In this document: positions 1 to 64,000 of the stretch, one piece after another
How the letters are laid out: every line of letters begins with the position of its first letter
Position numbering within the stretch: the stretch's first letter is position 1
NCBI GenBank assembly: GCA_001794125.1
Contig: MGJF01000013.1
Coordinates: 450 to 64,449, forward strand
From: Candidatus Yanofskybacteria bacterium RIFCSPHIGHO2_01_FULL_43_32
GTDB lineage: Bacteria; Patescibacteriota; Minisyncoccia; 2-02-FULL-40-12; GWA2-44-9
Reading direction: 5' to 3'
Length of the DNA: 64,000 nucleotides
The notes under the pieces: model-generated
What the model saw: only the letters and a program-made list of their open reading frames with translations
Told to the model about the DNA's origin: nothing
Databases searched by the model: none
Position numbers and translations under genes: made by a program

Positions 1-7869: not shown

Positions 7870-8643
7870 ATGAGTTTCAATTACTCAAATCAGCACCAGG
7901 GTTCTCAAAAACCTCGTAATACCAACAATGAGGCCATTGTTGAAATAAGAGCCGGAGCGGGCGGCGACGAAGCCGCTCTTTTTGCCGGAACTCTTTTAAA
8001 TATGTATAAAAAATATGCCACGCTCAAGGGCTGGGGCTTTGAAGTTATTGATTCAAACGAAACAAGTATCGGCGGATTTAAATCGGTTGTTTTTGAATTA
8101 AAAGGCGAAAACGCCTTCGCAAAGATAAAAAACGAATCGGGCGTTCACAGAGTGCAAAGAGTTCCCAAAACCGAGAAAAGCGGCCGGGTTCACACATCCA
8201 CCGCTACGGTAGCGGTGCTTGCCAAGGCAAGCGAAAGCGAGCTTCAAATACGCCCTGACGAACTTGAAATTACCTTTTCCCGCGCCGGAGGACCGGGGGG
8301 ACAAAATGTAAACAAAGTAGAGACCGCCGTAAGAATACTGCACAAACCTTCTGGAATTGTCGTTTCTTCAAGACAGGAAAGAAATCAGCAAAGGAACCGC
8401 GATAAAGCAATGGATATTTTAAGAGCAAAGCTTTTGGAAATCAAGAAAGCCGAAGAAACCGGCAACATTACCGAAGAACGCCGGAAACAGATCGGCACCG
8501 GAGATCGGTCCGAAAAAATAAGAACCTACAACTTCCCCCAGGACAGGATAACCGACCACAGGATAAAGAAGAGCTGGGGAAATATAGACAAAATATTGAA
8601 CGGCAACTTAGACCCCGTATTTGACGCATTAACTAATCAATAA
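7870..8643 (+). CDS. prfA: Peptide chain release factor 1 homologue lacking N-terminal domain 1 (257 aa)
   Basis: It has the GGQ motif ([12 protein letters not shown]) and an RF1-type PxT tripeptide ([15 protein letters not shown]). It aligns with E. coli RF1 from about residue 105 onward. No upstream coding capacity exists for domain 1. Confidence 0.7.
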
Positions 8644-8796
8644 CACATAACAACCCTCAAGGTCGTTATGGCTAAATCTGTGGATAATTTAGATTTAAAG
8701 AGCCCTGTTTTTAAGCCCAATCCGGGCTGGGGCGGTAAGTTAAAAAAATGGCTGACAGAAAACGAGTCAACTTTGTTTGTCGTTTTTTGGGTTGCT

Positions 8797-9516
8797 TTAT
8801 TTGTCCTCTTTCTTTTCCGGAGATTCTTTTGATGCTTCTTTGAGTCCCTCTTCTTCGGGAACTTCTTCCTCTTCTTTTTCTTTCTTAATGACCTCAACAT
8901 CTTCAATAGTCGCAGTTGGAGCTTCTAAAGCCTTTTCAAGCTCTGCTTCCGACATTGGTTCCTGAGCGGTAGCAATTATTTCTTCGGCTTCTGCTGTTAT
9001 TTTTAGTTTGGGGTCCAATTTCAAGTCCTTAACCAAAATCTGATCACCGATATTCTTAAGTAAAGATATGTCTACTACCACCTCGTGAGGCAAGTCCTGC
9101 GGGAAGGCCTCTATTTCCAGTTCGTTGATGTTTCTTACGAATATGCCCCCGAGGTCCTTAACTGCAGGCGATTCGCCGCGGAAAATAACGGCAACTTTAG
9201 CTTTAATCTTCTCGTCCAAACGGACTTTATAAAAATCAGCGTGCAAAATATCGTCGCTTACCGCATCTTTGGCTATATCATGAATAATAGTCGGATAAGA
9301 CTGACTATCTACATTAATGAAAATGAGGGTTGATTCTCCGGCTACTTCAAACACCTTCTTAAAATCCTTAGTCGGGATTTGAAGAGGAATGGATTCCTGA
9401 TTTTTTCCATACAAAATCGCCGGTAAGTATCCAGATTTTCTCAAATTATTCAGCCCGCTTCCGATGACTTCCCTCTTCTGGGCATTCAGTTCAATTTTTT
9501 GCTGTTTAGTAGCCAT
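8797..9516 (-). CDS. rplY: 50S ribosomal protein L25 / general stress protein Ctc form, acidic C-terminal tail
   Basis: The sequence IELNAQKREVIGSGLNNLRKSGYLPAILYG is the L25 N-terminal signature. Length is 239 aa. Confidence 0.75.
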   Translation of the reverse strand: MATKQQKIELNAQKREVIGSGLNNLRKSGYLPAILYGKNQESIPLQIPTKDFKKVFEVAGESTLIFINVDSQSYPTIIHDIAKDAVSDDILHADFYKVRLDEKIKAKVAVIFRGESPAVKDLGGIFVRNINELEIEAFPQDLPHEVVVDISLLKNIGDQILVKDLKLDPKLKITAEAEEIIATAQEPMSEAELEKALEAPTATIEDVEVIKKEKEEEEVPEEEGLKEASKESPEKKEDK

Positions 9517-9834
9517 ATTATTTAGCTTAGTTATCTTACTCTAATTTTTATTTAAAATCAAGACCTCGCTCCGCCCCATCACTTTTCTGTCACGGTTCCT
9601 CGTCTCGGAAACCGACTCGGTATGGTTGAATTGATTTAAAACCAAAATAACAGGTAACCCACGCTTGCCTCCTCGCATATAAGAATATGCTCGGCGCTCG
9701 ACCTATTATTTTGGAAATCAATAAAATCAACCAACCTCATCTGTTTCCTCGCCTCGTCAAAGTGACATAAAAGCGATGGGGCTAGGCTTAACAAATTTTT
9801 ATATAAAAAAGCCGAGTTTATCTCGGCATCGAAT

Positions 9835-10149
9835 TTAATTATAGGCACGGCTCATTTTAAGCAAAACGGATAGAAAATGACTGGTTCCAATAACTAGTCC
9901 GCCACGGTCACTCTGATAAGCTTTTCTCCAAGCTTCCCAACGAGCTAGTAGGACTTTGGGCGTATCTTTTAGAAATATAGGGGCAGGTGTTTCATTAAAC
10001 CAAAACCAAGTAACACCTGGCCGATTCTTAATAGCATCTTTTAATGCATCAAACACATGATTGTGCGATATGTTTTTGTAGTGATATAAACCGGACTCAT
10101 CCTGTCTAAATTCACCACCAACGGTTTTTATTACCTTTTTAATGGACAT
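9835..10149 (-). CDS. Hypothetical protein (104 aa)
   Basis: It is an ORF only. It lies immediately downstream (on the minus strand) of structured element C. Confidence 0.4.
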   Translation of the reverse strand: MSIKKVIKTVGGEFRQDESGLYHYKNISHNHVFDALKDAIKNRPGVTWFWFNETPAPIFLKDTPKVLLARWEAWRKAYQSDRGGLVIGTSHFLSVLLKMSRAYN

Positions 10150-10220
10150 GGAAACCTCCTTGATTGCTTTGCCATATATTAAGCTACATTTTAATACTTG
10201 TCAATAGTTTCTTAAATTTA

Positions 10221-10441
10221 AGCTCCGCCCTCGCCACTTTATGCGTATCGCCCGAGCAGATGCAAACAAATGAACATCTCGGAGATTTTCAAGGTAACAA
10301 AAATTTAGCCGGAAAATCCCCTTAGGGAGGAACGGATGCTAGAATTTTTGTCTTGAATAATGACGAGATGGAATATTGTTTACCTGTTGAGGGCGGCCAA
10401 AGGCAATACGAAGTACACGCTTAAAGGGGTGAGGGCGGAGC
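10221..10441. other. Structured noncoding module C, partially homologous to element A, closed by GCTCCGCCCTC / GAGGGCGGAGC long-range stem
   Basis: The hairpin at 10297-10352 is ACAAAAATTTAGCC[GGAAAATCC..GGAGGAACGGAT]GCTAGAATTTTTGT. It matches the A hairpin at 7433-7492, with a conserved loop and covarying stem (AATTTT vs AAAATTT). Confidence 0.45.
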
Positions 10442-11317
10442 TTATCTTGAACTCATAAATAACTTTATCTTCTGCGCGACGAGTTTTTTGACTTCATCAA
10501 CTGCTGGGCTGAGATATTTGTAGGGGGTAGTTTCGTTTGGATGAGCGTGGAATTGCTTATCTATTTCATTGCGATAAGCCACGCGCAACTCAGTATTAAA
10601 ATGGACATTGGTAATCCCCGCCTTTATCGAGGCGGCCACATCTTCATCTTTCAATCCCGACGCCCCATGGAGCACATAATACGGTCTCGGCTCGGCAGAA
10701 ATAATTTTTGAAAAATGTTCTATATCTAACTTTTCTTCCTGGTCAGTGACTATGCCGTGAATATTGCCAAAAACCACAGCCATACGGTCCACTCCTGTTC
10801 GCGAAACAAAATCTGCAACTTCTTCCGGTTTTGAATAATCAACCGGACTTATTTCAATTTTTGTCTGAACTTCCGAAGAACCCCGCAAATAGCCAAGCTC
10901 GCCTTCTACGGAAATACCGGTCCGCCGGCTGGCGGATACCGAACGGCAGTAATCCACGACTTGTTTTGTCAATGCAATGTTTTCTTCATTTGGCAGTTTT
11001 GACGCGTCTATAATAATGGAATCATATCCGGCGTCTATCGCTTCTTTGCATTTGTCAAAGCTTTTATAATGGTCGGCATTAAGGAATATCGGGTAGTTCA
11101 TGTCCTCTTTCATCACTTTCACCAGGGCAGCGGCTTCTTTCATGCCGACAAAACCGGCCTCCCCTTCGGAGGTTCCGACCATCACCGCCGGAGCTCCGGC
11201 GTCGCGGCAAGCCTCGACTATTCCGCGCAGAACGTCTTGGGTGGCAAAATTAAAATGCCCGATGGCATAGCGACTTTCCTTAGCTTGTTTTAAATAGTAA
11301 TTTAAATTCTCCATCAA
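10442..11317 (-). CDS. fba: Class II fructose-bisphosphate aldolase
   Basis: The protein carries LKQAKESRYAIGHFNFATQDVLRGIVEACRDAGAPAVMVGTSEGE. Confidence 0.8.
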   Translation of the reverse strand: MMENLNYYLKQAKESRYAIGHFNFATQDVLRGIVEACRDAGAPAVMVGTSEGEAGFVGMKEAAALVKVMKEDMNYPIFLNADHYKSFDKCKEAIDAGYDSIIIDASKLPNEENIALTKQVVDYCRSVSASRRTGISVEGELGYLRGSSEVQTKIEISPVDYSKPEEVADFVSRTGVDRMAVVFGNIHGIVTDQEEKLDIEHFSKIISAEPRPYYVLHGASGLKDEDVAASIKAGITNVHFNTELRVAYRNEIDKQFHAHPNETTPYKYLSPAVDEVKKLVAQKIKLFMSSR

Positions 11318-12675
11318 AGCTTAATAAAGCCGGTGATTATATTTTCTTCAACAAGCTCATTCATTCTTTCCCGACCTTGATATTCCGAAAATATTTTATT
11401 CCAGAGCGCCTCCTGCTGGTGGTAAAGATATTTAACCTGACCCTTTTTAACCAAAGACATTATCAGGTCGGTCAGATCAAAACTGACCAATTCTGCTTGT
11501 CCTGAGCTTGTCGAAGGAAAGAAATCTCCCACATAATCCAATCCGGTCCAGTATCCCAGATCAACCTTGTTGCCGTCACCCGGCAGCATTCTTGACAATC
11601 GCCCCAGATCCTCGGACACCTTAAGCCAATGTTCGGCTTCCGGATTTACGTGCGGTTCAAACAGCCTGAAGTCCTGCTCATTATCCTTGGACAGATATGT
11701 CTGGACCACACGCCAGACGGGCCTCTCGTTTTCAATCTTTTTGTCCGACACATCGCCCCTTAAAAGTGATTTGAATTTATCCACGAAATCCGGGTCTTTT
11801 ATGAATTTACGGAACAGATTGGAATAGAACGGCACCTCGTGCAGATAGTGCATTATAAGAGTAAACATTCTCATCGTTTCGCCGGCGGTATCTATGGGCA
11901 GAGGAATAACGAAGATAACGCCATATTCCTTGAGGTGGCTGATATTGTGGTATTTTTTTTCAAGGAATTTGTCGGCCACCGCAAGCCATTTGGTTTCCAA
12001 TACTTTCAGCTCCACGTCTCTTTCTTCAAAATCTTCAGGCTTCAGTTCATTATAGGCAACATCGAAAAATTTATGCATCCAATCCGTGCTTTGCGTAAAC
12101 CTCAAAGCGCTGACAACGGAAACAAACCCTTCTTTTTCTATCAACTCCCTGACCGAAGAATATCCGAAATGCTTGAGCATATTGTCGGGAGGATATTTCT
12201 CCAGAAGTTCGGCTACTTTTTCTTTTTTTATAAAAAATCCTTTGGGCGGAGTGAAGACCTTGAAAGCCGTTTCGCCAAGCTTGCCGCAACCGTCCGACAT
12301 CTTGAACAGATCCGGCCTGTCCAGCAACTCATATAAATTCTGGTCCAGATCGATCAGGCGGCGGATTAAGGCGGTGTAAATTTCTTCCGCCGTTGAGCTT
12401 CGCGTCAAAGACAGTTCGGTCAAGGTTTTTGAAACCAAAGCGTCGTTTTGATTTGCGACGGCCTCCATAACTCCGTCTTGACCGGTAATTTTACCCATTT
12501 TTCCGTCTAATTCATAAAGAACCTCCGGTGTGGTTCTCAATATTGCCGCAAGTTTTTTGTATGGTTCTAACATGCTCGGAGTGGGCTCCCACTTGTCGTC
12601 CGCGAGGGGGCCCATTGCATTCCTCCCTTTCTGAATGCTCCCGAGAGGAGCAATGGGGACACGCGTCGGCGACAA
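11314..12675 (-). CDS. Conserved hypothetical protein (453 aa) embedded in sugar-phosphate operon
   Basis: It has no recognisable motifs. It overlaps fba by 4 nt and is co-directional with pfkB, rpe and rpiB. Confidence 0.5.
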   Translation of the reverse strand: MSPTRVPIAPLGSIQKGRNAMGPLADDKWEPTPSMLEPYKKLAAILRTTPEVLYELDGKMGKITGQDGVMEAVANQNDALVSKTLTELSLTRSSTAEEIYTALIRRLIDLDQNLYELLDRPDLFKMSDGCGKLGETAFKVFTPPKGFFIKKEKVAELLEKYPPDNMLKHFGYSSVRELIEKEGFVSVVSALRFTQSTDWMHKFFDVAYNELKPEDFEERDVELKVLETKWLAVADKFLEKKYHNISHLKEYGVIFVIPLPIDTAGETMRMFTLIMHYLHEVPFYSNLFRKFIKDPDFVDKFKSLLRGDVSDKKIENERPVWRVVQTYLSKDNEQDFRLFEPHVNPEAEHWLKVSEDLGRLSRMLPGDGNKVDLGYWTGLDYVGDFFPSTSSGQAELVSFDLTDLIMSLVKKGQVKYLYHQQEALWNKIFSEYQGRERMNELVEENIITGFIKL

Positions 12676-12692
12676 AAATGGGAACTCTGTTA

Positions 12693-13676
12693 TTAAGATT
12701 TAATCACCTCTATTAACGGCCACGGTCCCCAATCGTCTTTTTTCAATATTCCCGCTTTTGCTCCGTACCTGGTGACGACCGATGAAGCATTGGCGGTGGC
12801 GAATTGGATTGCCTTTGTTATATCGCCGGAACGAATGAATTCGGTGATAAATCCGGAACTGAAAGCATCACCCGCCCCGGTTCTTTCAACAACCGGGGAA
12901 TCCGGAACTCCGGCTTTGTAAATATTCTTGCCGTCGGAAACAACAACGCCTTCCGGACCCTTGGTCATGACAAAAATTCCGCCGATAATTTCGTCCATGA
13001 ATTTAAAAATATCTCCCTCTTGTTTATAGTCAATCCCCGTCAAACCGGCCGCCTCCTCCTGATTCATTATAACCACTGAGGAATTCTTCAGCAATGGTTT
13101 TAATTTTTCCAACCCATGTTCCAACTCTTTTCCTCCAGGATTGGTGGCCAGTTTTACGTTATTGGCGACGGCCCAACTAACGGCTTTCTCCAAAAGGTCG
13201 TAGTGACCGCCCAAGCTGTCCAGAAAAAGCCACTTGGTCCGAAGCTGGTCGAAAGTTATTTTATTTACGTCGAAATGCTGGCCTTCGCCTTTATACGACA
13301 AGATGGTCCTTTCGGCGGACGGGTCGACCAGAATTACCGAATAAGCCGTAAAGTCGTCGTCGTCCTTTTGGAAATATTTGGTTTCAATGCCCTCTTTGGT
13401 CAGCTCGTTCATGACCTCCTGTCCGTTAAGGTCGCTGCCGACAACTCCGATGCAGGCAACAGCCAAACCCTGTCTGCCGAAAGTAACGGCGGCGTTGGTT
13501 CCGCCTCCGCCGGACGTAAATACTATTTTCTTTATTTCCACCTTAGAACCCAAAGAAAGGCAAAGACCTTTCCCTGTCGGAAATTCGGCCAAGTCCAGAG
13601 ATTTGAAACTGTCGGCGCTTATAAAAACATCGCGAGTCGCCGACCCGATTGCCACAATATCGTACATATTACTCAT
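12693..13676 (-). CDS. PfkB-family carbohydrate kinase (ribokinase/phosphofructokinase-B type)
   Basis: The N-terminal GG motif is SGGGGTNAAVTFGRQG and the C-terminal anion-hole motif is TGAGDAFSSGF. Confidence 0.75.
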   Translation of the reverse strand: MSNMYDIVAIGSATRDVFISADSFKSLDLAEFPTGKGLCLSLGSKVEIKKIVFTSGGGGTNAAVTFGRQGLAVACIGVVGSDLNGQEVMNELTKEGIETKYFQKDDDDFTAYSVILVDPSAERTILSYKGEGQHFDVNKITFDQLRTKWLFLDSLGGHYDLLEKAVSWAVANNVKLATNPGGKELEHGLEKLKPLLKNSSVVIMNQEEAAGLTGIDYKQEGDIFKFMDEIIGGIFVMTKGPEGVVVSDGKNIYKAGVPDSPVVERTGAGDAFSSGFITEFIRSGDITKAIQFATANASSVVTRYGAKAGILKKDDWGPWPLIEVIKS

Positions 13677-14310
13677 TATTGCTTATTGATCTTAATTCTT
13701 CAATCGCCTTACCCACATTTTCTGAATCAAGCACATAACTTCCCACAACAAAAGTTGTTACCCCGATGGCGGCAAGACGCCGTGCCGTTTCCGGATTGAC
13801 TCCTCCATCCACGAAGATGGGCATACTCGGATATTGATTATGAAATTCCGATATTTTACCGATGACGCTCTCCATAAATTCACTTCCATAAAAACCCGGG
13901 TTCACGGTCATAAATTGGACAAAATCTATATCATCAAGAAATTCAACTATCTTTTCCGCTCGTGTTTCCGGGTTCAGAACCAGGCCGACCTGACGGCCGT
14001 TAAGATGTATCTGGCCGATCAGGTTGCGGTGTCCACGATCGGTTTCGGCGTGAATCAAAAATCTGTCCGCCTTGGTTTTATACCAAAAATACATTTGGTC
14101 TTCCGGCCGGGAAACCATGAGATGAACGTCGAACTTAACTTTTGTCTCTATTTTCACCAGTTCTTCGTACCCGGAAATGGTTTTGGTCGGAACGAAATCG
14201 CCATCACAGACATCCAAATGCACCCTATCTACGTGGGGTTCAACCGTTCTAAACAGCTTCTCAAATTCTTCGGATGTTTTGGCAAGTATCGCCGGGATTA
14301 TATTAATCAT
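13669..14310 (-). CDS. rpe: Ribulose-phosphate 3-epimerase
   Basis: The protein contains HLDVCDGDFVP, HLMVSRPE and VNPGFYGSEF. Confidence 0.8.
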   Translation of the reverse strand: MINIIPAILAKTSEEFEKLFRTVEPHVDRVHLDVCDGDFVPTKTISGYEELVKIETKVKFDVHLMVSRPEDQMYFWYKTKADRFLIHAETDRGHRNLIGQIHLNGRQVGLVLNPETRAEKIVEFLDDIDFVQFMTVNPGFYGSEFMESVIGKISEFHNQYPSMPIFVDGGVNPETARRLAAIGVTTFVVGSYVLDSENVGKAIEELRSISNNE

Positions 14311-14315
14311 GTTCG

Positions 14316-15986
14316 TTAATTATCTGATTTAATATGCTCCGTAGCATATTTCATGTCCAAGCCGACTTTCTTTCTCGGATTAAATATGTTCAGCGGGTCA
14401 AATATATTTTTTGTTCTTTCAAATAGTTTGTAAATCTCCGGCCCATACATTTTTTCAAGATATGGAGTGCGGATAAGCCCGTCGTTATGCTCGGCCGTTA
14501 TTGAACCGCGATATTCCAAAATCAGGTCATAAACTTTTTCTGAAAGTTCGGGAATAATTTTTTTAGATTTTTCGTCCGACAAATCCATCAAGGGTATGAT
14601 GTGAAAATTTCCGTCTCCGGGATGGCCGGCAATCGTATAGGTCATATAGTTTTTGTATTGGTCCAAAATCACATTAAGTTTGGGCAAAAATTCCGGCAGA
14701 TATTCCGGCCGGACAACCACATCATCGATAAAGGGCGCGGTTTTCTTGCCTTTCACGTGTTTTCTCAACAAATTAAAACTCTCTCTCCTTATTATCCAAT
14801 ACTTCTGAGCGTCCTTTTCGCTCGTGGTAATTCTTGTTTTTATTCCAAATTTATCAAAGACGTCTTTCCGGCATTTTCTAATTTTATCCATTAGTTCATT
14901 TTCATTATCACCGGTAAATTCCACGAGCATAACCATTTTGGGAATTCCGCCGGTTAATACGGTCCAAACATCGGGAATAAATTTAAACATGGCGCCGATT
15001 CCCATTTTTTTTATCAGGTCCGGAAGTATTTTGACGGCTAATTTAAACGTATGGTCATCATAGGACTCAAAACTTTCCGGCTCGCTTTTGTTAACCAAGT
15101 TCACTATTTCGCCCAAAGATTTAAGATCACGCAGAAATATTATCAACAACCTTGAATACTTATTGGGTTTTACCAGACGGAATTTAATTTTTGTGATAAG
15201 CCCCAACGTGCCCTGGGATCCCGTGAACAACCGTGTTAAATCAAACTTCTTCTTGTCCCACACGTTCCACAGCAAATAGCCGGCTGAATTTTTAGACACA
15301 TCAGGTTTGGCTTTTTGGATAAGTTCATAATTTGATTCCAGCAAATCGTGTATTTGACGGTAAACTTCCCCTTCAAAACTGTTCTGGGATTTCTTTTGTT
15401 CCAGTTCTTCGGATGTAAGAGGTTTTAAAACATATTCCTCTCCGTCAGCCAGAACAACATTAAGCTCCCGGACATAATCTTCGGTTTTACCGTAACGCAA
15501 AGATTTTTCTCCTCCGGAATCATTGGCCACCATTCCGCCTACGGTGCAGATTTCGCGGGAAGCGGGGTAAGAAGGCAGCAATAAATTTTTCTTCAGAGTT
15601 TCTTTTTCAAAATCCCGATAAAAAACTCCCGGTTCTGTTATCGCATATCCGCCTCCACCAATTAGGGCGGATGGCGGAATCGCCTCCACTTCCAATACCC
15701 GGTTAAAATGCGAGGTGAAATCCAGAACAATTGAATCGTTCAAAGCCCCTCCCGTCATATCCGTTCCTCCGGAACGGGCCGTCAAAGATAATTCCTTATT
15801 TGAGTTTTTATTTGCCGTAACCCACTTAACCAAATTCTTAATATCGCCAACATCTTTTGGCTTAACTGCCGCTTGAGGTCTGACCTCAAAAATACTTGCG
15901 TCATGGCTGTAAACCAAAAGCCCCTTTTCATCGGAGCTTACCTCGCCTTTTACAATTTCTTTTAAGTCTTCGGCAATGTTGGACAT
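14316..15986 (-). CDS. FAD-linked oxidase family oxidoreductase (GlcD / D-lactate dehydrogenase-like)
   Basis: It has an FAD-binding PCMH-type N-terminal region (VKPKDVGDIKNLVKWVTANKNSNKELSLTARSGGTDMTGGAL) and a C-terminal oxidase domain. Confidence 0.65.
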   Translation of the reverse strand: MSNIAEDLKEIVKGEVSSDEKGLLVYSHDASIFEVRPQAAVKPKDVGDIKNLVKWVTANKNSNKELSLTARSGGTDMTGGALNDSIVLDFTSHFNRVLEVEAIPPSALIGGGGYAITEPGVFYRDFEKETLKKNLLLPSYPASREICTVGGMVANDSGGEKSLRYGKTEDYVRELNVVLADGEEYVLKPLTSEELEQKKSQNSFEGEVYRQIHDLLESNYELIQKAKPDVSKNSAGYLLWNVWDKKKFDLTRLFTGSQGTLGLITKIKFRLVKPNKYSRLLIIFLRDLKSLGEIVNLVNKSEPESFESYDDHTFKLAVKILPDLIKKMGIGAMFKFIPDVWTVLTGGIPKMVMLVEFTGDNENELMDKIRKCRKDVFDKFGIKTRITTSEKDAQKYWIIRRESFNLLRKHVKGKKTAPFIDDVVVRPEYLPEFLPKLNVILDQYKNYMTYTIAGHPGDGNFHIIPLMDLSDEKSKKIIPELSEKVYDLILEYRGSITAEHNDGLIRTPYLEKMYGPEIYKLFERTKNIFDPLNIFNPRKKVGLDMKYATEHIKSDN

Positions 15987-15988
15987 AA

Positions 15989-16432
15989 TTAGTTTTCCTC
16001 TTCTATTTCACCGACCTCTTTCAATCTGCGGTTAAATCTTTCTTCGTCAGCGAATTCGGTATCAAGAAACGTTTTGACTATTTCTTTGGCTTCATCTTCG
16101 GAAGTAAAGTCCGAAGCCAGGGCCAATACGTTTATATTGTCGTCGTTGCGGGCGGAATATATCTGCTCTTTATTGATGGCCAGACCGGAACGGATACCGT
16201 CGAATTTATTGGCGACTTCGTCCACCCCCACACCCGACCCGCAAACAAGTATCCCCCTGTCTTCCGGCTCAACCATGCTTTCGGCCGCCTTTTTGGCGTA
16301 TATCGGATAATCATCGGTCGGGTCCGGCTTAAAAGTTCCCATGTCTTCATGGTCATATCCCCATTCGGTAAGCCATTGCTTAATTTTTTCTTTTAATTGA
16401 AACCCGCGGTGATCAGCGGCAAGATAAATCAT
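15989..16432 (-). CDS. rpiB: Ribose-5-phosphate isomerase B
   Basis: The protein starts IYLAADHRGFQLKEKI and contains GILVCGSGVGV, the LacAB/RpiB signature. Confidence 0.8.
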   Translation of the reverse strand: MIYLAADHRGFQLKEKIKQWLTEWGYDHEDMGTFKPDPTDDYPIYAKKAAESMVEPEDRGILVCGSGVGVDEVANKFDGIRSGLAINKEQIYSARNDDNINVLALASDFTSEDEAKEIVKTFLDTEFADEERFNRRLKEVGEIEEEN

Positions 16433-17367
16433 TTAAGTTTATTGAGATAATTAACAGCCGAAAGGGTTGCGATGCAGCCCTGGCCGGCGGCAATAACTAT
16501 TTGATTAAACGACACGTCGGTTACGTCACCGGCGGCATAAAGTCCGGGTATATTGGTTTCACAGTTTTTATTAACAACAATCTCCCCGAAATTATTTTTT
16601 TGCGCCTCGGCCGGAACAATATATGAATTCGGGGTCATGCCTATGTGGACAAAAATGCCGTCCACCTTTATTTCACGCTCTACATCTTTTTCTTTTTCAT
16701 ATTTCAGGCCGGTTACAAATCCGCCAGCTGGCGGACCGCCCACGATTTGAGTGGTCTTTGCATTATACACGATTTCCACATTCTTTTTGGCAATTAATTT
16801 ATCGAGCAATATTTTTTCTCCCTTGAACCATGCATTCTTGTTTATTATATAAACCTTGGAAGAAATATCCGCCAGCATAAGGCCCGCTTCTAACGCCGAA
16901 TTTCCGCCTCCGATAACGGCTGTTGTTTTACCGCTGAATAACGGCCCGTCGCAAACCGTGCAATAACTGACGCCTTTGTTCCTGAATTCTTTCTCGCCGG
17001 GTACATTCAATTCTCTCGGATGAACTCCTGTCGCCACTATGACAGCCCTGGCTTTATATTCTATTTTTGCGCTTCCGTCTTTCGGAGCGGTAATTAAAAA
17101 TGTGCCGTCGGGCTGTTTGGCTATTTTATCAACCTCCACGCCTTCTTCGGGAACCACATTATAGAATTTAAGATGTTCTTTGAATTGGTTGGTAAGAGTG
17201 ATGCCATCGGTCTGGGGAACTCCGGGCCAATTGCCTATTTCTCCGGATGTCGCCACTTCGCCTCCAAAATCCTTGGTAATAATTTTAAAATTAAGCCCCC
17301 TCCGGGCGGCATAAATTCCGGCCGATGTGGCAGCAGCTGATCCTCCAATTATAATCAAGTCAAACAT
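16429..17367 (-). CDS. trxB: Thioredoxin-disulfide reductase
   Basis: The FAD GG motif is IIIGGSAAATSAGIYAAR. The redox-active site is CTVCDG. An NADPH GGGNSA motif is present. Confidence 0.85.
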   Translation of the reverse strand: MFDLIIIGGSAAATSAGIYAARRGLNFKIITKDFGGEVATSGEIGNWPGVPQTDGITLTNQFKEHLKFYNVVPEEGVEVDKIAKQPDGTFLITAPKDGSAKIEYKARAVIVATGVHPRELNVPGEKEFRNKGVSYCTVCDGPLFSGKTTAVIGGGNSALEAGLMLADISSKVYIINKNAWFKGEKILLDKLIAKKNVEIVYNAKTTQIVGGPPAGGFVTGLKYEKEKDVEREIKVDGIFVHIGMTPNSYIVPAEAQKNNFGEIVVNKNCETNIPGLYAAGDVTDVSFNQIVIAAGQGCIATLSAVNYLNKLK

Positions 17368-17415
17368 GGGATTTCAAGAATAAACTTTTTACTATATTAT
17401 AATAGCATACAAAAA

Positions 17416-18735
17416 ATGAGCAACAAATGGCTTTTGTTTATAGTTTTAGGAATTGGCTTAGTAACTCATTTTGCTTTTTTTGGACATCCCAATCAGACTG
17501 TTTTCGACGAAGTTCATTTCGGCAAGTTCGTGTCCGGCTACTACACCGGCGAATATTATTTTGATATCCACCCTCCATTAGGCAAACTGATGATTGCCGG
17601 TTTCGCCAAAATTTTTAATTTCAAGCCGGAATTCAGTTTTGCCCAGATTGGGGAACAATTCCCCGATAACAAATACTTGGCCTTGCGGTTCCTTCCTTCT
17701 TTGGCAGGAGCGCTCCTGCCTGTCGTTATATTCTTGCTCGCCCTACAGCTGAAATTCACGCCTCGGGCGGCATTTATTGCCGGATTCCTCGTAAGTATCG
17801 AAAACACCTTGCTGGTCCAGACCCACTATATGCTTATGGATGGATTTTTGCTATTTTTCGGGTTTTTGGCTCTTTTGTTCTATTTCCGGCGAAAATTCCT
17901 GTGGATGGCCATATTCGGCGCTCTTGCCGCTTCAATTAAATGGACTGGGCTGACATTCTTAGCTCTGCCGTTTTTAATAGAAACTTATCAAACTTTCAAA
18001 CCGGTTTACCCCCACACCCAACAAGTATCTTTAAATTTTTGGCGACTTTGTCGCCAATACTTATTGAGTGTGGGGGTTTATTTTTTATTAATCCCTCTGG
18101 TTTTGTATTTTTCTGTTTTTGCCGTCCACTTTTCTCTGCTCACAAAACCCGGTCCGGGAGATGCTTTTATGAGTCAGGACTTCCACAATGAAAATGTTTT
18201 CAAGAAATTTGTTGAACTAAATATTCAAATGTATCAGTCCAACCAGCGCCTGACCGCAACCCACCCTTACGGCAGCCGGTGGTATTCCTGGCCTTTTATG
18301 GCCCGGCCTATATTTTACTGGGTTTCCGGTCCAGGCGAAGGTTCACGCGAAGCGGGAATCGCCTCCGATTCCCGAATTTATTTGCTCGGCAATCCTGTTG
18401 TCTGGTGGGCCTCAACGATGGCCGTGTTAATGTCTTTAATGTATGTACTCCGGCACAAAATTATTAAAATACTTCTGGGTGGATATTTTTTAAACTTGTT
18501 GCCGTTTATCGGAATCAAGAGGGTTATGTTCTTATACCACTATCTGACCGGCCTTATATTCGCAATCCTTATCTTGGCCTATTTGGTTGAAAAACAAAAA
18601 CATGCCGGGAAAATATTCATCGGATTGGCCATTGCCTCTGCCGTCGCATTTATTTATTTCGCCCCGCTTACCTACGGCTTGCCATTGAGTCCTAAGGCTT
18701 ATGATGCCCGCATTTGGCTTCCGAGCTGGAGATAG
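17416..18735 (+). CDS. GT39/PMT-family (dolichyl-phosphate-mannose protein mannosyltransferase-like) integral membrane glycosyltransferase
   Basis: The sequences VFDEVHFGKF and YFDIHPPLGKL are N-terminal PMT signatures. There are many TM helices. Confidence 0.7.
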   Translation: MSNKWLLFIVLGIGLVTHFAFFGHPNQTVFDEVHFGKFVSGYYTGEYYFDIHPPLGKLMIAGFAKIFNFKPEFSFAQIGEQFPDNKYLALRFLPSLAGALLPVVIFLLALQLKFTPRAAFIAGFLVSIENTLLVQTHYMLMDGFLLFFGFLALLFYFRRKFLWMAIFGALAASIKWTGLTFLALPFLIETYQTFKPVYPHTQQVSLNFWRLCRQYLLSVGVYFLLIPLVLYFSVFAVHFSLLTKPGPGDAFMSQDFHNENVFKKFVELNIQMYQSNQRLTATHPYGSRWYSWPFMARPIFYWVSGPGEGSREAGIASDSRIYLLGNPVVWWASTMAVLMSLMYVLRHKIIKILLGGYFLNLLPFIGIKRVMFLYHYLTGLIFAILILAYLVEKQKHAGKIFIGLAIASAVAFIYFAPLTYGLPLSPKAYDARIWLPSWR

Positions 18736-18870
18736 AGGTGCTCACTCGTTTTAGAACCATTATCTTGTCAAAATAAAAACACCCGGCGCGGGGAGGCTCA
18801 CATCCGTCAAATGACAGATTCATGAGGCTTCCGTGCCGGATGTTGCGCTATCGCTTGATAAGGCTCTCCC

Positions 18871-19263
18871 TTAATCGCCGCGCTTCGGAGACCTGCACTT
18901 ACGAAGTACGAGTGCGGTCTGGCCGGGCGAAGGAAACTCGCCTCGAGAAACCACCAGCTTGAGCGGCGCCGGTTTCGGCTTCTGCGGCTGACTTGCCTCT
19001 TGCTCCTGATACAAGCATTCCTGCTCGCAGCGCAGAGACTCCAGAGGAATCATCCCGATGGGAGCGAGTGCGATACGCGCCTCCAACAGGATAAAAAGCA
19101 GGGCGCCGATCGCGAAGGCGGCTCCGATGCCGAAAAACAGTTCCTGAACATCGAAAACCAGCATCAACACGACTCCGACGAGGGCCGTTAACGCGAAAAC
19201 CGTGACCGAATTGGCGACGTTTCGCACCGTCCGGTTCCGATCGTCATGCGGAGCTGTCATCTT
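18871..19263 (-). CDS. Hypothetical membrane protein in a GC-rich (~58%) patch
   Basis: It has two TM helices. The likely start is MKMTAPHDD at 19263, with a GGAGAA SD. The track ORF extends to 19293. Confidence 0.4.
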   Translation of the reverse strand, partial: KMTAPHDDRNRTVRNVANSVTVFALTALVGVVLMLVFDVQELFFGIGAAFAIGALLFILLEARIALAPIGMIPLESLRCEQECLYQEQEASQPQKPKPAPLKLVVSRGEFPSPGQTALVLRKCRSPKRGD

Positions 19264-19351
19264 CATTGTTTTCTCCTTCTGGTGAGTCGGCAAAGAATGA
19301 TAAGAACTAAGTATCTTACATTATACTCCATTTTATGCAGTTAGTCAAGGA

Positions 19352-19388
19352 TAACAAAAACCGCCCGGAATAGGCGGTTTTTTCAGCG
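19352..19388. terminator. Hairpin AACCGCCCGG-AATA-GGCGGTT flanked by A/T runs
   Basis: It lies between the sod 3' end and the upstream gene. Confidence 0.55.
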
Positions 19389-19390
19389 AC

Positions 19391-20005
19391 TTAATCCAGT
19401 TCGTATTTCTTGGCTTTTTGGTAGAATTCTTCTATTTTGTCCCAGTTGAGATTATCAAAAAACGCTTTGATGTAGGCCGCGCGGTCGGAACCGGAATCTA
19501 TGAAGTAAGAATGCTCGTAAACATCCAGAGCAATGATCGGAATACAACTCCATATCCCGCCATGGTTTTGGGCGTCGCAGTTGTATTGCATCAATCTTTT
19601 TTCATGCATATCCCAACACAATACCGCCCAACCGCGGGCGGCCATGCCGCAGGCAGAAAAATATTTAAAAAATTCTTCCATCGTGCCAAATTTTTCTTCA
19701 ATCGCCTGTTTTATCTCTCCTTTCGGTACTCCGTCTCCGCCAAGAATCGCGAAATAATTCTCATGCAGATACATTCCGTTTCGAGCAAAGGTCTCGCCAA
19801 GCTTCAGTCCCCGCAGTTCGCTGTATGTCTGGTTTCCCTCCGCTTTGCCGCTTTTTCGCAATTCGCCTAATTTCTCGCCAATCTCGTTGGTTTTATCGAC
19901 ATAGCCCTTATACAGCTTGCCGTGATGTATCTCAATCGTTTTTTGCGAGATGCCTCTCAAGGCATCGGCAGAATATGGCAAAGGTTTTAATTCTTTTTTT
20001 GGCAT
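19391..20005 (-). CDS. sodA: Fe/Mn superoxide dismutase
   Basis: The sequence LPYSADALRGISQKTIEIHHGKLYKGYV and the DVYEHSYF metal-ligand motif are present. Confidence 0.8.
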   Translation of the reverse strand: MPKKELKPLPYSADALRGISQKTIEIHHGKLYKGYVDKTNEIGEKLGELRKSGKAEGNQTYSELRGLKLGETFARNGMYLHENYFAILGGDGVPKGEIKQAIEEKFGTMEEFFKYFSACGMAARGWAVLCWDMHEKRLMQYNCDAQNHGGIWSCIPIIALDVYEHSYFIDSGSDRAAYIKAFFDNLNWDKIEEFYQKAKKYELD

Positions 20006-20007
20006 TT

Positions 20008-20238
20008 TTATTTAATGTTTAATAATTCGTTTATTTTGGTTCTGTCGAACCCGATGATAATTTTCCCGTCTATGTCTATGACGGGAACGCCGAACTGGCC
20101 GGTTTTTTCTATCATTTCTTTTTGTTTTGCGGTATCGGTAGCCACATTGTATTCTTCGTACTCAAAATTTTTCGACTTAAAATATTCTTTTGCCATTTTG
20201 CAGTAAGCACAGGTCGGCGTCGTATATATTTTTATCAT
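20008..20238 (-). CDS. Glutaredoxin-like protein (NrdH/Grx, CAYC active site)
   Basis: The protein is MIKIYTTPTCAYCKMAKEYF...GVPVIDIDGKIIIGFD. Confidence 0.75.
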   Translation of the reverse strand: MIKIYTTPTCAYCKMAKEYFKSKNFEYEEYNVATDTAKQKEMIEKTGQFGVPVIDIDGKIIIGFDRTKINELLNIK

Positions 20239-20367
20239 ATATGGTCAGGTATTTAATCTATTTTATCTGACCTAAATTGTAGCATAAAATTTTTTATGCT
20301 CAACATTGCCAAAGTCTTGTTTTTATAGTAAAGTATCAGTTGTGGCTGTTCTTTAAGAAAGGTCTGA

Positions 20368-21147
20368 ATGAAGCCTGTCAAATTCTTGGCATTATTGCTT
20401 GGACTATTGATATTGCCCGCGCCTCTGTACGGCCAAACAGACACAGAAAATCCGGCAACGGTAATCATGCAGAAGGTCATTCAAAAAATGCTGGTCAATG
20501 AGGCGTTAAAGAATAAGTACTTGAATTTTAAAAAGCATTTCGTCGACACGAGACTTGACGATTCGGACAAACCCAAAAAGACAACCACTGACCAGATAAT
20601 TGAGGTCAGACCGCCTAATGGCAACGAGGTGCTTATCCAAGAGGACGGCGAACCTAAAAATAAAAAGCTGGATAGCGGCGGAGAATTTGAAAAGATCATG
20701 GAAGCTCTTTCGCGACGCTTTGATTACGAGATGACCAAGCCTACAGCCGACTGTCCCGCTTGCCCGTTCATGTCAAAAGACGGCAAAGTTTATCTGGTTA
20801 TAAATTTCCACGCCAATGGAAGCAAAAATACCGGCGGCGATGATGTGAAAGAAATCATGAACCGGTCTGCCGGAAAAATGTATGTTGACCTTGAGAACCT
20901 TTATGTTCAGCGGTTTGAAAGCAACATGACCAGCGCTTACAAGAAGGCTTGGGGCATTTTCCAGCTCAAACAAGCCGATTTAGTCCTTGAACAGGGCGAA
21001 GTGGATACGGCTGAAGGCAAGATAATCGTCACGATGTCTACCACTATCAAATACCGCTACTCTCTTTTTGGCGAGACGCGCGGAATACGTTCCTGGACCT
21101 ACGAGGATTACCGCTATGTTCCAACCCCTCCCCCTCCCGAAAGGTGA
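20368..21147 (+). CDS. Secreted hypothetical protein (signal peptide)
   Basis: The N-terminus MKPVKFLALLLGLLILPAPLYGQ is a signal peptide. Confidence 0.5.
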   Translation: MKPVKFLALLLGLLILPAPLYGQTDTENPATVIMQKVIQKMLVNEALKNKYLNFKKHFVDTRLDDSDKPKKTTTDQIIEVRPPNGNEVLIQEDGEPKNKKLDSGGEFEKIMEALSRRFDYEMTKPTADCPACPFMSKDGKVYLVINFHANGSKNTGGDDVKEIMNRSAGKMYVDLENLYVQRFESNMTSAYKKAWGIFQLKQADLVLEQGEVDTAEGKIIVTMSTTIKYRYSLFGETRGIRSWTYEDYRYVPTPPPPER

Positions 21148-21164
21148 GGGGTTTTTACTAAGAT

Positions 21165-22346
21165 ATGTTTAAAGTTTTTAAAAAAGATAAAAAAACAAAA
21201 GCCCGTTCGGGTGTTTTAAGCACGCCTCACGGTGATATTAAAACACCTTCTTACGTATTCGTCGGCACATACGGAAAATTTCGCCACCTCACATCAGGGG
21301 ATATCAAAAAAACAAAAACACAGCTCATCATCGCCAATACCTTTCATCTTTGGGACTTCGCTCTTGCTGACAGAGACGGGGCAAGCAAAGCCTCCGAAAA
21401 AACTTTTCTTACAAAAAGACTTGGATTAAATATCCCGACCATGACCGACAGCGGGGGTTTTCAGGTTTTATCTTTGGCTTTCGGTAATAAAAACAAGGTT
21501 GGAAAGTTCATGACGGATTCCGCCAAAACAGACGCGACTTATAAGCGAAGTAAAATTAAAATCACCAAAAAGGGCGTTCATTTCAATTTTAAAGGGAGAA
21601 AAATGTTCCTCGGACCGGAACTGTCCATGAAAATCCAAGAAAAAATAGGAGCCGATATAATCTTCGCTTTCGACCACATCACATCTCCTCTTGATAATTT
21701 TAAATATAATAAAAAAGCCGTAGAGCTGACCGATGAATGGGCAAAAATATGCCTAAAAAAATATAATAAAAACCAACTGCTTTTTGGGATTGTCCAGGGA
21801 GGAACTTACAAGGATTTAAGGATTAAAAGCGCTAAATCCATCGGCTCGCTCCCTTTTGACGGTTTCGGCATCGGCGGTTCCTATACCAAGAAACAAATTT
21901 CCAAAATGCTGAAATGGATAATCCCCTATCTGCCGGAAGAAAAACCGCGGCATCTTTTAGGGGTCGGCAAAGTGGCGGATATATTTGAAGCCGTTCAAAA
22001 CGGCATAGACACCTTTGACTGCGTTATCCCCACCCGCGAAGCCCGCCATGGCCGGCTCTATACTAAAACAGGATTTATGGATATACGCCGCGGCGCATAC
22101 TTGAAAGATAAAAAAGTTATTGAGAAGGGTTGTGATTGTCTAACCTGTTCTTCAAAAATACCCCGTTCCAAGATAAGAGAACTGATTAAAAGTGATAATA
22201 TAAATCAGAACACAGCCGGCCAACGCTGGTGTTTAATGCACAACATGTGGTTCTTCAACAGCCTCCTTGAAGAAATTAGGGTGTCTATCTCAAAAGGCAG
22301 ATTCACAGAATTTAAGAAAAAATTTATATCTGGATTTGACAGATAA
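21165..22346 (+). CDS. tgt: Queuine tRNA-ribosyltransferase
   Basis: LSTPHGDIKTPSYVFVGTYG matches the TGT N-terminal motif. The zinc site is CDCLTCS. Confidence 0.8.
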   Translation: MFKVFKKDKKTKARSGVLSTPHGDIKTPSYVFVGTYGKFRHLTSGDIKKTKTQLIIANTFHLWDFALADRDGASKASEKTFLTKRLGLNIPTMTDSGGFQVLSLAFGNKNKVGKFMTDSAKTDATYKRSKIKITKKGVHFNFKGRKMFLGPELSMKIQEKIGADIIFAFDHITSPLDNFKYNKKAVELTDEWAKICLKKYNKNQLLFGIVQGGTYKDLRIKSAKSIGSLPFDGFGIGGSYTKKQISKMLKWIIPYLPEEKPRHLLGVGKVADIFEAVQNGIDTFDCVIPTREARHGRLYTKTGFMDIRRGAYLKDKKVIEKGCDCLTCSSKIPRSKIRELIKSDNINQNTAGQRWCLMHNMWFFNSLLEEIRVSISKGRFTEFKKKFISGFDR

Positions 22347-22399
22347 CAAGATTTGGATTATTATATGGCAGCATTCGAAGTTTCCAAAAAGGAGATGAG

Positions 22400-22669
22400 A
22401 TGCGCAAATTCCTTAACAATGCCAACCCCTTTGGAGTTTTTGGAGGATTGTTAATAATTTTTGCTGTTTTATTTTTTGGATATATTTCATTTTCTGAATC
22501 AATCCAAACTGAGGCAGCGGAAAAACAAAGATTTCAACGCCAAGCCCAAGAAAATCCTGGCGGATATACCATGGTAGTAATTTGCGACACTGCAACTGGT
22601 ACTTTGTTATATCGAACAGGTAGTGGAATTTGGGGACTCCCCAATGGGTGCCAAAAGAATCCGCAATAA
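22400..22669 (+). CDS. Small hypothetical membrane protein
   Basis: It is an ORF with one TM helix. Confidence 0.35.
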   Translation: MRKFLNNANPFGVFGGLLIIFAVLFFGYISFSESIQTEAAEKQRFQRQAQENPGGYTMVVICDTATGTLLYRTGSGIWGLPNGCQKNPQ

Positions 22670-22677
22670 AAGCAACA

Positions 22678-22704
22678 CCCGCCTCTTCGGCGGGTATTTA
22701 ATTT
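22678..22704. terminator. Hairpin CCCGCC-TCTTC-GGCGGG + T-rich tail
   Basis: It lies between convergent genes. Confidence 0.55.
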
Positions 22705-22711
22705 CTATGAG

Positions 22712-23005
22712 TTAATTCTTGCGGTACTTTGAAAATACGTGCAAATAGAGAATCTCTAAAATTCCCAGAGTGTTGACTAACAAAAGGACCAGAAACCAGA
22801 CTTTATGCTCGTGCTTTGCGGCATGCCAAAGCGCGCGATATTTCCAATAAAGAGTCCACACGGCAAGGATCAGTATAACTAATCCAAAGGTCATACCGGC
22901 GACAAAAGAACCGCCGAAATTGACCATGCCGTTGTTCAGTGTCCACTCCCTAAACGCTGAACCATTCATCATATTAGACCAACCGCCATACCAATTGCCC
23001 ATCAT
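22712..23005 (-). CDS. Hypothetical small membrane protein
   Basis: It is an ORF with two TM helices. Confidence 0.4.
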   Translation of the reverse strand: MMGNWYGGWSNMMNGSAFREWTLNNGMVNFGGSFVAGMTFGLVILILAVWTLYWKYRALWHAAKHEHKVWFLVLLLVNTLGILEILYLHVFSKYRKN

Positions 23006-23043
23006 GGTTTTAAAATTTGTTTTTTAATTTTAATATTTTCGAC

Positions 23044-23424
23044 CTATTTAATTATACCATCTCTTTTTAGTTCTTCCAAAATGTCTGCGGGAATAGGTAT
23101 TTCGTCTCGGACAGGACTTATTCCCGGATAACGCCAAGCAGTAATTACTATTTTGCGGCCCTTGCCTCGCTTGCTGGGCGCCTGATACATGACCCAAACC
23201 TCTGAAGGCCTTGCTTTGGAACCTGCCGGATGCATCACGGCAATAGTCCCTTCGGCAATGCCGTTCTCGCTTCTTTGAGGACTTCGCATCACTCTTTTAA
23301 TTCTATCCGCCGACAATCCGTAAAACATCATCTTCCGGCCGACATGATTGGTCCAATAATATTTGTCGTCATTTTTAGGAAACTTAAATTTCATAATTTT
23401 GAGGTTATCATATTTTCCAGACAA
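23044..23424 (-). CDS. Hypothetical basic protein (126 aa)
   Basis: It is an ORF. It lies immediately downstream (on the minus strand) of structured element B. Confidence 0.4.
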   Translation of the reverse strand: MSGKYDNLKIMKFKFPKNDDKYYWTNHVGRKMMFYGLSADRIKRVMRSPQRSENGIAEGTIAVMHPAGSKARPSEVWVMYQAPSKRGKGRKIVITAWRYPGISPVRDEIPIPADILEELKRDGIIK

Positions 23425-23499
23425 ACAAAAACTCGCTCCGCCTTGCCGCTTTCTGATTAATCTCTCCGTCTCATTATTAACTTAGAGACAATGTGCTCT

Positions 23500-23890
23500 G
23501 CCAACCGGCTTCTCGGAACCAGAATGCTTTTGCTCCAGCGGCAAAAGCTTCTTCTCCCTCGGCGCTTGGCAGAACCAAGCCCAAGCGCCTGCGGGTCGTT
23601 CCTCTAAGCCGATTGGCCTCGCCTTATCGCAAATGTCGACTTTTTTTGTTTCAAAAAAATTATAGATTACAAAGCGAAACCCCGCCCATTTCAGACCGTT
23701 TGGTTTCGAGGGTAACACAATAGTTAAATTAGCCGATAATTTACGTTATTCAATAAATATGGGAGCAACTCTTGGAGCGGGACCTATGTTTGTTAACTAA
23801 ATTGAGGGTAATTTAACTATTTGTCCGAAGAAGGCCGGAGGCCGCAATCCAACAGGTCGGAAATGGGGAGGGGTAAGCGATGTTTTAGGC
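23500..23890. ncRNA. Copy B of the paralogous structured noncoding element
   Basis: It aligns with A over about 390 nt. Hairpins are at 23526-23548 (GCTTTTGC/GCAAAAGC) and 23561-23589 (GGCGCTTGG-CAGAACCAAGC-CCAAGCGCC). A conserved block is GCGAAACCCCGCCCATTTCAGACC...GGTTTCGAGG. A long-range pair is AGTTAAATTA with TAATTTAACT. The 3' block is ATTTGTCCGAAGAAGGCCGGAGGCCG.AATCCAACAGGTCGGAAATGGGG. Confidence 0.55.
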
Positions 23891-23894
23891 AAAC

Positions 23895-23925
23895 AAAAAT
23901 ACGCCATCAAGGCGTATTTTTGTTT
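23895..23925. terminator. Hairpin AAAAATACGCC-ATCAA-GGCGTATTTTT
   Basis: It is immediately 3' of the RRM gene on the minus strand, and also follows element B on the plus strand. Confidence 0.55.
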
Positions 23926-23930
23926 TCGAT

Positions 23931-24278
23931 TTAGTAGTCTCTGCCGCCGCCTCCGAAGCCTCTGCCGCCACCGCGGTTGAATCCGCCACCGCCTCGGTTA
24001 AAACCTCCGGCTGGTCTGGGTGGCCGATCTGTCATCGGTCTGGCTTCATTGACTGTAACCTTTCGGCCGTCAACTTCCTGACCGTTCAACGTTTCGATTG
24101 CTTTTTGGGCTTCTTCGTCGGTAGCCATTTCCACAAAACCAAATCCCCTTGATCGACCCGACATTTTGTCGGTTATAACTGATGCCGACTCAACGGTTCC
24201 GGCCTGTGAAAAAGCTTCTTTCAAAGACTCGTCGGTCGTGTCATAAGACAAGCTTCCGACATATAATTTCTTTCCCAT
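23931..24278 (-). CDS. RRM-type RNA-binding protein with Gly/Arg-rich (RGG) tail
   Basis: The RNP2 motif is LYVGSL and the RNP1 motif is RGFGFVEM. The C-terminus is GGFNRGGGGFNRGGGRGFGGGG. Confidence 0.8.
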   Translation of the reverse strand: MGKKLYVGSLSYDTTDESLKEAFSQAGTVESASVITDKMSGRSRGFGFVEMATDEEAQKAIETLNGQEVDGRKVTVNEARPMTDRPPRPAGGFNRGGGGFNRGGGRGFGGGGRDY

Positions 24279-24465
24279 TTGTATACCGTATTTATCTGCT
24301 GTCCCGCAATCGTAGGATTGTGGAACGAAGACAAAACAGTTGCTTTTTTAGTAGGACGACCTCTCGTCTAGTTCCCGCTAAAAGAAGGACTACATCGAGA
24401 AAACCTACGTTGAAAAGAGTATAACACAAAACCCCGTCTTTTTGCAAGGGCTGGGCTTATCCGGC

Positions 24466-24915
24466 TTATTCGACCACTATCGTTCCAAATTTAGAAGAAT
24501 TGAGATGGTTGTGATATCCCCAAGTTCCAACATTATTAAAGGTGAATGACCAAGATTGGCCAGACGCTATTCCGGCACAAGAATCAAACATTGGCAGTAA
24601 GGTCTGTGTCCCGCAAGCAGATATATCCGTACCGGGATAAACCCTGTGCAGAGGATGCATTGCCGAAGCGGTCCACATCGGACTGCCGCTTTCATTTTTC
24701 CAAACAACCGTCTCGCCTTTCTTTATGGTTATCATGCCGGGTGTGTATCCTGAATCGGTATAGATAATTATATTCTCTGATGCAACAGGAGACGGGCTCG
24801 CTGTTGATTCCGGAGAAACTAAAGGTGTCGGCAGAACATTTTTATTGTTTCCTGAAAGTATCCAACCAACCAACACCACCGCTAAAACAACCGACGTTAA
24901 TAATACTTTTTTCAT
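24466..24915 (-). CDS. Secreted cupredoxin-like domain protein
   Basis: It has a signal peptide plus ITIKKGETVVWKNESG and His/Cys/Met candidates. Confidence 0.45.
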   Translation of the reverse strand: MKKVLLTSVVLAVVLVGWILSGNNKNVLPTPLVSPESTASPSPVASENIIIYTDSGYTPGMITIKKGETVVWKNESGSPMWTASAMHPLHRVYPGTDISACGTQTLLPMFDSCAGIASGQSWSFTFNNVGTWGYHNHLNSSKFGTIVVE

Positions 24916-24922
24916 CCTAATT

Positions 24923-25849
24923 TTATTTTAATTCTTTATCAATTATTGCCTTAAATACCGCAAACGGCTGAGCGCCGACTACGGGATTGCCGTTTACAAA
25001 CAATGTCGGGGTTCCGGACACTCCATAGGATGAGCCGTCGGCTAAATCTTTTTCAACTTCTGATTTATATTTTCCCGAATCAAGACACTTGTTGAATTTG
25101 GCCGAATCCAAACCTGTTTGAGAAGACCATTTTTTCAACTCGGCGGCGCCGTAAGTCACTGTTCCCGTTCCTTGTTTGGCCTGCTCTTCAAATATCTTGT
25201 CGTGCATTTCCCAAAATTTACCCTGCTCATGGGCGCATTCGGCAGCTTCAGCCGACACTTGAGCAGCGGGATGAAATGGTAATGGATAATCCCTGAAAAC
25301 AAACTTAATCTTACCGGTGTCAACATATTCTTTCTTTATCTGCTGGTAAGCACCGCTCCAAAACGAACGGCAAAACGGACACTGAAAATCGCTGAACTCA
25401 ACCACTGTCACCTTGGCTTTTTCGTTGCCGATAAAAGCATCGTCGTCGGCCGAAACGTTCACCTTCTGTCCCGCTGCCGGACCGGCGGCCTGTTTTATAT
25501 TCGCGCCGGTCTTGTCGGTGTTTAATGAATAAAAAAGAACCGAACCGCTTATCATTAAAGCGGCAACCAATATCGCTCCCGGCAAGATAAGTTTGGTTTT
25601 ATCAAAATCCGGTTTAGTTTTACTTTCAACTCGCGCTAATTGTACTTCAAAGTTTTCGTTTAAGTTGTTCATGTTATCCATTATAACTAAAACAAATTGT
25701 TTATCAAATAGCAGGCTCTTTAACCGGCCTTTGGGATGGTACTTGCCCCCTCCTGTCCGACATTTGCCATCCGGTATAAATTGATATATACTGGTATTTA
25801 TAAAAGGTCGAGCATCATAATTAATAAACAACAACAAATATGCCAGCAA
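24923..25849 (-). CDS. DsbA-family thiol:disulfide oxidoreductase, membrane-anchored
   Basis: The thioredoxin-fold active site is FSDFQCPFCRSF. The C-terminus has VSGTPTLFVNG. The true start is probably MDNMNN near 25681. Confidence 0.7.
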   Translation of the reverse strand: MLAYLLLFINYDARPFINTSIYQFIPDGKCRTGGGKYHPKGRLKSLLFDKQFVLVIMDNMNNLNENFEVQLARVESKTKPDFDKTKLILPGAILVAALMISGSVLFYSLNTDKTGANIKQAAGPAAGQKVNVSADDDAFIGNEKAKVTVVEFSDFQCPFCRSFWSGAYQQIKKEYVDTGKIKFVFRDYPLPFHPAAQVSAEAAECAHEQGKFWEMHDKIFEEQAKQGTGTVTYGAAELKKWSSQTGLDSAKFNKCLDSGKYKSEVEKDLADGSSYGVSGTPTLFVNGNPVVGAQPFAVFKAIIDKELK

Positions 25850-26097
25850 AAACCAATTCCGCGTTTATGAAGCCGATGAATGTCAGTTCGGAACTGTCGG
25901 CAGTAGTCGGCAAGGGCCCCATGCCCCGTTCGGAGGTCGTCAAGAAGCTTTGGGTGTACATCAAATCACACAACCTTCAAGATCCGACGAACAAGCGAAA
26001 TATCAACGCTGACGAAACTTTAAAGAAAGTATTCGGAGGCAAAGGAGTCGTCAACATGTTTGAAATGACAAAGCTCGTTTCAAAGCACCTCTCCTAA
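25840..26097 (+). CDS. SWIB/MDM2-domain protein
   Basis: KLWVYIKSHNLQDPTNKRNINADETLKKVFG...VNMFEMTKLVSKHL is a classic SWIB signature. The start may be at an internal Met. Confidence 0.7.
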   Translation: MPAKTNSAFMKPMNVSSELSAVVGKGPMPRSEVVKKLWVYIKSHNLQDPTNKRNINADETLKKVFGGKGVVNMFEMTKLVSKHLS

Positions 26098-26103
26098 AGA
26101 TCG

Positions 26104-26142
26104 GTCAAAATAATAAAGCCCCGCCATGGCGGGGCTTTATTA
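26104..26142. terminator. Hairpin AAAGCCCCGCC-ATG-GCGGGGCTTT
   Basis: An 11-bp stem with an A/T tail. Confidence 0.6.
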
Positions 26143-26267
26143 TTCCGGAAAATTTCTTTACCGCGAAATACCCGAAACAAAAGCTGCGAACCAAAGAAAG
26201 TGGTATAAATAAAAGGCAATTACTTATCAACATATCGCTTTTTAAGTTATGCTAAAATTAAAGTGAG

Positions 26268-26540
26268 GTGAAATATATACTTGTAGCTCTAAGGCCTACA
26301 ATGCGTTTTACGTATTGTGGGCCTTTAACTTTAATGAGCGCGAACAAAGAAAAATATATCAACAGCAAGAACAAGATAATTCATTGCCCGAAATGCCGGG
26401 GCGTGGTTTTGAAGCATTATAAACTTAATGGGTATTCCGCGAAAATGGAAATGGCCATTAAATGTCCCCATTGCCGGGAAGCGCTGGAGGTTCACTTTGA
26501 AGATTCCCGAGTGGTCATAAAAAATCAAAATCAGAAATAA
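26268..26540 (+). CDS. Small zinc-ribbon protein (CPKC...CPHC)
   Basis: It has two CxxC pairs. The start may be at Met 23. Confidence 0.4.
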   Translation: MKYILVALRPTMRFTYCGPLTLMSANKEKYINSKNKIIHCPKCRGVVLKHYKLNGYSAKMEMAIKCPHCREALEVHFEDSRVVIKNQNQK

Positions 26541-26561
26541 GCGGTCTTTAATATTATCCCT

Positions 26562-29500
26562 ATGCGGTTCGCAATAATTTTAACGGCTCTTTTGCTTTTT
26601 CCCGCCGGATTTGTTTTTGCCGCCGAAACGCAGATAGACGCATCGGTTGATGTCACAACCGCCGCTCACAACGGCAGCAGTCCGACTGTCGTTTTTACTT
26701 CCGACAACATTGGCTACGCTTTTTACAGTGACAGCGCCGGCACTTGCGCTTACAGCAAGACGATAAACGGCGGGTCAAGCTGGGGAACTCCCGTTACCGT
26801 TGACGCCCAAACGGACTGCAACCATATCGCCGTATGGTATGACGGCTGGACCCCGGGCATTTCCGGAGGATACATTCATATCAGCACCATGGATGCGGCC
26901 GATCTTTGGTATAACCGGCTTGAGGTATCTTCGGACACGCTTCTTTTGGGTTCCACTCCCGTTAACGCCAGCGGCGCCAATCAGGCCGGGGTCTTTACCG
27001 CCGCGGCAAATACTCATTCAATAACAATGGGAACCGACGGAGACGTCTACATGGGTGTTCAGGATGCCGGTGACTCTTTTGTCGTCAAATGTTCGGCATC
27101 CTGCGATACGGCGGACAATTGGACGGAGGCGGGTTTGGTCAGCCCGTTCGATCTGGATGAGGACTGGCTGATACTGATGCCGTTATCTGGCGAGAATATT
27201 TTGGCTATCCGTTGGGATATCTCCGGAAATGCCATCCAGTCAAAAGTTTACAACGATACTCTGAATACCTGGGACGTTCTTTGGGCCAATGTGGACAGCA
27301 ACGCTCTTGAAAACACGACTTACGACGCCGCTTTCGGCGCTACGCTTAAAAGGTCCACCGGGGACATGTATCTTGCCTATGCCGGTGACTACGGGACACT
27401 CGGCACCGATGACGATATCCGCACGGCCGTTTACAGCGGCGGGGCATGGACAGCCAAGACCAACGTTCTGACCAACGACACCAAGGGCATCACCGGGGTA
27501 AAAATAGCCATAGACGACAATACGGCCGATGATGTCTACGTTGTTTACAGCGCCCGCGCCACGGCCGGAACCGCCGCAACAGGAAATATTTACTATAAAA
27601 AATCATCGGACGGAATGGCCACATGGGGAACGGAACAGGGTCCGATAAACACTACGGCCGGAGACTTATACGGCTCAAGGGTTAATATTATTTCTGACCA
27701 AAGAATTTACGTTACCTGGGACCTGCCGAGCGCGGACGACATTCTCGGAACCACCATTGCGGACCTTGCTCCGCCGGCCATTACGGTTGGTTCTGCCGGC
27801 ACACAGACCGTTAATCTCACCATCCCCTCCGCTGACGCTTATGTCGGAGGCGCTTTTACTTTTCTGCGGGACAATGAATCGGCCAACGTTACCCAGATAA
27901 TTATCTCTGAAACGGGAACGGTAAATGCAAACACCAACCTTTCGGACGTAAAACTTTACTACAAAGCCCAGGCGGCCTGTGATTCGGCGCTTCCGGGAGA
28001 CGCAACCCTCTTCAATTCTTCGGCCGGCACTTTTAGTGGATCGGAAAAAGCCGCTCTTACCGGAACGATGAGTGTGAATGGAACGCAAGTATGCGTTTAT
28101 GTCCAGATGGACATCGGCTCCGGTGCGATTGCGAATGACACGCTCGAAATAGAAATAGCCAATCCTTCTGCCGATATTGCCGTAAGCGCCGGCGGCATCT
28201 TGCCGGCAACCTCCGTCGCCATAAGCGGCACCACAACCCTGATCTCCAACAACGCTCCCGCTGCTCCCACAAATGTTTCACCACCCAACAGCACTTCTGT
28301 GGTCACTCTCACTCCGATGCTTGAGGCCTCCGCGTACAGCGACAACGAAAGCGATACCCATGCCGCAACCCAGTGGCAGGTCACGGCCGTTTCCGGCGAC
28401 TACTCAAGTTCGGTATTCGACTTTACGTCCTCGACGGGAGAAACCTCACGGGTGATACCGGCAGATACGCTTTTGAACGCAACCACTTATTACTGGCGCG
28501 TCCGATACCGCGATAATTTCAATGCGACCCACTGGTCCAATTATTCCACAGAGACTTCATTCCTAACCGCCAATAATGCCCCGGCTGCTCCCACAAACAT
28601 CTCGCCAATTAACGGCACCTCGGTCACCACCTTAACGCCGATGCTTGAGGCCTCGACATACAGTGATCCGGAAAGCGACACCCACGCCGCAACCCAGTGG
28701 CAAGTTACCTCAACCCCCGGAGATTATTCCAGTCCGGTGTTTAATTTCACCTCCATAACCGCGGAGACCTCGCGAGTAATCACGGCAAGCACGCTTTCGA
28801 ACACCGCGACTTATTACTGGCACGTCAGGTATAGAGACAATATCAACCCAACCCACTGGTCTAACTATTCAACTGAAACGTCTTTCATTACCGCCCTAAC
28901 CCAATTATCCATCAAGATCGAGGCCCTAAGCGGCAAGACGGAATATTTTATCGGCGACAACGTGCCCCTGGACGTTCAGGTGACCAATTTCACCACCGGC
29001 TCGCCAATAAACGATGCTGCTGTGACGGTAAGCGTTTTTGATCCGAGCGGAACCAAGATAATCACGGATCAGGCAATGGCCTATATATCAAACTCCAGCG
29101 GAATATACAGATACACTATGGTAAACCCTACGGTCAATGGAACGTATGTTTATGAAATTAAGGCCGTAAAGAGCGGCCAGTCCGGCTACGGAGCGGCTAA
29201 TTTCCAAGTCGGCGCATTGGCCAGCACAAAAGCCTTGAGCGAAAGCATCCAGGCCTCCCAACAGAAAATCAGTACCGCCACGCTCTCGGACGTAGGAAAC
29301 CTTGAATTGGGAAAAACCTACCGAGCCAAACTGACACTCGAAAATTTTGAAAGCGAGCTGACCGATTCCTTCAGTTTGCCGACCATAACAATCTATGACT
29401 CTTTGCGGAATGTGTTAATAAATTCATTGCCCATGACAAAAATAAACGACGGAACTTACGAATTTACGTATCTTACCGGTGCCGGCCAAGTATCCGGTTT

Positions 29501-30185
29501 GTGGGAAGCGGCGGTAAGCATACCTGTGACGAGCACCAATACCATTTCCAGAAATGATTACTTCCAGGTGACGGGCGCTCCGGCGCAGGTTAAAATAAAC
29601 AGTATCAGGGACTCCACCGTTCCTTCCATCACGGCGAACATCACCATCACGAACGAGGGTAATGCGGCGTTCGAATATCACTACGAATACTGCATAGTCG
29701 CCGAACAGCCCATTCAATGTATCGGCGTCAATGCTTTAGCGTACGGTCTAGGCGCAAAGCTCATTCAGCCCGGAGAGGATTTCACAACCGACCTCATTCT
29801 CCAAGTTTCCAATCCCGGCACGTATTATTTCAAGGTCGGGGTGTATTGGGGAACCGAAAGATCCGGAGCCGCCCTGCAATTCCAGGCAAAAATCCAGACG
29901 TTGCAGGTTCAGCAATCGCCGGGAGGCGGAGGGGGCGGTCCGGCTCCGGAACCGGCAAAACCGCCAAGCATCAGTCTGGAGCAAATCTGGAATCTTCTTG
30001 CCAGTCTTCTTACCCAAGTAACCGGCGCCGGCCAAAAAATAGGCGTCATTGAGTCCCGCCTGAACTATCTTGAGCGGATATGGTCACAACTTCAGCCGCA
30101 AATCCAGCCGTCCAAAACCGCCGCTCCGGCCAAAGCGGCTCCGATCTCAAAAATAAAACCGGTAATAAAAATACGGATAAAATGA
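26562..30185 (+). CDS. Giant secreted surface protein (1207 aa) with tandem FN3-like repeats and Gly-rich C-terminal coiled region
   Basis: It has a signal peptide and two ~105-aa repeats of NAPAAPTN.SP.N.TSV.TLTPMLEAS.YSD.ESDTHAATQWQVT....YYW.VRYRDN..THWSNYSTETSF. A GGGGGG tract lies near the C-terminus. Confidence 0.7.
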   Translation: MRFAIILTALLLFPAGFVFAAETQIDASVDVTTAAHNGSSPTVVFTSDNIGYAFYSDSAGTCAYSKTINGGSSWGTPVTVDAQTDCNHIAVWYDGWTPGISGGYIHISTMDAADLWYNRLEVSSDTLLLGSTPVNASGANQAGVFTAAANTHSITMGTDGDVYMGVQDAGDSFVVKCSASCDTADNWTEAGLVSPFDLDEDWLILMPLSGENILAIRWDISGNAIQSKVYNDTLNTWDVLWANVDSNALENTTYDAAFGATLKRSTGDMYLAYAGDYGTLGTDDDIRTAVYSGGAWTAKTNVLTNDTKGITGVKIAIDDNTADDVYVVYSARATAGTAATGNIYYKKSSDGMATWGTEQGPINTTAGDLYGSRVNIISDQRIYVTWDLPSADDILGTTIADLAPPAITVGSAGTQTVNLTIPSADAYVGGAFTFLRDNESANVTQIIISETGTVNANTNLSDVKLYYKAQAACDSALPGDATLFNSSAGTFSGSEKAALTGTMSVNGTQVCVYVQMDIGSGAIANDTLEIEIANPSADIAVSAGGILPATSVAISGTTTLISNNAPAAPTNVSPPNSTSVVTLTPMLEASAYSDNESDTHAATQWQVTAVSGDYSSSVFDFTSSTGETSRVIPADTLLNATTYYWRVRYRDNFNATHWSNYSTETSFLTANNAPAAPTNISPINGTSVTTLTPMLEASTYSDPESDTHAATQWQVTSTPGDYSSPVFNFTSITAETSRVITASTLSNTATYYWHVRYRDNINPTHWSNYSTETSFITALTQLSIKIEALSGKTEYFIGDNVPLDVQVTNFTTGSPINDAAVTVSVFDPSGTKIITDQAMAYISNSSGIYRYTMVNPTVNGTYVYEIKAVKSGQSGYGAANFQVGALASTKALSESIQASQQKISTATLSDVGNLELGKTYRAKLTLENFESELTDSFSLPTITIYDSLRNVLINSLPMTKINDGTYEFTYLTGAGQVSGLWEAAVSIPVTSTNTISRNDYFQVTGAPAQVKINSIRDSTVPSITANITITNEGNAAFEYHYEYCIVAEQPIQCIGVNALAYGLGAKLIQPGEDFTTDLILQVSNPGTYYFKVGVYWGTERSGAALQFQAKIQTLQVQQSPGGGGGGPAPEPAKPPSISLEQIWNLLASLLTQVTGAGQKIGVIESRLNYLERIWSQLQPQIQPSKTAAPAKAAPISKIKPVIKIRIK
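28251..28890 (+). repeat. Two tandem ~315-bp direct repeats (about 80% identical) inside the giant gene
   Basis: Repeat 1 is about 28251-28568 and repeat 2 about 28569-28890, read directly. Confidence 0.7.
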
Positions 30186-30565
30186 GAACCGGATTCTACA
30201 AAAACACGGTATTCATAGAAGCCGCTATAATAGCAGTATTTCTTATAATCATGTTTAATATTTCGTCTGAAACCGTCTATAATCAGGATTCCGACAAGAT
30301 CCGTCAGCTTGAATATGATCTTGTCCGAATAGAAGATACGGCAAACATCGCTCTGGCCATAAGAGAATATCTCGACGAACACAACGCCCTGCCTGAAAGT
30401 TTGGGAGTCCTTGAAACGGAAAAATATCTTTTCGCCCAAAACATCCGCGACCCGGAAAATAATCTGCCTTATTTTTACAAAAAAAGAGCAGCGGATTTCG
30501 TCTTGTGCGTATATTTAAGCAATAAAGTTAAGGGCGTGAATACGGAAGATTGTCCTGAAAAATAA
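30182..30565 (+). CDS. Small membrane protein, translationally coupled (ATGA overlap) to the giant gene; pilin-like N-terminal helix
   Basis: ATG at 30182 overlaps TGA at 30183-30185. The N-terminus is MRTGFYKNTVFIEAAIIAVFLIIMF. Confidence 0.45.
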   Translation: MRTGFYKNTVFIEAAIIAVFLIIMFNISSETVYNQDSDKIRQLEYDLVRIEDTANIALAIREYLDEHNALPESLGVLETEKYLFAQNIRDPENNLPYFYKKRAADFVLCVYLSNKVKGVNTEDCPEK

Positions 30566-30582
30566 CAAAGAGTCCGCTTAGA

Positions 30583-31593
30583 TTATTTGGTTTCGCCGGA
30601 ACTGGCGAATTTTTGTCGGGCTTCGTTGTTTAACGCTTCCACATCCACGCCGTTGTCTCTCAAGCCCGCTTCCAATTCGGCCAGATCCCGCCTGGCATTT
30701 CTTGCGTTAATCGACAAAGTTTCTTCCGCCATTTTAAATCCAAATTTTTTAAACCCTTTGGCCGCGCTCTTTTTTTCTTTAAGTTTATTAATATCATCCT
30801 CTATTTTAAGAACTTTCATGACGGCCTGCTTGTAGTTGTCCGTCTGCCGGGCTATGTCCGGATTTCTGCCGGCAATTTCCGCGTTAGTCTTCACCGAGGA
30901 CCCTTTTCCGGTTGCTCGCGTTGCTTGTTTTGCTTCCTTCTCTTGAACTTCTTTTTCAACTTCCGCCCTGATCGGCGCGACATCTATGCCTAATTCTTTC
31001 ATCACCATTTCCTGTTTTTTAAGATTTTCCTTGAGTGATGGAAGGTCGAATGCCGCAGTCATCCCCACAAAATTAGAATCCAGTTGTCGAGAATAATTAT
31101 TCCAATCAGTAAATTCTTCTGCTTTGGCCTTCTCGGTCTCTTGTGAGGACTTTTCCACCTTATGCTCCGCAAGAAGAACTTTTTCGTAGGCAAGCCTATA
31201 GTCAACCTTCAGCTTGGCCATGGCGACTCTGTCTGAAACGGACAACTCAATCCCGGCTCCTTTTTGGCCGGGCTCGCCCGCTTCGGACTTTGAAGGAATA
31301 CCGCTTAAGACCCCGGCCAACATTGTCATGATAACCATGCCTTTTAACCGGCCATGGATTTTATTCCTCTTGGCGGATTTCTCAATTATGCTTCCCGACG
31401 GCTCCTCTATCCGCGCCGACAATTGCTTTTCCCAAATCATCAATAACTCCGCCCTTTCAGTCGGCGTTTCTACTGATTCCAATGCAGCCTCCCTCTCAAC
31501 AAGTTCAGCCGGACTATAACCCGTTTGCAATTCCACATCCTCAGAAACTGGTTGAATCCTGTCATCGGGAATTTGTAGTGTTTCTTTAGACAT
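30583..31593 (-). CDS. Hypothetical coiled-coil membrane protein
   Basis: It is an ORF with a TM helix and a K/E-rich coiled coil. Confidence 0.4.
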   Translation of the reverse strand: MSKETLQIPDDRIQPVSEDVELQTGYSPAELVEREAALESVETPTERAELLMIWEKQLSARIEEPSGSIIEKSAKRNKIHGRLKGMVIMTMLAGVLSGIPSKSEAGEPGQKGAGIELSVSDRVAMAKLKVDYRLAYEKVLLAEHKVEKSSQETEKAKAEEFTDWNNYSRQLDSNFVGMTAAFDLPSLKENLKKQEMVMKELGIDVAPIRAEVEKEVQEKEAKQATRATGKGSSVKTNAEIAGRNPDIARQTDNYKQAVMKVLKIEDDINKLKEKKSAAKGFKKFGFKMAEETLSINARNARRDLAELEAGLRDNGVDVEALNNEARQKFASSGETK

Positions 31594-31597
31594 AAAT

Positions 31598-31861
31598 TTA
31601 TTGTGATAATTTATTTAACATTTCCCGTTCTTCGTCTAATATCTTATTGAACTCTTCTTTGTTCCCCGACAAAATTGCTTCTTTTTTATTCTTAAGATTG
31701 TCGGTGAACCATTGAAGCTGGTCGGCATCTTCATTAAAAATATCCAAAAGATTCTGACTTTCGTCGTCATCTATAACAGCAAGCGCCTCGTCCCAAACTT
31801 TCTTGTCATCCCCGCTCAAACCCGACTCCTGAATAAATGATTGAGGATTCAACTTTGACAT
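31598..31861 (-). CDS. Hypothetical acidic protein
   Basis: ORF only. Confidence 0.35.
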   Translation of the reverse strand: MSKLNPQSFIQESGLSGDDKKVWDEALAVIDDDESQNLLDIFNEDADQLQWFTDNLKNKKEAILSGNKEEFNKILDEEREMLNKLSQ

Positions 31862-31953
31862 AATACAAACAAGTTTAACAAATTACCGGAAGAAAACAAT
31901 GGGAAGTGTTTATAATCTATCGGCGCCAATAAAAAAACCGACATAAAATCGGC

Positions 31954-32370
31954 TTATTTCGAACTTCTGCCCGGCGGCAAATAGGCATATTTTATCTCGG
32001 CAAAAGACTGTAGTTTATTTACCGTGGAATCGGCCCGCGAACTTGTTTTTACATAAACCGTATATAATTCTGCGGGGGAAGGATTGGGGTCAATATTAGT
32101 TTTATCAAATACCCGCTCAACAGACCTTACATCTTTCCATGAACGAATCTCTTTTAAAATGGCATTTTCCCTTTGTTTCGAGGTTCTATTCCTAAATGCA
32201 AATATGATCTGGATAATCTTGGACTTCTTGCTTATGGTCGCTTTTTCAATGTCCCTGAAAGACGGCGGAGACAAAGGATCACGAACCGATTCACATTCAA
32301 AACAATAATTTCGGCCTTTTTTAATATAATTTCTTCCACATACACACTTGCGTCTTCTGGTCTTAGCCAA
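31954..32370 (-). CDS. Hypothetical protein with N-terminal Cys4 cluster
   Basis: The N-terminus has CVCGRNYIKKGRNYCFEC. Confidence 0.35.
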   Translation of the reverse strand: MAKTRRRKCVCGRNYIKKGRNYCFECESVRDPLSPPSFRDIEKATISKKSKIIQIIFAFRNRTSKQRENAILKEIRSWKDVRSVERVFDKTNIDPNPSPAELYTVYVKTSSRADSTVNKLQSFAEIKYAYLPPGRSSK

Positions 32371-32510
32371 GGATTACTTCTCTTTTTTATTAAGTACTGA
32401 AAAACATAATACCACTTAGACGATATTCAATCAATCTGGCTCCCGAAACAAAGGATATCTTAACTTAAACATAAAAAGGGTTGGAAACAATAGTTTCCAA
32501 CCCTTTGGAT

Positions 32511-33287
32511 TTATCTGTCATTATTCCATCGCCCGGTTAGTCCGAAGCTAATGGTTTTGAACCCGGCCGCTTCCGCGAAGATTCCATAATGAAGTCCGGA
32601 CAAAGGACTATATCGTTCGGGTTTGGTTCTCCCGAAAAATATGTCTATCCTGGGGCTTATGCCGCTTTCCAATTGTTGCGTACTCACGACTTTGGAAGAA
32701 TTCTGGCAATCAAGACAATCTTTTCCGACATAATTCCTCGCCAAAAGACGATAATGCTGGACAGAAAAAGCAACCGAATGATTCTTCTTGGCAAATTCTA
32801 TCCCAATCCTGGGAGTAAGATGTTCCGCTACAATATCGTTGACCATTACCGTATCCCACCAATTTAGAGTCGTGCCCGCCACCCCATTTTTAAACAAATA
32901 GAACTTAGGATGGACACCGTTGAGGTTGAGACCGATTAGCTGATACGAAATAGGCAACTTGATCTGCCATGAATCGCTATCACCGCTTAATATTCTTGTT
33001 ATGCCCAATTTGAATCCCGAAGATAGAGGATGCGTGGTGACTCTGGGTTTCATCCCGTCTGAGGCGGGTACAAACATTTGTTGCCAATTCTTTTGTAGGA
33101 CTGGTTCGTATGAAGTCGCATTGGTCCCAACATCAAACAAGACATCAATGCTAAATTTTGATCTGTATTCAGGATGAGTTGGCTGAGATTGTGCCATTAA
33201 TAGCTTGGCCCGGCATGGGATAAACATAAGGGTCAATGCAAATATCACCCACTTCTTTGCCATTGCATTTTCTCCTTTGTCAAACAA
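32511..33287 (-). CDS. Secreted hypothetical protein
   Basis: It has a signal-peptide-like N-terminus. Confidence 0.4.
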   Translation of the reverse strand: MFDKGENAMAKKWVIFALTLMFIPCRAKLLMAQSQPTHPEYRSKFSIDVLFDVGTNATSYEPVLQKNWQQMFVPASDGMKPRVTTHPLSSGFKLGITRILSGDSDSWQIKLPISYQLIGLNLNGVHPKFYLFKNGVAGTTLNWWDTVMVNDIVAEHLTPRIGIEFAKKNHSVAFSVQHYRLLARNYVGKDCLDCQNSSKVVSTQQLESGISPRIDIFFGRTKPERYSPLSGLHYGIFAEAAGFKTISFGLTGRWNNDR

Positions 33288-33416
33288 CGAATTTAAACTA
33301 AAATACCACCTATGTGGTACTTGTCAAACCTGTGCTCCGAACTGTTGACTTTGTTCGAACGTGGATTCGGGAGAATTATCGGACATATAATGTGTCGAAA
33401 TTAAATAAACCAGAAC

Positions 33417-33445
33417 TTGACAAAATTGATAATATTACCTAATAT
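33417..33445 (+). promoter_or_regulatory. Near-consensus promoter TTGACA-N17-TAATAT, followed by GGAGGT SD and ATG 33476
   Basis: Read directly from the sequence. Confidence 0.55.
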
Positions 33446-33475
33446 AATACTAGCACGGTTTTATGGAGGTATTAC

Positions 33476-33715
33476 ATGAGCAATACTGGAAATAAGAAAT
33501 TTGGTTGGTTCGCAATTTTTGTTGCTTTTTCCATCGGATTTTCTCTCGGCGATGATTCAGACAAGCACAAGTCAGAAGTTAGGCGATTAAATTCGGAGAT
33601 TAGTGAAAAAGACTCCCGAATCAAGCAACTGGAAGATGAGAATAAAAAGTTAAAGGCAAATTCCGATAATGAGGCAAGCAAAAATCCTTATGACCCCTTC
33701 CGTTCTCTTCGGTGA
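33476..33715 (+). CDS. Small membrane/coiled-coil protein
   Basis: It has a TM helix and a coiled coil. Confidence 0.4.
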   Translation: MSNTGNKKFGWFAIFVAFSIGFSLGDDSDKHKSEVRRLNSEISEKDSRIKQLEDENKKLKANSDNEASKNPYDPFRSLR

Positions 33716-33721
33716 AAAGTA

Positions 33722-33752
33722 GCGCAGAAATTGCGCTCTTTTTTTGAAAAAA
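33722..33752 (+). terminator. Hairpin AGCGCA-GAAATT-GCGCT + T7
   Basis: It lies immediately 3' of the preceding CDS. Confidence 0.6.
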
Positions 33753-33922
33753 TAATTAAAGGTTCGGTAGTCCTTACTCCAGTAAGAAAATAACCCGCAT
33801 AATTGCAGGTTATTTTCCTTTGCTCGCCCTGAAGGACGATTTCCGACAGATAGATTGGGTATCGGAATTCGGCGACCTTGAGTTATTACAGAAACGGTTG
33901 AATAGATTCTTGGCGGTATAAG

Positions 33923-34132
33923 CTAAATCTCTGACCACATCGACTTTTGATCGTCGGGGAGCTTCTGGAAGCACTCCTCGCACATCTTGGCTGGCTCATC
34001 GGCCTTGAAATCGGCGCCTTCCTCAACCGCACCACCGCCGACCATGACTCCCGGATTGTGATGCCACTTTATTTGGTCATCCGGCCAGACCTTATCGCAG
34101 TCGAGACCATTACATGGGACTTGTTTATTCAT
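33923..34132 (-). CDS. Small Cys-rich hypothetical protein
   Basis: ORF only. Confidence 0.3.
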   Translation of the reverse strand: MNKQVPCNGLDCDKVWPDDQIKWHHNPGVMVGGGAVEEGADFKADEPAKMCEECFQKLPDDQKSMWSEI

Positions 34133-34211
34133 AAACTGATGCTATCACCAAAAATTTTATTTGTCCAAACCCGACCTATTCTTGTAAAAATCGCCGTTTG
34201 GTCTTATTTTT

Positions 34212-34628
34212 ATGATCATGGATAAAGTATCGAAAAACAAAAGAAGCGACATCATGCGAGCGGTAAAAAGCAAAAATTCAAAAATCGAGATCTCCTTGAT
34301 GCAAGAATTGAGAAAAAGAAAGATCGCTTACAAAAAACATGTTCCCAACCTCCCCGGAACTCCGGATATCGTTCTGAAAAAAGAAAAAGTCGCCATATTC
34401 GTGGATTCTTGTTTTTGGCATGGATGCAGGTGGCACGGAACCATGCCGGCTTCAAATAGAAAATTCTGGACTCAAAAAATATCCGCCAACAAAGCCAGAG
34501 ACAAAAGAGTGACCGTCATGTGCCGAAACTTGGGCTGGAAAGTGTTGAGATTTTGGGAACACCAACTGGAAAAAGATTTTGATGGAATAGCGGACAGAAT
34601 TCAAAAACAAGCGACTCTAATCCGGTAG
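34212..34628 (+). CDS. vsr: Very-short-patch repair endonuclease
   Basis: The protein contains SDIMRAVKSKNSKIE, LPGTPDIVL, VAIFVDSCFWHGC and LGWKVLRFWEHQL, which are Vsr signatures. It converges on the dcm gene and overlaps its 3' end by 12 nt. Confidence 0.85.
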   Translation: MIMDKVSKNKRSDIMRAVKSKNSKIEISLMQELRKRKIAYKKHVPNLPGTPDIVLKKEKVAIFVDSCFWHGCRWHGTMPASNRKFWTQKISANKARDKRVTVMCRNLGWKVLRFWEHQLEKDFDGIADRIQKQATLIR

Positions 34629-35702
34629 ATTCTCCAGGTGGTTTTTTATGCTTGAAGCGATAGCCCGTCCCAATAAAACCGGGACAGCATTGCCTATCAG
34701 GCGGGCCGTTTTGGTCATGGAGACATTATCTCCTTCATTGAATCGATAGTGAGAAGGGAAGCTTTGTAATAATGCCGCTTCTCTCAAAGATATGGCTCTG
34801 TTTTGAGAAGGATGACCGAATCTTCCGGTCCCGAGATTTACGCAATGCGTCGTGATCGTCGGTGAAGGTTCATCCCATTTCATCCTGCCGTAAACTGAAG
34901 ACATGTATGAATGCCCGCTGGCCTTTTTATAACAAGCCGGCATAAGTTCCGGTTTCCAACTTTTGGCGTTCCCGCCGTTCTTCGGCGTAGCCATTACTCT
35001 TCTTTTGTTCAAGGGACTCAATTTGCTCGCCCTGTGAAGCGGATCTTTTCGATCGACTTCCCCGTCTTTTATGTGTTTCAAACCAAAGATGGCATCTCGG
35101 ACCGTCACGAGGTTATTTTTGTCTTTAGTTTCCGGAACCAGATTTATTTCTCCGAATTTCGAGGCCAATAATACCAACCTTTTTCTTTTTTGAGGAACGC
35201 CGTACTTCGAGGCATCCACGACTCGGTAAAAAACATGATATTTGTTTTTTCGCAAAGAAGCCAGAAACTTTTTGAATATGGGATACTTTTTTTCTTTCGC
35301 GAGATCGGGAACATTTTCCATGGAAATTATGGCCGGTTTGGTATGGGCTATCAAACGACCGAATTCCTCGAGCGGTTCCCATCTTTTATCGCTTTTTCTA
35401 TGGGCGGAATTTTTACGATTCAGAGCCGAAAATGGTTGACACGGAGCGCAACCGACGAGGATTTTTATTTCGGCATTTCCAAATAATCCGTTCAATTCGG
35501 AAGAAGATAGATCGGAAACATTTCGATGAACGAATTTTGTCCGGTTGTTTTTTTCGAACGGATATCTGCACGAGTTGTCGATGTCGACTCCCGCCACGAC
35601 ATCGAATCCCTCCAAGACAAAGCCGTGAGTCAAACCACCCACACCGCAAAATAAGTCGACGACTTTTGTCATCCCCAACATTTTCTTTCGAGACGACTCC
35701 AT
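34617..35702 (-). CDS. dcm: DNA (cytosine-5)-methyltransferase M1
   Basis: The motifs are I DLFCGVGG, IV CAPCQPFS, VI ISMENV, VIII YGVPQKRKR and X IGNAVPV. Confidence 0.85.
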   Translation of the reverse strand: MESSRKKMLGMTKVVDLFCGVGGLTHGFVLEGFDVVAGVDIDNSCRYPFEKNNRTKFVHRNVSDLSSSELNGLFGNAEIKILVGCAPCQPFSALNRKNSAHRKSDKRWEPLEEFGRLIAHTKPAIISMENVPDLAKEKKYPIFKKFLASLRKNKYHVFYRVVDASKYGVPQKRKRLVLLASKFGEINLVPETKDKNNLVTVRDAIFGLKHIKDGEVDRKDPLHRASKLSPLNKRRVMATPKNGGNAKSWKPELMPACYKKASGHSYMSSVYGRMKWDEPSPTITTHCVNLGTGRFGHPSQNRAISLREAALLQSFPSHYRFNEGDNVSMTKTARLIGNAVPVLLGRAIASSIKNHLENLPD

Positions 35703-35739
35703 ATATCGATTATAGAATAAATAAATGAAAAACTCGAGA

Positions 35740-37902
35740 TCAGCTCTTGTTGAAAACTATCAGTTGAGCTTTTTCCGGAAGGACTAAAGTGGGGTAGATA
35801 AATGGGTTACCATTCCAACCGGCCGGTTTCTTCCCCGTAAATTCGACTTGAAAAATCCACAATACCGGCTTGTTGCCGGCCACATCAGCCGCGACGTCGG
35901 TTCCGGCCAAAACACCTTGGGCAAGAAGTCCGTTTTCGCCGGGAGCGCGATTCGCTTTTCTGAACTTCAGCATAATGCCATTTTTGAATTCTTGGCTCAA
36001 ATAGGAAAGAATGGCGGGTATTTTTTTGTCGTTCCACACATTCGTCCCACCCGTTTTTATCATTGAAATGAGTTTCTTGGCTTCTTCCGTGCTTATCTTT
36101 TTTCCTTCCCGGCCCTTATTTCGATCTGTATATTCGGGAAATAAAGAGCTCAATTTGCCAATCACTTTCGTGAATACGTCATCCGCTTCGGGACTTTTGA
36201 AGAATGGATAATTCGGGTATATCTGCGTGCCCGGAACAAGTATATCGACCTTGCGCGCATCCAGAACGCACCTGCGAGTGGCTCGAATGTCTTTTGCGAT
36301 TCTGACGGGAAATGACTCGAGCGAGCCCTTATTTTTTTCGATAAACTTTCTCAATTCTTCGTCGCTTATGTAAATCTGTCGGAATCTCTCATGCAATTGA
36401 GGCGGCAAGAAAACGCGAGTATAGGGTAGGGTCTTTTTTCTGTAGCCGAACATCCGAGCGTGTTGATACATAGTATCCATTTGAGCGATCTTCGCTTCAC
36501 GGATATAATAAGTCACGAGAAGATTTTTTATCGCAAGGCCTCGGCCGAGAGTGTTGCCTCCAATCAAAAAATTGAAGTATTTGCTGTAGGTCAATTCGTC
36601 ACCAGTGGTATTTTTGTTGATGAGCAAAATCTCTCGAGAATTGAAATTTCTGCTGATGATTTGAAGTAAAGTATCCAAAGACGGGACACTTTTAGTTTGT
36701 TTTTTCAGAGAGTCGTAAGAGGTCTCCATATCGTTATACAAGTGATGGGTTTTGCTCGTAAAAGCCCCCGCCAGGTCTCCGAGATATTTGGTCACGAGGT
36801 TGGCCACTTTTTCTTGATCTTTGGTTTTGACGCTTGGGTGACAAAGCAGTTTATAACCCTTGTCTTTTCCGTCGTCCGGCCATCCGAACTTTTCTCCGGC
36901 CGCGGCGGAAGATAAAAGAAAAAATCTTATGGAATTTTTCAAACCATTCGGAAGTTCCGCCGTGTCCCCATCGAGAAGTTCAATCCTTTCATTCCCGTCG
37001 ATTAGAGATACGAGTTTATTCTTTGAAGGGTTGGGTTCAGAAAAGAAAGTTTCCCCCCCGACATAATCTTTACCCGGGCGTAACAATTCGATGAAAGACG
37101 GCCTCGATTTGTTATCGATATTTTGAAGAACGATTCCCGATGGAGTTCCGGTCACGCTCACGAAAACATGCCGAGGCAAAGCTTTGCGCAAAGAATCTAT
37201 GGCGGGATCATGTATCAATTGGTGAATCTTGCTTGGAGCTATGAGCGGATTTTTCTTGGAGCGTTTGAGATTATTCGTATCTAACGTGGCCTGATCTCCC
37301 TCGTCGTCAAAAATGATCGCCGGATATTCGCTCGCTTCTATTTTGCGCAAAAACTCTATGGCTTGATGCAACCGCGTCGCTCCCTTCGAGCAAACGATCA
37401 CGATACCGCCAATCCCGGATTTCAAAATTTGTTTGGCCTGTTCGACCTCTCGTTTGAAATGCGTTTTTGAGTAAACTCTGATGCCTCCGGGCAGTCCGTT
37501 GGCGAAATCCTGTCGGGTTTGTTCCACCAGACGATTATTGTTGCTCGTGATCACGACGACCGCTTGGAACTTGTTGTCAAATGCCAAAGCGGAACTGGTA
37601 ATCATGGCCCGGGTTTTTCCGCTTTGAATTCGGCCATAAACCAGGCCGGTAGAAACCGGCTCGTCGACTTTAGCCACCCTATCGGTTGGTCCATCGCCTT
37701 CTTTTCCGACTTCTCCAGCTTTCACCTTGTCTTCATAAGTTTTCACGATCGCGGAAACTATCTGTTCGGCATTTTCGGTCGCTTCTTTTCTTGCAAGTTG
37801 AACTAACTTCGGCTTGACCGCATCCAATGTTTCTTTGAAGTTTTCTCCGTTTTTATTTATTGCCGTCATGAAAAAATAATCGTTCAAATTTGAACTTGCC
37901 AA
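35740..37902 (-). CDS. 720-aa P-loop NTPase (Walker A GRIQSGKT, Walker B-like IIFDDEGD); architecture reminiscent of Z1-domain proteins associated with Dcm methylases
   Basis: The motifs are read from the translation. It lies in an operon between the two C5-MTase genes. The Z1 assignment is from memory of the family and is not verified. Confidence 0.45.
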   Translation of the reverse strand: MASSNLNDYFFMTAINKNGENFKETLDAVKPKLVQLARKEATENAEQIVSAIVKTYEDKVKAGEVGKEGDGPTDRVAKVDEPVSTGLVYGRIQSGKTRAMITSSALAFDNKFQAVVVITSNNNRLVEQTRQDFANGLPGGIRVYSKTHFKREVEQAKQILKSGIGGIVIVCSKGATRLHQAIEFLRKIEASEYPAIIFDDEGDQATLDTNNLKRSKKNPLIAPSKIHQLIHDPAIDSLRKALPRHVFVSVTGTPSGIVLQNIDNKSRPSFIELLRPGKDYVGGETFFSEPNPSKNKLVSLIDGNERIELLDGDTAELPNGLKNSIRFFLLSSAAAGEKFGWPDDGKDKGYKLLCHPSVKTKDQEKVANLVTKYLGDLAGAFTSKTHHLYNDMETSYDSLKKQTKSVPSLDTLLQIISRNFNSREILLINKNTTGDELTYSKYFNFLIGGNTLGRGLAIKNLLVTYYIREAKIAQMDTMYQHARMFGYRKKTLPYTRVFLPPQLHERFRQIYISDEELRKFIEKNKGSLESFPVRIAKDIRATRRCVLDARKVDILVPGTQIYPNYPFFKSPEADDVFTKVIGKLSSLFPEYTDRNKGREGKKISTEEAKKLISMIKTGGTNVWNDKKIPAILSYLSQEFKNGIMLKFRKANRAPGENGLLAQGVLAGTDVAADVAGNKPVLWIFQVEFTGKKPAGWNGNPFIYPTLVLPEKAQLIVFNKS

Positions 37903-38975
37903 TCCGGGGGCAAAACGATCTTGTCATAGCCGCGCTTGAACATGAACGGCTCTATCTCTTTGCTCGACGGAAACTCGGCATCGAATTCCCGCTCCACATC
38001 CGCAAGCAATTTCGATCCTAGAGTGGCTCTGTATTTTTTGCTCAAGCAAAGCTTGTACCAGTCATCCAAGTCGTTGATGGTTATGATGCCCTGTATCCTG
38101 TCGCTCCAACCGACCTGTTTCAGCAACGTCTCGATCGCTTCTCGTTCGGAATCGAGGCAAACGATGACGATATGATCCGCCGTCAGGTTGTCGGCTATAT
38201 CTTCGACAAGCTCCGGCGTAAGCGTCAAATGCTTGACCTGAATCGCCGGACCAAAGTTGGCCCATATATCCAAGCCCCTGTCGGCGGCGTTGGTCACACC
38301 GACTCGATAGAGAGCGGCCGGTAAAATGAGCTTGGTTTGTTTTGAATCGACGCCGAGCACCATCTTTATGAACCTCTCGAAATCCTTCAGAATCTCCTCG
38401 TCTTTGTTTCCGATCTCCAGAGTTATCTGTGCCCTCAAAGCCCGGACGATCGTGCTAAAAAGAGCGTAAACCAATATTTCATACATTTTGTCTATGCTTC
38501 GACGCAACCCCGGCGTCGTTTGGAAAATGGCGACAAGCTCTTTGAGCGAAAAGCTGTCGGCCGTGGATTTTTTGATATAATTTTCGACATCCCGGACAGA
38601 CGAAAGTCGCGCCTCCAACGCTTTATAAATATAAGCTTCGACCAGCCCCTTGTTTTTCTTATTTATTACTCCAAGCTGGGCGAGCAATTCGGGCGGCATG
38701 GCATTCGCTTCAAAAACATTGTCCTGGTATTTCTGGCTGGAAGTGCTTCTGCGACCGACCAAAAGCATCGAAACTTCGTCTCGCCAGCGTTTGGATATAT
38801 TGCGATATGACTGAAGATCGTTCAGGTCCCAACCCTTCTCGGTTCTGTGGTGAAGCAAAATTTCCGCTATCTGTATCGGCTTGTACAAATGGACTCTGGA
38901 TTTGCGTATGATCAGGTCCAGAGCAGATTTTGAAAGATTTTTAGTGGGCATAAATTCGTCGTATTTTTTGTTCAT
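37884..38975 (-). CDS. 363-aa uncharacterised protein, candidate nuclease/effector partner of the NTPase (AIPR-like or restriction endonuclease candidate)
   Basis: It overlaps both the upstream MTase gene and the downstream NTPase gene. Possible PD-(D/E)xK-like segments are GLDIWANFGPAIQVK and CLDSEREAIE. Confidence 0.35.
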   Translation of the reverse strand: MNKKYDEFMPTKNLSKSALDLIIRKSRVHLYKPIQIAEILLHHRTEKGWDLNDLQSYRNISKRWRDEVSMLLVGRRSTSSQKYQDNVFEANAMPPELLAQLGVINKKNKGLVEAYIYKALEARLSSVRDVENYIKKSTADSFSLKELVAIFQTTPGLRRSIDKMYEILVYALFSTIVRALRAQITLEIGNKDEEILKDFERFIKMVLGVDSKQTKLILPAALYRVGVTNAADRGLDIWANFGPAIQVKHLTLTPELVEDIADNLTADHIVIVCLDSEREAIETLLKQVGWSDRIQGIITINDLDDWYKLCLSKKYRATLGSKLLADVEREFDAEFPSSKEIEPFMFKRGYDKIVLPPDWQVQI

Positions 38976-39948
38976 TTGAAAATAATCCGGATTGATTCAA
39001 TTTTTGTTCCGGTTTTTGAGACATCGCGAAGATCATGGCCCGGGCCACCGCTTCTATTTTAGGCACCACCACGCTATTGCCGGCCTGCTTCCGGACTTGA
39101 GTGTCCGGGACGATGATTTTGAATGTATCCGGGAAACCTTGCAAACGCAACATCTCTCTGGGGGTGAGGCGGCGTCGACCATTTACGGTGACGTAGTTAT
39201 AAGAGCCGTTCGCTCGCAAAGCGCATGAGTAAGGATGAATTCCGATGTTGCCGCTTTTGTTTTCGTGCCACACTGCCGGCCTGATATGATCCGTTTTATT
39301 TTGTTCTTTGAGGTTGGCTTGGAGCTTGGCTTTGAAATAGTCGCTCAAAAAATGTTTTTTGTCTATTTGACCCTCCGGCTCGAGGATGTCGGAAAGAGTT
39401 TTTGATTCAATCCCATTTTTAGGAAATTCGAAGGGATGATCCTCTTTGAAACCGACCAACATTATGCGTTCGCGTTTCTGCGGCACACCGAAATCCAATC
39501 CGTTCAGAACCTTATAGTGAACAAAGTAGCCGAGTTTCTCGAGACGCTCGAGGATCACCTTGAATGTCCGGCCCTGATCATGGGTAGTGAGTTGTTTTAC
39601 ATTTTCGAGAAGAAACGCCTTCGGCTGTTTCACTTTCAATATTCTTTCGACATCGAAAAATAGCGTTCCTCTCGTGTCGGCAAACCCCAGTTTATTTCCT
39701 ATGATGCTGAAAGCTTGGCAAGGGAAACCGCCGGTAAGAATATCGTGATCGGGAATCTCCTCCGCCTTTATTTTAGTTATGTCGCCAAAGGGTCTCTCGC
39801 CGAAATTGGCCTCATACATGTCTTGGCACGCCTTGTCCCACTCCGAAGTGAACACGCATTTGCCGCCGGCTCGTTCAAAAGCGATTCGGATTCCGCCGAT
39901 GCCGGCGAAGAGATCGATAAAAGTGAATTTTTTCTTTTTATGCCCCAT
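38941..39948 (-). CDS. DNA (cytosine-5)-methyltransferase M2
   Basis: The motifs are I DLFAGIGG, IV GGFPCQAFS, VI LLENV, VIII FGVPQKRER and X AGNSVVV. Its variable region is distinct from M1. Confidence 0.85.
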   Translation of the reverse strand: MGHKKKKFTFIDLFAGIGGIRIAFERAGGKCVFTSEWDKACQDMYEANFGERPFGDITKIKAEEIPDHDILTGGFPCQAFSIIGNKLGFADTRGTLFFDVERILKVKQPKAFLLENVKQLTTHDQGRTFKVILERLEKLGYFVHYKVLNGLDFGVPQKRERIMLVGFKEDHPFEFPKNGIESKTLSDILEPEGQIDKKHFLSDYFKAKLQANLKEQNKTDHIRPAVWHENKSGNIGIHPYSCALRANGSYNYVTVNGRRRLTPREMLRLQGFPDTFKIIVPDTQVRKQAGNSVVVPKIEAVARAMIFAMSQKPEQKLNQSGLFSNEQKIRRIYAH

Positions 39949-40003
39949 GAGTTTTATTTTTTATCATCGCAGAAAAATCCGATAAAATCAAACTTGAAAA
40001 CGA

Positions 40004-40873
40004 TTGAAAATATGGGGATGTTGTGCGATTATATGCTCAAAAACTATGGGGCGAAATACAAAAACAATTTACAATGAAACGTTCTATTGGCTGTCAGGAA
40101 TTTTGAATAGCAAAGAGTTTTTGTCGCAAATCAGAGAATTGAAAAACTCTTTCCGGCGATTCGGTTGCCAATTGCCGGCCAAGGGTTTCTATAAGAGTAT
40201 GCGCCGGGACAGAGCTTTTGCGGCATGGCATAAAAAACTTCAGAATGCCTGGACAGAAGCGGTCAAAAGCGATGCCTACAGAAATGCTCGAGCCAAGGTA
40301 ATAGGAAAAAAACAAAACTGGTCCCGCAAAGAACAGGACCGGCTCGACAAAATAGACCAAAAATTTCTACCCCCAATCAACTACGGAGATAAATTGAATC
40401 AAATATTGTTGAAGTTCGATCTCGATCCGGAAAACAGAAGCCATAAAGATTGGATACGTAACTACTTATTCTTCGGCGAAAGAAATTTTACGAGACCGAG
40501 TTATAAACTAAGAGTTGTTACCGGAAAAGACGGTCGACCCGAACTCTGGGTCAGGTTTTTTGGCCATACAAGTGTTGCGGACTTGCCAATGCGAGAGATA
40601 CGGGAAATCCAAAAGTTCCTTCCCGATTACAAGGGCAAAAATCGAAGAAAAGACAAGCGTGTCGCCAAGCGCAATAAAGAGGTTGTTGATGAATACTTCC
40701 GGTTGAAAAAATCGCCACGGCTTACATCATATGACAGAAGTGAAAAGGGCAACTCTATAGCAAATAAAATCATAGCTAAAATCGGCAAAAAATACCCGGA
40801 GCTGACTTCCGGATTGGTAAAAGTTGTAATAGCTAAAAACAAGAATAAGGAAAAGCATAAGGAACAAATCTAA
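40004..40873 (+). CDS. Hypothetical basic protein
   Basis: It is an ORF. The probable start is at MGRNTK, 40046. Confidence 0.35.
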   Translation: MKIWGCCAIICSKTMGRNTKTIYNETFYWLSGILNSKEFLSQIRELKNSFRRFGCQLPAKGFYKSMRRDRAFAAWHKKLQNAWTEAVKSDAYRNARAKVIGKKQNWSRKEQDRLDKIDQKFLPPINYGDKLNQILLKFDLDPENRSHKDWIRNYLFFGERNFTRPSYKLRVVTGKDGRPELWVRFFGHTSVADLPMREIREIQKFLPDYKGKNRRKDKRVAKRNKEVVDEYFRLKKSPRLTSYDRSEKGNSIANKIIAKIGKKYPELTSGLVKVVIAKNKNKEKHKEQI

Positions 40874-40905
40874 TTTTTTCCTTATCCCCGGCCTATATCA
40901 AAAAG

Positions 40906-40932
40906 TTCTACGATATCCGTATAGCAAATACG
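40906..40932 (+). terminator. Hairpin ATCCGTAT-AGCAA-ATACGGAT + T6
   Basis: Read directly from the sequence. Confidence 0.6.
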
Positions 40933-40947
40933 GATTTTTTATTCCGG

Positions 40948-41002
40948 CTATGGGGATTAGAAAACGCTACAGTTAGCCCCATAGCTGTAGCGTTTTCTAA
41001 TG
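40948..41002 (+). promoter_or_regulatory. Interlocked inverted repeats (pseudoknot or alternative-hairpin topology) whose 3' arm contains the ATG of the downstream small ORF
   Basis: X is CTATGGGG, 40948-55. Y is ATTAGAAAACGCTACAG, 40956-72. The loop is TTAG. rcX is CCCCATAG, 40977-84. rcY is CTGTAGCGTTTTCTAAT, 40985-41001. The Y/rcY pairing is 17 bp perfect. Confidence 0.5.
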
Positions 41003-41203
41003 GAAATAAGCCCAGACAAAATTCAAAGATTGATAGACCATCGACTGAAGAAATATGGGGAGATTTTGACGCCGGAGGAAGCGAAAGAGGATCTGGAATC
41101 TGGGGTTAGATTGTTCGGCTGGCTTTTGAAATACGACCGCAAACAAAATGTTGAAAATCCGAAAGTGAAGAAGGCCGATGATACCGAGGGTCTGGTTCTG
41201 TAA
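41000..41203 (+). CDS. Small hypothetical protein (67 aa)
   Basis: It is an ORF. Its start is sequestered in the stem above and no SD is present. Confidence 0.3.
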   Translation: MEISPDKIQRLIDHRLKKYGEILTPEEAKEDLESGVRLFGWLLKYDRKQNVENPKVKKADDTEGLVL

Positions 41204-41485
41204 GGGACCGGGCCCATGGGATCATCCCATGCGTCGCAAAGGGGCATACTCGTGGTGCTCGCCGGGCGACGTAAATAAACCGGCGAAAGATTACGAGCGA
41301 CCGACCGACGCGACCGACGGTGATGACAGAGGGCGCGCCCGGATTATCTGATTTCTCAATCTACTGTCAAAGATGATTGAAGAAAGACAATCAGAATAAG
41401 AAGGGCTGTCCACGGAGCAGACAGAGCAATCACCAGAGGGAGCGGAGGGAGGGAAGGCCTGGAAAAGAATAAGAAATCGGGGTTT

Positions 41486-41683
41486 ATGTCGACAAAAACG
41501 CAAAATGACAAACAGCGGCGTGTTACAAGACAGATCAGAATTTCTTCCGACTTCCATCGGAAGGTCAAACTGCTTGCCGCCGAACAGGGAAAAACAATTT
41601 CCATCCTCGTAGATGGGATTTTGAATCAATACTTTACCCCACCCGTCCCGGATAGTCCGGACGGATCGGAAATAAAACAATGA
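41486..41683 (+). CDS. Ribbon-helix-helix (CopG/Arc/ParG-like) DNA-binding protein
   Basis: RISSDFHRKVKLLAAEQGKTISILVDGIL fits the RHH pattern of a beta-strand followed by two helices. Confidence 0.6.
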   Translation: MSTKTQNDKQRRVTRQIRISSDFHRKVKLLAAEQGKTISILVDGILNQYFTPPVPDSPDGSEIKQ

Positions 41684-42183
41684 ACCCCGCCAAACTTCAC
41701 TCTACTAAAAACCGGCCGGCTCGGTTGAAGAAACACCACTTCCGGGCCGTAGAACTCCGCTACGAAGGCAAAACCTACCGGGAGATTTCGATGCGGTTGA
41801 GCGAAGAACTGCAACATGATTTCAAAGAGCAGACGGTCAAGTGGTGGTTTATGTCTTATGGCCTCTTGGAGGAGCTGTATGTGGATTATGCCCGGAAAGA
41901 AAACGATCGGCGGCGGCAATTCATAATCGAGGAGTGTAAAAAATTGATTCCTCTTATTCCTAAAAAATACAACGAGATCATCAATCGGAACACTTCGGAT
42001 ATGACCCCGGCCCAGCTGACATCTTATCACTCTGTTCTGCGGCAAACACTGAAAGACCTTTGCGAACTGCTGAATTTCAAAGTAGAGCCGGATGAGGTGA
42101 TAACGGATCCGCTGGACGAATACTTTGATCGGGCTGAAGCGGAACTTGATCGTGAAGAAAAAGAGAGAAACAGATCGCCGTAA
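41680..42183 (+). CDS. HTH-domain protein (terminase-small-subunit-like or sigma-region-4-like)
   Basis: It contains HHFRAVELRYEGKTYREISMRLS. It overlaps the RHH gene by 4 nt (ATGA). Confidence 0.45.
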   Translation: MNPAKLHSTKNRPARLKKHHFRAVELRYEGKTYREISMRLSEELQHDFKEQTVKWWFMSYGLLEELYVDYARKENDRRRQFIIEECKKLIPLIPKKYNEIINRNTSDMTPAQLTSYHSVLRQTLKDLCELLNFKVEPDEVITDPLDEYFDRAEAELDREEKERNRSP

Positions 42184-42187
42184 AGAA

Positions 42188-42345
42188 TGGATAAACTGCC
42201 GGTTTCTGGTATAATGGCAATGCTTGCCTACTATTCAAAACTACCGAAGTTCTAACCGCTTGCGATTCCAAACGGGGTGGTTAGACCTCCACAAGCGGGA
42301 CTTCGGTTCTGTGAATAGTGGGCAAGCAGGTTTAGCCGCCCCTTT
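42188..42345 (+). ncRNA. Candidate small RNA: promoter TGGATA-N16-TATAAT, then ~110-nt imperfect long hairpin with inner stem CCGCTTG/CAAGCGG, then GCCGCCCCTTTT
   Basis: The promoter is at 42188-42215. The inverted arms are TGCTTGCCTACTATTCA...CCGAAGTTC and GACTTCGG...TGAATAGTGGGCAAGCAGG, at 42221-42330. Confidence 0.4.
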
Positions 42346-42401
42346 TGAATTTCTGGCAATTTGTAAACCAAGCGGTCTGAACTCAAAATGGGTCAATAGA
42401 A

Positions 42402-42686
42402 ATGGATAGGATCAAAAATATGGGGTGGGGGCAGTGGATACTGATCGGCGTGGCTGGATCAATCTTTTTGGCCATCATCGGGTCGACGGAAGCCGGGAAG
42501 GTATTGCTCGGCTTGGCATTTATCATCGGGCTGATACTCTTGTATTTCCTGCCGGCGATAATAGCCGGGAGAAGGAGGAACCCGGATGAAAAACAGATCA
42601 TGATCCTCAATGTGTTCCTCGGATGGACATTCGTGGGATGGGTGATCGCCCTGATCTGGGCGTATAAAGAACACCCCAAAAAATAA
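42402..42686 (+). CDS. Superinfection immunity-family membrane protein
   Basis: It has two TM helices and the motif FLGWTFVGWVIALIWAY, typical of the Imm_superinfect family. Confidence 0.65.
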   Translation: MDRIKNMGWGQWILIGVAGSIFLAIIGSTEAGKVLLGLAFIIGLILLYFLPAIIAGRRRNPDEKQIMILNVFLGWTFVGWVIALIWAYKEHPKK

Positions 42687-42743
42687 AAGAAAAACTCTCC
42701 CGCCTGGAAGCAAAGAGAGTTTTTCGACAATAACCTTTCGGCT

Positions 42744-44510
42744 TTGTTATTATCAGGATATCACGAGATATACTGGCGAGGCAAACCGGAAGCTCAAGCT
42801 ACCATGACAAATATAAAAACCAATATGGCGATAGGTTATGGCCGAGTGTCGTCTCTGAACCAAGAGATAACTGGATACTCTTTGCCGGCACAGGAAAAAA
42901 TCATAAGAGATTATGCTGAAAAACATTCTCTTGAAATCGGTAAGAGGATTATACTTGTTGCCGAATCGGCAAGCGGCAAAGTCGACAGAAAAAAATTCCA
43001 CGAGATGCTGGATTTAGTGAAGAAAGAGGGCATATGCAACATGATAGTTGAATCGGTGGACCGCTTGGCGAGAAATTTCCGGGAAGCAAATAAAATTGAC
43101 GAGTGGCTTATGTCAGACGGAAGAAATCGAATCCATTTCATAAGAGGGTCCACAGTCATGCATAAAGATTCAGAATATCAAGAATGGTTTTTCTACAGAA
43201 TGAATTTAGCCGCCGCCGAAATGGGAACTAAACAGATTTCAGCGAATGTGAGAAAGGGACAAAAAGAAAAAATCGCCCAGGGCGGATTTCCAAGCAAACC
43301 GCCACTCGGATACCGAACTACCGGGGAACGAGGCCACAAAACACACGAGATAGACCCAGAGAAAGCTCCTTTCATCAAGCAGATGTTTGAACTTTATTCA
43401 TCCGGCCAGCATTCCTTGAAATCGCTGACGAAATTGCTCGAGCAAGAAGGCCTCCGCAATAGATCGGGAAGGCCTATTGTAAAAAGCCGCGTAGCGGAAC
43501 TTTTATCCGATCCGTTTTACTACGGCGACATGAGGTGGGGCGGAGAAATCTATCTGGCTGGACACAAACCGCTGATAAGCAAGGAACTTTACGACCGGGT
43601 TCAAAAGATAATGCACTCGAAAACTACGCCGAAATACCGGAAACACGATTTCCTATTCAAACAGCTTATGAAGTGCGAGATCTGCGGAGGCACCATAACC
43701 GGTGAAATACAAAAAAACCACATCTACTACCATTGCAACGGATATCGGGGCTGTAAAAGGCGGATTTCGGCCCGTGGGGATGTATTGGAAGCCCAGATCA
43801 TAGAAGTGTTCGACTGGTTTGAGAACGGCCTCGACCCGGAAGAAGTGGGCATCGTCCAAGAAATATTGAAGGAAGACCATAAAGATAAGATTCAATACAT
43901 GCAGAACCAGATCTCTGAAATACACAGCCGGCTGAATACTCTAACCCAAAGAGAAAAGAGGGATTATGAAAACATGCTCGATGGGAAAACAACCAGAGAA
44001 GAACACGACCAGAGGATAAAAGAGTGGGGCCTGGAAAAACAAGCCCTAATAGACAAAGAATCGAAACTGGCGCAAAACAATACCCATGATCTGTTGCTTG
44101 GCAGTTCGTTTATGGATCTGGCCCGGCGGTCCCGGGAAATCTACAATGGGCTAAAAGATGATGTCCGGGCTAAAAGGGAGTTTTTATCGCTGATATTTTC
44201 GAACCTTACATTGAATAACGGAATTCTCAAGAAATTCTATAGAACCCCGGTCCTCCGCATCCGGGAAAGAGCAGAGCAGGCGAAAAATTTCGAACCAACC
44301 AAAAACCCCAGTATTAATGGGGCTTCTGGCGTTCTTTATCATCAACCAATAGAACCAATGCTTCCCTCGGCTTCTAAAAATTACGAACCGAAAGAATCAC
44401 TGATTCTAAGCCACGATTTAAAGGTTGAACCTACAAATCACGACCTCTGCTCCGCGGCCAGGACTCGAACCTGGAACCATCTCCTTAACAGGGAGCCGCT
44501 CTACCATTGA
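42744..44510 (+). CDS. Large serine recombinase (resolvase catalytic domain + recombinase domain + Zn ribbon)
   Basis: It contains IGYGRVSSLNQE (the catalytic Ser motif) and a Cys cluster CEICGG...YYHCNGYRGC. The 3' end of the ORF runs antisense through tRNA-Asn. The true start is probably ~42804-42825. Confidence 0.8.
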   Translation: MLLSGYHEIYWRGKPEAQATMTNIKTNMAIGYGRVSSLNQEITGYSLPAQEKIIRDYAEKHSLEIGKRIILVAESASGKVDRKKFHEMLDLVKKEGICNMIVESVDRLARNFREANKIDEWLMSDGRNRIHFIRGSTVMHKDSEYQEWFFYRMNLAAAEMGTKQISANVRKGQKEKIAQGGFPSKPPLGYRTTGERGHKTHEIDPEKAPFIKQMFELYSSGQHSLKSLTKLLEQEGLRNRSGRPIVKSRVAELLSDPFYYGDMRWGGEIYLAGHKPLISKELYDRVQKIMHSKTTPKYRKHDFLFKQLMKCEICGGTITGEIQKNHIYYHCNGYRGCKRRISARGDVLEAQIIEVFDWFENGLDPEEVGIVQEILKEDHKDKIQYMQNQISEIHSRLNTLTQREKRDYENMLDGKTTREEHDQRIKEWGLEKQALIDKESKLAQNNTHDLLLGSSFMDLARRSREIYNGLKDDVRAKREFLSLIFSNLTLNNGILKKFYRTPVLRIRERAEQAKNFEPTKNPSINGASGVLYHQPIEPMLPSASKNYEPKESLILSHDLKVEPTNHDLCSAARTRTWNHLLNREPLYH

Positions 44511-44521
44511 GCTACCGCGGA
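44450..44521 (-). tRNA. tRNA-Asn (anticodon GUU), CCA not encoded
   Basis: The reverse complement is TCCGCGG-TA-GCTC-AATGGTA-GAGC-G-GCTCC-CTGTTAA-GGAGA-TGGTT-CCAGG-TTCGAGT-CCTGG-CCGCGGA-G. Confidence 0.8.
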
Positions 44522-44675
44522 ATATTTTGTTAATACTGACAAGTAGAATTTTAGCATAAAATTCAAATAATTCAATTCTCTTCCACGTCCTGGTTGCAGG
44601 GCAACGATAAAAACATATTGACAAACAATAAGCAATAAATTAAGACGGAGATATAAAAATCCATAAACATTACCC

Positions 44676-45155
44676 ATGAAAAGAAGCTCAACAATATTTC
44701 TTCAGGTAGTCATTGTGCTTATTGGCATCCTGGCGCTGGTCATCATGATCCGGTTTCCCTTGACCGAGGGTAGAGCTGTAAATTTAGATTTGTTCAATAT
44801 CTATTTTGATCCGTTCATTGTGTATGGGTACTTAGCGTCTACCCCATTTTTCGTTGCGCTGTATCAGGTGTTTAAATTACTCGGATACATCGGGCAAAAT
44901 AAAGTATTCACACCAAGCTCCGTAAGGGTTTTTAGGAATATAAAATATTGCGCAATCATATTAAGTGTTTTAATTGTGATGGCCGCACTATATATAAGGA
45001 TATTTCATGCTACAGATGACGATCCGTCTGGCTTTATTGCCGTGGCTATTGTGGCTACTTTTATTTCTATCGTAATCGCTACTGTGGCGGCTGTGTTTGA
45101 AAGAACCACACAAAATGCCGTGGATATAAAATCAGAAAACGATTTAACTGTTTAA
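44676..45155 (+). CDS. Multi-pass membrane protein (DUF2975-like)
   Basis: It has four TM helices. It pairs with a downstream XRE regulator, as in yozG-type cassettes. Confidence 0.5.
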   Translation: MKRSSTIFLQVVIVLIGILALVIMIRFPLTEGRAVNLDLFNIYFDPFIVYGYLASTPFFVALYQVFKLLGYIGQNKVFTPSSVRVFRNIKYCAIILSVLIVMAALYIRIFHATDDDPSGFIAVAIVATFISIVIATVAAVFERTTQNAVDIKSENDLTV

Positions 45156-45157
45156 TT

Positions 45158-45364
45158 ATGAATAATATCGTAATAAATATTGATGTAATGCTGGCAAAAA
45201 GAAAGATGAGTGTTACTCAACTTGCGGAGAAAGTTGGAATAACGATGGCAAATATTTCTATTTTGAAGAATGGAAAAGCTAAAGCAATTCGTCTATCAAC
45301 TTTGACGGCGATTTGTAAAGCTTTAGATTGTCAGCCCGGGGATATTTTAGAATACAAAAAGTAA
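45158..45364 (+). CDS. XRE-family (Cro/C1-type) HTH transcriptional regulator
   Basis: The protein contains MSVTQLAEKVGITMANISILKNGKAKAIRLSTLTAICKALDCQPGDIL. Confidence 0.75.
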   Translation: MNNIVINIDVMLAKRKMSVTQLAEKVGITMANISILKNGKAKAIRLSTLTAICKALDCQPGDILEYKK

Positions 45365-45410
45365 TGCTTATGATGACTTTTAATCTATGCGGTTGTGATA
45401 TTGTCTTTAT

Positions 45411-45581
45411 ATGAATCCCGTACTAAAAATAATAATGTCCATTTTCGGAATATTATTCGGGGCGTTTATGTTTGTATATGGCGGAATTGATGATAGTCCC
45501 GGAGGGCAATTGTTAGGACTCTTAGTGGTTATCATCGGAATTGTGGGTATTATAAAGAGTAAGAAGAAAAATTCTAGCTAA
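45411..45581 (+). CDS. Small membrane protein (56 aa; below ORF-track cutoff)
   Basis: Manual translation gives MNPVLKIIMSIFGILFGAFMFVYGGIDDSPGGQLLGLLVVIIGIVGIIKSKKKNSS. Confidence 0.35.
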   Translation: MNPVLKIIMSIFGILFGAFMFVYGGIDDSPGGQLLGLLVVIIGIVGIIKSKKKNSS

Positions 45582-45635
45582 AATAGGTTCTAACACCACA
45601 GGGTAAGCGGAGCAGATTAGTGGAAACCAAAAACC

Positions 45636-45666
45636 CAGTTAACCGGGTTTTTGGTTTTTCATTTCC
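45636..45666. terminator. Hairpin AAAAACCC-AGTTAACC-GGGTTTTT
   Basis: It lies between the obg 3' end and the small plus-strand genes. Confidence 0.55.
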
Positions 45667-45674
45667 CATTGTTC

Positions 45675-46637
45675 TTATTTTTCCTCCGCAATCTTGTTGA
45701 GAATTTTCTGAACCGAGGTGATAGAGTCCATATCATGAATTGAAAGAACCGACGCGTTCTTGTTTAATTTTTTTAGCTTCGTTAGCTTCTTTTTAATTAT
45801 GGCCGTATCGGACATATCGGTTTTGCTCAAAAAAAGATATTCGTCCTTTTCCAATAAAGACTTGTTATAAGCACCGAGTTCTTTGCGGATTGTTTTGTAA
45901 TCTTTAACAGGGTCTTCTGATTCGGCGGAGACAAGATGGAAAAGAACGCGGGTTCGCTCAACATGACGGAGGAATTTAACTCCCAGACCCTTGCCATCGG
46001 ACGCGCCTTCAATAAGACCGGGAATATCGGCAAGAATTAGATCGTAATAGACGCCCAAGTGCGGTTCAAGCGTGGTAAAGTGATAATTAGCCACCTTGCT
46101 TTTGGCTTTGGTAAGCTCGTTCAACAAGCTTGATTTACCGACATTAGGAAGTCCGATAATGCCGATGTCGGCAATCAGTTTGAGCTCAAGACGGATGTTG
46201 AATTGCTCTCCGGGCAGACCTTCCTGAAATCTTTTGGGACTGGTGGCATGGGGCCCGCGGAAAAGAAAATTTCCCTTACCGCCGTGTCCGCCTTTGGCAA
46301 CCAAAACCTGTTCGCCTGTCTTAATTATTTCTTGGCTTGTTTTGTTGGTCAGGTTGTGAATTACCGTTCCAACCGGAACCTTAATGACAAAATCCTCTCC
46401 GGCTGTGCCGTCATTCAACTGGTGTCTGCCGTTCTTGCCGTCTTCGGCCTTAAAAACCTTCCGGTTGCGAAGGGCATTCAAAGCGCCGAGGTCGGAGACG
46501 CCGATGAACAGAATATTGCCGCCGTTGCCTCCCCTGCCGCCGGTCGGGCCTTGAGCGCCTTTATTCTTGTTGAAAGCAATGATGCCATCGCCGCCTTTTC
46601 CGGCCTGAATCCTAATTGTAAGGTCATCAATAATCAT
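45675..46637 (-). CDS. obg: GTPase Obg (short form without C-terminal TGS domain)
   Basis: The N-terminal glycine-rich Obg fold is AGKGGDGIIAF...GGRGGNGGN. The G1 motif is GLPNVGKSS, G3 is DIPG and G4 is SKTD. Confidence 0.85.
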   Translation of the reverse strand: MIIDDLTIRIQAGKGGDGIIAFNKNKGAQGPTGGRGGNGGNILFIGVSDLGALNALRNRKVFKAEDGKNGRHQLNDGTAGEDFVIKVPVGTVIHNLTNKTSQEIIKTGEQVLVAKGGHGGKGNFLFRGPHATSPKRFQEGLPGEQFNIRLELKLIADIGIIGLPNVGKSSLLNELTKAKSKVANYHFTTLEPHLGVYYDLILADIPGLIEGASDGKGLGVKFLRHVERTRVLFHLVSAESEDPVKDYKTIRKELGAYNKSLLEKDEYLFLSKTDMSDTAIIKKKLTKLKKLNKNASVLSIHDMDSITSVQKILNKIAEEK

Positions 46638-46782
46638 GCCGATATATTATACCACAAAGCCCCAATTCTTGCATTATTTGTAGATTTAGCGTATAATGGG
46701 TATTAGTTAAGATAAGAGACGCCCGCCTGACGGCAGGCAGGGAGGTCGGGTTTCTTAGTAAAACATAAAGTTAAATTAAAAA

Positions 46783-46983
46783 ATGACTGGAACAATAAAG
46801 AAAAAGATCGAGGACAGAGCATTCGGATTCATTTCACGAGAAGGTGAAACAAAGGATCTTTTCTTCCACAAAGACGATTTGAATGGCGTGACATTCGAAG
46901 AGTTGAAGGAAGGCGATGCTGTTACTTTCGATGTGGTTCAGGGCGAAAAAGGCCCGGCCGCCAAGAACGTACAGCGAGCTTAA
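46783..46983 (+). CDS. Cold-shock protein
   Basis: MTGTIKKKIEDRAFGFI carries an RNP1-like KGFGFI variant. Length is 66 aa. Confidence 0.8.
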   Translation: MTGTIKKKIEDRAFGFISREGETKDLFFHKDDLNGVTFEELKEGDAVTFDVVQGEKGPAAKNVQRA

Positions 46984-46989
46984 TAGACT

Positions 46990-47030
46990 CGATTTTAATA
47001 AAACAACCCCGCCATGGCGGGGTTGTTTTA
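46990..47030. terminator. Hairpin ACAACCCCGCC-ATG-GCGGGGTTGT + T-run
   Basis: Bidirectional, between csp and rpoD. Confidence 0.6.
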
Positions 47031-48260
47031 TTATTCGTAACCCTTAAGTTTTCCGAGTTTGTGATGCTGGCGGATTTTTTCAAGCGCTTTGGCTTCAATC
47101 TGTCTGATGCGTTCTCTGGTAACGGTAAACACTTTGCCGACCTCTTCAAGAGTATGGGTAACACCGTCGTTAAGACCGAACCGCATGTCAAGTATTTTTT
47201 GCTCTCTCGGGGTCAGGTCGGAGATTATTTCATCAATGTATGTCTTTAAAATTTTGCGCGCGGCGGACATTGAGGGCGATATGGTATCCTCGTCGGGAAT
47301 AAAACTCTCCAGAGAACTGTCTTCGTCTTCATCCCCCACCGGCGCTTCAAGAGAAATGGTCTCCTGGGATATCTTCTGGATATGTCTTACTTTTTCCACT
47401 TCCATTCCCATTTCCGAAGCAATCTCTTCCGGCATCGGATCGCGGCCCAAGTCCTGGACCAAACGCCTTACGACCTGCTGATATTTATTGATGGTTTCCA
47501 CCATGTGAACCGGAATGCGGATGGTCCTGCCCTGGTCGGCTAAAGCGCGGGTGATGGCCTGTCTTATCCACCAAGTGGCATAGGTAGAGAACTTATATCC
47601 TTTTTTATAATCAAATTTTTCAACGGCTTTGAACAGACCGATATTCCCTTCTTGGATGAGATCAAGCAGGGTCAAATTGGCCGAACGGCCGACGTATTTT
47701 TTGGCGATGGAAACAACCAAGCGAAGATTTGAGACGGCCAACTTCTGCCTTGCCGACTCATCATTCTTCTCAATCTTTTTTGCGAGCTCAACCTCTTCGT
47801 CTCCGGTAAGCAAAGGATACCGGCCTATCTCTTTCAGATACATCTGAACCGAATCAGACGCAACATCGCCGAATTCAGTTTCTATTTTCTTTTTCTCGTC
47901 GTATTCTTTGACTTTTTCTTCTTCAAAGACCTTTCCCGATTCTATTATGTTTATATTCGCCGATTCCAGCCGCTCATAAAGAGCCTCCAAACCTTTGATG
48001 TCTTTTTCTATGCTGGGAAAGGCGCTAAGAACTTCCGCCTGGGTCACAAAGCCCCTTGACCTGCCTTTTTCAATTAAAGCCAAAACCCCGCTCTCCGAGA
48101 TCGGGCTTTTCTTGCCTGTCTGCCGATGGGCACGGCTGCTTGCTTGCTTTCCTTTGGATCTTCTGGCGACTTTCTTTGCTTTCTTTGTTTTTTTAGCTTT
48201 CTTCTTTACCTGTTTTCTAACCGGCTTTTTAACTTTCTTCTTTTTTAGTTTTTTCTTCAT
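47031..48260 (-). CDS. rpoD: RNA polymerase sigma-70 factor
   Basis: Region 2 is [59 protein letters not shown]. Region 4 is [27 protein letters not shown]. Confidence 0.9.
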
Positions 48261-50041
48261 ATTTTTTGTATTTCGCCCAACCTGTTTAAAATTTTATTCG
48301 CATCTGCTGCTAAGGCCAGCTTTTTTTCTTTATCATTTTCCGCCCTCATTTCAAATCCTATTTTTTCCAGTTTTAGCCGAAGACGGCGTTCTTCCAATTT
48401 ATTCAAACAGCGGATAAATTCTATTTTCAGCTCTTCATCTTTTTTATCTTTCCATTTTTCTTGTGAATCGATGTATGCAAATTCTAATTTATAGCTTTGT
48501 TCTTTTTCCCTAAACTCTTTTAAAAGATTCCCTAAATTTGTAAAATCTGCGCCCGCCAGTCCGATAATTGCTTTGGCCGTTTCCAAATCCAATAACTCCG
48601 TGTTTATATTTTTTAATTCTTCTTTGAAAAGAGCGGGGTTCTTCATAACCAATGATAATAAAGTTTCGTTTAACGGGTCAGCCTGAACCGGCGATTCACT
48701 GCTTGCAACCGGCGACCCCGGTTTAATTTTTTGGTCGTTGGCCGCATACGCTTCCAAATCATCCTTTGCAACCGCGACATCAGCCTCTATTGCCTCTTCT
48801 TTGGTTCTCAAAAAAAATGCCAACCGGGTCAGCCAATGGTCTCTCTCCACTTGGCTCGTCAACCTCTTCAGAAACGGCGCTAAAGCGGAGATAACGGATT
48901 TTTTACTTTCAACCGAATCAGGGTCAAATCCGGCTTTGGCCTTATTGAAATAGAATTCCAGAACCGGCTTGGCTTGGCCCACCGTTTCAGACCAGGCCGC
49001 GGAATTTTTGTTGACCAGATCCGCCGGATCCTTGCATTCCTTATCGTTTATCTCAACAACTTTTATATTAAAATCCCGGCTAAGAGCCAAACCTATTCCT
49101 CTTCTGGTCGCCATCGCTCCCGCCTGATCGGCATCAAAACAAAATCCCAAATTAGTCGTGTATCTGTGAAGCAATGTCAGATGATTAGGAGTCAAAGCTG
49201 TTCCGGATGAAGCTACGACGTTTTTTACTCCTGCCTGGTGAGACATCAGAGCGTCCATATTGCCTTCCACCAAAACACATTGATCGGCCCGCTTAATATC
49301 CATCTTCGCTTTATCGAGCCCGTAAAGAATTCTTCCTTTGTCATATATCCTGGTCTGGGGAGTGTTTATGTATTTGGCGGCTTCTTTATCATCGGATTCA
49401 AAAATCCTTCCGGTAAATCCCGCCACTTGCCCGTTCAAATCCGAAATCGGAAACATTATTCTTGAACGGAATCTGTCGTATGCCCCCGAGCCGTCGTTTC
49501 TTTTGATCGCCAATCCGGCTTCCACTGTTTCGTTCTCCGAATAGCCGCAATCCCTCAAAAATGTCCCGAGGGCGTTCCAATCATTGGGCGCAAAGCCCAG
49601 CCGGAATTCTTTGACAGTGTTATCATCAACTCCGCGGCCTTGAAGATATTCTAAGGCGCGTTTCCCGGCATTTGAAAGAAACTGTTTTTCAAAAAACTTT
49701 GTGGCTGATTCGCAAACTTCATATAATCTTACCTTATCGTCTTTGACGGCTGGATCAAATGAACGCAGCTCAATCCCGGCTTTAGCGGCAAGAACTCTCA
49801 AAGCGTCAATAAATTCAACGCCCTCTATTTCTTTTACAAAACCGAACATATCGCCGCCCTTTGAGCATCCGAAACAGTGCCAAACTTGGCGTTCCGGAGA
49901 TACGACAAAGGAGGGGGTTTTCTCGTTGTGAAAAGGACAGCGGGCCTTGAAATTCATGCCCGCTTTTTGCAGCTTCAAATAACCGGAGATAACATCGACA
50001 ATATCAAGCCTGTCTTTAATTTTGGAGACATTATCTTCCAC
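48257..50041 (-). CDS. dnaG: DNA primase
   Basis: The zinc-binding motif is [25 protein letters not shown]. The TOPRIM segment is [11 protein letters not shown]. The dnaG–rpoD operon has a 4-nt overlap. Confidence 0.9.
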
Positions 50042-50100
50042 GATTCAGCAATTTTACCATGAATTTGCCCAAAAGAAAAGTCCCGCAAAGAAAAAGGCTT

Positions 50101-53100
50101 TTATCTTCGGAAGGTATCTGCGAGTCCTATCAGGGCCTGCAGACTCGAGGTCAGAAAACGGTTCAAGATTGACTTGATTTTTTGATTGAGTATCTGTCGA
50201 AGCGGCTCTTGTTTTTCCGATGAACTGGCTATGGGCGAAAAGCTGGACTGCAAAATATTAATAGAGCTTAATGTCAGCGGGCCAACATAGCCTGTGGCCG
50301 GTATTCCGTATCTTGTTTGGTAGGCCTTAACTCCGGCCAAAGTCAAAGAACCGAAGTAACCGGTGACCGGGCCGGTGTAGACGCCTTCGCGGGTGAGAAG
50401 TTCCTGCAGAGATTTGACATCTTCGCCTTGAAGACCGAAACGAAGATAGCGCGAAAACTTTACCGGAAGAACGGGGCTTTTGCCCGATTTAAACTGTGTA
50501 AGAATCTCCGCCCCCAAGTTACCGTTGCTGTTCTTGGCAATTTGCGGCTTGGAGGCAGCCGGCACCGCTTTTGAAATTGAAATTGTATTCAGAGAACTTA
50601 TTGTAACCGGACCCACGTAGCCCGTGGCCAAGATGCCGTATTTAAGCTGGTAGGCCTTAACCGCGCTCTGGGTCAAAGAGCCGAAGTAGCCGGTGACCGG
50701 GCCGGTATAAACACCCTTGCGGGTAAGAAGTTCCTGCAGGGACTTTACGTCTTCGCCCTGAAGACCGAGATACAAGTTGCGGGAGAAAAGAAAGGGAACA
50801 TTCGGATTCGGTGTCGGAGAGATTTTTTTACTTGCCGGCAGGACTTGCGGACTCGGAGTTGGAGAAGGAACAGGCGCCGGAGTAGAAACGGGAGGGGTCC
50901 AAGAACCGCCTCCGCCTCCGCCTCCGCCGCTCACAACCGGCGTCGGGGAAGGAACAGAAGCGGTGAATACCGCAAAACTGCTGAAATGTTTTGTCCAAAC
51001 GGCAAGGTCGCTCCCAACATCAATTTTACAATCGGCGCCGGCAGCCAAAGCGTCACCTGTTGTCTGGGAGTCGTCAGCGCATGTTGAGGTAATTTCGGTA
51101 AATGGCCCGCCGTGCGAATAGCCGATGCGTTTACCCGCTTTGCCTTCAATGATAATGCGGATACCTTTGTTAAAAGTAAGCTCCGTGTTTCCGAACCCCA
51201 CCTCAATCACCGATTCTACGGTACCGTCCACGCCCGACACGGAATCATTGGCTTTCACTGTCGGCGCGTTGATAATTCCTGACCACGCCGCGCCTCCGCT
51301 GACCGTAACCTCGTCCGGAATAGACACAGTAACGTTACCCACGGATGTTGCCGCGCTTATAGTAATTTCCGGCAAAACTCCATTGCCATCGTCACCAATG
51401 AGGTTGTTTACGTTGATAGTAACGTCATCTACACCCTCGGGAATAGTGATGCCGTTAGCGGCATCGTCATCCAAAATTACAATTTCATCTCCGTCTGTGT
51501 CCGTTTCCACATCTGCTCCGCCTTCCTGTTGACCTTCGTCAAACGCGGAATCAATAAAAAGAAGATTGTTGGCTTCGTTACCCACCGCATCCGCCACATC
51601 CGCAATCACATCGTTCGCGAATGTTATATCAAACTCCGCATTTCCCGTAATAGTGAGTCCTGAATCATCACTCCATTCATAGCCGCCGGGCTCGTGATCC
51701 GCTCCCGCCGAAATCGCGTTCTCAACCGCCGTCTTTCCGGCAGCAGAAAGCCGCTCGCTGAACGTCATTCCAACGGAGCTACCCGAGGGAATAACATAAT
51801 CCTCGCTCCCGTTACCCAATGCGCTCACAGTCGGCGGGTCGTTGTCGGTTTCAAATTCACTGAATCCGGTAGTCGTAAAAATGAGCGTCTGTGATTCGCC
51901 GTCCCAGCTGAAGCCGCCGAGAGTATGCGAATACTCTGCTAACTCACAATTCTCTTCCTCGTCGCAGATCTCTTCGTTCCAGGAAATAGACACTTCCTCG
52001 GTAGTATTGTTGGATACATATCCGCGAACCGTACCGTCATTCCCTTTTACAACCAGTCCGGGACGATTGGCAGTATCCACGCGCATCCGAAGTTCTGCCG
52101 GAAGATTCAGGGCCTCAAGAGCGCTTGAATCAATGCGTATTTCCTCGCCGCTGATGGTCAAATTTGTCCCGAAATTTGAGAGGCCGGTGATAGTGGCCTG
52201 ATCAGTCAGATTAATGTGATTTTCGGCGTTACCGAGGGTAAGTCGGCCGATTTCGATATCGGTGTATTCGTCTAATTCCTCGTCGTACTCATGCGCGCTG
52301 AATACCAGTTCAGGAACATCGGTGAAATCGCTTATTGCCGACCAATCCGTTGTCGCATCGTTGTTAAGCGCTCCATTTAATTGCTTCGGGTCAATACCGA
52401 ATGCGGCAACAAACATCTGTGCCGGTAAAGCACTAACGGTCATATTTCCGACATCATCGGTAAGTTCAATATTCATAACGTATCCTCCGCTGGTTTCCGG
52501 GAAATATCCAATGGATTCATTCAGTTCCCAAGCAATATCGTTGTCGGGTAAATCAACTAAACCGAAAGTGGCATAATAATCATCGGTGTCGAAATCTTCG
52601 GTGCTGCATTCGTATTCTGGATCATCATCGTTAACTCCCGCAAGACAAACCTTAACCGAAGCAAGCGGATTGCCGTCTGATTCGGCAGCCGCAGTTACCC
52701 GCATTCTGAAAGAGTCGCCGTCGTAGTAATACCAAACAGTCGTCACGGTAGCGGGATCGTCCCCGTCTTGTTTAAAAATCTGGAGAGGGTCCGTATCCCC
52801 GAAAGCGGGCGCTATTGTATCAACGGCTTCAGTCAACGCGCCAGTATCAATAGAAACCGGAGCGTCATCATTATCGCCGTAAGTTAAAGTAACCTTTGAC
52901 GCGTCGGCGGCGCCGGCAACATCAATACCAAAAGCGCCGGCATCCGCAACAAAAATGTTCGCGCTGAAGACGTCGCCCGTACCGCCGTTATCTTCTGTAC
53001 AATATAAAACCGCATCGGCATAGCCGCCATACTTCCGGAGGTCTGCCGTCACTGTGGTACCGGCATCGGCGCACCCGCCGTCATCATTATCCAAGTTCAC

Positions 53101-54306
53101 TTCAACAAGGACGCCGTCGCCGATATTAACAATACCGTTTAAGTCAGCATCCGCATCCAACACTATAGTAGCGGAGTTAATGGTAATCGCAGACGGAGGG
53201 TCGATACTGAATTTGGCTAATGTCATCCCCGCAGGAGCGCCCGCGCTATATCCAACGGGGTACGATGCATGAACCGTATCCGTGGGTTTCCCCCACGTCC
53301 CCGACATATTAAATGTGTTATCGGTTACCAGAATAAAGTCATCGGCCGGTTCGAAAGGGCCGCCATAAGCATAATCAACATACACCGCCAAGCGGGTGTC
53401 GTTGTTGTTAGTGAACGTATTCTGGTCTACATGAAATGAATTAAATCCGCTGGCCGACATTAGGCCAAACAAAATAACAGAACTTCCGTTTCCCGATTGG
53501 TGGTCTACGGAGTTACCCTGAATCAGAATGTCTACATTGGACAGAGCGTTCATGTTAAAAAGCGCAAATTGCGAATGGCTGTCTGAAATATTGTTTAAGA
53601 TCCGGATCGAGTCGTGATAAAACGGCCCGGCTCCCAATCCTTCAAAGAGCATGGCCGCTTTTCCGCTCGGTCCTCCGTTAAAGGTGTTGGACTCTATGAG
53701 CGTTGTGCCCGCCACCGAGGAGAATTGAAACGAGTTCCGATCTCCGTTAATCAAGTCGATTATGTTCCCCTGAAAGGTCATATTGCTGCCCCCGACGAAA
53801 CCGGCCCGCCGCGTAGCGGCTATATGAGAATTCAACAGGGTAAAGTTGTTGTAAAGCAGGTTCGGATCAATTGCGGAACCTTTCAGCGCGACGTCCAAAA
53901 CTCTCCGTTCGGTCGCATCCGAACCCAGAGTTTTTATATATACGTTCTCAATTGTTACGTTGTCCGCCTGAACGGTTACGCACGCGCCGGATGTGGCGGT
54001 CGTAATGGATGCGTCGCATTCAATAATCGAAGTGGCGCTTGAAACTCCCAAGATGTGGAGTTCTTTGTTGATAATGATGCGGTTGGCGTAATCGGGAACG
54101 GAATATGTTCCGGCCGCAACGCTGATCGTGTCGCCGTTGCTTGCCGCATCGATAGCCGCCTGAATCGTTGAATAATCTGCGGGAACATTTATTGTCGCAG
54201 CCGATGCCGGTGCGGCAACGAAAAAACCGCCCATCAAAGCGGAAATGAAAATAAAACCGGCAACGGTTCCTCTCTTTGACAATTTGAACAAAGCATCTCT
54301 TGTCAT
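50101..54306 (-). CDS. Giant surface protein (1401 aa): signal peptide, N-terminal parallel beta-helix (pectin-lyase-like) region, Gly8 linker, two C-terminal peptidoglycan-binding (PGBD_1-like) repeats
   Basis: The C-terminal repeats are LGLQGEDVKSLQELLTRKGVYTGPVTGYFGSLTQSAVKAYQLKYGI.ATGYVGP.T. Poly-Gly is encoded by (CCGCCT)n at ~50905-50930. Confidence 0.7.
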   Translation of the reverse strand: MTRDALFKLSKRGTVAGFIFISALMGGFFVAAPASAATINVPADYSTIQAAIDAASNGDTISVAAGTYSVPDYANRIIINKELHILGVSSATSIIECDASITTATSGACVTVQADNVTIENVYIKTLGSDATERRVLDVALKGSAIDPNLLYNNFTLLNSHIAATRRAGFVGGSNMTFQGNIIDLINGDRNSFQFSSVAGTTLIESNTFNGGPSGKAAMLFEGLGAGPFYHDSIRILNNISDSHSQFALFNMNALSNVDILIQGNSVDHQSGNGSSVILFGLMSASGFNSFHVDQNTFTNNNDTRLAVYVDYAYGGPFEPADDFILVTDNTFNMSGTWGKPTDTVHASYPVGYSAGAPAGMTLAKFSIDPPSAITINSATIVLDADADLNGIVNIGDGVLVEVNLDNDDGGCADAGTTVTADLRKYGGYADAVLYCTEDNGGTGDVFSANIFVADAGAFGIDVAGAADASKVTLTYGDNDDAPVSIDTGALTEAVDTIAPAFGDTDPLQIFKQDGDDPATVTTVWYYYDGDSFRMRVTAAAESDGNPLASVKVCLAGVNDDDPEYECSTEDFDTDDYYATFGLVDLPDNDIAWELNESIGYFPETSGGYVMNIELTDDVGNMTVSALPAQMFVAAFGIDPKQLNGALNNDATTDWSAISDFTDVPELVFSAHEYDEELDEYTDIEIGRLTLGNAENHINLTDQATITGLSNFGTNLTISGEEIRIDSSALEALNLPAELRMRVDTANRPGLVVKGNDGTVRGYVSNNTTEEVSISWNEEICDEEENCELAEYSHTLGGFSWDGESQTLIFTTTGFSEFETDNDPPTVSALGNGSEDYVIPSGSSVGMTFSERLSAAGKTAVENAISAGADHEPGGYEWSDDSGLTITGNAEFDITFANDVIADVADAVGNEANNLLFIDSAFDEGQQEGGADVETDTDGDEIVILDDDAANGITIPEGVDDVTINVNNLIGDDGNGVLPEITISAATSVGNVTVSIPDEVTVSGGAAWSGIINAPTVKANDSVSGVDGTVESVIEVGFGNTELTFNKGIRIIIEGKAGKRIGYSHGGPFTEITSTCADDSQTTGDALAAGADCKIDVGSDLAVWTKHFSSFAVFTASVPSPTPVVSGGGGGGGGSWTPPVSTPAPVPSPTPSPQVLPASKKISPTPNPNVPFLFSRNLYLGLQGEDVKSLQELLTRKGVYTGPVTGYFGSLTQSAVKAYQLKYGILATGYVGPVTISSLNTISISKAVPAASKPQIAKNSNGNLGAEILTQFKSGKSPVLPVKFSRYLRFGLQGEDVKSLQELLTREGVYTGPVTGYFGSLTLAGVKAYQTRYGIPATGYVGPLTLSSINILQSSFSPIASSSEKQEPLRQILNQKIKSILNRFLTSSLQALIGLADTFRR
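50281..50790 (-). repeat. Two ~180-bp direct repeats (~85% identity) encoding the PG-binding modules
   Basis: The repeats at 50281-50460 and 50610-50790 were compared by eye. Confidence 0.65.
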
Positions 54307-54390
54307 CCTGTATTATTTTAAAACATATTCACGGAAAAGTCAAAATACGACGTTGAGACTGTTTGGTATCAAAAAACCGCATTAGCGGTT

Positions 54391-55713
54391 TTACTTGGTA
54401 AATTCTTTAGACCAAGCGTTGTACTTTTGGGTCAACGTGTTTTTCACATAAACACTTGCCTGATATGTCCCAGGCGGAATGACGGCGACTTGTTCGGGGT
54501 CAAGAAGGTTGAACGTAAGAACTACTTCCGGACTCTCGTCCAGCAAGCTTTTCTTCTCGCTCCACACAACCACGCCTTTCAATACTGTTGGCTTGCCAAT
54601 GTTGCTACTCTCAATAATTATCCCGTATTTAAGCGAGAGTTCCAGATATTCTCCCTTGACCGTCCAGTCAAAGTTTTTCCATGGGCCGGAGATGGTGAAC
54701 CTTTTACCAAGACGGAGTTCGGCCGGCATGAACGATTTGCATTCCTTGCAGGAGGCAAGGATAAAATCGGTTCCGGCTGTGCCGGTAAGCTTGACCGCCT
54801 CGCCAACCACACGCGCATTAGACTGTTTAGCCGTCTCCAATGCCGGTTTGGGCGGATCAAGCGCCGTTTCTTGCGATACTGAACCGTCCTGCGAGAAGTT
54901 AAAGAGCGCCCAGGTAAAGATATTTCCATCCAGAATTCCGCCTCTGCCGGTCGTGCTGTAAATATCGTTATAAACCCGATTAAGGTCATCGGGACAATCT
55001 TGCGAACTACTGACAAGACCATATAATCGTAAGGTCGCAACCTCATATATCGCGCCGCAAGGATTCATACGGTAAAAACCTTGAAAGAATAATTTAAATA
55101 ATCCTCTCCCGCCTTTCTGATAAAACAGGAAGGCATAGCGGATGTTGCCGTTTTCAGGGTTGGCATAAACCCAGAGCATCATGGGAACAAACGAGCGGCC
55201 CTCAATTGTGTCCATCGCGTCCGGTTCGCCATGAAGAAGATAGGTCTGCGCCATATCGCCGCGGAATCCGCCGTTTGAACGGAATAACAGGCCGAACACG
55301 CCGGGTGTATTTAAAAAACGCTCGTTGGCGATGTCGTCAATGCGTTCATCAATTTCTTGTTTATATTCATTCTCTGGCGTTGTGGGATTGGTATCCCGCT
55401 CAAGCCAGAATTTATCTTGGAAAGCTTGGCGCTCTTCATCTGTCTGAAGCTTGTGAAATGCCTCCATTTCCTTATCGGAGATGAATTGTTCGTACCGACT
55501 GTCGAACTGAGACGGAATATCGGCTGGAATATTGTTGTGTTGGTCAATAAACACTGTCGGCTTTTTAATGCCACTGGAAGCGCAGCCGATCATAAACAAC
55601 AACGGAACAATAAAGGTAAATGCCCTACTTCTCTTCATTGGTTTCCTCCTTGTCCTGAATATTGTTGGGGGGCTTAGCCAAGGCCGGAATATCGTCCTGG
55701 TCAATCCGAACAA
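54391..55713 (-). CDS. Putative lipoprotein (lipobox FMIGC) with FW..RD..P.TP.NE-type domain
   Basis: It has a signal peptide and a Cys. The probable start is MKRSRAF at ~55638. Confidence 0.45.
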   Translation of the reverse strand: MFGLTRTIFRPWLSPPTIFRTRRKPMKRSRAFTFIVPLLFMIGCASSGIKKPTVFIDQHNNIPADIPSQFDSRYEQFISDKEMEAFHKLQTDEERQAFQDKFWLERDTNPTTPENEYKQEIDERIDDIANERFLNTPGVFGLLFRSNGGFRGDMAQTYLLHGEPDAMDTIEGRSFVPMMLWVYANPENGNIRYAFLFYQKGGRGLFKLFFQGFYRMNPCGAIYEVATLRLYGLVSSSQDCPDDLNRVYNDIYSTTGRGGILDGNIFTWALFNFSQDGSVSQETALDPPKPALETAKQSNARVVGEAVKLTGTAGTDFILASCKECKSFMPAELRLGKRFTISGPWKNFDWTVKGEYLELSLKYGIIIESSNIGKPTVLKGVVVWSEKKSLLDESPEVVLTFNLLDPEQVAVIPPGTYQASVYVKNTLTQKYNAWSKEFTK

Positions 55714-56278
55714 TGTGAACCGCGCCGGCTAAAGAAAATTTAATTCCAACCACAATTCTCTTGCCGGAATATTCCTTTGACGGTTCGGAAAACGGCGAGG
55801 TTTCTAAATTATAGCCGTAACCGAACGTCCAATTCCCATTCTGCTCCAAAAGCCATGACCTGAAATAACCGTCTCTGATATCCTGTCCTGTCCGCGAATC
55901 ACGAATCGTCCGCCACTGGACATAAGCAAAGGCATCGGTTGCCTTTTGGACCCTGCCGAGAGTTTCGGTCTCATCTTTCTTGTGATAATTAAAATTGGAT
56001 AAATTCACATTGGAACCGTCCGCGTCCGCAGTGTTGTTTTTACAGGCTCGCTCGGAAACAATGGCCACTTGCCTGTAATAGGCCCTGACAAATTCGTTTT
56101 GATCGTCCGGATTTTGGTAAACAATCACCCGGCCGACAAAACCAGTTTTGCAGTCGTCTATCCGAAATTCCAACTCTTTGGACAAAACCACATTGAAATC
56201 TTTAACATCGGGGGGAGAATTGGCTAAAGGACTGCCGACAACTTCCACGGCCAGCAAGACCGCCAATGCAAGAAACAT
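55625..56278 (-). CDS. Secreted hypothetical protein
   Basis: It has a signal peptide. Confidence 0.4.
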   Translation of the reverse strand: MFLALAVLLAVEVVGSPLANSPPDVKDFNVVLSKELEFRIDDCKTGFVGRVIVYQNPDDQNEFVRAYYRQVAIVSERACKNNTADADGSNVNLSNFNYHKKDETETLGRVQKATDAFAYVQWRTIRDSRTGQDIRDGYFRSWLLEQNGNWTFGYGYNLETSPFSEPSKEYSGKRIVVGIKFSLAGAVHIVRIDQDDIPALAKPPNNIQDKEETNEEK

Positions 56279-56379
56279 AAATACCTCTTTTTAATGAACA
56301 AATATCTGTCTGGAACTATATGCTTATTTGAAAAAAACGCAATGGATTAAAAACCCCCACAAACTGTGGGGATAAATAT

Positions 56380-59300
56380 TTAAAAATTGAGGCCGATTCG
56401 GAAATTAAAAGTCCAAGAATCCGGATCGAATTTGGTTTTCGCCCATTCAAAGTTCATGGGCAGAAATAATTGGGTCTGCAGGCCGAAACCGTATGCCCAC
56501 TCCTTATGAGCCGGAAATAGGTCGTTGCTGAATTTGGCTATCGCATAATCGGCAAACAACTCCCCGCGAATCTGGAGAGGAACGGCGTTTAATATCGACA
56601 TGTCGGCAAAAGGAAAACGGAGTTCCGCGCTGCCGTAACCGACCCGATTGCCGGCAACGCTGAAATACGGATAGTTCCGGAGCATGTCGCTTCCGCCCAT
56701 CAGCACAACATCACCATTGGGCCGGTTGCTGGTAAGCCCCATGGCGCGAACGGCAAACAACGAACTGCCGGAAAGTCGGATATATTTGCGGGCGTCGGCT
56801 TGAGCCGTAAAATAAGGGGCTGAATTACCGCTAAGATCCGGTCCGTATTCCACCTGGGCCCGCAGAGCGTCTCCATGCAAAGGTCCAAGCGTATCGTCTG
56901 AATACAGAACGGTATCATGCACGAATGCCGCAGTGAGACCGACATTAGTCTGACCGTTGGAGGCATTAAAGAATTCGTAGAACTGCCTGTCAATTTCCGG
57001 AATTTGATCTCCAAAATTAACAATGTCCTCATCCGTCAGGGGCAGTATGTAAGACCGCCTGCGAGGCCGGACTCCGAATTCAACACTGTTCCACTTGTTG
57101 AACGGATATTTCGTAAAGAATGTCGCGCTTGTTTCTTTCGTCCAGATATTGTTGATTGTGAACTGATTTTGGGCGCCATCGGGAACAGGATAGCGCGGAT
57201 ATTGACCCTTGAGATTATATAACAAGTAGTACAGCGGATATTGAGAGTGGTTGACGTTTGCCGCCAAATTCCAGCGCCGGGACTGATCCGTGTACGTATA
57301 GTCAAAATATCTGAAATCGCCCTGCTGGGCATAAAGTCCGGAATGCGTCCGGTCGGCCAAGATATCCTGAACCACAAACTGAGAGCTCGCGAACATTCCC
57401 CAAATAGTACTCGTACCCAGAGACACGTTTGTTCCGTAGAACTTCCAGCGGGCCGGCGGTTTTTGATGATTTTCCAGCTGACGCAAGTCAAGCTGTTCCC
57501 TTACCGCTTCCTGACTGCGGAACGCTAACTCCATATTCTCGTTTTTTTCGCCGGCTGGCGGATCAACCACAGAAATTCGAAGCGGTTCTTTCAATCGGGC
57601 GTCAAATAATTCAATTTTGGGATAGACATAACTGTGGAACTGGGCATCTTCTCTGTTGCCGGAATAAACGATGCGGTCGTTCTCACCGGGAACAAGCTTA
57701 GGCGTAAAAACACCGCCATAGTATTCCGTCCACTGCTTGGACAGATACGATGTTTCTCCGCGCTCGAATGTGTAAAGATTCCAGATACCGTCTTTTTCGT
57801 CCGAAGTATAAACCAAGGTATTGCCGTCGGACGACCAGCTCGGCGAATTGTCGTTCCAGCGGCCGAAGGTCAGCTGTGTTTTATTGCCTGTCGCCAGGTC
57901 CAAAAGAAACAGCTTCTGATAACCGCCAACGAACGCCACATAAGCCAGTTTGGTTCCGTCGGGCGACACCCGCGGAGCGCTGTTAAACACCCCGCCATTC
58001 GTAAGATTCTTCAGCTCATGTGTTTCAAGATTCATTGAATACACATCGCGCTGAATATTCTTGGCTGCCGAGAAATACAATGTTTTTCCGTCGGCGCTGA
58101 AATTAGGCGAAAATGCCTGATCCAATGGAATCTCCAGTTCCTGGAGAAACTTGCCAGTATTGGCATCTAGAACAAATAATGCATGATCCCTGTTCTTGCG
58201 GGCAAAAAAAGCGATCTTGCTGACATTGGGGATTTTTTTAATTTCCGCTAATTTCTTATAAAGAGGAGTGCTTTCCTTTTCAAGAGCGGCAATTCTTTCG
58301 CGGTCTGTCTTTATTTTAGACTCAATCTTTGCCTTGGCATCTTTATCGTTCGTTTTATTTCTTTCCTGATTCAGATCGTTGATATCGTTGTTCAGAACCT
58401 GAATCTCATGTTTGTTTTTTTCGGCGTTGGCCAAGGCTTCCTTTAAATCATGGGTCCAGTTCGCATCCTGCCACCAATTCAAGTCTGAGCCGTTGAACGG
58501 CCAAACATTGAGTTCCTGGGCAATTATGTACTCGTAGTGTTTGGGCGGCATAAATGTCGTCAAAATACGCAGAGGCGGATCCTGAACGGCCGCCTGACGG
58601 CCAAACATCCAAGATCTTTTACGCTCGGACTGCGGCACATATGGCGAATCGTCCCGCGGCAGCATGCGCGCCACGGCCAAGACGATGCCGTTCTTAGGAT
58701 TAAAAGTAAGGAATGCCACAAAATTTCCATCAGGCGAAACTTCAGACGATGTCAAGGGATACGGGAAGGGTTGTTTAATAACTTGGCGGCCCTTGACGCT
58801 TGAGGTCTCCTGGTACGGCTTGGGCCGTTCCAAAGAATCCTTTTCATACTTGTCCGCCCAATAATTGCGGTGGGCCCGATCGAACGCTTCGGCGTTATAG
58901 AACTCTCCCTGCGAAATATCAGCCAAAAGTTCGGTGAACTTTTGGCCGCGCCGATTGAAGATGTTTCCAATCATGTCCGCCACCGCTTGCTCGCCGAATT
59001 TGGCTTCAAGGAACATGAACGGCATAGCTCCAAGCGAATAAGGATTAGCCTGGCCCTGCGACAGCATTTCTAAGGTCGGCAATCCCATCTGGGGATTTTT
59101 GACGTTTGCCGCCGCCAGGCGCTGTTCCATCCTGCGGATGTCGTCGCGCGAATACGGCGCGTATTTATTGGCCAAATAATCGGCCACGGCTTCATAAAGC
59201 CACTGCTCAACAGAATCAGCGCCAACTGCCCGGCCGATGAAACTCCAGCCAATCATATCAAACTGAAAGATATGCACTAACTCATGAGTATGGATGGTGC

Positions 59301-59787
59301 GGTTCAAGACCGGCAAAAAATCCGGTTTGACCACAAGAATCATATCGGAATCAGGCAGAAGCCGGGAACCGCGCGGAAACGCATAAGCGCCTACGCCTTC
59401 GGGCATGAATTCGCCGCCGGCGAGATGAAGCGCTTCAAATGTGCTATGCGTGCGCGACACGACCACAATCGGCCTTTTTTTCAGTTCATGATTCAGTTTG
59501 ACGCTCAAATATTCATAGGAACCTTCCACATGGGCCACCAGATTGGTGAAGTGCTTCCGGACATCTTCGTCTTTAATATCCAATGAGAAGTAAAAATCAA
59601 AGTGAGCCGACTGATAAAAATTCCATGTGGTCTTTTCCCAAATTACTTGATTTTTGCCGAACTGGGCAAAAGCCGTCAACGGCATCAACAAGAACGCTAA
59701 AACGAGAGTGGTCAGTTTCTTGGTCATTTCTTTTCCTAATTGACAAAGAACCAAAAACTGCCCCAAACCTACATGTTTTATCAACAA
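56380..59787 (-). CDS. 1135-aa multidomain envelope protein: signal peptide, HExxH zinc-metallopeptidase-like module, coiled coil, TolB/PD40-like beta-propeller repeats, C-terminal beta-barrel-like region ending in Phe
   Basis: It contains HTHELVHIFQFD, the repeats SPDGNFVAF, SADGKTLYF, SPDGTKLAY and SSDGNTLVY, and the terminal segment FNFRIGLNF. Confidence 0.55.
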   Translation of the reverse strand: MLIKHVGLGQFLVLCQLGKEMTKKLTTLVLAFLLMPLTAFAQFGKNQVIWEKTTWNFYQSAHFDFYFSLDIKDEDVRKHFTNLVAHVEGSYEYLSVKLNHELKKRPIVVVSRTHSTFEALHLAGGEFMPEGVGAYAFPRGSRLLPDSDMILVVKPDFLPVLNRTIHTHELVHIFQFDMIGWSFIGRAVGADSVEQWLYEAVADYLANKYAPYSRDDIRRMEQRLAAANVKNPQMGLPTLEMLSQGQANPYSLGAMPFMFLEAKFGEQAVADMIGNIFNRRGQKFTELLADISQGEFYNAEAFDRAHRNYWADKYEKDSLERPKPYQETSSVKGRQVIKQPFPYPLTSSEVSPDGNFVAFLTFNPKNGIVLAVARMLPRDDSPYVPQSERKRSWMFGRQAAVQDPPLRILTTFMPPKHYEYIIAQELNVWPFNGSDLNWWQDANWTHDLKEALANAEKNKHEIQVLNNDINDLNQERNKTNDKDAKAKIESKIKTDRERIAALEKESTPLYKKLAEIKKIPNVSKIAFFARKNRDHALFVLDANTGKFLQELEIPLDQAFSPNFSADGKTLYFSAAKNIQRDVYSMNLETHELKNLTNGGVFNSAPRVSPDGTKLAYVAFVGGYQKLFLLDLATGNKTQLTFGRWNDNSPSWSSDGNTLVYTSDEKDGIWNLYTFERGETSYLSKQWTEYYGGVFTPKLVPGENDRIVYSGNREDAQFHSYVYPKIELFDARLKEPLRISVVDPPAGEKNENMELAFRSQEAVREQLDLRQLENHQKPPARWKFYGTNVSLGTSTIWGMFASSQFVVQDILADRTHSGLYAQQGDFRYFDYTYTDQSRRWNLAANVNHSQYPLYYLLYNLKGQYPRYPVPDGAQNQFTINNIWTKETSATFFTKYPFNKWNSVEFGVRPRRRSYILPLTDEDIVNFGDQIPEIDRQFYEFFNASNGQTNVGLTAAFVHDTVLYSDDTLGPLHGDALRAQVEYGPDLSGNSAPYFTAQADARKYIRLSGSSLFAVRAMGLTSNRPNGDVVLMGGSDMLRNYPYFSVAGNRVGYGSAELRFPFADMSILNAVPLQIRGELFADYAIAKFSNDLFPAHKEWAYGFGLQTQLFLPMNFEWAKTKFDPDSWTFNFRIGLNF

Positions 59788-59820
59788 AGGTCAATCGTAT
59801 CAGATTTACTTAATCGAAAT

Positions 59821-59890
59821 CCTCCCCATTTCAGACCCGTTGCCTGCGCCTTCGGTCTCAAATGGGTGGGGGGGGTTCGCTCTTAATCGG
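59821..59890. other. Minimal relative (D) of the A/B element: CCCCATTTCAGACC hairpin partner GGTCTCAAATGGG plus AAGAGCGAA-complement, with a G8 homopolymer at 59868-59875
   Basis: Seen directly in the sequence. A 26-nt near-perfect palindrome lies nearby at 59900-59925. Confidence 0.4.
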
Positions 59891-60170
59891 TTGCAATCTC
59901 AACGGCTCACACATGTGAGCCGTTGATTTAAGCCCCCAACCACATTCCTGCAAATAGAGCGAATGCCTCATCCCGCCTGATTCATCGTCCTGGATAAGTT
60001 TGCTTAATAAATAAGCCGCTAATCAAAGAAATCTTAACATAGCGAAGCAATCTTAAGATTTCTACAATGATTAGCGGCTATTTATTCAAACTTAGAAAAA
60101 AGATGAGAGGGCGGGGTGGGGCATTCGCAATATTTTAAAAACAAAAAAAGACGAGAATTTATCTCGTCGG

Positions 60171-60557
60171 TTAATCATACGGCACCAATGGCTTTTTGAA
60201 ATTCCTGATGCCGCCTCTCGGATTTTCCACATCACCCTTGTATCTCGGTATCAAATGAATATGAAGATGAAAAACCGTCTGACCGGCGGCTTGTCCGCAG
60301 TTCACGCCGACATTATAGCCGTCGGGTTCAAGTTCTTCATCCAGATATTCTTGGGTATGCTCTATGACATCCTGCAGCTCTTTCCATTCCGGCCAGCTAA
60401 GGTCAAACATATCCGGATGATGCCGTTTAAGAATGACCAGCGCGTGACCCCTTCCGACTGGAAATTTATCCAGAATTACGAACCAATACCGGACACCTAA
60501 AACTGTCCGTGGTTCCATCTGCCGGGAATCGCAGAAAAGACAATCATTATTTTCCAT
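60171..60557 (-). CDS. HIT-family (histidine triad) hydrolase
   Basis: HLHIHLIPR is the HxHxHxx motif. Confidence 0.8.
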   Translation of the reverse strand: MENNDCLFCDSRQMEPRTVLGVRYWFVILDKFPVGRGHALVILKRHHPDMFDLSWPEWKELQDVIEHTQEYLDEELEPDGYNVGVNCGQAAGQTVFHLHIHLIPRYKGDVENPRGGIRNFKKPLVPYD

Positions 60558-61077
60558 AGTTTACCCCCAGATCTTTTGGCCCGAACTTCAGCGGGAAGAC
60601 ATTATCGATGGTTATCTTGGCGATCTGACCGTTGTTACACAAACTGAACAATTCCACTCCGCCATCTCCATGGCAGTTTTCCCAAATGCACTGAAGGCAA
60701 TGCCCGCAAGGCACCGGGACCTCATCGAATGTTAACTCATGTTTCGTTCTCTTGGGAGGAAGGCCGATTCTGATATTCTCCGTCCCTCCGATAAGCGCAA
60801 GCTTCCAGAGCTTGGCAGGTCCTTCGGCGGAAACCATGCTGTCAATGGCGTTCTGTTCGGCGTGGGTCGTCTGGGTCCAGCTGGCCCGCTCGACATTGCA
60901 CCCGGCATAAACCTTGCTTGATTCACTCATCACAGCGACCCCCACGAAAAAATGGGAATACGGCGCTTGCGCGTTCAGGCGGACATCGGCGGCCATGCCG
61001 AAAAGTATTTTTTCTTCAATGCTCAACCGCTCAAATTCCATGACCGAAGCCCTGATTTCGCGAGTTAGAATTTTCAC
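60547..61077 (-). CDS. Cytidine/deoxycytidylate deaminase-family zinc enzyme
   Basis: The protein contains THAEQNAI and PCGHCLQC. Confidence 0.7.
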   Translation of the reverse strand: MKILTREIRASVMEFERLSIEEKILFGMAADVRLNAQAPYSHFFVGVAVMSESSKVYAGCNVERASWTQTTHAEQNAIDSMVSAEGPAKLWKLALIGGTENIRIGLPPKRTKHELTFDEVPVPCGHCLQCIWENCHGDGGVELFSLCNNGQIAKITIDNVFPLKFGPKDLGVNYGK

Positions 61078-61844
61078 AGCTCACCGTACCTTTCTTTGAT
61101 TTCACCAAGATTATTCAACACTAAACATCTTGAGCGGTCAACCTTGGCAAGTATCTCGTCCATCCGGCCGATGACCTCCCATGTTTCCGCCGGAATGAAG
61201 ACACCCGTGAACCCGGCTTCAAGCGCGGGAACGATGTCCTTTTCGTAGTCGTTGCCGACGCTGTAAGGAACATATCCCTTATAGCCGTTGATCATCTGAA
61301 GAAAATGCCGGGGCGTCTTGTTGTCGACGATGCTGGCCCGCAAGAAATTGTCTCTGGCCCGAAGAGCCGAGAACTTGTTCGACTGGACCCGCCTGTCCCC
61401 TTTGGACATAAGCATCGGGACATCCTTTTGCTCATACAGGAATCGGATCGTCGAAAGCGCGTCCGGTTTGATGTTGCCGGCATATCTTGCCACATCAAAG
61501 GCCTGCATTCCAACGACATAAAGCTCTTCTTCAACAGCTCTCTTGGGTTCTACCTTGGCATTCTCGCAAAAATACCGGTAAGTCGCAGCCATAGTTCCCG
61601 GGAATCTTTCCATTGAATAGAAGAACTTCTGGCCGGTTGCCGGATTGACCTCGTGAACCCTCGCCTTATCTATCTCTTCTTCTTTGGCGATGATTACCGA
61701 AACATGAGGCGCCCTTGAGCCCAATTCACGGATGATGACCCGGGCCATATCAAGAATTGGTCCCGCGTAATCATGCACATTGTCCATTAGCGTGTCGTCT
61801 AAATCAAAAACAAATACCCTGTTCATTCTTTCCTCATTTTTCAA
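61074..61844 (-). CDS. HAD-superfamily hydrolase
   Basis: FVFDLDDTL is the DxDxT motif I. Confidence 0.65.
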   Translation of the reverse strand: MKNEERMNRVFVFDLDDTLMDNVHDYAGPILDMARVIIRELGSRAPHVSVIIAKEEEIDKARVHEVNPATGQKFFYSMERFPGTMAATYRYFCENAKVEPKRAVEEELYVVGMQAFDVARYAGNIKPDALSTIRFLYEQKDVPMLMSKGDRRVQSNKFSALRARDNFLRASIVDNKTPRHFLQMINGYKGYVPYSVGNDYEKDIVPALEAGFTGVFIPAETWEVIGRMDEILAKVDRSRCLVLNNLGEIKERYGEL

Positions 61845-61891
61845 AGAAAACTAAAAAGAGTTTACCACGTTATTTTATTTTGGCAAATTTA

Positions 61892-62824
61892 TTATACCGG
61901 TGACAATCTCTTTCTTGTTGACTGTATTATTATGCCAACAACTATAATCAAGAGTCCGACAACTGAAGAAATAAGTATTTTTTCCCCGAGCAGGAAATAA
62001 ATATAGACCAGCGAAATAAAAGGGGTCAGCAAAATCATATTGGACATTTTTGCCGTATCGCCGTATTCCAGGGCTAAAAACCAAAACACGAACGCCACTC
62101 CGCTTGTGAACGCGCCGAGCCAGATGAGCCCAAAGAATTGAGGCCGCGACAGCAAGGGCAAACTGGAAAATAGCAACACCGTTAACAATGAACAAAGTGT
62201 GCCAAATAAATAGTAGAGCAGCATGCCGGTAAATTGTTCATGTTTGTATCGTTTTCCAAGAACCGAAAAAAGGCCGAACGCGACCGCTCCGGCAACCGCA
62301 AATAAAATTCCGGTTATGTTGTCAAAGCGAAGAAACGAAAAATTGCCCCGGGTCACCACGATTGCCACGCCAATGAACGAACTTGCCAATCCAACGGCCT
62401 TACGCGGATTGATTTTTTCTTTTAATATAACCGCGGCGAATATTACCGCCATCACCGGCCAGAGATAATTGATAAGAAAAGCCTCTTGGGCCGGAAGGGT
62501 TTCCAGCGCGCTGATTAAAAAAAGATTGTACAAAAAAGTTCCCAAAAACCCTATAGCCGCAAAAACAGCATAATCTCTCCTTCCATAGCTCCAAATGACG
62601 GCTGATTGCCCGCGAATCAGCACGATAACAAACAAACCAAGGCACGCGAAAAAATTATTAAAAAATAATACTTGCAGGCTGTTGAGGTCCGCCAAAAGCA
62701 GTTTTGCCACCGCCGCAGTCGAGCCCCAAAGCAATGCCGCGGCGATAACGAAAACGTAGCTTATCTTTTTTGTCATATCTGTTTTTATATTAAAAGGCGT
62801 CAATAAGACGCCTGCGAGCCTCAA
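61892..62824 (-). CDS. EamA/DMT-family transporter (10 TM)
   Basis: It has two EamA-like halves. The N-terminus is ALLWGSTAAVAK. Confidence 0.7.
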   Translation of the reverse strand: MRLAGVLLTPFNIKTDMTKKISYVFVIAAALLWGSTAAVAKLLLADLNSLQVLFFNNFFACLGLFVIVLIRGQSAVIWSYGRRDYAVFAAIGFLGTFLYNLFLISALETLPAQEAFLINYLWPVMAVIFAAVILKEKINPRKAVGLASSFIGVAIVVTRGNFSFLRFDNITGILFAVAGAVAFGLFSVLGKRYKHEQFTGMLLYYLFGTLCSLLTVLLFSSLPLLSRPQFFGLIWLGAFTSGVAFVFWFLALEYGDTAKMSNMILLTPFISLVYIYFLLGEKILISSVVGLLIIVVGIIIQSTRKRLSPV

Positions 62825-63219
62825 ATGGTTCCATCATAGCGCGAACTGGTTCGTGTTTCCCAGGGAAACAGTATCCAGCCTTCTTTTTTACGCAGAAAAA
62901 GATCGGGTTTGACCACAGGATTCGGTCCGAGATATAAGCTAACGGTCATCACCTTACAATTAAGAGATCCGAGAAACCTTGAGAGAGTATTGCCCTCGTC
63001 AACAATATCGTCGACCACAAGAGTTTTGACACCGATATCTCTTTCAGATAAAACAACGGGAATCTCCAGTAGATGAGAAAGTTTAACAGCCAATATCAGC
63101 CCGCCTCTTGGAATACCGTAGATGTTTCTGAATTTTTTGTTTTTAGCCCATCGGGCGATTTTCCCGCAGTCCTCGTCAAACTGCTTCCACGAATAGCGCT
63201 CGTAACGGGGTTTAGCCAT
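62821..63219 (-). CDS. Phosphoribosyltransferase (purine PRTase-like)
   Basis: LVVDDIVDEGNTL is the PRPP-binding motif. Confidence 0.7.
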   Translation of the reverse strand: MAKPRYERYSWKQFDEDCGKIARWAKNKKFRNIYGIPRGGLILAVKLSHLLEIPVVLSERDIGVKTLVVDDIVDEGNTLSRFLGSLNCKVMTVSLYLGPNPVVKPDLFLRKKEGWILFPWETRTSSRYDGTI

Positions 63220-63339
63220 GATATCCTGTGAATAATAAAAACTGATTTAATCAAAGCATGTTTTTATTAAAATTCCAATTGGCGGTGTTTGTTTGAAAAA
63301 GTCAGAACCCATTTTGCGGAGAACCCCCACGAATGAGGA

Positions 63340-63488
63340 CGCCCCGCCACCGCCTCGCTTCACTCGGCGACACCAAAGAAAAATGTTCCTTGCTTTTTGG
63401 ATTTGCGCGCGACCAATTTCTTCTAAAAAGGAAAGGACATTTTTCTTTGGTGTTCTGCCCTCCAAGTATTCGGGCAGGTGGCGGGGCG
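63340..63488. repeat. ~150-nt near-perfect large palindrome/hairpin in PRTase upstream region
   Basis: The outer stem pairs CGCCCCGCCACC with GGTGGCGGGGCG. The inner stem, at least 24 bp, pairs ACACCAAAGAAAAATGTTCCTTGC with GGAAAGGACATTTTTCTTTGGTGT. Confidence 0.55.
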
Positions 63489-63588
63489 ACAATTCTATCC
63501 GCTCGGGCATGGCGGAATTCCCCCCACACCCCCCTTCCGCCATGCCCTCGCTCGGACGGACGGATTTTTCGGCGGCGGCATTATTATA

Positions 63589-63969
63589 CTACTTTTTCCC
63601 GTATTTCAGTTCTCGCAATTTCTCTATTGATTCCCGAAGTTCCTCCGGTGTAAATTTTACATTGAGAGTATTTTCGGGGTGGTGGATTGAGTGTCGAATG
63701 TAGGTTGCCAACGAGACATCCGTCTCCGCTCCGTTGGTTTTCTTGTTTTTCCATTTTTTCGTTTGATCTAACCCATCCAGTTTTGTCTTATCTCTATCCT
63801 CCAAATATCCGTAGAGTTCGTTATGGTAGTCGGAAGACGCAATATCAAAAACCTCATAGTTTACTTCCGCGTACGATTTTTGTCCTGCTTGGAATTTCTC
63901 CAATTTCGTCTTTCGGTTTGATTGTTTGGAAACTCTAAAGCATCGTTCAATATGCTCTTTATCAATCAT
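63589..63969 (-). CDS. Hypothetical protein
   Basis: ORF only. Confidence 0.35.
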   Translation of the reverse strand: MIDKEHIERCFRVSKQSNRKTKLEKFQAGQKSYAEVNYEVFDIASSDYHNELYGYLEDRDKTKLDGLDQTKKWKNKKTNGAETDVSLATYIRHSIHHPENTLNVKFTPEELRESIEKLRELKYGKK

Positions 63970-64000
63970 GTAGTTTGAATGCGTAGCAAAAAAGACGATA

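Follow-up and report, generated by a model that had tools for sequence, protein, structure and literature searches.

A dispersed family of long-hairpin intergenic repeats with a conserved asymmetric tip in Yanofskybacteria-type CPR bacteria

The locus

The DNA analysed here (the window) is a 64,000-nucleotide stretch of contig MGJF01000013.1 from Candidatus Yanofskybacteria bacterium RIFCSPHIGHO2_01_FULL_43_32. The element under study, here called C, lies between two minus-strand genes: it abuts the stop codon of an aldolase gene on one side and lies upstream of the sigma-70-like promoter of a gene for a 104-aa protein on the other. The strand that carries its tip module is opposite to both neighbour genes. 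The same DNA is present in assembly GCA_001823375.1 (contig MHUI01000021.1, Candidatus Yanofskybacteria bacterium RIFCSPLOWO2_02_FULL), where the aldolase is 100% identical. A second element, A, is placed between the divergent promoters of rpsB and rpmE and is preceded by a copy of another structured repeat, f2. Coordinates of these and further features are listed in Table 1.

Table 1. Features of the window discussed in the text, with their coordinates and strands.
Feature	Position	Strand	Remarks
Element C, complete 221-nt long-hairpin repeat, C subfamily	10221-10441	+	Fold, z-score and nine full-length relatives in other genomes and metagenomes (L157, L231, L156, L183, L146, L145, L108, L224, L240)
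Closing stem of C	10222-10232 / 10431-10441	+	GCTCCGCCCTC with GAGGGCGGAGC
Tip module of C	10297-10351	+	P1 stem 10297-10309 / 10338-10351, ACAAAAATTTAGC with GCTAGAATTTTTGT
Incidental GGAGG in C	10326-10330	+	
Incidental ATG in C	10336-10338	+	
Mini-ORF in C	10336-10356	+	
Aldolase stop codon	10442-10444	-	
Promoter of the 104-aa gene	10204-10176	-	TTGACA-17-TAATAT
Element A, full-length A-type long hairpin	7351-7587	+	Tip module 7433-7492, mini-ORF 7479-7511
f2, Y-shaped structured repeat, second repeat family	7197-7345	+	Directly 5' of A
Element B, A-type long hairpin, replaced tip	23671-23884	+	Unrelated small hairpin at about 23747-23814 in place of the tip module
f2, second copy	23497-23624	+	Directly 5' of B
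Element F, about 225-nt long hairpin	9566-9790	+	5' end CTCGCTCCGCCCC as in C, tip different; fold z = -9.1
Element D, minimal 70-nt hairpin	59821-59890	+	Outermost ~20 bp of both A/B-type arms kept
Element E, about 185-nt long hairpin	59951-60135	+	Starts with AGAGCGAAUGCC, tip different; relatives L144, L049, L143
Large serine recombinase gene	42744-44510		Unrelated

Fold of the element and anatomy of its tip

The closing stem and the tip hairpin of C had been described in the original prediction, and both were confirmed, the latter with one bulged G. Pairing proceeds inward from the closing stem over nearly all 221 nt, through an outer stem, a three-way junction with a small side hairpin, and mid stems, to the tip module; it can be extended to 10220-10443 and then overlaps the aldolase stop codon. 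The plus strand has a minimum free energy of -95.4 kcal/mol (z = -9.1, 0 of 200 shuffles), the minus strand one of -92.9 kcal/mol (z = -9.4). Since the complementary strand folds nearly equally well, the basic feature of C is a long DNA palindrome.

Beyond P1, the tip of C consists of a CG/CG mini-helix with a 3-nt GAU bulge, a purine internal loop (GAAAA/GGAA) and a variable hairpin P2, here UCCC-CUUA-GGGA. The loop segments TTAGCCGGAAAATCC and GGAGGAACGGATGCTA, which had been noticed as common to A and C, are exact in both elements, and within the window they occur only there (at 7440/7469 in A and at 10305/10326 in C).

Covariation and subfamilies

The proposed helices are supported by covariation. 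An alignment of 21 A-type sequences displays 56 consensus pairs, 15 of them with compensatory double changes, and the 10-member subfamily to which C belongs, likewise aligned, has 75 pairs, with compensatory changes in 19. In the relatives of C, its closing stem is rewritten as GCGGAA/TTCCGC, CGGAGC/GCTCCG or GCGTAG/CTACGC. For the tip module, 29 copies from four outer-arm subfamilies were compared: 98.1% of cells are paired, and 29 cells with double changes are observed against 8.3 in shuffles (0 of 500 reach the observed value), while covariation collapses in all controls in which the module was slid. The stem difference between A and C is itself compensated, in agreement with the earlier claim that the stem covaries under conserved loops.

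Across copies, P1 consists of 12-13 A/U-rich pairs and is followed by the GAU bulge, the 2-bp CG/CG helix, the internal loop 5'-GAAAA/5'-GGAA, and P2, which starts with UCCY/RGGA and is otherwise free in length and sequence with its self-complementarity kept. Every subfamily has this same asymmetric tip. The invariance of the loops is partly imposed by the search patterns, and the unbiased view is given by five copies that were found without patterns: the module is intact but for single-base changes in three of them and reduced in a fourth, and the fifth (B) has a different tip, for which no relative was found among the collected loci.

Conservation is highest in the tip and lowest at the outer ends. 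The copies are mosaics in which outer arms, side hairpins or tips have been exchanged or deleted, or bear nested small hairpins: tips are replaced in B and in one further copy (L237), D has an internal deletion, and nested small hairpins are found at fixed points in six copies (L062, L157, L166, L169, L202, L241).

Element A is 78-92% identical to copies in about ten other MAGs. C and the A-type copies align weakly over approximately positions 14-240 (nhmmer E = 1e-8 to 1e-4). This homology covers the whole length and the three-way junction is the same; C is a diverged subfamily and not a fragment. The original prediction had regarded such elements as partial relatives that share one module; the shared module stands, but C is full-length and has the architecture of A.

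Strand polarity

In 59 of 60 distinct full-length copies the more stable fold is that of the strand reading GGAGGAACGGAUG (the plus strand), by 12.8 kcal/mol on average (Wilcoxon p = 2e-11). These 60 copies contain 342 G.U pairs on the plus strand versus 144 on the minus strand, and a tally of per-pair counts in the A-type consensus helices gives about 60 G.U cells versus about 10 A.C cells. The asymmetry is equal in sense, antisense and convergent copies; being the same under any local direction of transcription, it belongs to the element's own polarity and not to that of host mRNAs. Pairing is under selection on one strand, with compensatory changes and G.U pairs on the GGAGGAACGGAUG strand.

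Such one-strand wobble pairing speaks for a functional structured RNA family, in which each copy would be kept by selection as an RNA hairpin. Compensatory changes are abundant in individual old copies, and the A and C subfamilies have their loops, bulges and three-way junction at the same positions but differ in their helices; both observations favour this explanation. The intact, compensated hairpins of old copies point to selection on each copy and count against a mobile element; selection per copy fits a functional RNA at least as well as a mobile element.

Distribution of the family

One genome per bacterial or archaeal species was scanned with the pattern CCGGAAAATCC-N(4-30)-GGAACGGATG. 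At least about 30 true copies were found in about ten MAGs with genomes of about 1 Mb, at least 3-4 copies per MAG; among the matches listed, all hosts are Patescibacteria (Yanofskybacteria, Paceibacterota and bins labelled 'Saccharibacteria'). At least about 60 matches with a 4-nt gap in Burkholderiales/Rhodocyclaceae were discarded as conserved coding sequence, and at least about 25 others as chance matches. A relaxed pattern identified at least about 108 further members on metagenome contigs, mainly from Rifle and Hainich groundwater, and an A-type profile (nhmmer) gave 149 non-overlapping matches, 90 of them full-length, in 0.88 Mb of fetched sequence. The evidence on the family now comprises about 140 copies; the further copies and the covariation elsewhere for which a search had been proposed were both found. 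None of the copies was found in viral contigs.

At gathering score, Rfam reports only tRNAs in the window; at E<=10, the regions 7100-7700 and 10100-10500 yield only spurious microRNA and lncRNA matches far below threshold. SRP RNA, 6S RNA, retron msr/msd, attC, k-turn and type I toxin mRNA were dismissed by reasoning alone, on grounds of copy number, context, missing partner genes or motif mismatch. In the literature on MITEs, palindromic repeats and structured RNAs of CPR bacteria (Patescibacteria) we found no account of the family, which apparently has not been described so far. Element C is a member of a large superfamily of intergenic, non-coding long-hairpin repeats of about 220-240 nt, and as far as sampled this superfamily is confined to CPR bacteria of the Yanofskybacteria/Paceibacteria type.

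Genomic context and insertion polymorphism

Copies lie almost always in intergenic DNA and in both orientations, next to unrelated housekeeping genes (those for RNR, gyrA, ftsZ, dnaX, lon, topA and rplY, among others). Among 125 distinct places, 45 are tandem, 27 convergent and 5 divergent contexts, and the excess of convergent over divergent ones indicates a strong preference for the 3' ends of genes. At the tandem places the module lies on the antisense strand of the genes in 34 of 45 cases and on their sense strand in 11 (p = 8e-4), so that read-through transcripts would mostly carry the worse-folding strand. No bias of orientation relative to GC skew was found (14 versus 11). A terminator-like U-tract was considered as the cause of the antisense bias and dropped, as the sequence following the hairpin has no significant strand difference in its content of U (4.05 versus 4.53 of 10 nt, p = 0.053).

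Comparison with other genomes displays presence/absence polymorphism between species. In the closest relatives, with an aldolase 85-90% identical, 4-74 nt follow the aldolase gene and C is absent, and the whole syntenic block from aldolase to rpsB contains no A-type copy. Both C and the f2 + A pair are absent from three loci compared between species (L122, L124, L125). L124 and L125 lack A and have both the rpsB and the rpmE promoter conserved; the spacer between the two promoters measures 22 nt in L124 versus about 395 nt in the window. A further locus (L055) has a copy upstream of rplY instead, at another site of the same block. The original prediction had named absence of the module from orthologous intergenic regions of close relatives as evidence against itself, and absent it is.

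A strain-level empty site was sought by identical-protein look-ups with the 104-aa protein and L31, but all contigs returned were of the same strain and had identical elements. That no near-identical strain pair differing by one insertion was found, and that the junctions and any target-site duplication are putative, counts against a mobile element. Certain intergenic spots are reused across genomes by different subtypes and orientations, for example the spacer between an ATPase and an HD-hydrolase gene, the region downstream of ftsZ, and the region upstream of an MBL-fold/gyrA cluster.

Copies are 79% identical within a genome and 78% between genomes, and the nearest relative of A, at 92%, is in another MAG. 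Identity within genomes being no higher than between them, there is no sign of recent bursts; this is unlike typical MITEs and REPINs and again counts against the mobile-element reading.

The Y-shaped repeat f2 is built of a closing stem and two hairpins with the conserved loops UCCGGCG and CAGAACCAAGC. Between its copies at A and at B, the closing stem and hairpin 1 are fully compensated. It was located at 35 places in the collected loci: at 12 places it immediately precedes, on the 5' side, a long hairpin of the same orientation, and at one place a hairpin of the opposite orientation.

These contexts bear on the functional-RNA explanation in both directions. The equal divergence within and between genomes, the filling of the same intergenic spots in several genomes and the oriented adjacency to f2 speak for it. 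The RNA could act in cis, as a transcript end, insulator or RNase target, or could bind a protein through its conserved internal loop; if it binds a protein, the hairpin and the 5' Y-shaped f2 might form one transcript of about 400 nt. Against it stand the location of A, which is flanked by two divergent promoters both directed away from it, the antisense placement of the better-folding strand relative to both neighbours in 34 of the 45 tandem contexts, the lack of copies at orthologous sites of close relatives, the lack of a significant strand difference in U-richness, and the lack of a matching Rfam family. Nor was a promoter found at a fixed distance upstream of the copies: -10-like hexamers occur without a preferred distance, and similarity begins abruptly at AAGCGAA. 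On balance, we regard a functional RNA family as a serious but tentative alternative.

Ends of the element

The 5' tail of the element reads (T)AAGCGAA. The 3' tail reads GAGCGAYTATT in direct or TTCGCTTA in inverted form, the latter sometimes flanked by TA. Taken as a whole, each element forms an imperfect inverted repeat, and its terminal AAGCGxx is paired with xxCGCTT in a number of copies. Direct (G)AGCGA(A) stands on both sides of many copies; the motif is near-constant across the family and inverted in some members. A flank so uniform is probably not an ordinary random target-site duplication, which counts against the mobile-element reading. Element A has GAGCGAA at both flanks, and the cross-species empty site in L124 has AAGCAAG at the matching place; judged from these sequences, the pattern is suggestive of a preferred target, although it is no proof of one.

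No recurrent transposase was found beside the approximately 140 copies, and 20 ORFs of the window that were examined contain none but the unrelated large serine recombinase. A tblastn search with IS608 TnpA and E. coli RAYT queries, a weak test, gave no match in 0.88 Mb of CPR DNA from incomplete genomes. The failure to find an autonomous partner or transposase counts against the mobile-element reading.

A special case of that reading is nevertheless attractive, namely that the family consists of IS200/IS605-type PATEs or of REPINs, mobilised as single-stranded DNA by an HUH/Y1 transposase or a RAYT that would recognise the folded top strand together with a short tag. It would account for strand-specific folding, for the near-invariant AAGCGAA tag 5' of the hairpin and the similar GAGCGA at the 3' end, for the bias of orientation relative to gene direction (a proxy for replication direction), and for the oriented adjacency to f2 ends, which bear the complementary CTCGCTT. 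The better-folding strand is, however, opposite to the placement that is reportedly to be expected of IS200/IS605 top strands, and no bias against GC skew is present. The element forms one long hairpin and not two subterminal ones, its copies have diverged within genomes unlike REPIN populations, neither the CPR DNA nor the window ORFs tested yielded a Y1 or RAYT gene, and the tag is not the GTAG or CGTC of the known REP superfamilies (PMC3733652). We therefore consider this special case unlikely.

The putative leader peptide

In the original prediction, the tip was interpreted as a leader-peptide or attenuator device, in which a downstream gene would be regulated through translation of a tiny ORF that makes up the 3' strand of the tip stem. 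The features on which this was based exist: a GGAGG precedes the ATG by 5 nt in A and C and in the majority of copies, the 3' strand of P1 starts at the AUG, the ORFs have 10 codons in A and 6 in C, and the first nine codons (MLKFVKQIE) recur. This resembles attenuators of the trp, his and pheA type, which also have an SD-AUG and a tiny ORF inside a hairpin.

However, the family differs from attenuators in most other respects. Position and orientation are wrong for every neighbour examined: C and A lie outside the 5' UTRs of their neighbours, the strand is mostly the wrong one, and the element is absent from orthologous sites. The translation signals are not conserved either. Among the matches listed, the mini-ORF starts with UUG in about 23 of the roughly 108 metagenome copies and with GUG in a single copy, and GGAGGAA is changed to GGGGCAAA in about 13 copies (about 1 in 8), with a change of the P2 pair from U-A to C-G. 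One-nucleotide indels vary the length of the mini-ORF from 6 to 40 codons without conservation of frame or stop, and the replacements K/R, V/I and K/N/E mirror compensated base pairs. There is no run of regulatory codons in the mini-ORF and no terminator/antiterminator alternative; on either strand the ensemble is dominated by one nested long hairpin, and no alternative helix has covariation support. Location, strand, unconserved signals and absence in relatives thus contradict an attenuator, which we consider highly improbable. We infer that the 3' strand of P2 together with the internal loop gives rise to the SD-like GGAGG and the AUG incidentally, and that these do not form a translation start.

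Comparison with known repeats

Classical MITEs have conserved terminal inverted repeats that match a parent IS, fixed-length random target-site duplications, and near-identical copies within a genome. In the CPR family the ends are the least conserved part, the flank motif is near-constant, copies within a genome are about 79% identical, and a parent IS with matching ends was not found beside the approximately 140 copies or among the 20 window ORFs examined. Variable ends combined with a conserved tip are the reverse of a classical MITE driven by its terminal repeats, which counts against the mobile-element reading. What the family does have in common with MITEs is that it is non-coding, below about 400 bp, multi-copy and dispersed, with terminal inverted repeats and presence/absence polymorphism between species; Correia/NEMIS, RUP, Nezha and Chunjie are likewise non-coding, multi-copy elements of 100-400 bp with inverted-repeat arms, long stem-loops at the RNA level and insertion polymorphism (PMC3184786).

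The nearest analogues are ERIC/IRU and RU-1 (127 bp) and YPAL/RU-2 (168 bp), imperfect palindromes that fold into a long hairpin like the elements described here (PMC3184786). Both the ERIC-type repeats and the CPR family are intergenic, occur in either orientation and at gene 3' ends, lack a transposase of their own, and have size variants that arise through internal insertions or deletions at fixed points. Some ERIC-type copies are flanked by TA, as are two copies here (L016, L031). ERIC-type repeats are often co-transcribed and highly conserved between species. The CPR family displays no sequence similarity to them, belongs to another phylum and is about twice as long; it differs further in its three-way junction, its asymmetric and strongly conserved tip, its variable and covarying outer ends, its marked strand-specific G.U pairing, and its association with a second, Y-shaped repeat.

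REPs and REPINs, too, are extragenic palindromes that form hairpins and bear a short conserved tag on the 5' side of the stem. They persist vertically, prefer gene 3' ends and are mobilised in trans by a single-copy enzyme (PMC3116915, PMC3733652). However, REPs measure 20-40 nt and REPINs about 100 nt, with GTAG/CGTC tags and near-identical populations within genomes, whereas here the unit is about 230 nt, the tag is AAGCGAA and identity within genomes is 79%. The family is set apart from ERIC, MITE and REPIN repeats by host clade, size, the three-way junction, the pattern of conserved tip and variable ends, wobble polarity, divergence within genomes, and f2.

Interpretation

This is a dispersed, insertion-polymorphic, mosaic, non-coding hairpin repeat family with a conserved asymmetric tip. 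With a probability of roughly one half, we hypothesize that it represents a mobile or once-mobile element of MITE/ERIC/REPIN-like kind that is handled as one folded strand and recognised at its tip. Such a non-autonomous element could be processed as a single folded strand, either as an ssDNA intermediate or as a transcript of its own polarity. The conserved tip is a probable protein-recognition site and may serve a trans-acting protein encoded elsewhere, and the (T)AAGCGAA and GAGCGA/TTCGCTT ends may represent a junction or target motif. An inserted copy would be tolerated and may act as a transcript-end hairpin.

A bolder suggestion, in our view rather doubtful, is that the family represents a novel, strand-specific class of structured nucleic acid that selection maintains at dozens of CPR loci. 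It might be a protein-binding RNA, possibly bipartite with about 400 nt of f2 plus hairpin, or a single-strand hairpin transposon with a type of enzyme new to such elements; either way, the tip with GAAAA/GGAA, CG mini-helix (CGG) and GAU would be the ligand site.

CPR (Patescibacteria) genomes of about 1 Mb are usually held to be streamlined and poor in repeats. The same hairpin families, on the other hand, recur across many groundwater CPR lineages. If mobile, they would be a previously unrecognised component of the CPR mobilome and a source of assembly breaks in MAGs and of rearrangements; if they are functional RNAs or protein-binding hairpins, they would point to new RNA or DNA biology in an uncultivated radiation. 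Selection on one strand and the conserved tip provide concrete handles for further work. Covariance models of the family would help annotation by reducing false calls of mini-ORFs and riboswitches.

Further hairpin repeats in the window

Element D keeps the outermost arm sequences of A and B; its G8 run and its place upstream of the gene for a 1135-aa protein are as described in the original prediction. It also contains an inverted AAGAGCGAA and lies 34 nt upstream of the start of that gene; it is probably an internally deleted copy, with ambiguous orientation. Elements E and F belong to further families that are present in several genomes. F lies between the 104-aa gene and rplY (L25) and has relatives at L156, L194, L062 and other loci. 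The 64-kb window holds at least six long hairpins, and hairpin repeats of about 200 nt from several related families occupy most of its larger intergenic gaps.

Genomic placement of the long hairpins

Counts of site contexts for the long hairpins, the intergenic hairpin repeats of CPR bacteria, cover about 125 distinct sites across the fetched loci. Convergent placement (27 sites) prevails over divergent placement (5), and in 34 of 45 tandem contexts the strand that bears the module, the conserved tip hairpin, is antisense to both flanking genes. Two further long hairpins in the window, E and F, measure ~185–225 nt and have different tips; the entire gap that holds E (59788–60170) folds with a z-score of −12. 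A small hairpin, CAACGGCTCAYACATRTGAGCCGTTG, repeatedly adjoins long-hairpin elements in different genomes, and may represent a terminator or another small repeat.

The f2 repeat family

Members of the second repeat family, f2, fold into a Y shape in which the closing stem covaries fully and the two hairpins display the conserved loops UCCRGCG and CAGAACCAAGC. The family comprises a short (~130 nt) and a long (~215–235 nt) size class, and in 12 of 35 f2 places the repeat sits immediately 5′ to a long hairpin that shares its orientation.

Promoters flanking copy A

The rpsB and rpmE promoters on either side of long hairpin A are kept across species, as displayed by comparison of the window with the orthologous regions of two close relatives (L124, L125). 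Since the start codons are only ~7–10 nt away from these promoters, the sequence implies that both mRNAs would be leaderless or near-leaderless. The annotated start of rpsB varies by pipeline (240, 228 or 216 aa).

Other features of the window

The stretch around a large serine recombinase gene (roughly 40000–44500), in which GC and AT skew are reversed and several ORFs lack a Pfam match, probably represents an integrated mobile element or the remnant of a prophage. Tandem duplications inside two large ORFs probably represent repeated protein domains. Two perfect palindromes, near-identical to each other, look like bidirectional terminators. Of two strong inverted repeats, one has 32-nt arms with 88% complementarity, and the other is a 20-bp hairpin in which 19 of the 20 positions pair.

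Coordinates of features in the window and in fetched CPR loci (L numbers)
Feature	Location	Remarks
rpsB promoter	window 7155–7192	TTGATT-17-TAATAT
rpmE promoter	window 7586–7623	TTGACT-17-TAGAAT
E	window 59951–60135	relatives in CPR contigs L144, L049, L143
F	window 9566–9790	relatives in CPR contigs L156, L194, L062
f2	window 7197–7345	
f2	window 23497–23624	
f2	L088 117–234	
f2	L055 3243–3480	
f2	L016 1134–1352	
f2	L143	3 copies
Small hairpin	window 59903–59930	
Small hairpin	L088 303–329	
Small hairpin	L075 about 5845–5875	
Palindromes	window 26109–26144, 46997–47032	AATAAAGCCCCGCCATGGCGGGGCTTTATT
Inverted repeats	window 63370–63453, 40956–41001	
Serine recombinase gene	window 42744–44510	domains Resolvase, Recombinase, Zn-ribbon
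tRNA gene	window 44450–44521	adjoins serine recombinase gene
C-5 cytosine DNA methyltransferase gene	window 34617–35702	
Duplication, 1207-aa ORF	window 28238–28861	300 nt, 72% identity
Duplication, 1401-aa ORF	window 50256–50787	202 nt, 76% identity

Follow-up and report, generated by a model that had tools for sequence, protein, structure and literature searches.

A probable two-module locus on a likely mobile island: a putative HaeII-type restriction-modification pair beside a DEAD-Z1 motor, Dcm and Vsr module

Results

Two probably independent 5mC-based modules lie head-to-tail at one locus

We analysed a stretch of 64,000 nucleotides from Candidatus Yanofskybacteria bacterium RIFCSPHIGHO2_01_FULL_43_32 (the window), and found that one of its loci very probably consists of two independent 5mC-based modules, arranged head-to-tail and carried on one mobile island. 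All five genes of this locus are real, yet they do not form one novel system. The explanation as a whole, in which the two-module architecture is combined with a restriction-like module B, is in our judgement probable; this grading is weighted towards the architecture, which is its main claim, while a restriction-like mechanism for module B, proposed from homology and linkage alone, is put forward only tentatively. The features are as follows.

34212-34628, plus strand: vsr (V), 138 aa, Vsr T:G mismatch nickase
34617-35702, minus strand: M1, C5-cytosine methyltransferase, 361 aa
35740-37902, minus strand: open reading frame of the NTPase (H), 720 aa if started at a TTG
35740..37869, minus strand: likelier extent of H, 709 aa, with an ATG start at 37869
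37884-38975, minus strand: R, 363 aa, predicted HaeII-family Type II restriction endonuclease (Pfam RE_HaeII)
38941-39948, minus strand: M2, C5-cytosine methyltransferase of the HaeII-type cassette, 335 aa
37884-39948, minus strand: module A (M2 and R), putative HaeII-type Type IIP restriction-modification pair
34212-37869, minus strand (H, M1) and plus strand (vsr): module B (H, M1 and Vsr), putative R-less variant of the CglI/NgoAVII class
42744-44510, plus strand: large serine recombinase open reading frame (Pfam Resolvase, Recombinase and Zn_ribbon_recom)
44449-44521, minus strand: tRNA-Asn (ARAGORN and Rfam)

The five open reading frames were found where the first-pass annotation had placed them, and the methylase motifs that it listed can be read in the translations, with FCGVGG, PCQ, ENV, QKRKR and GNAVP in M1 and FAGIGG, PCQ, ENV, QKRER and GNSV in M2. 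The 12 nt shared by the convergent vsr and M1 genes were also as described. The annotation had further claimed that the four minus-strand genes overlap one another by 19-35 nt, and this was true of one junction only, the 35-nt overlap of M2 and R, which is conserved in related cassettes. The 19-nt overlap of R and H arises solely when the TTG at 37902 is taken as the start of H. In the alignment, H homologues start level with the ATG at 37869, and an independent gene call on an identical contig gave the same start and a protein of 709 aa, so that the ATG appears more likely than the TTG; it leaves a gap of 14 nt between R and H. The H stop (35740) and the M1 start (35702) are separated by a 37-nt AT-rich spacer. 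Given that M2, R, H and M1 are co-directional and tightly packed, and that a scan placed no terminator-like site in either the R/H or the H/M1 spacer, co-transcription of the four genes is plausible.

Module A resembles HaeII-type cassettes

The 363-aa protein had been regarded as unassignable, or as a possible AIPR-like partner of the NTPase. It matched the Pfam family RE_HaeII (PF09554) with E=1.1e-126 over profile positions 2-338 of 338, as well as PADLOC REase_II (E=2.8e-117), and has more than 3500 homologues, many of them 80-94% identical. These matches identify R as a Type II restriction endonuclease of the HaeII family, complete in length, and a match to a characterised Type II enzyme family is what the first-pass annotation itself had said would refute its proposal for this gene. 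M2 matched Pfam DNA_methylase (E=2e-99), and phmmer aligned it with M.HhaI over its full length, including the variable region (E=6e-76). This M.HhaI-like character implies an expected specificity for a GCGC core.

We then compared the cassette with 75 loci whose HaeII-family enzymes share 49-86% identity with R. Homologues of M2 (66-84% identity) lay directly upstream of the endonuclease gene and overlapped it in nearly all of them; where the upstream sequence is available, the methylase gene always overlapped the beginning of R, an arrangement shared by the window. In 56 of the 75 loci, R was followed by a same-strand vsr gene, mostly within about 15 nt. The usual cassette is thus M-R(-Vsr) with no Z1 gene, whereas in the window the vsr that follows R in most relatives is missing and the H-M1-Vsr module stands in its place. 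HaeII is a stand-alone commercial enzyme that needs only Mg2+. M2 would methylate a GCGC-core site, expected to be RGCGCY, and R would cut the unmethylated site using Mg2+ alone, with no NTPase involved. RGCGCY, which is predicted for the window R, is the site listed for NgoAI, a Type IIP 5mC system (PMC6789123).

H is homologous over its full length to the CglI/NgoAVII motor subunit

The two NTPase motifs reported for the 720-aa protein, GRIQSGKT (Walker A) and IIFDDEGD (Walker B), were read in its translation, and the suggested resemblance to Z1-domain NTPases was borne out by a match to Pfam Z1 (PF10593, E=5e-37); PADLOC Helicase_II matched with E=7.6e-82. An AlphaFold2 model of H (pLDDT 88.7) showed a two-lobed SF2 fold. 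The model of its C-terminal domain (pLDDT 95) matched 6F1S, the C-domain of H.CglI (E=1e-6, TM 0.57/0.66), and the structure search with this domain returned nothing else at E<=0.001. By BLASTP, residues 41-699 of H aligned with the NgoAVII H protein at 27% identity (E=3e-54). The DEAD-Z1 signatures, namely Walker A xQSGKT, Walker B DDExD and the QxxR spacing of motif VI, are also present (compared with PMC5861437). Taken together, these results show that H is homologous, along its full length, to the motor subunit (H) of the ATP-dependent restriction enzymes CglI and NgoAVII.

In that class, which includes CglI, NgoAVII and BceSIV, a methylase (M) is joined by an R protein with a PLD nuclease and a B3 DNA-binding domain and by an H protein with DEAD, Z1 and C domains, and the H subunits of CglI and NgoAVII have been characterised both biochemically and structurally (PMC4267653, PMC5737866, PMC5861437). 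The earlier statement that functional data on Z1 modules are very sparse is therefore superseded for H. The likeness extends to the partnership of H with a C5 methylase. However, H carries an additional helical hairpin (about 40 aa) at its N terminus, and throughout its clade a Gln replaces the second His of the CglI H/H motif. The gene order differs as well: the NgoAVII operon reads M-R(PLD+B3)-H, whereas in module B the methylase gene is located 3' of H and not before R, and Vsr is a frequent third gene. Moreover, R provides both site recognition and cleavage in CglI, and module B has no identified counterpart for either.

The PLD+B3 R protein was absent from the window and from the approximately 35 loci of the H clade. 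Neither a HaeII enzyme nor a PLD R subunit occurred in any of 28 H-clade loci, no recurrent nuclease gene was found among 87 flanking ORFs scanned against Pfam and PADLOC, and the invariant columns of the H alignment contained no nuclease motif. Distant Z1 homologues (25-27% identical) occupy canonical M-R(PLD)-H operons, indicating that the clade of the window H is the R-less one. Module B would be a variant of the CglI/NgoAVII class that lacks an R subunit and is both conserved and widespread. The missing R gene could also mean that H is the decaying remnant of a CglI-like M-R-H system, retained through co-transcription with a useful methylase, and disrupted copies do occur occasionally (a frameshifted H in L172, a disrupted M1 in each of L006 and L025). 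We consider decay extremely improbable: full-length intact H genes are present in about 35 loci from many phyla at 34-75% identity, with every ATPase motif and many residues of the C-domain invariant, which argues for purifying selection on a working protein and not for drift, and the R-less state marks the whole clade instead of scattered tips.

M1 is a putative obligate partner of H, and Vsr a frequent one

M1 matched Pfam DNA_methylase (E=4.5e-59), and among solved structures it comes closest to the catalytic domains of DNMT1 (E=6e-26). In the census of the H clade, which covered 28 loci from at least eight phyla, an M1-type methylase adjoined the Z1 gene in every locus, at 29-65% identity, with a single locus below 45%. 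In the reverse direction, a Z1 gene lay directly upstream of all four M1 homologues sampled. The proposed link between Z1 and Dcm genes thus holds in both directions, and M1 appears to be an obligate partner of H. The two M1 disruptions were found in MAG loci with H intact, one an in-frame TGA (L006) and one a frameshift (L025); if real, they mean that H without M1 is not lethal. Co-conservation pairs H with M1 and R with M2, but does not hold the four genes together as one set, and the suggested hemimethylation pair can be dismissed, as the M.HhaI-like M2 and the DNMT1-like M1 belong to separate modules.

The Vsr protein scored 125 bits against TIGR00632 (cutoff 97.85) and matched Pfam Vsr with E=3e-22. 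Its membership of the system was supported in part: vsr adjoined H-M1 in 15 of the 28 loci, which is only about half. The convergent layout, with H and M1 facing vsr, recurs in L010, L011 and L022, an annotated Rhizobium plasmid bears the same Vsr/Z1/Dcm trio, and a MutL-like GHKL ATPase is added in three of the 28 loci.

Operons combining a GHKL ATPase (MORC/paraMORC), a Z1-type SFII helicase, an RE-fold nuclease, Dcm and Vsr were predicted by Iyer, Abhiman and Aravind in 2008 (PMC2292703). Their helicase motif DThhQxuRhFG is found in H as DTMYQHARMFGYR, the association of the helicase with cytosine methylases and Vsr-superfamily nucleases is shared, and so is the GHKL ATPase of the three relatives mentioned above. 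However, the window and 25 of the 28 relatives lack both the GHKL ATPase and the "novel RE-fold" nuclease that are consistent members there. The MZA anti-phage system (MzaC; PADLOC / NCBIfam NF041933) shares the Z1 domain, matched locally at H residues 407-520, but H reached 59.5 bits where the equivalog cutoff is 1500, and the other Mza components were absent.

In cyanobacteria, 53 loci encode H homologues about 30% identical, and neither M1-like nor M2-like genes nor vsr were detected in their flanks up to 10 kb; many members of this cyanobacterial clade have conserved chromosomal neighbours in common. DEAD-Z1 motors thus also occur outside restriction-modification.

The two modules are found apart in related genomes

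The first-pass annotation had treated the four minus-strand genes as a single defence system. We weighed this in its fullest form, in which the HaeII-family R has been recruited as the nuclease subunit of the DEAD-Z1 motor, M1 is a second protective methylase, Vsr is a repair accessory, and RGCGCY-type cleavage has become ATP-dependent. R stops 14 nt short of H, and the order M2-R-H is the same as the M-R-H order of CglI/NgoAVII; R abuts or overlaps H in NgoAVII and its plasmid homologues; the four genes are co-directional with no terminator-like site placed in the spacers. Since the H subunit of CglI is inactive in the absence of R (PMC4267653), an H gene beside a nuclease gene is suggestive, and L127 holds another, independent HaeII cassette with a Dcm-GHKL-Z1 system after it. 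However, this juxtaposition is confined to the present lineage. None of the 28 loci with close relatives of the window Z1 gene, and none of the closest relatives (71-74% identical), has a HaeII enzyme, and only one of the 75 HaeII loci has a Z1 gene within reach, a distant one of 24% identity. R is up to 86% identical to enzymes from Z1-less cassettes and H 74% identical to its counterparts in R-less loci, without the divergence expected of a new partnership. In addition, the R partner of H in characterised systems is an unrelated PLD+B3 protein, and HaeII acts alone with Mg2+. We therefore regard one five-gene system as highly improbable, and favour two independent modules, although R and H may have become functionally coupled secondarily. 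The uncharacterised part is narrower than first proposed, namely a Z1 motor with Dcm and Vsr and no nuclease subunit.

Proposed working of module B

Because H was never found without M1 in the census, its activity is probably aimed at DNA without M1 methylation, that is, restriction-like. H would act on such DNA as a dsDNA translocase of the DEAD-Z1 type with a CglI-type C-terminal DNA-binding domain, and site recognition would probably come from M1 or an H-M1 complex. DNA damage would be supplied in trans, most likely by the linked Vsr-family nickase and otherwise by a host nuclease; alternatively, interference by module B may be non-nucleolytic. Vsr would also repair the T:G mismatches that arise from 5mC deamination, and probably serves both M1 and M2.

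A different role, as a 5mC housekeeping or repair module and not a defence, seems unlikely to us, although several observations are in keeping with it. M1 would then be effectively solitary, Vsr would nick T:G mismatches and H would aid VSP repair; H could locate mismatches, unwind the nicked strand or promote Vsr turnover, much as MutS and MutL stimulate Vsr in E. coli, or the motor would help the methylase to reach its sites. Vsr is the sole nuclease ever linked to the module (16 of 29 loci, counting the window), no nuclease is detectable in H, and both the MutL-like GHKL ATPase of three loci and the two loci with M1 disrupted and H intact fit such a role. MutL interacts with Vsr physically and functionally (PMC2715241), a Vsr-like protein damages DNA lacking cognate methylation and so stabilises a solitary methylase (PMC12907096), and Iyer et al. 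2008 likened such operons to VSP or mismatch repair (PMC2292703). However, a helper of Vsr should track Vsr, whereas M1 accompanies H at every locus and Vsr does so at only about half; H is also homologous over its whole length, C-domain included, to the motor of a restriction enzyme, and the modules are found on mobile elements among restriction-modification genes. Canonical VSP repair, moreover, is not known to need a dedicated helicase, since Pol I performs nick translation.

The modules are linked to a likely integration site

The 3' end of the serine recombinase gene overlaps tRNA-Asn, and this pair is likely the integration end of a mobile island bearing both modules. No att repeat was found, so the limits of the putative island are not fixed. 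Among relatives, serine recombinases stand beside Z1-M1 modules in 7 of the 28 loci, and these modules are repeatedly neighboured by such recombinases and by other restriction-modification genes, which is the setting expected of a mobile or defence island.

Gene layout and start sites

All five open reading frames (ORFs) proposed by the first-pass annotation were found in the window, and their translations directly display the C5-methylase motifs as well as both Walker boxes, A and B. The genes are as follows:

34212-34628, plus strand: ORF, vsr
34617-35702, minus strand: ORF, C5 methylase M1
35740-37902, minus strand: ORF from a TTG start, 720-aa NTPase (H)
37884-38975, minus strand: ORF, 363-aa protein (R)
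38941-39948, minus strand: ORF, C5 methylase M2

The four minus-strand genes had been described as overlapping one another throughout. The 35-nt overlap of M2 with the start of the 363-aa gene was confirmed, as was the 12-nt overlap of vsr with M1, on which it converges, but the other two overlaps were not. Between the stop of the NTPase gene at 35740 and the start of M1 at 35702 lies an AT-rich spacer of 37 nt, and the 363-aa gene overlaps the NTPase gene by 19 nt only if the latter starts at its TTG. In the alignment, the starts of homologues of H coincide with the ATG at 37869, and this ATG was also the choice of an independent gene call made on an identical contig; this start gives a protein of 709 aa and leaves a 14-nt gap between the 363-aa gene and H. 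A promoter and terminator scan returned promoter-like and terminator-like matches at chance-level counts, none of them within the spacers. Co-transcription of the same-strand genes is plausible. The tight packing on one strand had been read as a sign of one system, which was not borne out, as the genes most likely form two modules and half of the proposed system is a textbook HaeII-type enzyme.

M2 and the 363-aa protein form a HaeII-type module

The 363-aa protein matched RE_HaeII (PF09554) over profile positions 2-338 of 338 with 423 bits (cutoff 25; E=1.1e-126), and it matched REase_II of PADLOC with E=2.8e-117. By these matches it is a full-length HaeII-family Type II endonuclease, and both an AIPR assignment and a novel PD-(D/E)xK fold are ruled out by them; RE_HaeII was the sole Pfam family at E<=0.01, with the AIPR family PF10592 unmatched. 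A sequence search for solved homologues of R found none. M2 aligned end to end with M.HhaI (GCGC; E=6e-76), its catalytic and variable regions included, which fits a HaeII-type methylase with the predicted site RGCGCY. The window contains 67 RGCGCY sites, which are not avoided. NgoAI, a Type IIP 5mC system, is listed with this site (PMC6789123).

We then compared the pair with its relatives in 75 metagenomic loci, whose enzymes are 49-86% identical to R. The arrangement with the cognate C5 methylase directly upstream and overlapping the start of R was conserved in nearly all of these loci, wherever sequence was available, and the M2 homologues are mostly 66-84% identical. A same-strand vsr gene lies directly 3′ of R in 56 of the 75 loci, usually within ~15 nt; the pair in the window is without this usual vsr. 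A Z1 gene was present in one locus (L127), and the absence of an NTPase gene from the other 74 cassettes indirectly supports the prediction that the enzyme would cleave RGCGC^Y with Mg2+ only, without NTP or an accessory subunit. This module (M2 and R, module A) is a Type IIP system of the HaeII type, already known in kind.

A second C5 methylase was found downstream of vsr in 11 of the 75 HaeII cassettes, directly after it in nine, and because of these 11 cassettes C5-methylase modules can be said to tend to cluster at vsr, which suggests that C5-methylase genes accumulate around a shared vsr gene. The layout M-R-Vsr-second C5 methylase, with the last gene product 38-58% identical to M1, was seen in L095, L096, L100, L103, L104, L105, L117 and L122. 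At L127:589-7975, the genes directly after a HaeII M-R-Vsr cassette encode a C5 methylase, a GHKL ATPase (HATPase_c_3 and Hypoth_Ymh) and a Z1 protein that is distant from H of the window, with an identity of only 24%; this locus provides a second, independent example of a HaeII cassette next to a Z1-type system.

The 720-aa NTPase is a CglI-type H subunit

The 720-aa protein had been likened to the Z1-domain NTPases, and this identity was confirmed by Pfam (Z1 domain, E=5e-37), with a full-length match to Helicase_II in PADLOC (7.6e-82). PDB sequence searches with H, using either the single sequence or a 96-sequence profile, gave no match. An AlphaFold2 model of H built from 96 homologues (pLDDT 88.7, pTM 0.86) showed the two-lobed SF2 fold, as in PriA, Mfd, RecQ, SNF2 and HsdR. 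When residues 536-709 were modelled separately (pLDDT 95.4), the only match among solved structures at E<=0.001 was 6F1S (E=1.1e-6, TM 0.57/0.66), the C-terminal domain of the H subunit of the CglI restriction endonuclease. This C-domain of CglI binds DNA (PMC5861437). Moreover, tblastn with H on plasmid records also matched chromosome-sized records of Neisseria gonorrhoeae, in which the homologue of H is the third gene after a C5 methylase and a PLD+B3 endonuclease; this operon is NgoAVII. H and H.NgoAVII are 27% identical over residues 41-699 (pairwise BLASTP, E=3e-54), and the relationship between H and H.CglI is visible only by fold and via the NgoAVII locus.

For the motifs, we used the DEAD-Z1 motor features described in PMC5861437 for comparison. 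RIQSGKT (Walker A with Gln), FDDEGD (DDExD) and QHAR...R (motif VI, QxxR spacing) were invariant in the 96 homologues, as was the first His of the H/H motif (CHPS), whereas at the position of the second His both the window protein and the consensus of its clade have Gln. The 720-aa NTPase is an H subunit, consisting of a DEAD N-core, a Z1 C-core and a C-terminal DNA-binding domain. We rejected the idea that the last 175 aa conceal a nuclease, because the sole match to the model of residues 536-709 is the DNA-binding C-domain of H.CglI. Nor do the invariant columns of the H alignment show a conserved pattern of the acidic/Lys, HxK or HNH kind. The family is of modest size, with 401 proteins at E<=1e-30 among 50%-identity representatives, only about a dozen of which are as close to H as the M1-linked clade, and none of this dozen carries a fused extra domain. 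The family is not an unseen one, because PADLOC already flags such H proteins as Type II "helicase domain protein", with no partner logic.

H is linked to M1 and not to the HaeII-type pair

One genome per species was scanned, and tblastn with all five proteins of the window then gave a clade of 28 non-redundant loci whose Z1 proteins are 34-74% identical to H. An M1-type methylase adjoins the Z1 gene in all 28 (29-65% identical to M1, and at least 45% in all but one locus), mostly on the same strand and starting within ~160 nt downstream of the Z1 gene; it is convergent in 5 loci. A vsr gene is adjacent in 15/28, in several orientations, and the layout of the window (H followed by M1, with vsr converging) recurs in L010, L011 and L022. 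In the reverse direction, all four M1 homologues (58-65% identical) picked from contigs with no previously known Z1 gene had a Z1 gene directly upstream. The proposed co-conservation of the NTPase with a methylase is thus upheld in both directions, with M1 as the partner. Vsr, a Z1 protein and Dcm are also annotated together on a Rhizobium plasmid, and distant plasmid homologues (25-27% identical) lie in operons of the canonical kind, with a methylase, a PLD endonuclease and a Z1 protein.

A HaeII enzyme was found in none of the 28 clade loci, nor in the closest relatives (71-74% identical), and no relative of either module has the order M2-R-H, which is at odds with the claim of a single system. 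The window most likely holds two autonomous modules, namely module A (M2 and R) and module B (H, M1 and Vsr). We take the M-R-H order for a coincidental juxtaposition, the most economical explanation given that it is conserved in no relative of either module and that the proteins have diverged no further than their unlinked orthologues. Comparison of the R/H junction with relatives for a recombination breakpoint revealed no shared sequence. Of the earlier interpretation, the Z1 identity and the methylase linkage stand, whereas the single system and the AIPR partner do not, R being of the HaeII family.

Two scans revealed no recurrent unannotated nuclease partner of H. In an all-against-all clustering of 375 flanking ORFs of the clade loci, serine recombinases in 7 loci, small HTH proteins in 5 and GHKL ATPases in 3 were the only further recurrent neighbours, and among 87 immediate neighbours searched with Pfam and PADLOC there was no recurrent nuclease besides Vsr, only scattered unrelated restriction-modification genes. 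A PLD/NgoFVII-type R gene was likewise absent from the window and not recurrent in the 28 loci.

M1 is a standard C5 methylase. Its closest relatives of solved structure are the catalytic domains of DNMT1 (E=6e-26); these eukaryotic domains outrank bacterial methylases such as M.HaeIII and M.HhaI as solved-structure matches, and the JGI annotation of M1 homologues reads '(cytosine-5)-methyltransferase 1'. Palindrome under-representation was uninformative at 64 kb as a guide to the site of M1, with neither RGCGCY nor CpG depleted. The vsr product scored 125.4 bits against TIGR00632 (trusted cutoff 97.85) and by this score is a bona fide Vsr.

Module B compared with known systems

Module B shares with CglI/NgoAVII the H architecture (DEAD, Z1 and C-domain) and a linked C5 methylase. 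In contrast, CglI and NgoAVII carry a PLD and B3-like R subunit beside H, and module B has no such subunit, so that one defining feature fails. In CglI this subunit provides recognition and cleavage and is required for the ATPase activity of H (PMC4267653). The GHKL(paraMORC)-Z1-nuclease operons (Iyer et al. 2008) have a GHKL/HATPase_c_3 ATPase and an RE-fold nuclease, neither of which is in the window; only 3/28 clade relatives have a GHKL ATPase, and no RE-fold gene recurs. The MZA system is defined by an MzaC equivalog and partner Mza genes, and membership of H is ruled out on score (59.5 bits against the NF041933 cutoff of 1500), the PADLOC match to MzaC being weak and local only. Module B is best filed as a variant of the CglI/NgoAVII class without the R subunit. 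Our literature search yielded neither a description nor a test of a Z1-Dcm-Vsr module that lacks a nuclease subunit.

How module B might work

The CglI/NgoAVII motor is inert without its PLD nuclease/recognition subunit, and in the present clade of R-less motors, with ~35 loci from at least 8 phyla, only the methylase and often the Vsr nickase are retained. Given that every H found was accompanied by M1, with Vsr being optional, we tentatively infer a chain in which H would act on DNA lacking M1 methylation, target recognition would come from M1 or an H-M1 complex, and the DNA-damaging step would be supplied in trans. The only nuclease linked to module B is Vsr, and DNA damage by a Vsr-like protein in the absence of its cognate methylation has been demonstrated (PMC12907096). 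A bolder reading, which we consider unlikely, is that H-M1(-Vsr) represents a distinct 5mC-based class of immunity or genome surveillance, a methylase-targeted DEAD-Z1 translocase of the CglI type with no dedicated restriction nuclease. In that case H might turn the Vsr repair nickase into an effector on unmethylated DNA, or alternatively might interfere with invading DNA by translocation alone. A repair nickase acting as restriction effector would be consistent with this DNA damage by a Vsr-like protein (PMC12907096).

The main rival places H in repair or epigenetic maintenance alongside Vsr, and it builds on the interaction of MutL with Vsr (PMC2715241) and on an analogy made by Iyer et al. 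(PMC2292703); we regard this role, too, as improbable. The restriction reading is itself tempered by two observations. M1 is disrupted and H intact in two MAG loci (in-frame TGA at L006:7561-8655, frameshift at L025:12135-13179); at L172:2836-4957 H is frameshifted and M1 intact, and all three disrupted copies could be MAG assembly errors or real decay. In addition, a cyanobacterial clade of 53 loci (L029-L083, e.g. L081:9462-12112) encodes full-length Z1 proteins ~30% identical to H, with no detectable M1-like, M2-like or Vsr genes in the flanks (up to 10 kb), and may reflect use of the DEAD-Z1 motor outside restriction-modification. A glutamine synthetase gene is among the neighbours in ~20 of these loci, and in most of them a conserved 155-160-aa ORF with no Pfam match lies directly upstream of the Z1 gene, overlapping its start where checked.

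With the single-system claim gone, what remains is the testable question of a motor-methylase-Vsr module with no nuclease of its own. The source of its target recognition and DNA damage, if found, would extend the known mechanisms of ATP-dependent restriction, and the module could show whether a repair nickase doubles as a restriction effector.

The island and the rest of the window

Four further features were noted in the window:

42744-44521: large serine recombinase (Resolvase, Recombinase and Zn ribbon), its 3′ end overlapping an opposite-strand tRNA-Asn
42402-42686: 94-aa membrane ORF beside the recombinase
26562-30185: 1207-aa ORF with a signal-peptide-like N-terminus
4706-5399, minus strand: four tRNA genes (Trp, Thr-GGT, Tyr, Thr-TGT)

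The position of the recombinase and tRNA-Asn suggests that both restriction-modification modules are carried on a tRNA-integrated island with these two at its other end. A search for attachment-site direct repeats from tRNA-Asn that would delimit the island gave none that was convincing. On the identical contig L165, the product of the 94-aa ORF has a recorded Pfam match to Imm_superinfect (superinfection immunity), which hints that the island is prophage-like.

The 1207-aa ORF probably encodes a repetitive surface protein. It contains internal repeats of ~300 nt (28238-28537 and 28562-28861, 72% identical) and lies in the most GC-rich part of the window (0.50-0.54, compared with ~0.44 elsewhere). 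Across the window the CpG observed/expected ratio is 1.22, indicating no depletion, GTAC and GATC are moderately under-represented, and CTAG is strongly so, with 10 sites observed and 50 expected per strand (ratio 0.2).

Follow-up and report, generated by a model that had tools for sequence, protein, structure and literature searches.

A serine-recombinase genomic island probably integrated at the 3' end of a tRNA-Asn gene in a Patescibacteria bacterium

The window, a 64,000-nucleotide stretch of a Candidatus Yanofskybacteria contig, contains a gene for a large serine recombinase (LSR) that converges on a host tRNA-Asn gene:
42825-44510, plus strand: large serine recombinase, 561 aa as called (ORF 42744/42825-44510; conserved body ends near 44285)
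44449-44521, minus strand: host tRNA-Asn (GTT), B' arm of attB (ARAGORN and Rfam, 68.5 bits; T-loop TCGAAC at +16 from the core)
44548-44575, minus strand: promoter-like site of tRNA-Asn on the host side (TTGAAT-16-TG-TAAAAT; consensus match only)
The initial annotation had recognized an LSR with a YGRVSS motif and a Cys cluster. Both are present, and Pfam searches matched Resolvase (E 4e-19), Recombinase (1e-15) and Zn_ribbon_recom (7e-8); the integrase profile phrog_95 was also matched. LSRs of phages and integrative elements (phiC31, Bxb1, A118/LI, TP901-1, CcrAB, TndX) have the same three domains, namely catalytic Ser, recombinase and zinc ribbon with coiled coil. An AF2 model of a homologue (P0010) showed a well-predicted body and a long coiled coil. 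Every family-invariant residue is kept in the window LSR, in family alignments of both 20 and 70 sequences. Judged from its sequence, the gene is intact, and not the inactive or fragmentary copy that had been considered. As first reported, the ORF ends antisense inside tRNA-Asn, with its stop at 44510 and an overlap of 62 nt. The final 75 codons traverse an RNA-encoding segment (the trailer, below) and the P arm of attR, then 62 nt of the tRNA gene.

Comparison with related elements placed both ends of the element:
33781-33821, minus strand: host B arm, the displaced native tRNA-Asn terminator (hairpin 33790-33813, then a U-run on the minus strand)
33822-33825, no strand: attL core GCTC, left end of the element (crossover dinucleotide placed to ~±5 bp)
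33826-33850, plus strand: P' arm of attL (GGAC at +12, matching the tRNA arm; TCGAAC-like motif degenerate, CCGACA)
44449-44452, no strand: attR core GCTC, right end of the element (coincides with the final bases of the tRNA-Asn gene)
The element spans ~33826-44452 (10,627 bp, or 10.6 kb), with the GCTC core at both ends, and its left boundary lies ~6.2 kb to the left of the start originally proposed. The initial annotation had seen no direct repeat of the tRNA 3' end, and the corresponding 18-mer indeed has no match at ≤4 mismatches anywhere in the window. GCTC is the sole sequence that attL and attR share in register; in L029, L058, L078, L088, L094 and L098, the core at both sites is T(T/G)GCTC. 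Because the ends have just 4-8 bp in common, the crossover was positioned via relatives rather than via a repeat. A homologue of the attL-side peptide of the related locus L010, at 33835-33921, is further evidence for the left end. The original host terminator of tRNA-Asn now lies at this far (left) end: in the reconstructed attB, the tRNA is followed by a hairpin, AUAACCUGCA-AUUA-UGCGGGUUAU, and UUUCUU. A terminator-like hairpin follows the tRNA in most of six other reconstructed attB sites, clearly so in L058, L078 and L088.

In 7/7 B' arms (attB side), TCGAAC of the tRNA T-loop is found at +16, and six of the seven P' arms have a TCGAAC-like motif at +21, the window being the exception. This offset agrees with the 5-bp outward shift of the zinc-ribbon motif in attP relative to attB that is known for LSRs, phiC31-type enzymes included (PMC3783163). 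The left arms (P and B) show only loose symmetry to the right arms. In the P' arm of the window, three of six motif positions deviate from the family consensus; with the motif of the six other loci missing, attL of the window may be decaying.

Placing the left end at 33822-33825 brings the following genes inside the element:
34212-34628, plus strand: Vsr very-short-patch repair endonuclease (PF03852, E 2.9e-22; PADLOC Vsr)
34617-35702, minus strand: C5 cytosine DNA methyltransferase (Dcm), first copy (PF00145, E 4.5e-59; PADLOC MTase_II)
35740-37902, minus strand: Z1-domain NTPase (PF10593, E 5e-37; PADLOC PDLC03202 'Type II helicase domain protein', E 7.6e-82)
37884-38975, minus strand: HaeII-family type II restriction endonuclease (PF09554, E 1e-126; PADLOC REase_II)
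38941-39948, minus strand: C5 cytosine DNA methyltransferase, second copy, paired with the HaeII endonuclease (PF00145, E 2e-99)
By these matches, the interior cargo consists of two type II restriction-modification (R-M) modules plus Vsr. Such cargo is in itself not unusual. Type II R-M/Vsr defence islands likewise contain Vsr and two Dcm pairings, one with a HaeII-family endonuclease and one with a Z1 NTPase. The vsr/dcm/NTPase island had been suggested as possible cargo, and it is enclosed by attL (33822-33825) and attR (44449-44452). The central reading of the initial annotation, an integrated serine-recombinase element beside tRNA-Asn with the R-M island as cargo, thus holds now that the left end is located. 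Overall, what it observed was largely real and in part confirmed, and what it made of this is partly supported.

Related loci were drawn from Patescibacteria MAGs (GTDB). In 47 of 77, a tRNA 3' end meets the LSR locus (39 Asn, 7 Gln and 1 Leu). The closest homologues, P0003 and P0004 (49-50% identity), likewise terminate inside tRNA-Asn, in other host contexts. Across dozens of species, the LSR clade adjoins tRNA-Asn, less often tRNA-Gln or tRNA-Leu, and the cargo differs from one species to the next; examples are Vsr/Dcm/HNH, SMODS-SLATT and Prim-Pol. The same gene order in all relatives, which would have pointed to an ancient fixed locus, was not seen, as other species differ in both cargo and host context, with the caveat that all contigs of the window's own population carry the element.

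One further gene bears on the nature of the element:
42402-42686, plus strand: Imm_superinfect-family membrane protein, 94 aa (PF14373, E 2.5e-18; phrog_1039)
The superinfection-immunity assignment made earlier was therefore correct. This match, the phrog_95 integrase match and the presence of some LSR relatives on IMG/VR contigs are what a degraded prophage would offer, with Imm_superinfect, small regulators and the integrase as leftovers of a temperate CPR phage. We consider this very unlikely. No capsid, terminase, portal, tail or lysis family was found among the element ORFs with Pfam and PHROGs, the seven delimited elements of the family (six other loci and the window) are just 6.5-11.4 kb long, and cargo in relatives comprises defence or replication genes (such as Prim-Pol) rather than virion genes. 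Nothing else indicates a phage identity. We instead hold it highly probable, as one joint claim, that a Patescibacteria (CPR) bacterium carries at 33826-44452 an integrated genomic island of non-phage nature, placed by its LSR at the extreme 3' end of a tRNA-Asn gene, with the boundaries and cargo given above, and that its LSR clade targets tRNA genes.

The island matters because such targeting has not been described for serine integrases: those described so far insert within protein-coding genes, and according to reviews tRNA genes were not known as their targets (PMC4383910, PMC5704250). It also matters because the recombination site lies in or beside the end of the LSR gene itself, and because the family carries two uncatalogued structured RNAs. 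A tRNA beside an integrase had been called a classic footprint, which is true of tyrosine integrases but unusual for serine integrases (PMC4383910). As in phiC31-type systems, the core common to the ends is very short and there is no long repeat. Here, unlike in those systems, the recombinase targets a tRNA gene at its 3' terminus and leaves that gene intact; in addition, the 3' end of the integrase ORF holds or adjoins attP, conserved leader and trailer RNAs are present, and no recognizable RDF was found. The arrangement is reminiscent of tyrosine-integrase tRNA islands (P4-type; Islander/TIGER class), in which the integrase gene also adjoins the 3' end of an intact tRNA gene, native downstream sequence is moved to the far end, defence genes are carried as cargo, and tandem arrays form at the same tRNA. 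But the recombinase here is a serine rather than a tyrosine enzyme, and instead of a duplicated tRNA fragment of 15-50 nt there is only GCTC (up to 8 bp). In the mechanism we propose, the LSR would bring together two sites: attP, located at the 3' end of the LSR gene, and attB, formed by the tRNA 3' terminus. The T-loop TCGAAC would serve as the motif for the zinc-ribbon domain (+16 in attB, +21 in attP), and strand exchange would occur in or near GCTC, so that the tRNA stays intact.

The left end also carries a short coding sequence:
33820-33921, plus strand: small ORF, 33 aa (MLALKDDFRQIDWVSEFGDLELLQKRLNRFLAV; TTG start overlapping the core)
Related elements in attP form or in tandem encode a homologous peptide as a C-terminal fusion to the LSR. 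Rejoining the ends at GCTC fused the LSR in frame to the conserved 33-aa far-end peptide in 6/6 relatives with both ends; in the window, the peptide is a separate ORF, out of frame with the LSR. Tandem arrays rather than free circles may be the source of LSR ORFs that include the fused peptide. Between the window and L010, which has ATG in place of the TTG, the peptide shows pS 0.93 and pN 0.24 (pN/pS 0.26), indicative of purifying selection, and across comparisons pS is 0.6-0.93. For the LSR body, pS is 0.82-0.86 and pN 0.35. For the LSR tail, pS (0.16-0.30) roughly equals pN (0.16-0.29). In most relatives, the last ~33 LSR codons appear to encode a peptide under protein-level selection.

Alternatively, neither the read-through of the tail into the tRNA nor the 33-aa peptide has meaning at the protein level, DNA sites (the att arms) and the tRNA terminator being what is conserved and the fusions being incidental. 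Equal pN and pS at very low pS do imply nucleotide-level constraint on the tail, and in L010 a 1-nt indel alters its frame. Moreover, the first codons of the peptide (DDFRT) overlie the P' DNA motif GACGATTTTCGAAC, and AF2 gave a disordered linker and low confidence for linker and peptide (pLDDT 39-55), hence no structural support for a peptide role. We nevertheless regard this alternative as rather improbable. In-frame fusion in 6/6 cases compares with a chance of ~1/3 each; synonymous change in the peptide is saturated while pN/pS is 0.07-0.64 over the full length, including ~20 residues past the DNA motif; and loci that have lost the frame show a start codon (TTG or ATG) at the same position.

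A selected peptide would make integration an event that swaps one 3' end of the LSR gene for another. The last ~33 codons would be moved to attL in most relatives; in the window and its closest relative, only excision into a circle would bring the separate 33-aa ORF directly behind the LSR. SSV1-type archaeal integrases similarly have the recombination site within the integrase ORF (here in 6/6 relatives), so tRNA integration alters the integrase gene itself. SSV1 uses a tyrosine recombinase, and its integration leaves the int gene in two large parts, whereas the LSR gene loses just its last ~33 codons, which form a separate ORF in the window.

Two structured RNAs are part of the element:
42188-42215, plus strand: promoter-like site before the leader (TGGATA-16-TG-TATAAT; start would fall at the first leader helix)
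42215-42365, plus strand: structured leader RNA of the LSR operon (fold z-score -5.07)
44264-44448, minus strand: trailer RNA encoded by the element, immediately 3' of tRNA-Asn and antisense to the LSR tail (three hairpins)
The leader and the nucleotide-level conservation of the LSR tail/trailer (44264-44448) are the strongest signals in the interval flagged by the initial annotation, which missed both. Neither RNA has an Rfam match. The consensus fold of the trailer is far more stable on the minus strand than on the plus strand (-57.6 versus -20.5 kcal/mol). It shows covariation: 93.1% of cells are paired, versus 37-55% in slid controls, and 19 of 50 pairs changed on both sides (0/500 shuffles). 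Its last hairpin is terminator-like (CCCCA/UGGGG plus U5, ~44300-44332), and its rightmost ~30 bp are also the P arm of attR. By its position, the tRNA-Asn promoter-like site at 44548-44575 would also direct transcription of the trailer RNA into the element.

The leader folds into a rod (helices P1-P3, ~42221-42329). Apical nt 42272-42283 pair with 42333-42342 in a long-range helix, and the U-run that comes next (42343-42346) gives this helix a terminator-like look. The leader DNA is 87% identical to that of L010, whose LSR protein is 50% identical. Among six independent sequences, 91.5% of cells in the rod are paired and 29 of 37 pairs changed on both sides (0/500 shuffles). A leader model built without the window (R2) scores the window at 85.8 bits, and homologous leaders have a -10 box in the same place. 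The RNA might instead be a free-standing, trans-acting small RNA, acting for example in immunity or host manipulation, as its own promoter-like site and terminator-like 3' end would allow; in the window, moreover, Imm is the gene that follows, and the LSR has a second promoter-like site ahead of it. We think this unlikely, if with appreciable weight, given that homologues lie on the LSR strand in 12 elements, ending 2-200 nt before the LSR or its preceding short ORF, and within ~25 nt of the LSR start in L080, L099 and L100.

From position and structure, we infer how a cis-acting leader and the trailer might work. After integration, the host tRNA promoter would read into the element-encoded structured trailer and its terminator, antisense to the LSR tail, and LSR expression would additionally be gated by the leader with its terminator-like helix. 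Together with the peptide exchange, the two RNAs would tie the form and level of the LSR to the integration state. These regulatory consequences are tentative, and much less certain than the identity of the island. Any likeness to lambda sib retroregulation or to the integration-dependent immunity of mycobacteriophages BPs and Brujita would be in logic only. In those phages, att separates a gene from its 3' region, and the integrated and excised states differ in mRNA or protein 3' ends; to our knowledge, they involve no serine integrase, no tRNA promoter antisense into int and no structured leader RNA.

Comparison with relatives, recommended earlier as a way to define the ends and find the empty site, yielded the ends alone. 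For this element, neither an empty site nor a circular junction nor a contig in attP form was found: 23 + 23 contigs bearing either flanking host protein all carry the element, and the predicted attP junction is absent from the fetched related loci and from IMG/VR. Current mobility is thus unproven. These contigs share the same gene order, and along with the missing circular junction, the off-consensus P' motif and the out-of-frame peptide ORF, this is how a fixed, immobile remnant would look, integrated long ago and inherited vertically, with its LSR kept for another role or decaying. Such a remnant is possible yet doubtful: the LSR retains its invariant residues, the 33-aa ORF is still under purifying selection relative to L010, and the leader and trailer are intact, scoring on par with relatives. 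The out-of-frame layout, with its own start codon, is common to L010 and so is a clade trait rather than a lesion.

The remaining features of the element are as follows:
33923-34132, minus strand: ORF, 69 aa (CxxxxC...CxxC motifs; gene call present in several contigs)
40046-40873, plus strand: basic protein, 275 aa (one weak relative, in L091)
40956-41001, no strand: inverted repeat, 20 nt per arm, 95% complementary, 6-nt spacer (abuts the start of the next ORF)
41000-41203, plus strand: ORF, 67 aa
41204-41345, no strand: GC-rich patch with short palindromes (fold z-score -0.59)
41486-41683, plus strand: probable ribbon-helix-helix (RHH) regulator, 65 aa (sub-threshold HicB, RHH_10 and Arc-like matches, E ~1e-3)
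41680-42183, plus strand: 167-aa protein
The palindromes of the GC-rich patch exist as described, but a role as recombination site is rejected, as the att sites lie at the element ends, and an origin is not demonstrable. The patch folds no better than shuffles (52/200 equally good) and has no homologue in 130+ related loci. Profile searches, PADLOC included, gave no family match for the 69-aa ORF, and the 275-aa protein has none in Pfam, PHROGs, NCBIfam or PADLOC. A terminase-small-subunit-like HTH had been assigned to the 167-aa protein; searches of Pfam, PHROGs, NCBIfam and PADLOC, even at E≤5, gave no support for the terminase-like label, although an HTH is suspected, and residues 16-72 are conserved upstream of the LSR in L033, L036, L042 and L070. 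The RHH assignment is weakly supported, all matches being below cut-offs; relatives of this gene lie upstream of the LSR in L084 and L096. The 67-aa ORF is kept in the two closest related elements (tblastn; L010, 39% identity, and L014), and the inverted repeat at its start is a candidate operator.

Six features of the window recur throughout the analysis:

33820–33921, short ORF holding a peptide of ∼33 aa at the far (left) end of the element
33822–33825 and 44449–44452, the two core copies
42215–42365, structured leader RNA
42744–44510 (+), ORF of the large serine recombinase (LSR)
44264–44448 (-), trailer RNA, antisense to the LSR tail
44449–44521 (-), tRNA-Asn(GTT), the host gene into which the LSR reads (ARAGORN, Rfam)

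The LSR ORF (561 aa from the gene-caller start at 42825) encodes a complete large serine recombinase. A resolvase domain carrying the YGRVSS motif (PF00239, E 4e-19, residues 29–180 of the 588-aa ORF) is followed by a recombinase domain (PF07508, E 1e-15) and then a zinc ribbon (PF13408 Zn_ribbon_recom, E 7e-8); the zinc-ribbon cysteines C284, C287, C304 and C310 vary little or not at all. The phrog_95 'integrase' profile covers residues 18–510, and alignments of 20 and 70 family members showed that all family-invariant residues are retained. The coiled-coil insertion was judged on an AF2 model of the homologue P0010 (44% identical to the window LSR, aligned throughout), where it corresponds to helices 352–384 and 390–441 (pLDDT 75–91). 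By these domain criteria, the protein classes as a member of the LSR family. Its body is constrained as a protein (pS 0.82–0.86, pN/pS 0.28–0.42). The initial annotation had called a large serine recombinase with YGRVSS and a Cys cluster, and the three matched domains and full set of invariant residues bear this out; we also looked for signs of an inactive or fragmentary gene, and found the LSR complete in both respects.

The ORF stops 62 nt inside tRNA-Asn, in antisense orientation. The two closest LSRs, P0004 (50% identity) and P0003 (49%), likewise end antisense within tRNA-Asn, and the host genes downstream of their elements differ (thioredoxin/VKOR; nucleoside deoxyribosyltransferase). 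A family scan of one genome per GTDB species yielded 80 loci, nearly all from Patescibacteria MAGs; related loci are numbered L0xx and L1xx throughout. In 47 of the 77 loci in which the LSR ORF ends inside the locus, its stop falls within or abuts the 3' end of a tRNA gene of opposite orientation (39 Asn, 7 Gln, 1 Leu); several seeming exceptions proved to be tRNA genes split by group I introns and overlooked by ARAGORN. Database LSR tails such as '...LLRGQDSNLQP' and '...ARTRTWNHLL' are antisense translations of the tRNA acceptor and T arms. Adjacency to a tRNA characterises the LSR clade rather than the window genome alone.

The introns that split LSR-abutting tRNA genes (Rfam RF00028, 65–78 bits) were located at L015:265–449, L027:11613–12005 and L034:11603–11887, all on the (-) strand. 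That of L015 sits within the tRNA-Asn anticodon. In all three loci, the LSR ORF runs antisense through the interrupted tRNA.

Genomic islands in tRNA genes are the textbook signature of tyrosine integrases. The window island resembles the tyrosine-integrase islands of the Islander type in lying at a tRNA, yet it lacks both features that define them: its sole recombinase is a serine enzyme, and its far end has no duplicated tRNA fragment as direct repeat. According to the Islander paper, serine integrases were not known to target tRNA genes (PMC4383910); in a review of IMEs, site-specific serine recombinases are said to insert into genes, which they disrupt (PMC5704250), and a large survey of LSR att sites makes no mention of tRNA (PMC10083194). 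We found no description of this clade in the openly searchable literature, and an earlier account in the subscription literature is possible. A widespread LSR clade at the 3' ends of tRNA-Asn, tRNA-Gln and tRNA-Leu genes, leaving the tRNA undamaged, would alter island searches in CPR and other uncultured genomes.

Both ends of the element could be placed. Blastn-short and fuzzy matching of the tRNA 3' 18-mer gave no other copy within 4 mismatches anywhere in the window, as the initial annotation had stated for direct repeats of the tRNA 3' end; GCTC alone is common to the two ends. A 17/1 match at 2668–2684, considered as the other-end tRNA copy, lies within a coding region and was judged chance. 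L010, the locus of the P0004 element, repeats the tRNA 3' end 8.2 kb to the left of the tRNA, and just inside this repeat is a short coding segment ending ...KDDFRTIDWVAEFGDLTLLQQQLNKFLNY and a stop. This peptide motif was found 0.2–10 kb upstream of the LSR in many loci, and it occurs once in the window, at 33835–33921 (LKDDFRQIDWVSEFGDLELLQKRLNRFLAV, then a stop). When the junctions of seven loci were aligned, they proved to have a core in common, T(T/G)GCTC, which marks the 3' terminus of the tRNA and also directly precedes the peptide segment. The window cores are 10,627 bp apart. Rejoining their outer flanks gives tRNA-Asn followed, after 5 nt, by a hairpin and U-run, which is the native tRNA-Asn terminator. 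Most of the six other reconstructions likewise place a hairpin after the tRNA, L058, L078 and L088 being the clearest cases. Because the cores flank 33826–44452 and the rejoined flanks give a tRNA with a terminator, all sequence between them belongs to the element. The predicted junctions (a slash marks the point of joining) are ...CACGACCTCTGCTC/GCCCTGAAGGAC... for attP, the rejoined element, and ...GGTTATTTTCCTTTGCTC/CGCGGCCAGGAC... for attB, the rejoined empty tRNA site.

The ∼100 nt between the tRNA-3'-end repeat and the peptide ORF of L010 (31–135) resemble the 3' half of tRNA-Asn with an expanded T-loop, and may be the scar of an earlier integration.

The right arms of the att sites share a motif. 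Counted from the G of GCTC, the T-loop sequence TCGAAC lies at +16 in the tRNA (B') arm of all seven loci, a TCGAAC-like hexamer lies at +21 in the P' arm of six, and GGAC is in register in both arms. The exception is the window, whose P' arm has CCGACA in place of the hexamer; given this divergence, its attL may be decaying. Left arms show only loose symmetry with the right arms. For the LI/A118 integrase, and by generalisation for other LSRs, the zinc-ribbon motif lies 5 bp further out in attP than in attB (PMC3783163), and the right-arm motif of this family is displaced outward by the same 5 bp. L018, considered as an attP form, is suggestive: it has the trailer in common and then diverges 8 nt into the tRNA. 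Its LSR is only ∼35% identical over the aligned C-terminal part, however, and for that reason it was left aside in reconstructing the window attP.

An invariant TTCGAAC was seen ∼66 nt to the left of where the tRNA ends 3', beyond the ∼25 bp that an att arm should span (window positions 44289–44295 and 44384–44390). It occupies the corresponding place in almost all of L023–L101. In the LSR tail it is read as FEP, FEH, FEL or FEQ, so it is DNA or RNA, and not protein, that is constrained.

The integrase gene extends across attP. When the ends were rejoined at GCTC, the LSR ORF was fused in frame to the ∼33-aa peptide in all six other loci with both ends (consensus ...LALxDDFRTIDWxxEYPYPxxxLxxIxxL, then a stop). 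In L026, L042 and L072, the LSR ORF is already fused to this peptide tail, with no tRNA nearby; at least the fused form of L072 looks like a tandem junction. The window and L010 differ: there the LSR frame does not run on into the peptide, which has its own TTG or ATG start at the matching position. The attP-form LSR of the window is predicted to end ...NHDLCSP and a stop. By its substitution pattern, the peptide evolves like a protein (pS 0.6–0.93, pN/pS 0.07–0.64). An AF2 model of the natural LSR–peptide fusion P0010 predicted the linker between LSR body and att arm as disordered and gave low-confidence helices for the peptide, with no confident placement. A profile search with the peptide recovered only 34 short ORFs of 88 candidates and so provides no census of fused versus free forms. 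Any role for the peptide is hypothetical.

Two P'-peptide segments per locus were observed in L072 (1085–1173 and 11571–11659), L061 (998 and 3058) and L084 (719 and 2309). They imply that different LSR elements have accumulated in tandem at a single tRNA, an upstream LSR being fused in frame to the peptide of the next element.

Between the conserved LSR body and the att arm lie 46 codons (44286–44423) with pS of 0.16–0.30 and pN of 0.16–0.29, values that show every codon position to be constrained alike; in L010 the reading frame itself shifts within this tail. The constraint is accounted for by an RNA on the tRNA strand. In seven sequences of the window subclade, three hairpins rich in G-U pairs directly follow the 3' end of tRNA-Asn, with a consensus energy of -57.6 kcal/mol on the tRNA strand versus -20.5 on the LSR-sense strand. 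Pairing is kept in 93.1% of the alignment cells, with changes on both sides in 19 of 50 pairs, a result reached by 0 of 500 shuffles; slid controls gave 37–55% pairing. The last hairpin (CCCCA/UGGGG plus U5) looks like a terminator that would replace the displaced native one. The wider LSR family has one covarying hairpin and a U-run only. On its host side the tRNA has a promoter-like site, so the trailer would be transcribed with the tRNA in the integrated state, antisense to the last ∼225 nt of the LSR ORF. The repeated TCGAACC of the LSR tail was at first taken for remnants of a tRNA or for a pseudo-tRNA, but it fits no cloverleaf; on the tRNA strand the region folds into the three covarying hairpins instead.

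A second RNA precedes the LSR. The leader folds far better than shuffles (z -5.07), and its DNA is 87% and 77% identical to that of the P0004 and P0003 elements, whose LSR proteins are ∼50% identical. A first covariance model, built from the window, P0004 and P0003 sequences, detected the motif in L037, L100, L110, L111 and L112, each time just upstream of the LSR and on its strand. In these independent sequences, a rod of three helices is 91.5% paired, and 29 of 37 pairs have changed on both sides (0 of 500 shuffles reach that). A model made from the independent sequences only recovered the window at 85.8 bits and added L099, L080, L011 and L077, where the motif abuts the LSR start. A long-range helix joins apical GGGGYGGUU with 3' RCCGYCCC, followed by U4–6. 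Across nine sequences this helix shows 90.5% pairing and modest covariation. A -10 box directly precedes the first helix. Most economically, the motif is read as a leader acting in cis whose helix is terminator-like or close to the RBS; the alternative is a free small RNA. A T-box-like leader sensing tRNA through Asn codons in an internal loop was rejected: there is no Rfam T-box match, the stem carries the codon on its wrong strand, and AAY readily occurs in A-rich loops. A 16-mer scan of IMG/VR gave 13 matches, none confirmed by the covariance model, which we took as chance.

A second copy of the leader motif lies at L077:4364–4527 (-), on the opposite strand and ∼3 kb from the L077 LSR (77 bits with the second model, R2).

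Neither RNA has an Rfam family: only tRNA reaches the gathering score in the window, and a search at E ≤ 5 of both strands of 39500–45500 returned nothing relevant to leader or trailer. The roles of both are hypothetical; as covarying motifs, they are candidates for RNA-based control of recombinase expression.

The window is matched by JGI contig Ga0209542_10001125 as well as by two MAGs of Patescibacteria from Rifle. When the host genes on the two sides were looked up by exact protein, every contig returned had the element in identical arrangement and none had an empty site, so the element is fixed in the sampled population. The predicted attP junction is absent from IMG/VR and from all fetched loci. 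Present mobility of the window copy is unproven.

We identified no recombination directionality factor (RDF) for the element. It is conceivable, though we think it unlikely, that the clade carries an integration-state switch in place of a classical RDF. In the excised or tandem-junction form, the LSR would be joined to, or co-expressed with, the 33-aa C-terminal module. Integration would remove this module and place the LSR gene under antisense transcription from the captured tRNA promoter, while a dedicated riboswitch-like leader would gate LSR expression. The T-loop sequence itself would be the zinc-ribbon recognition motif, which would explain how one LSR family is retargeted among tRNA-Asn, tRNA-Gln and tRNA-Leu. 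SSV1 also has att inside its integrase gene, and lambda sib and BPs-type integration-dependent immunity involve state-dependent 3' ends; the likeness to these systems is in logic and does not extend to homology. With att placed within the integrase gene and a C-terminal peptide that can be detached, the family offers a directly testable candidate for a new control of LSR directionality. If the T-loop is indeed recognised, these would be naturally retargetable serine integrases with predictable attB sites.

Between its ends, the element encodes the 33-aa ORF, a 69-aa ORF, Vsr, Dcm, a Z1 NTPase, a HaeII endonuclease, a second Dcm, four small or unidentified ORFs, Imm and the LSR. RE_HaeII (E 1e-126) overlaps DNA_methylase (E 2e-99), an endonuclease and cognate-type methyltransferase that make up a type II R-M system. 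The analysis supports the proposal of a serine-recombinase element with the R-M island as cargo; the bounds first flagged did not stand, and were corrected to about 33826–44452. Related cargo includes Vsr/Dcm/HNH and SMODS-SLATT in L010, and methyltransferases, NOV_C and Prim-Pol in L011. For bacteria of very small genome, the clade would be a defined carrier of R-M, CBASS-like and other defence cargo.

Searches of the ORFs at 33.8–44.5 kb gave no match to virion, packaging or lysis genes (Pfam, PHROGs), and no element ORF hit a Pfam family for relaxase, oriT or type IV secretion. The 275-aa, 167-aa, 67-aa and 69-aa ORFs matched nothing in profile searches; a novel mobilisation protein is possible among the four ORFs that have no assigned function. 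Among the initial calls, Imm_superinfect at 42402–42686 is solid by its Pfam match. The putative RHH protein at 41486–41683 has sub-threshold matches and none above cut-off, and the 167-aa 'terminase-like HTH' has no profile support. The GC-rich patch at 41204–41345, proposed as recombination site or origin, was rejected as a structured or att element: it folds like shuffles (z -0.59) and has no counterpart in any related element.

Three further features were noted. An inverted repeat at 40956–41001 (20-nt arms, 95% complementary, 6-nt spacer) runs from just before the 67-aa ORF into its start, and is a plausible candidate operator on which the RHH or HTH proteins might act. Just inside the left end, the 69-aa ORF (33923–34132, -) has two Cys pairs in a zinc-ribbon-like arrangement; it is gene-called in several contigs and matches no family. 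Left of and outside the element, at 26562–30185, is a 1207-aa ORF with Ig-like/MG2 matches, in a stretch whose GC content is raised to 0.50–0.53, versus ∼0.44.
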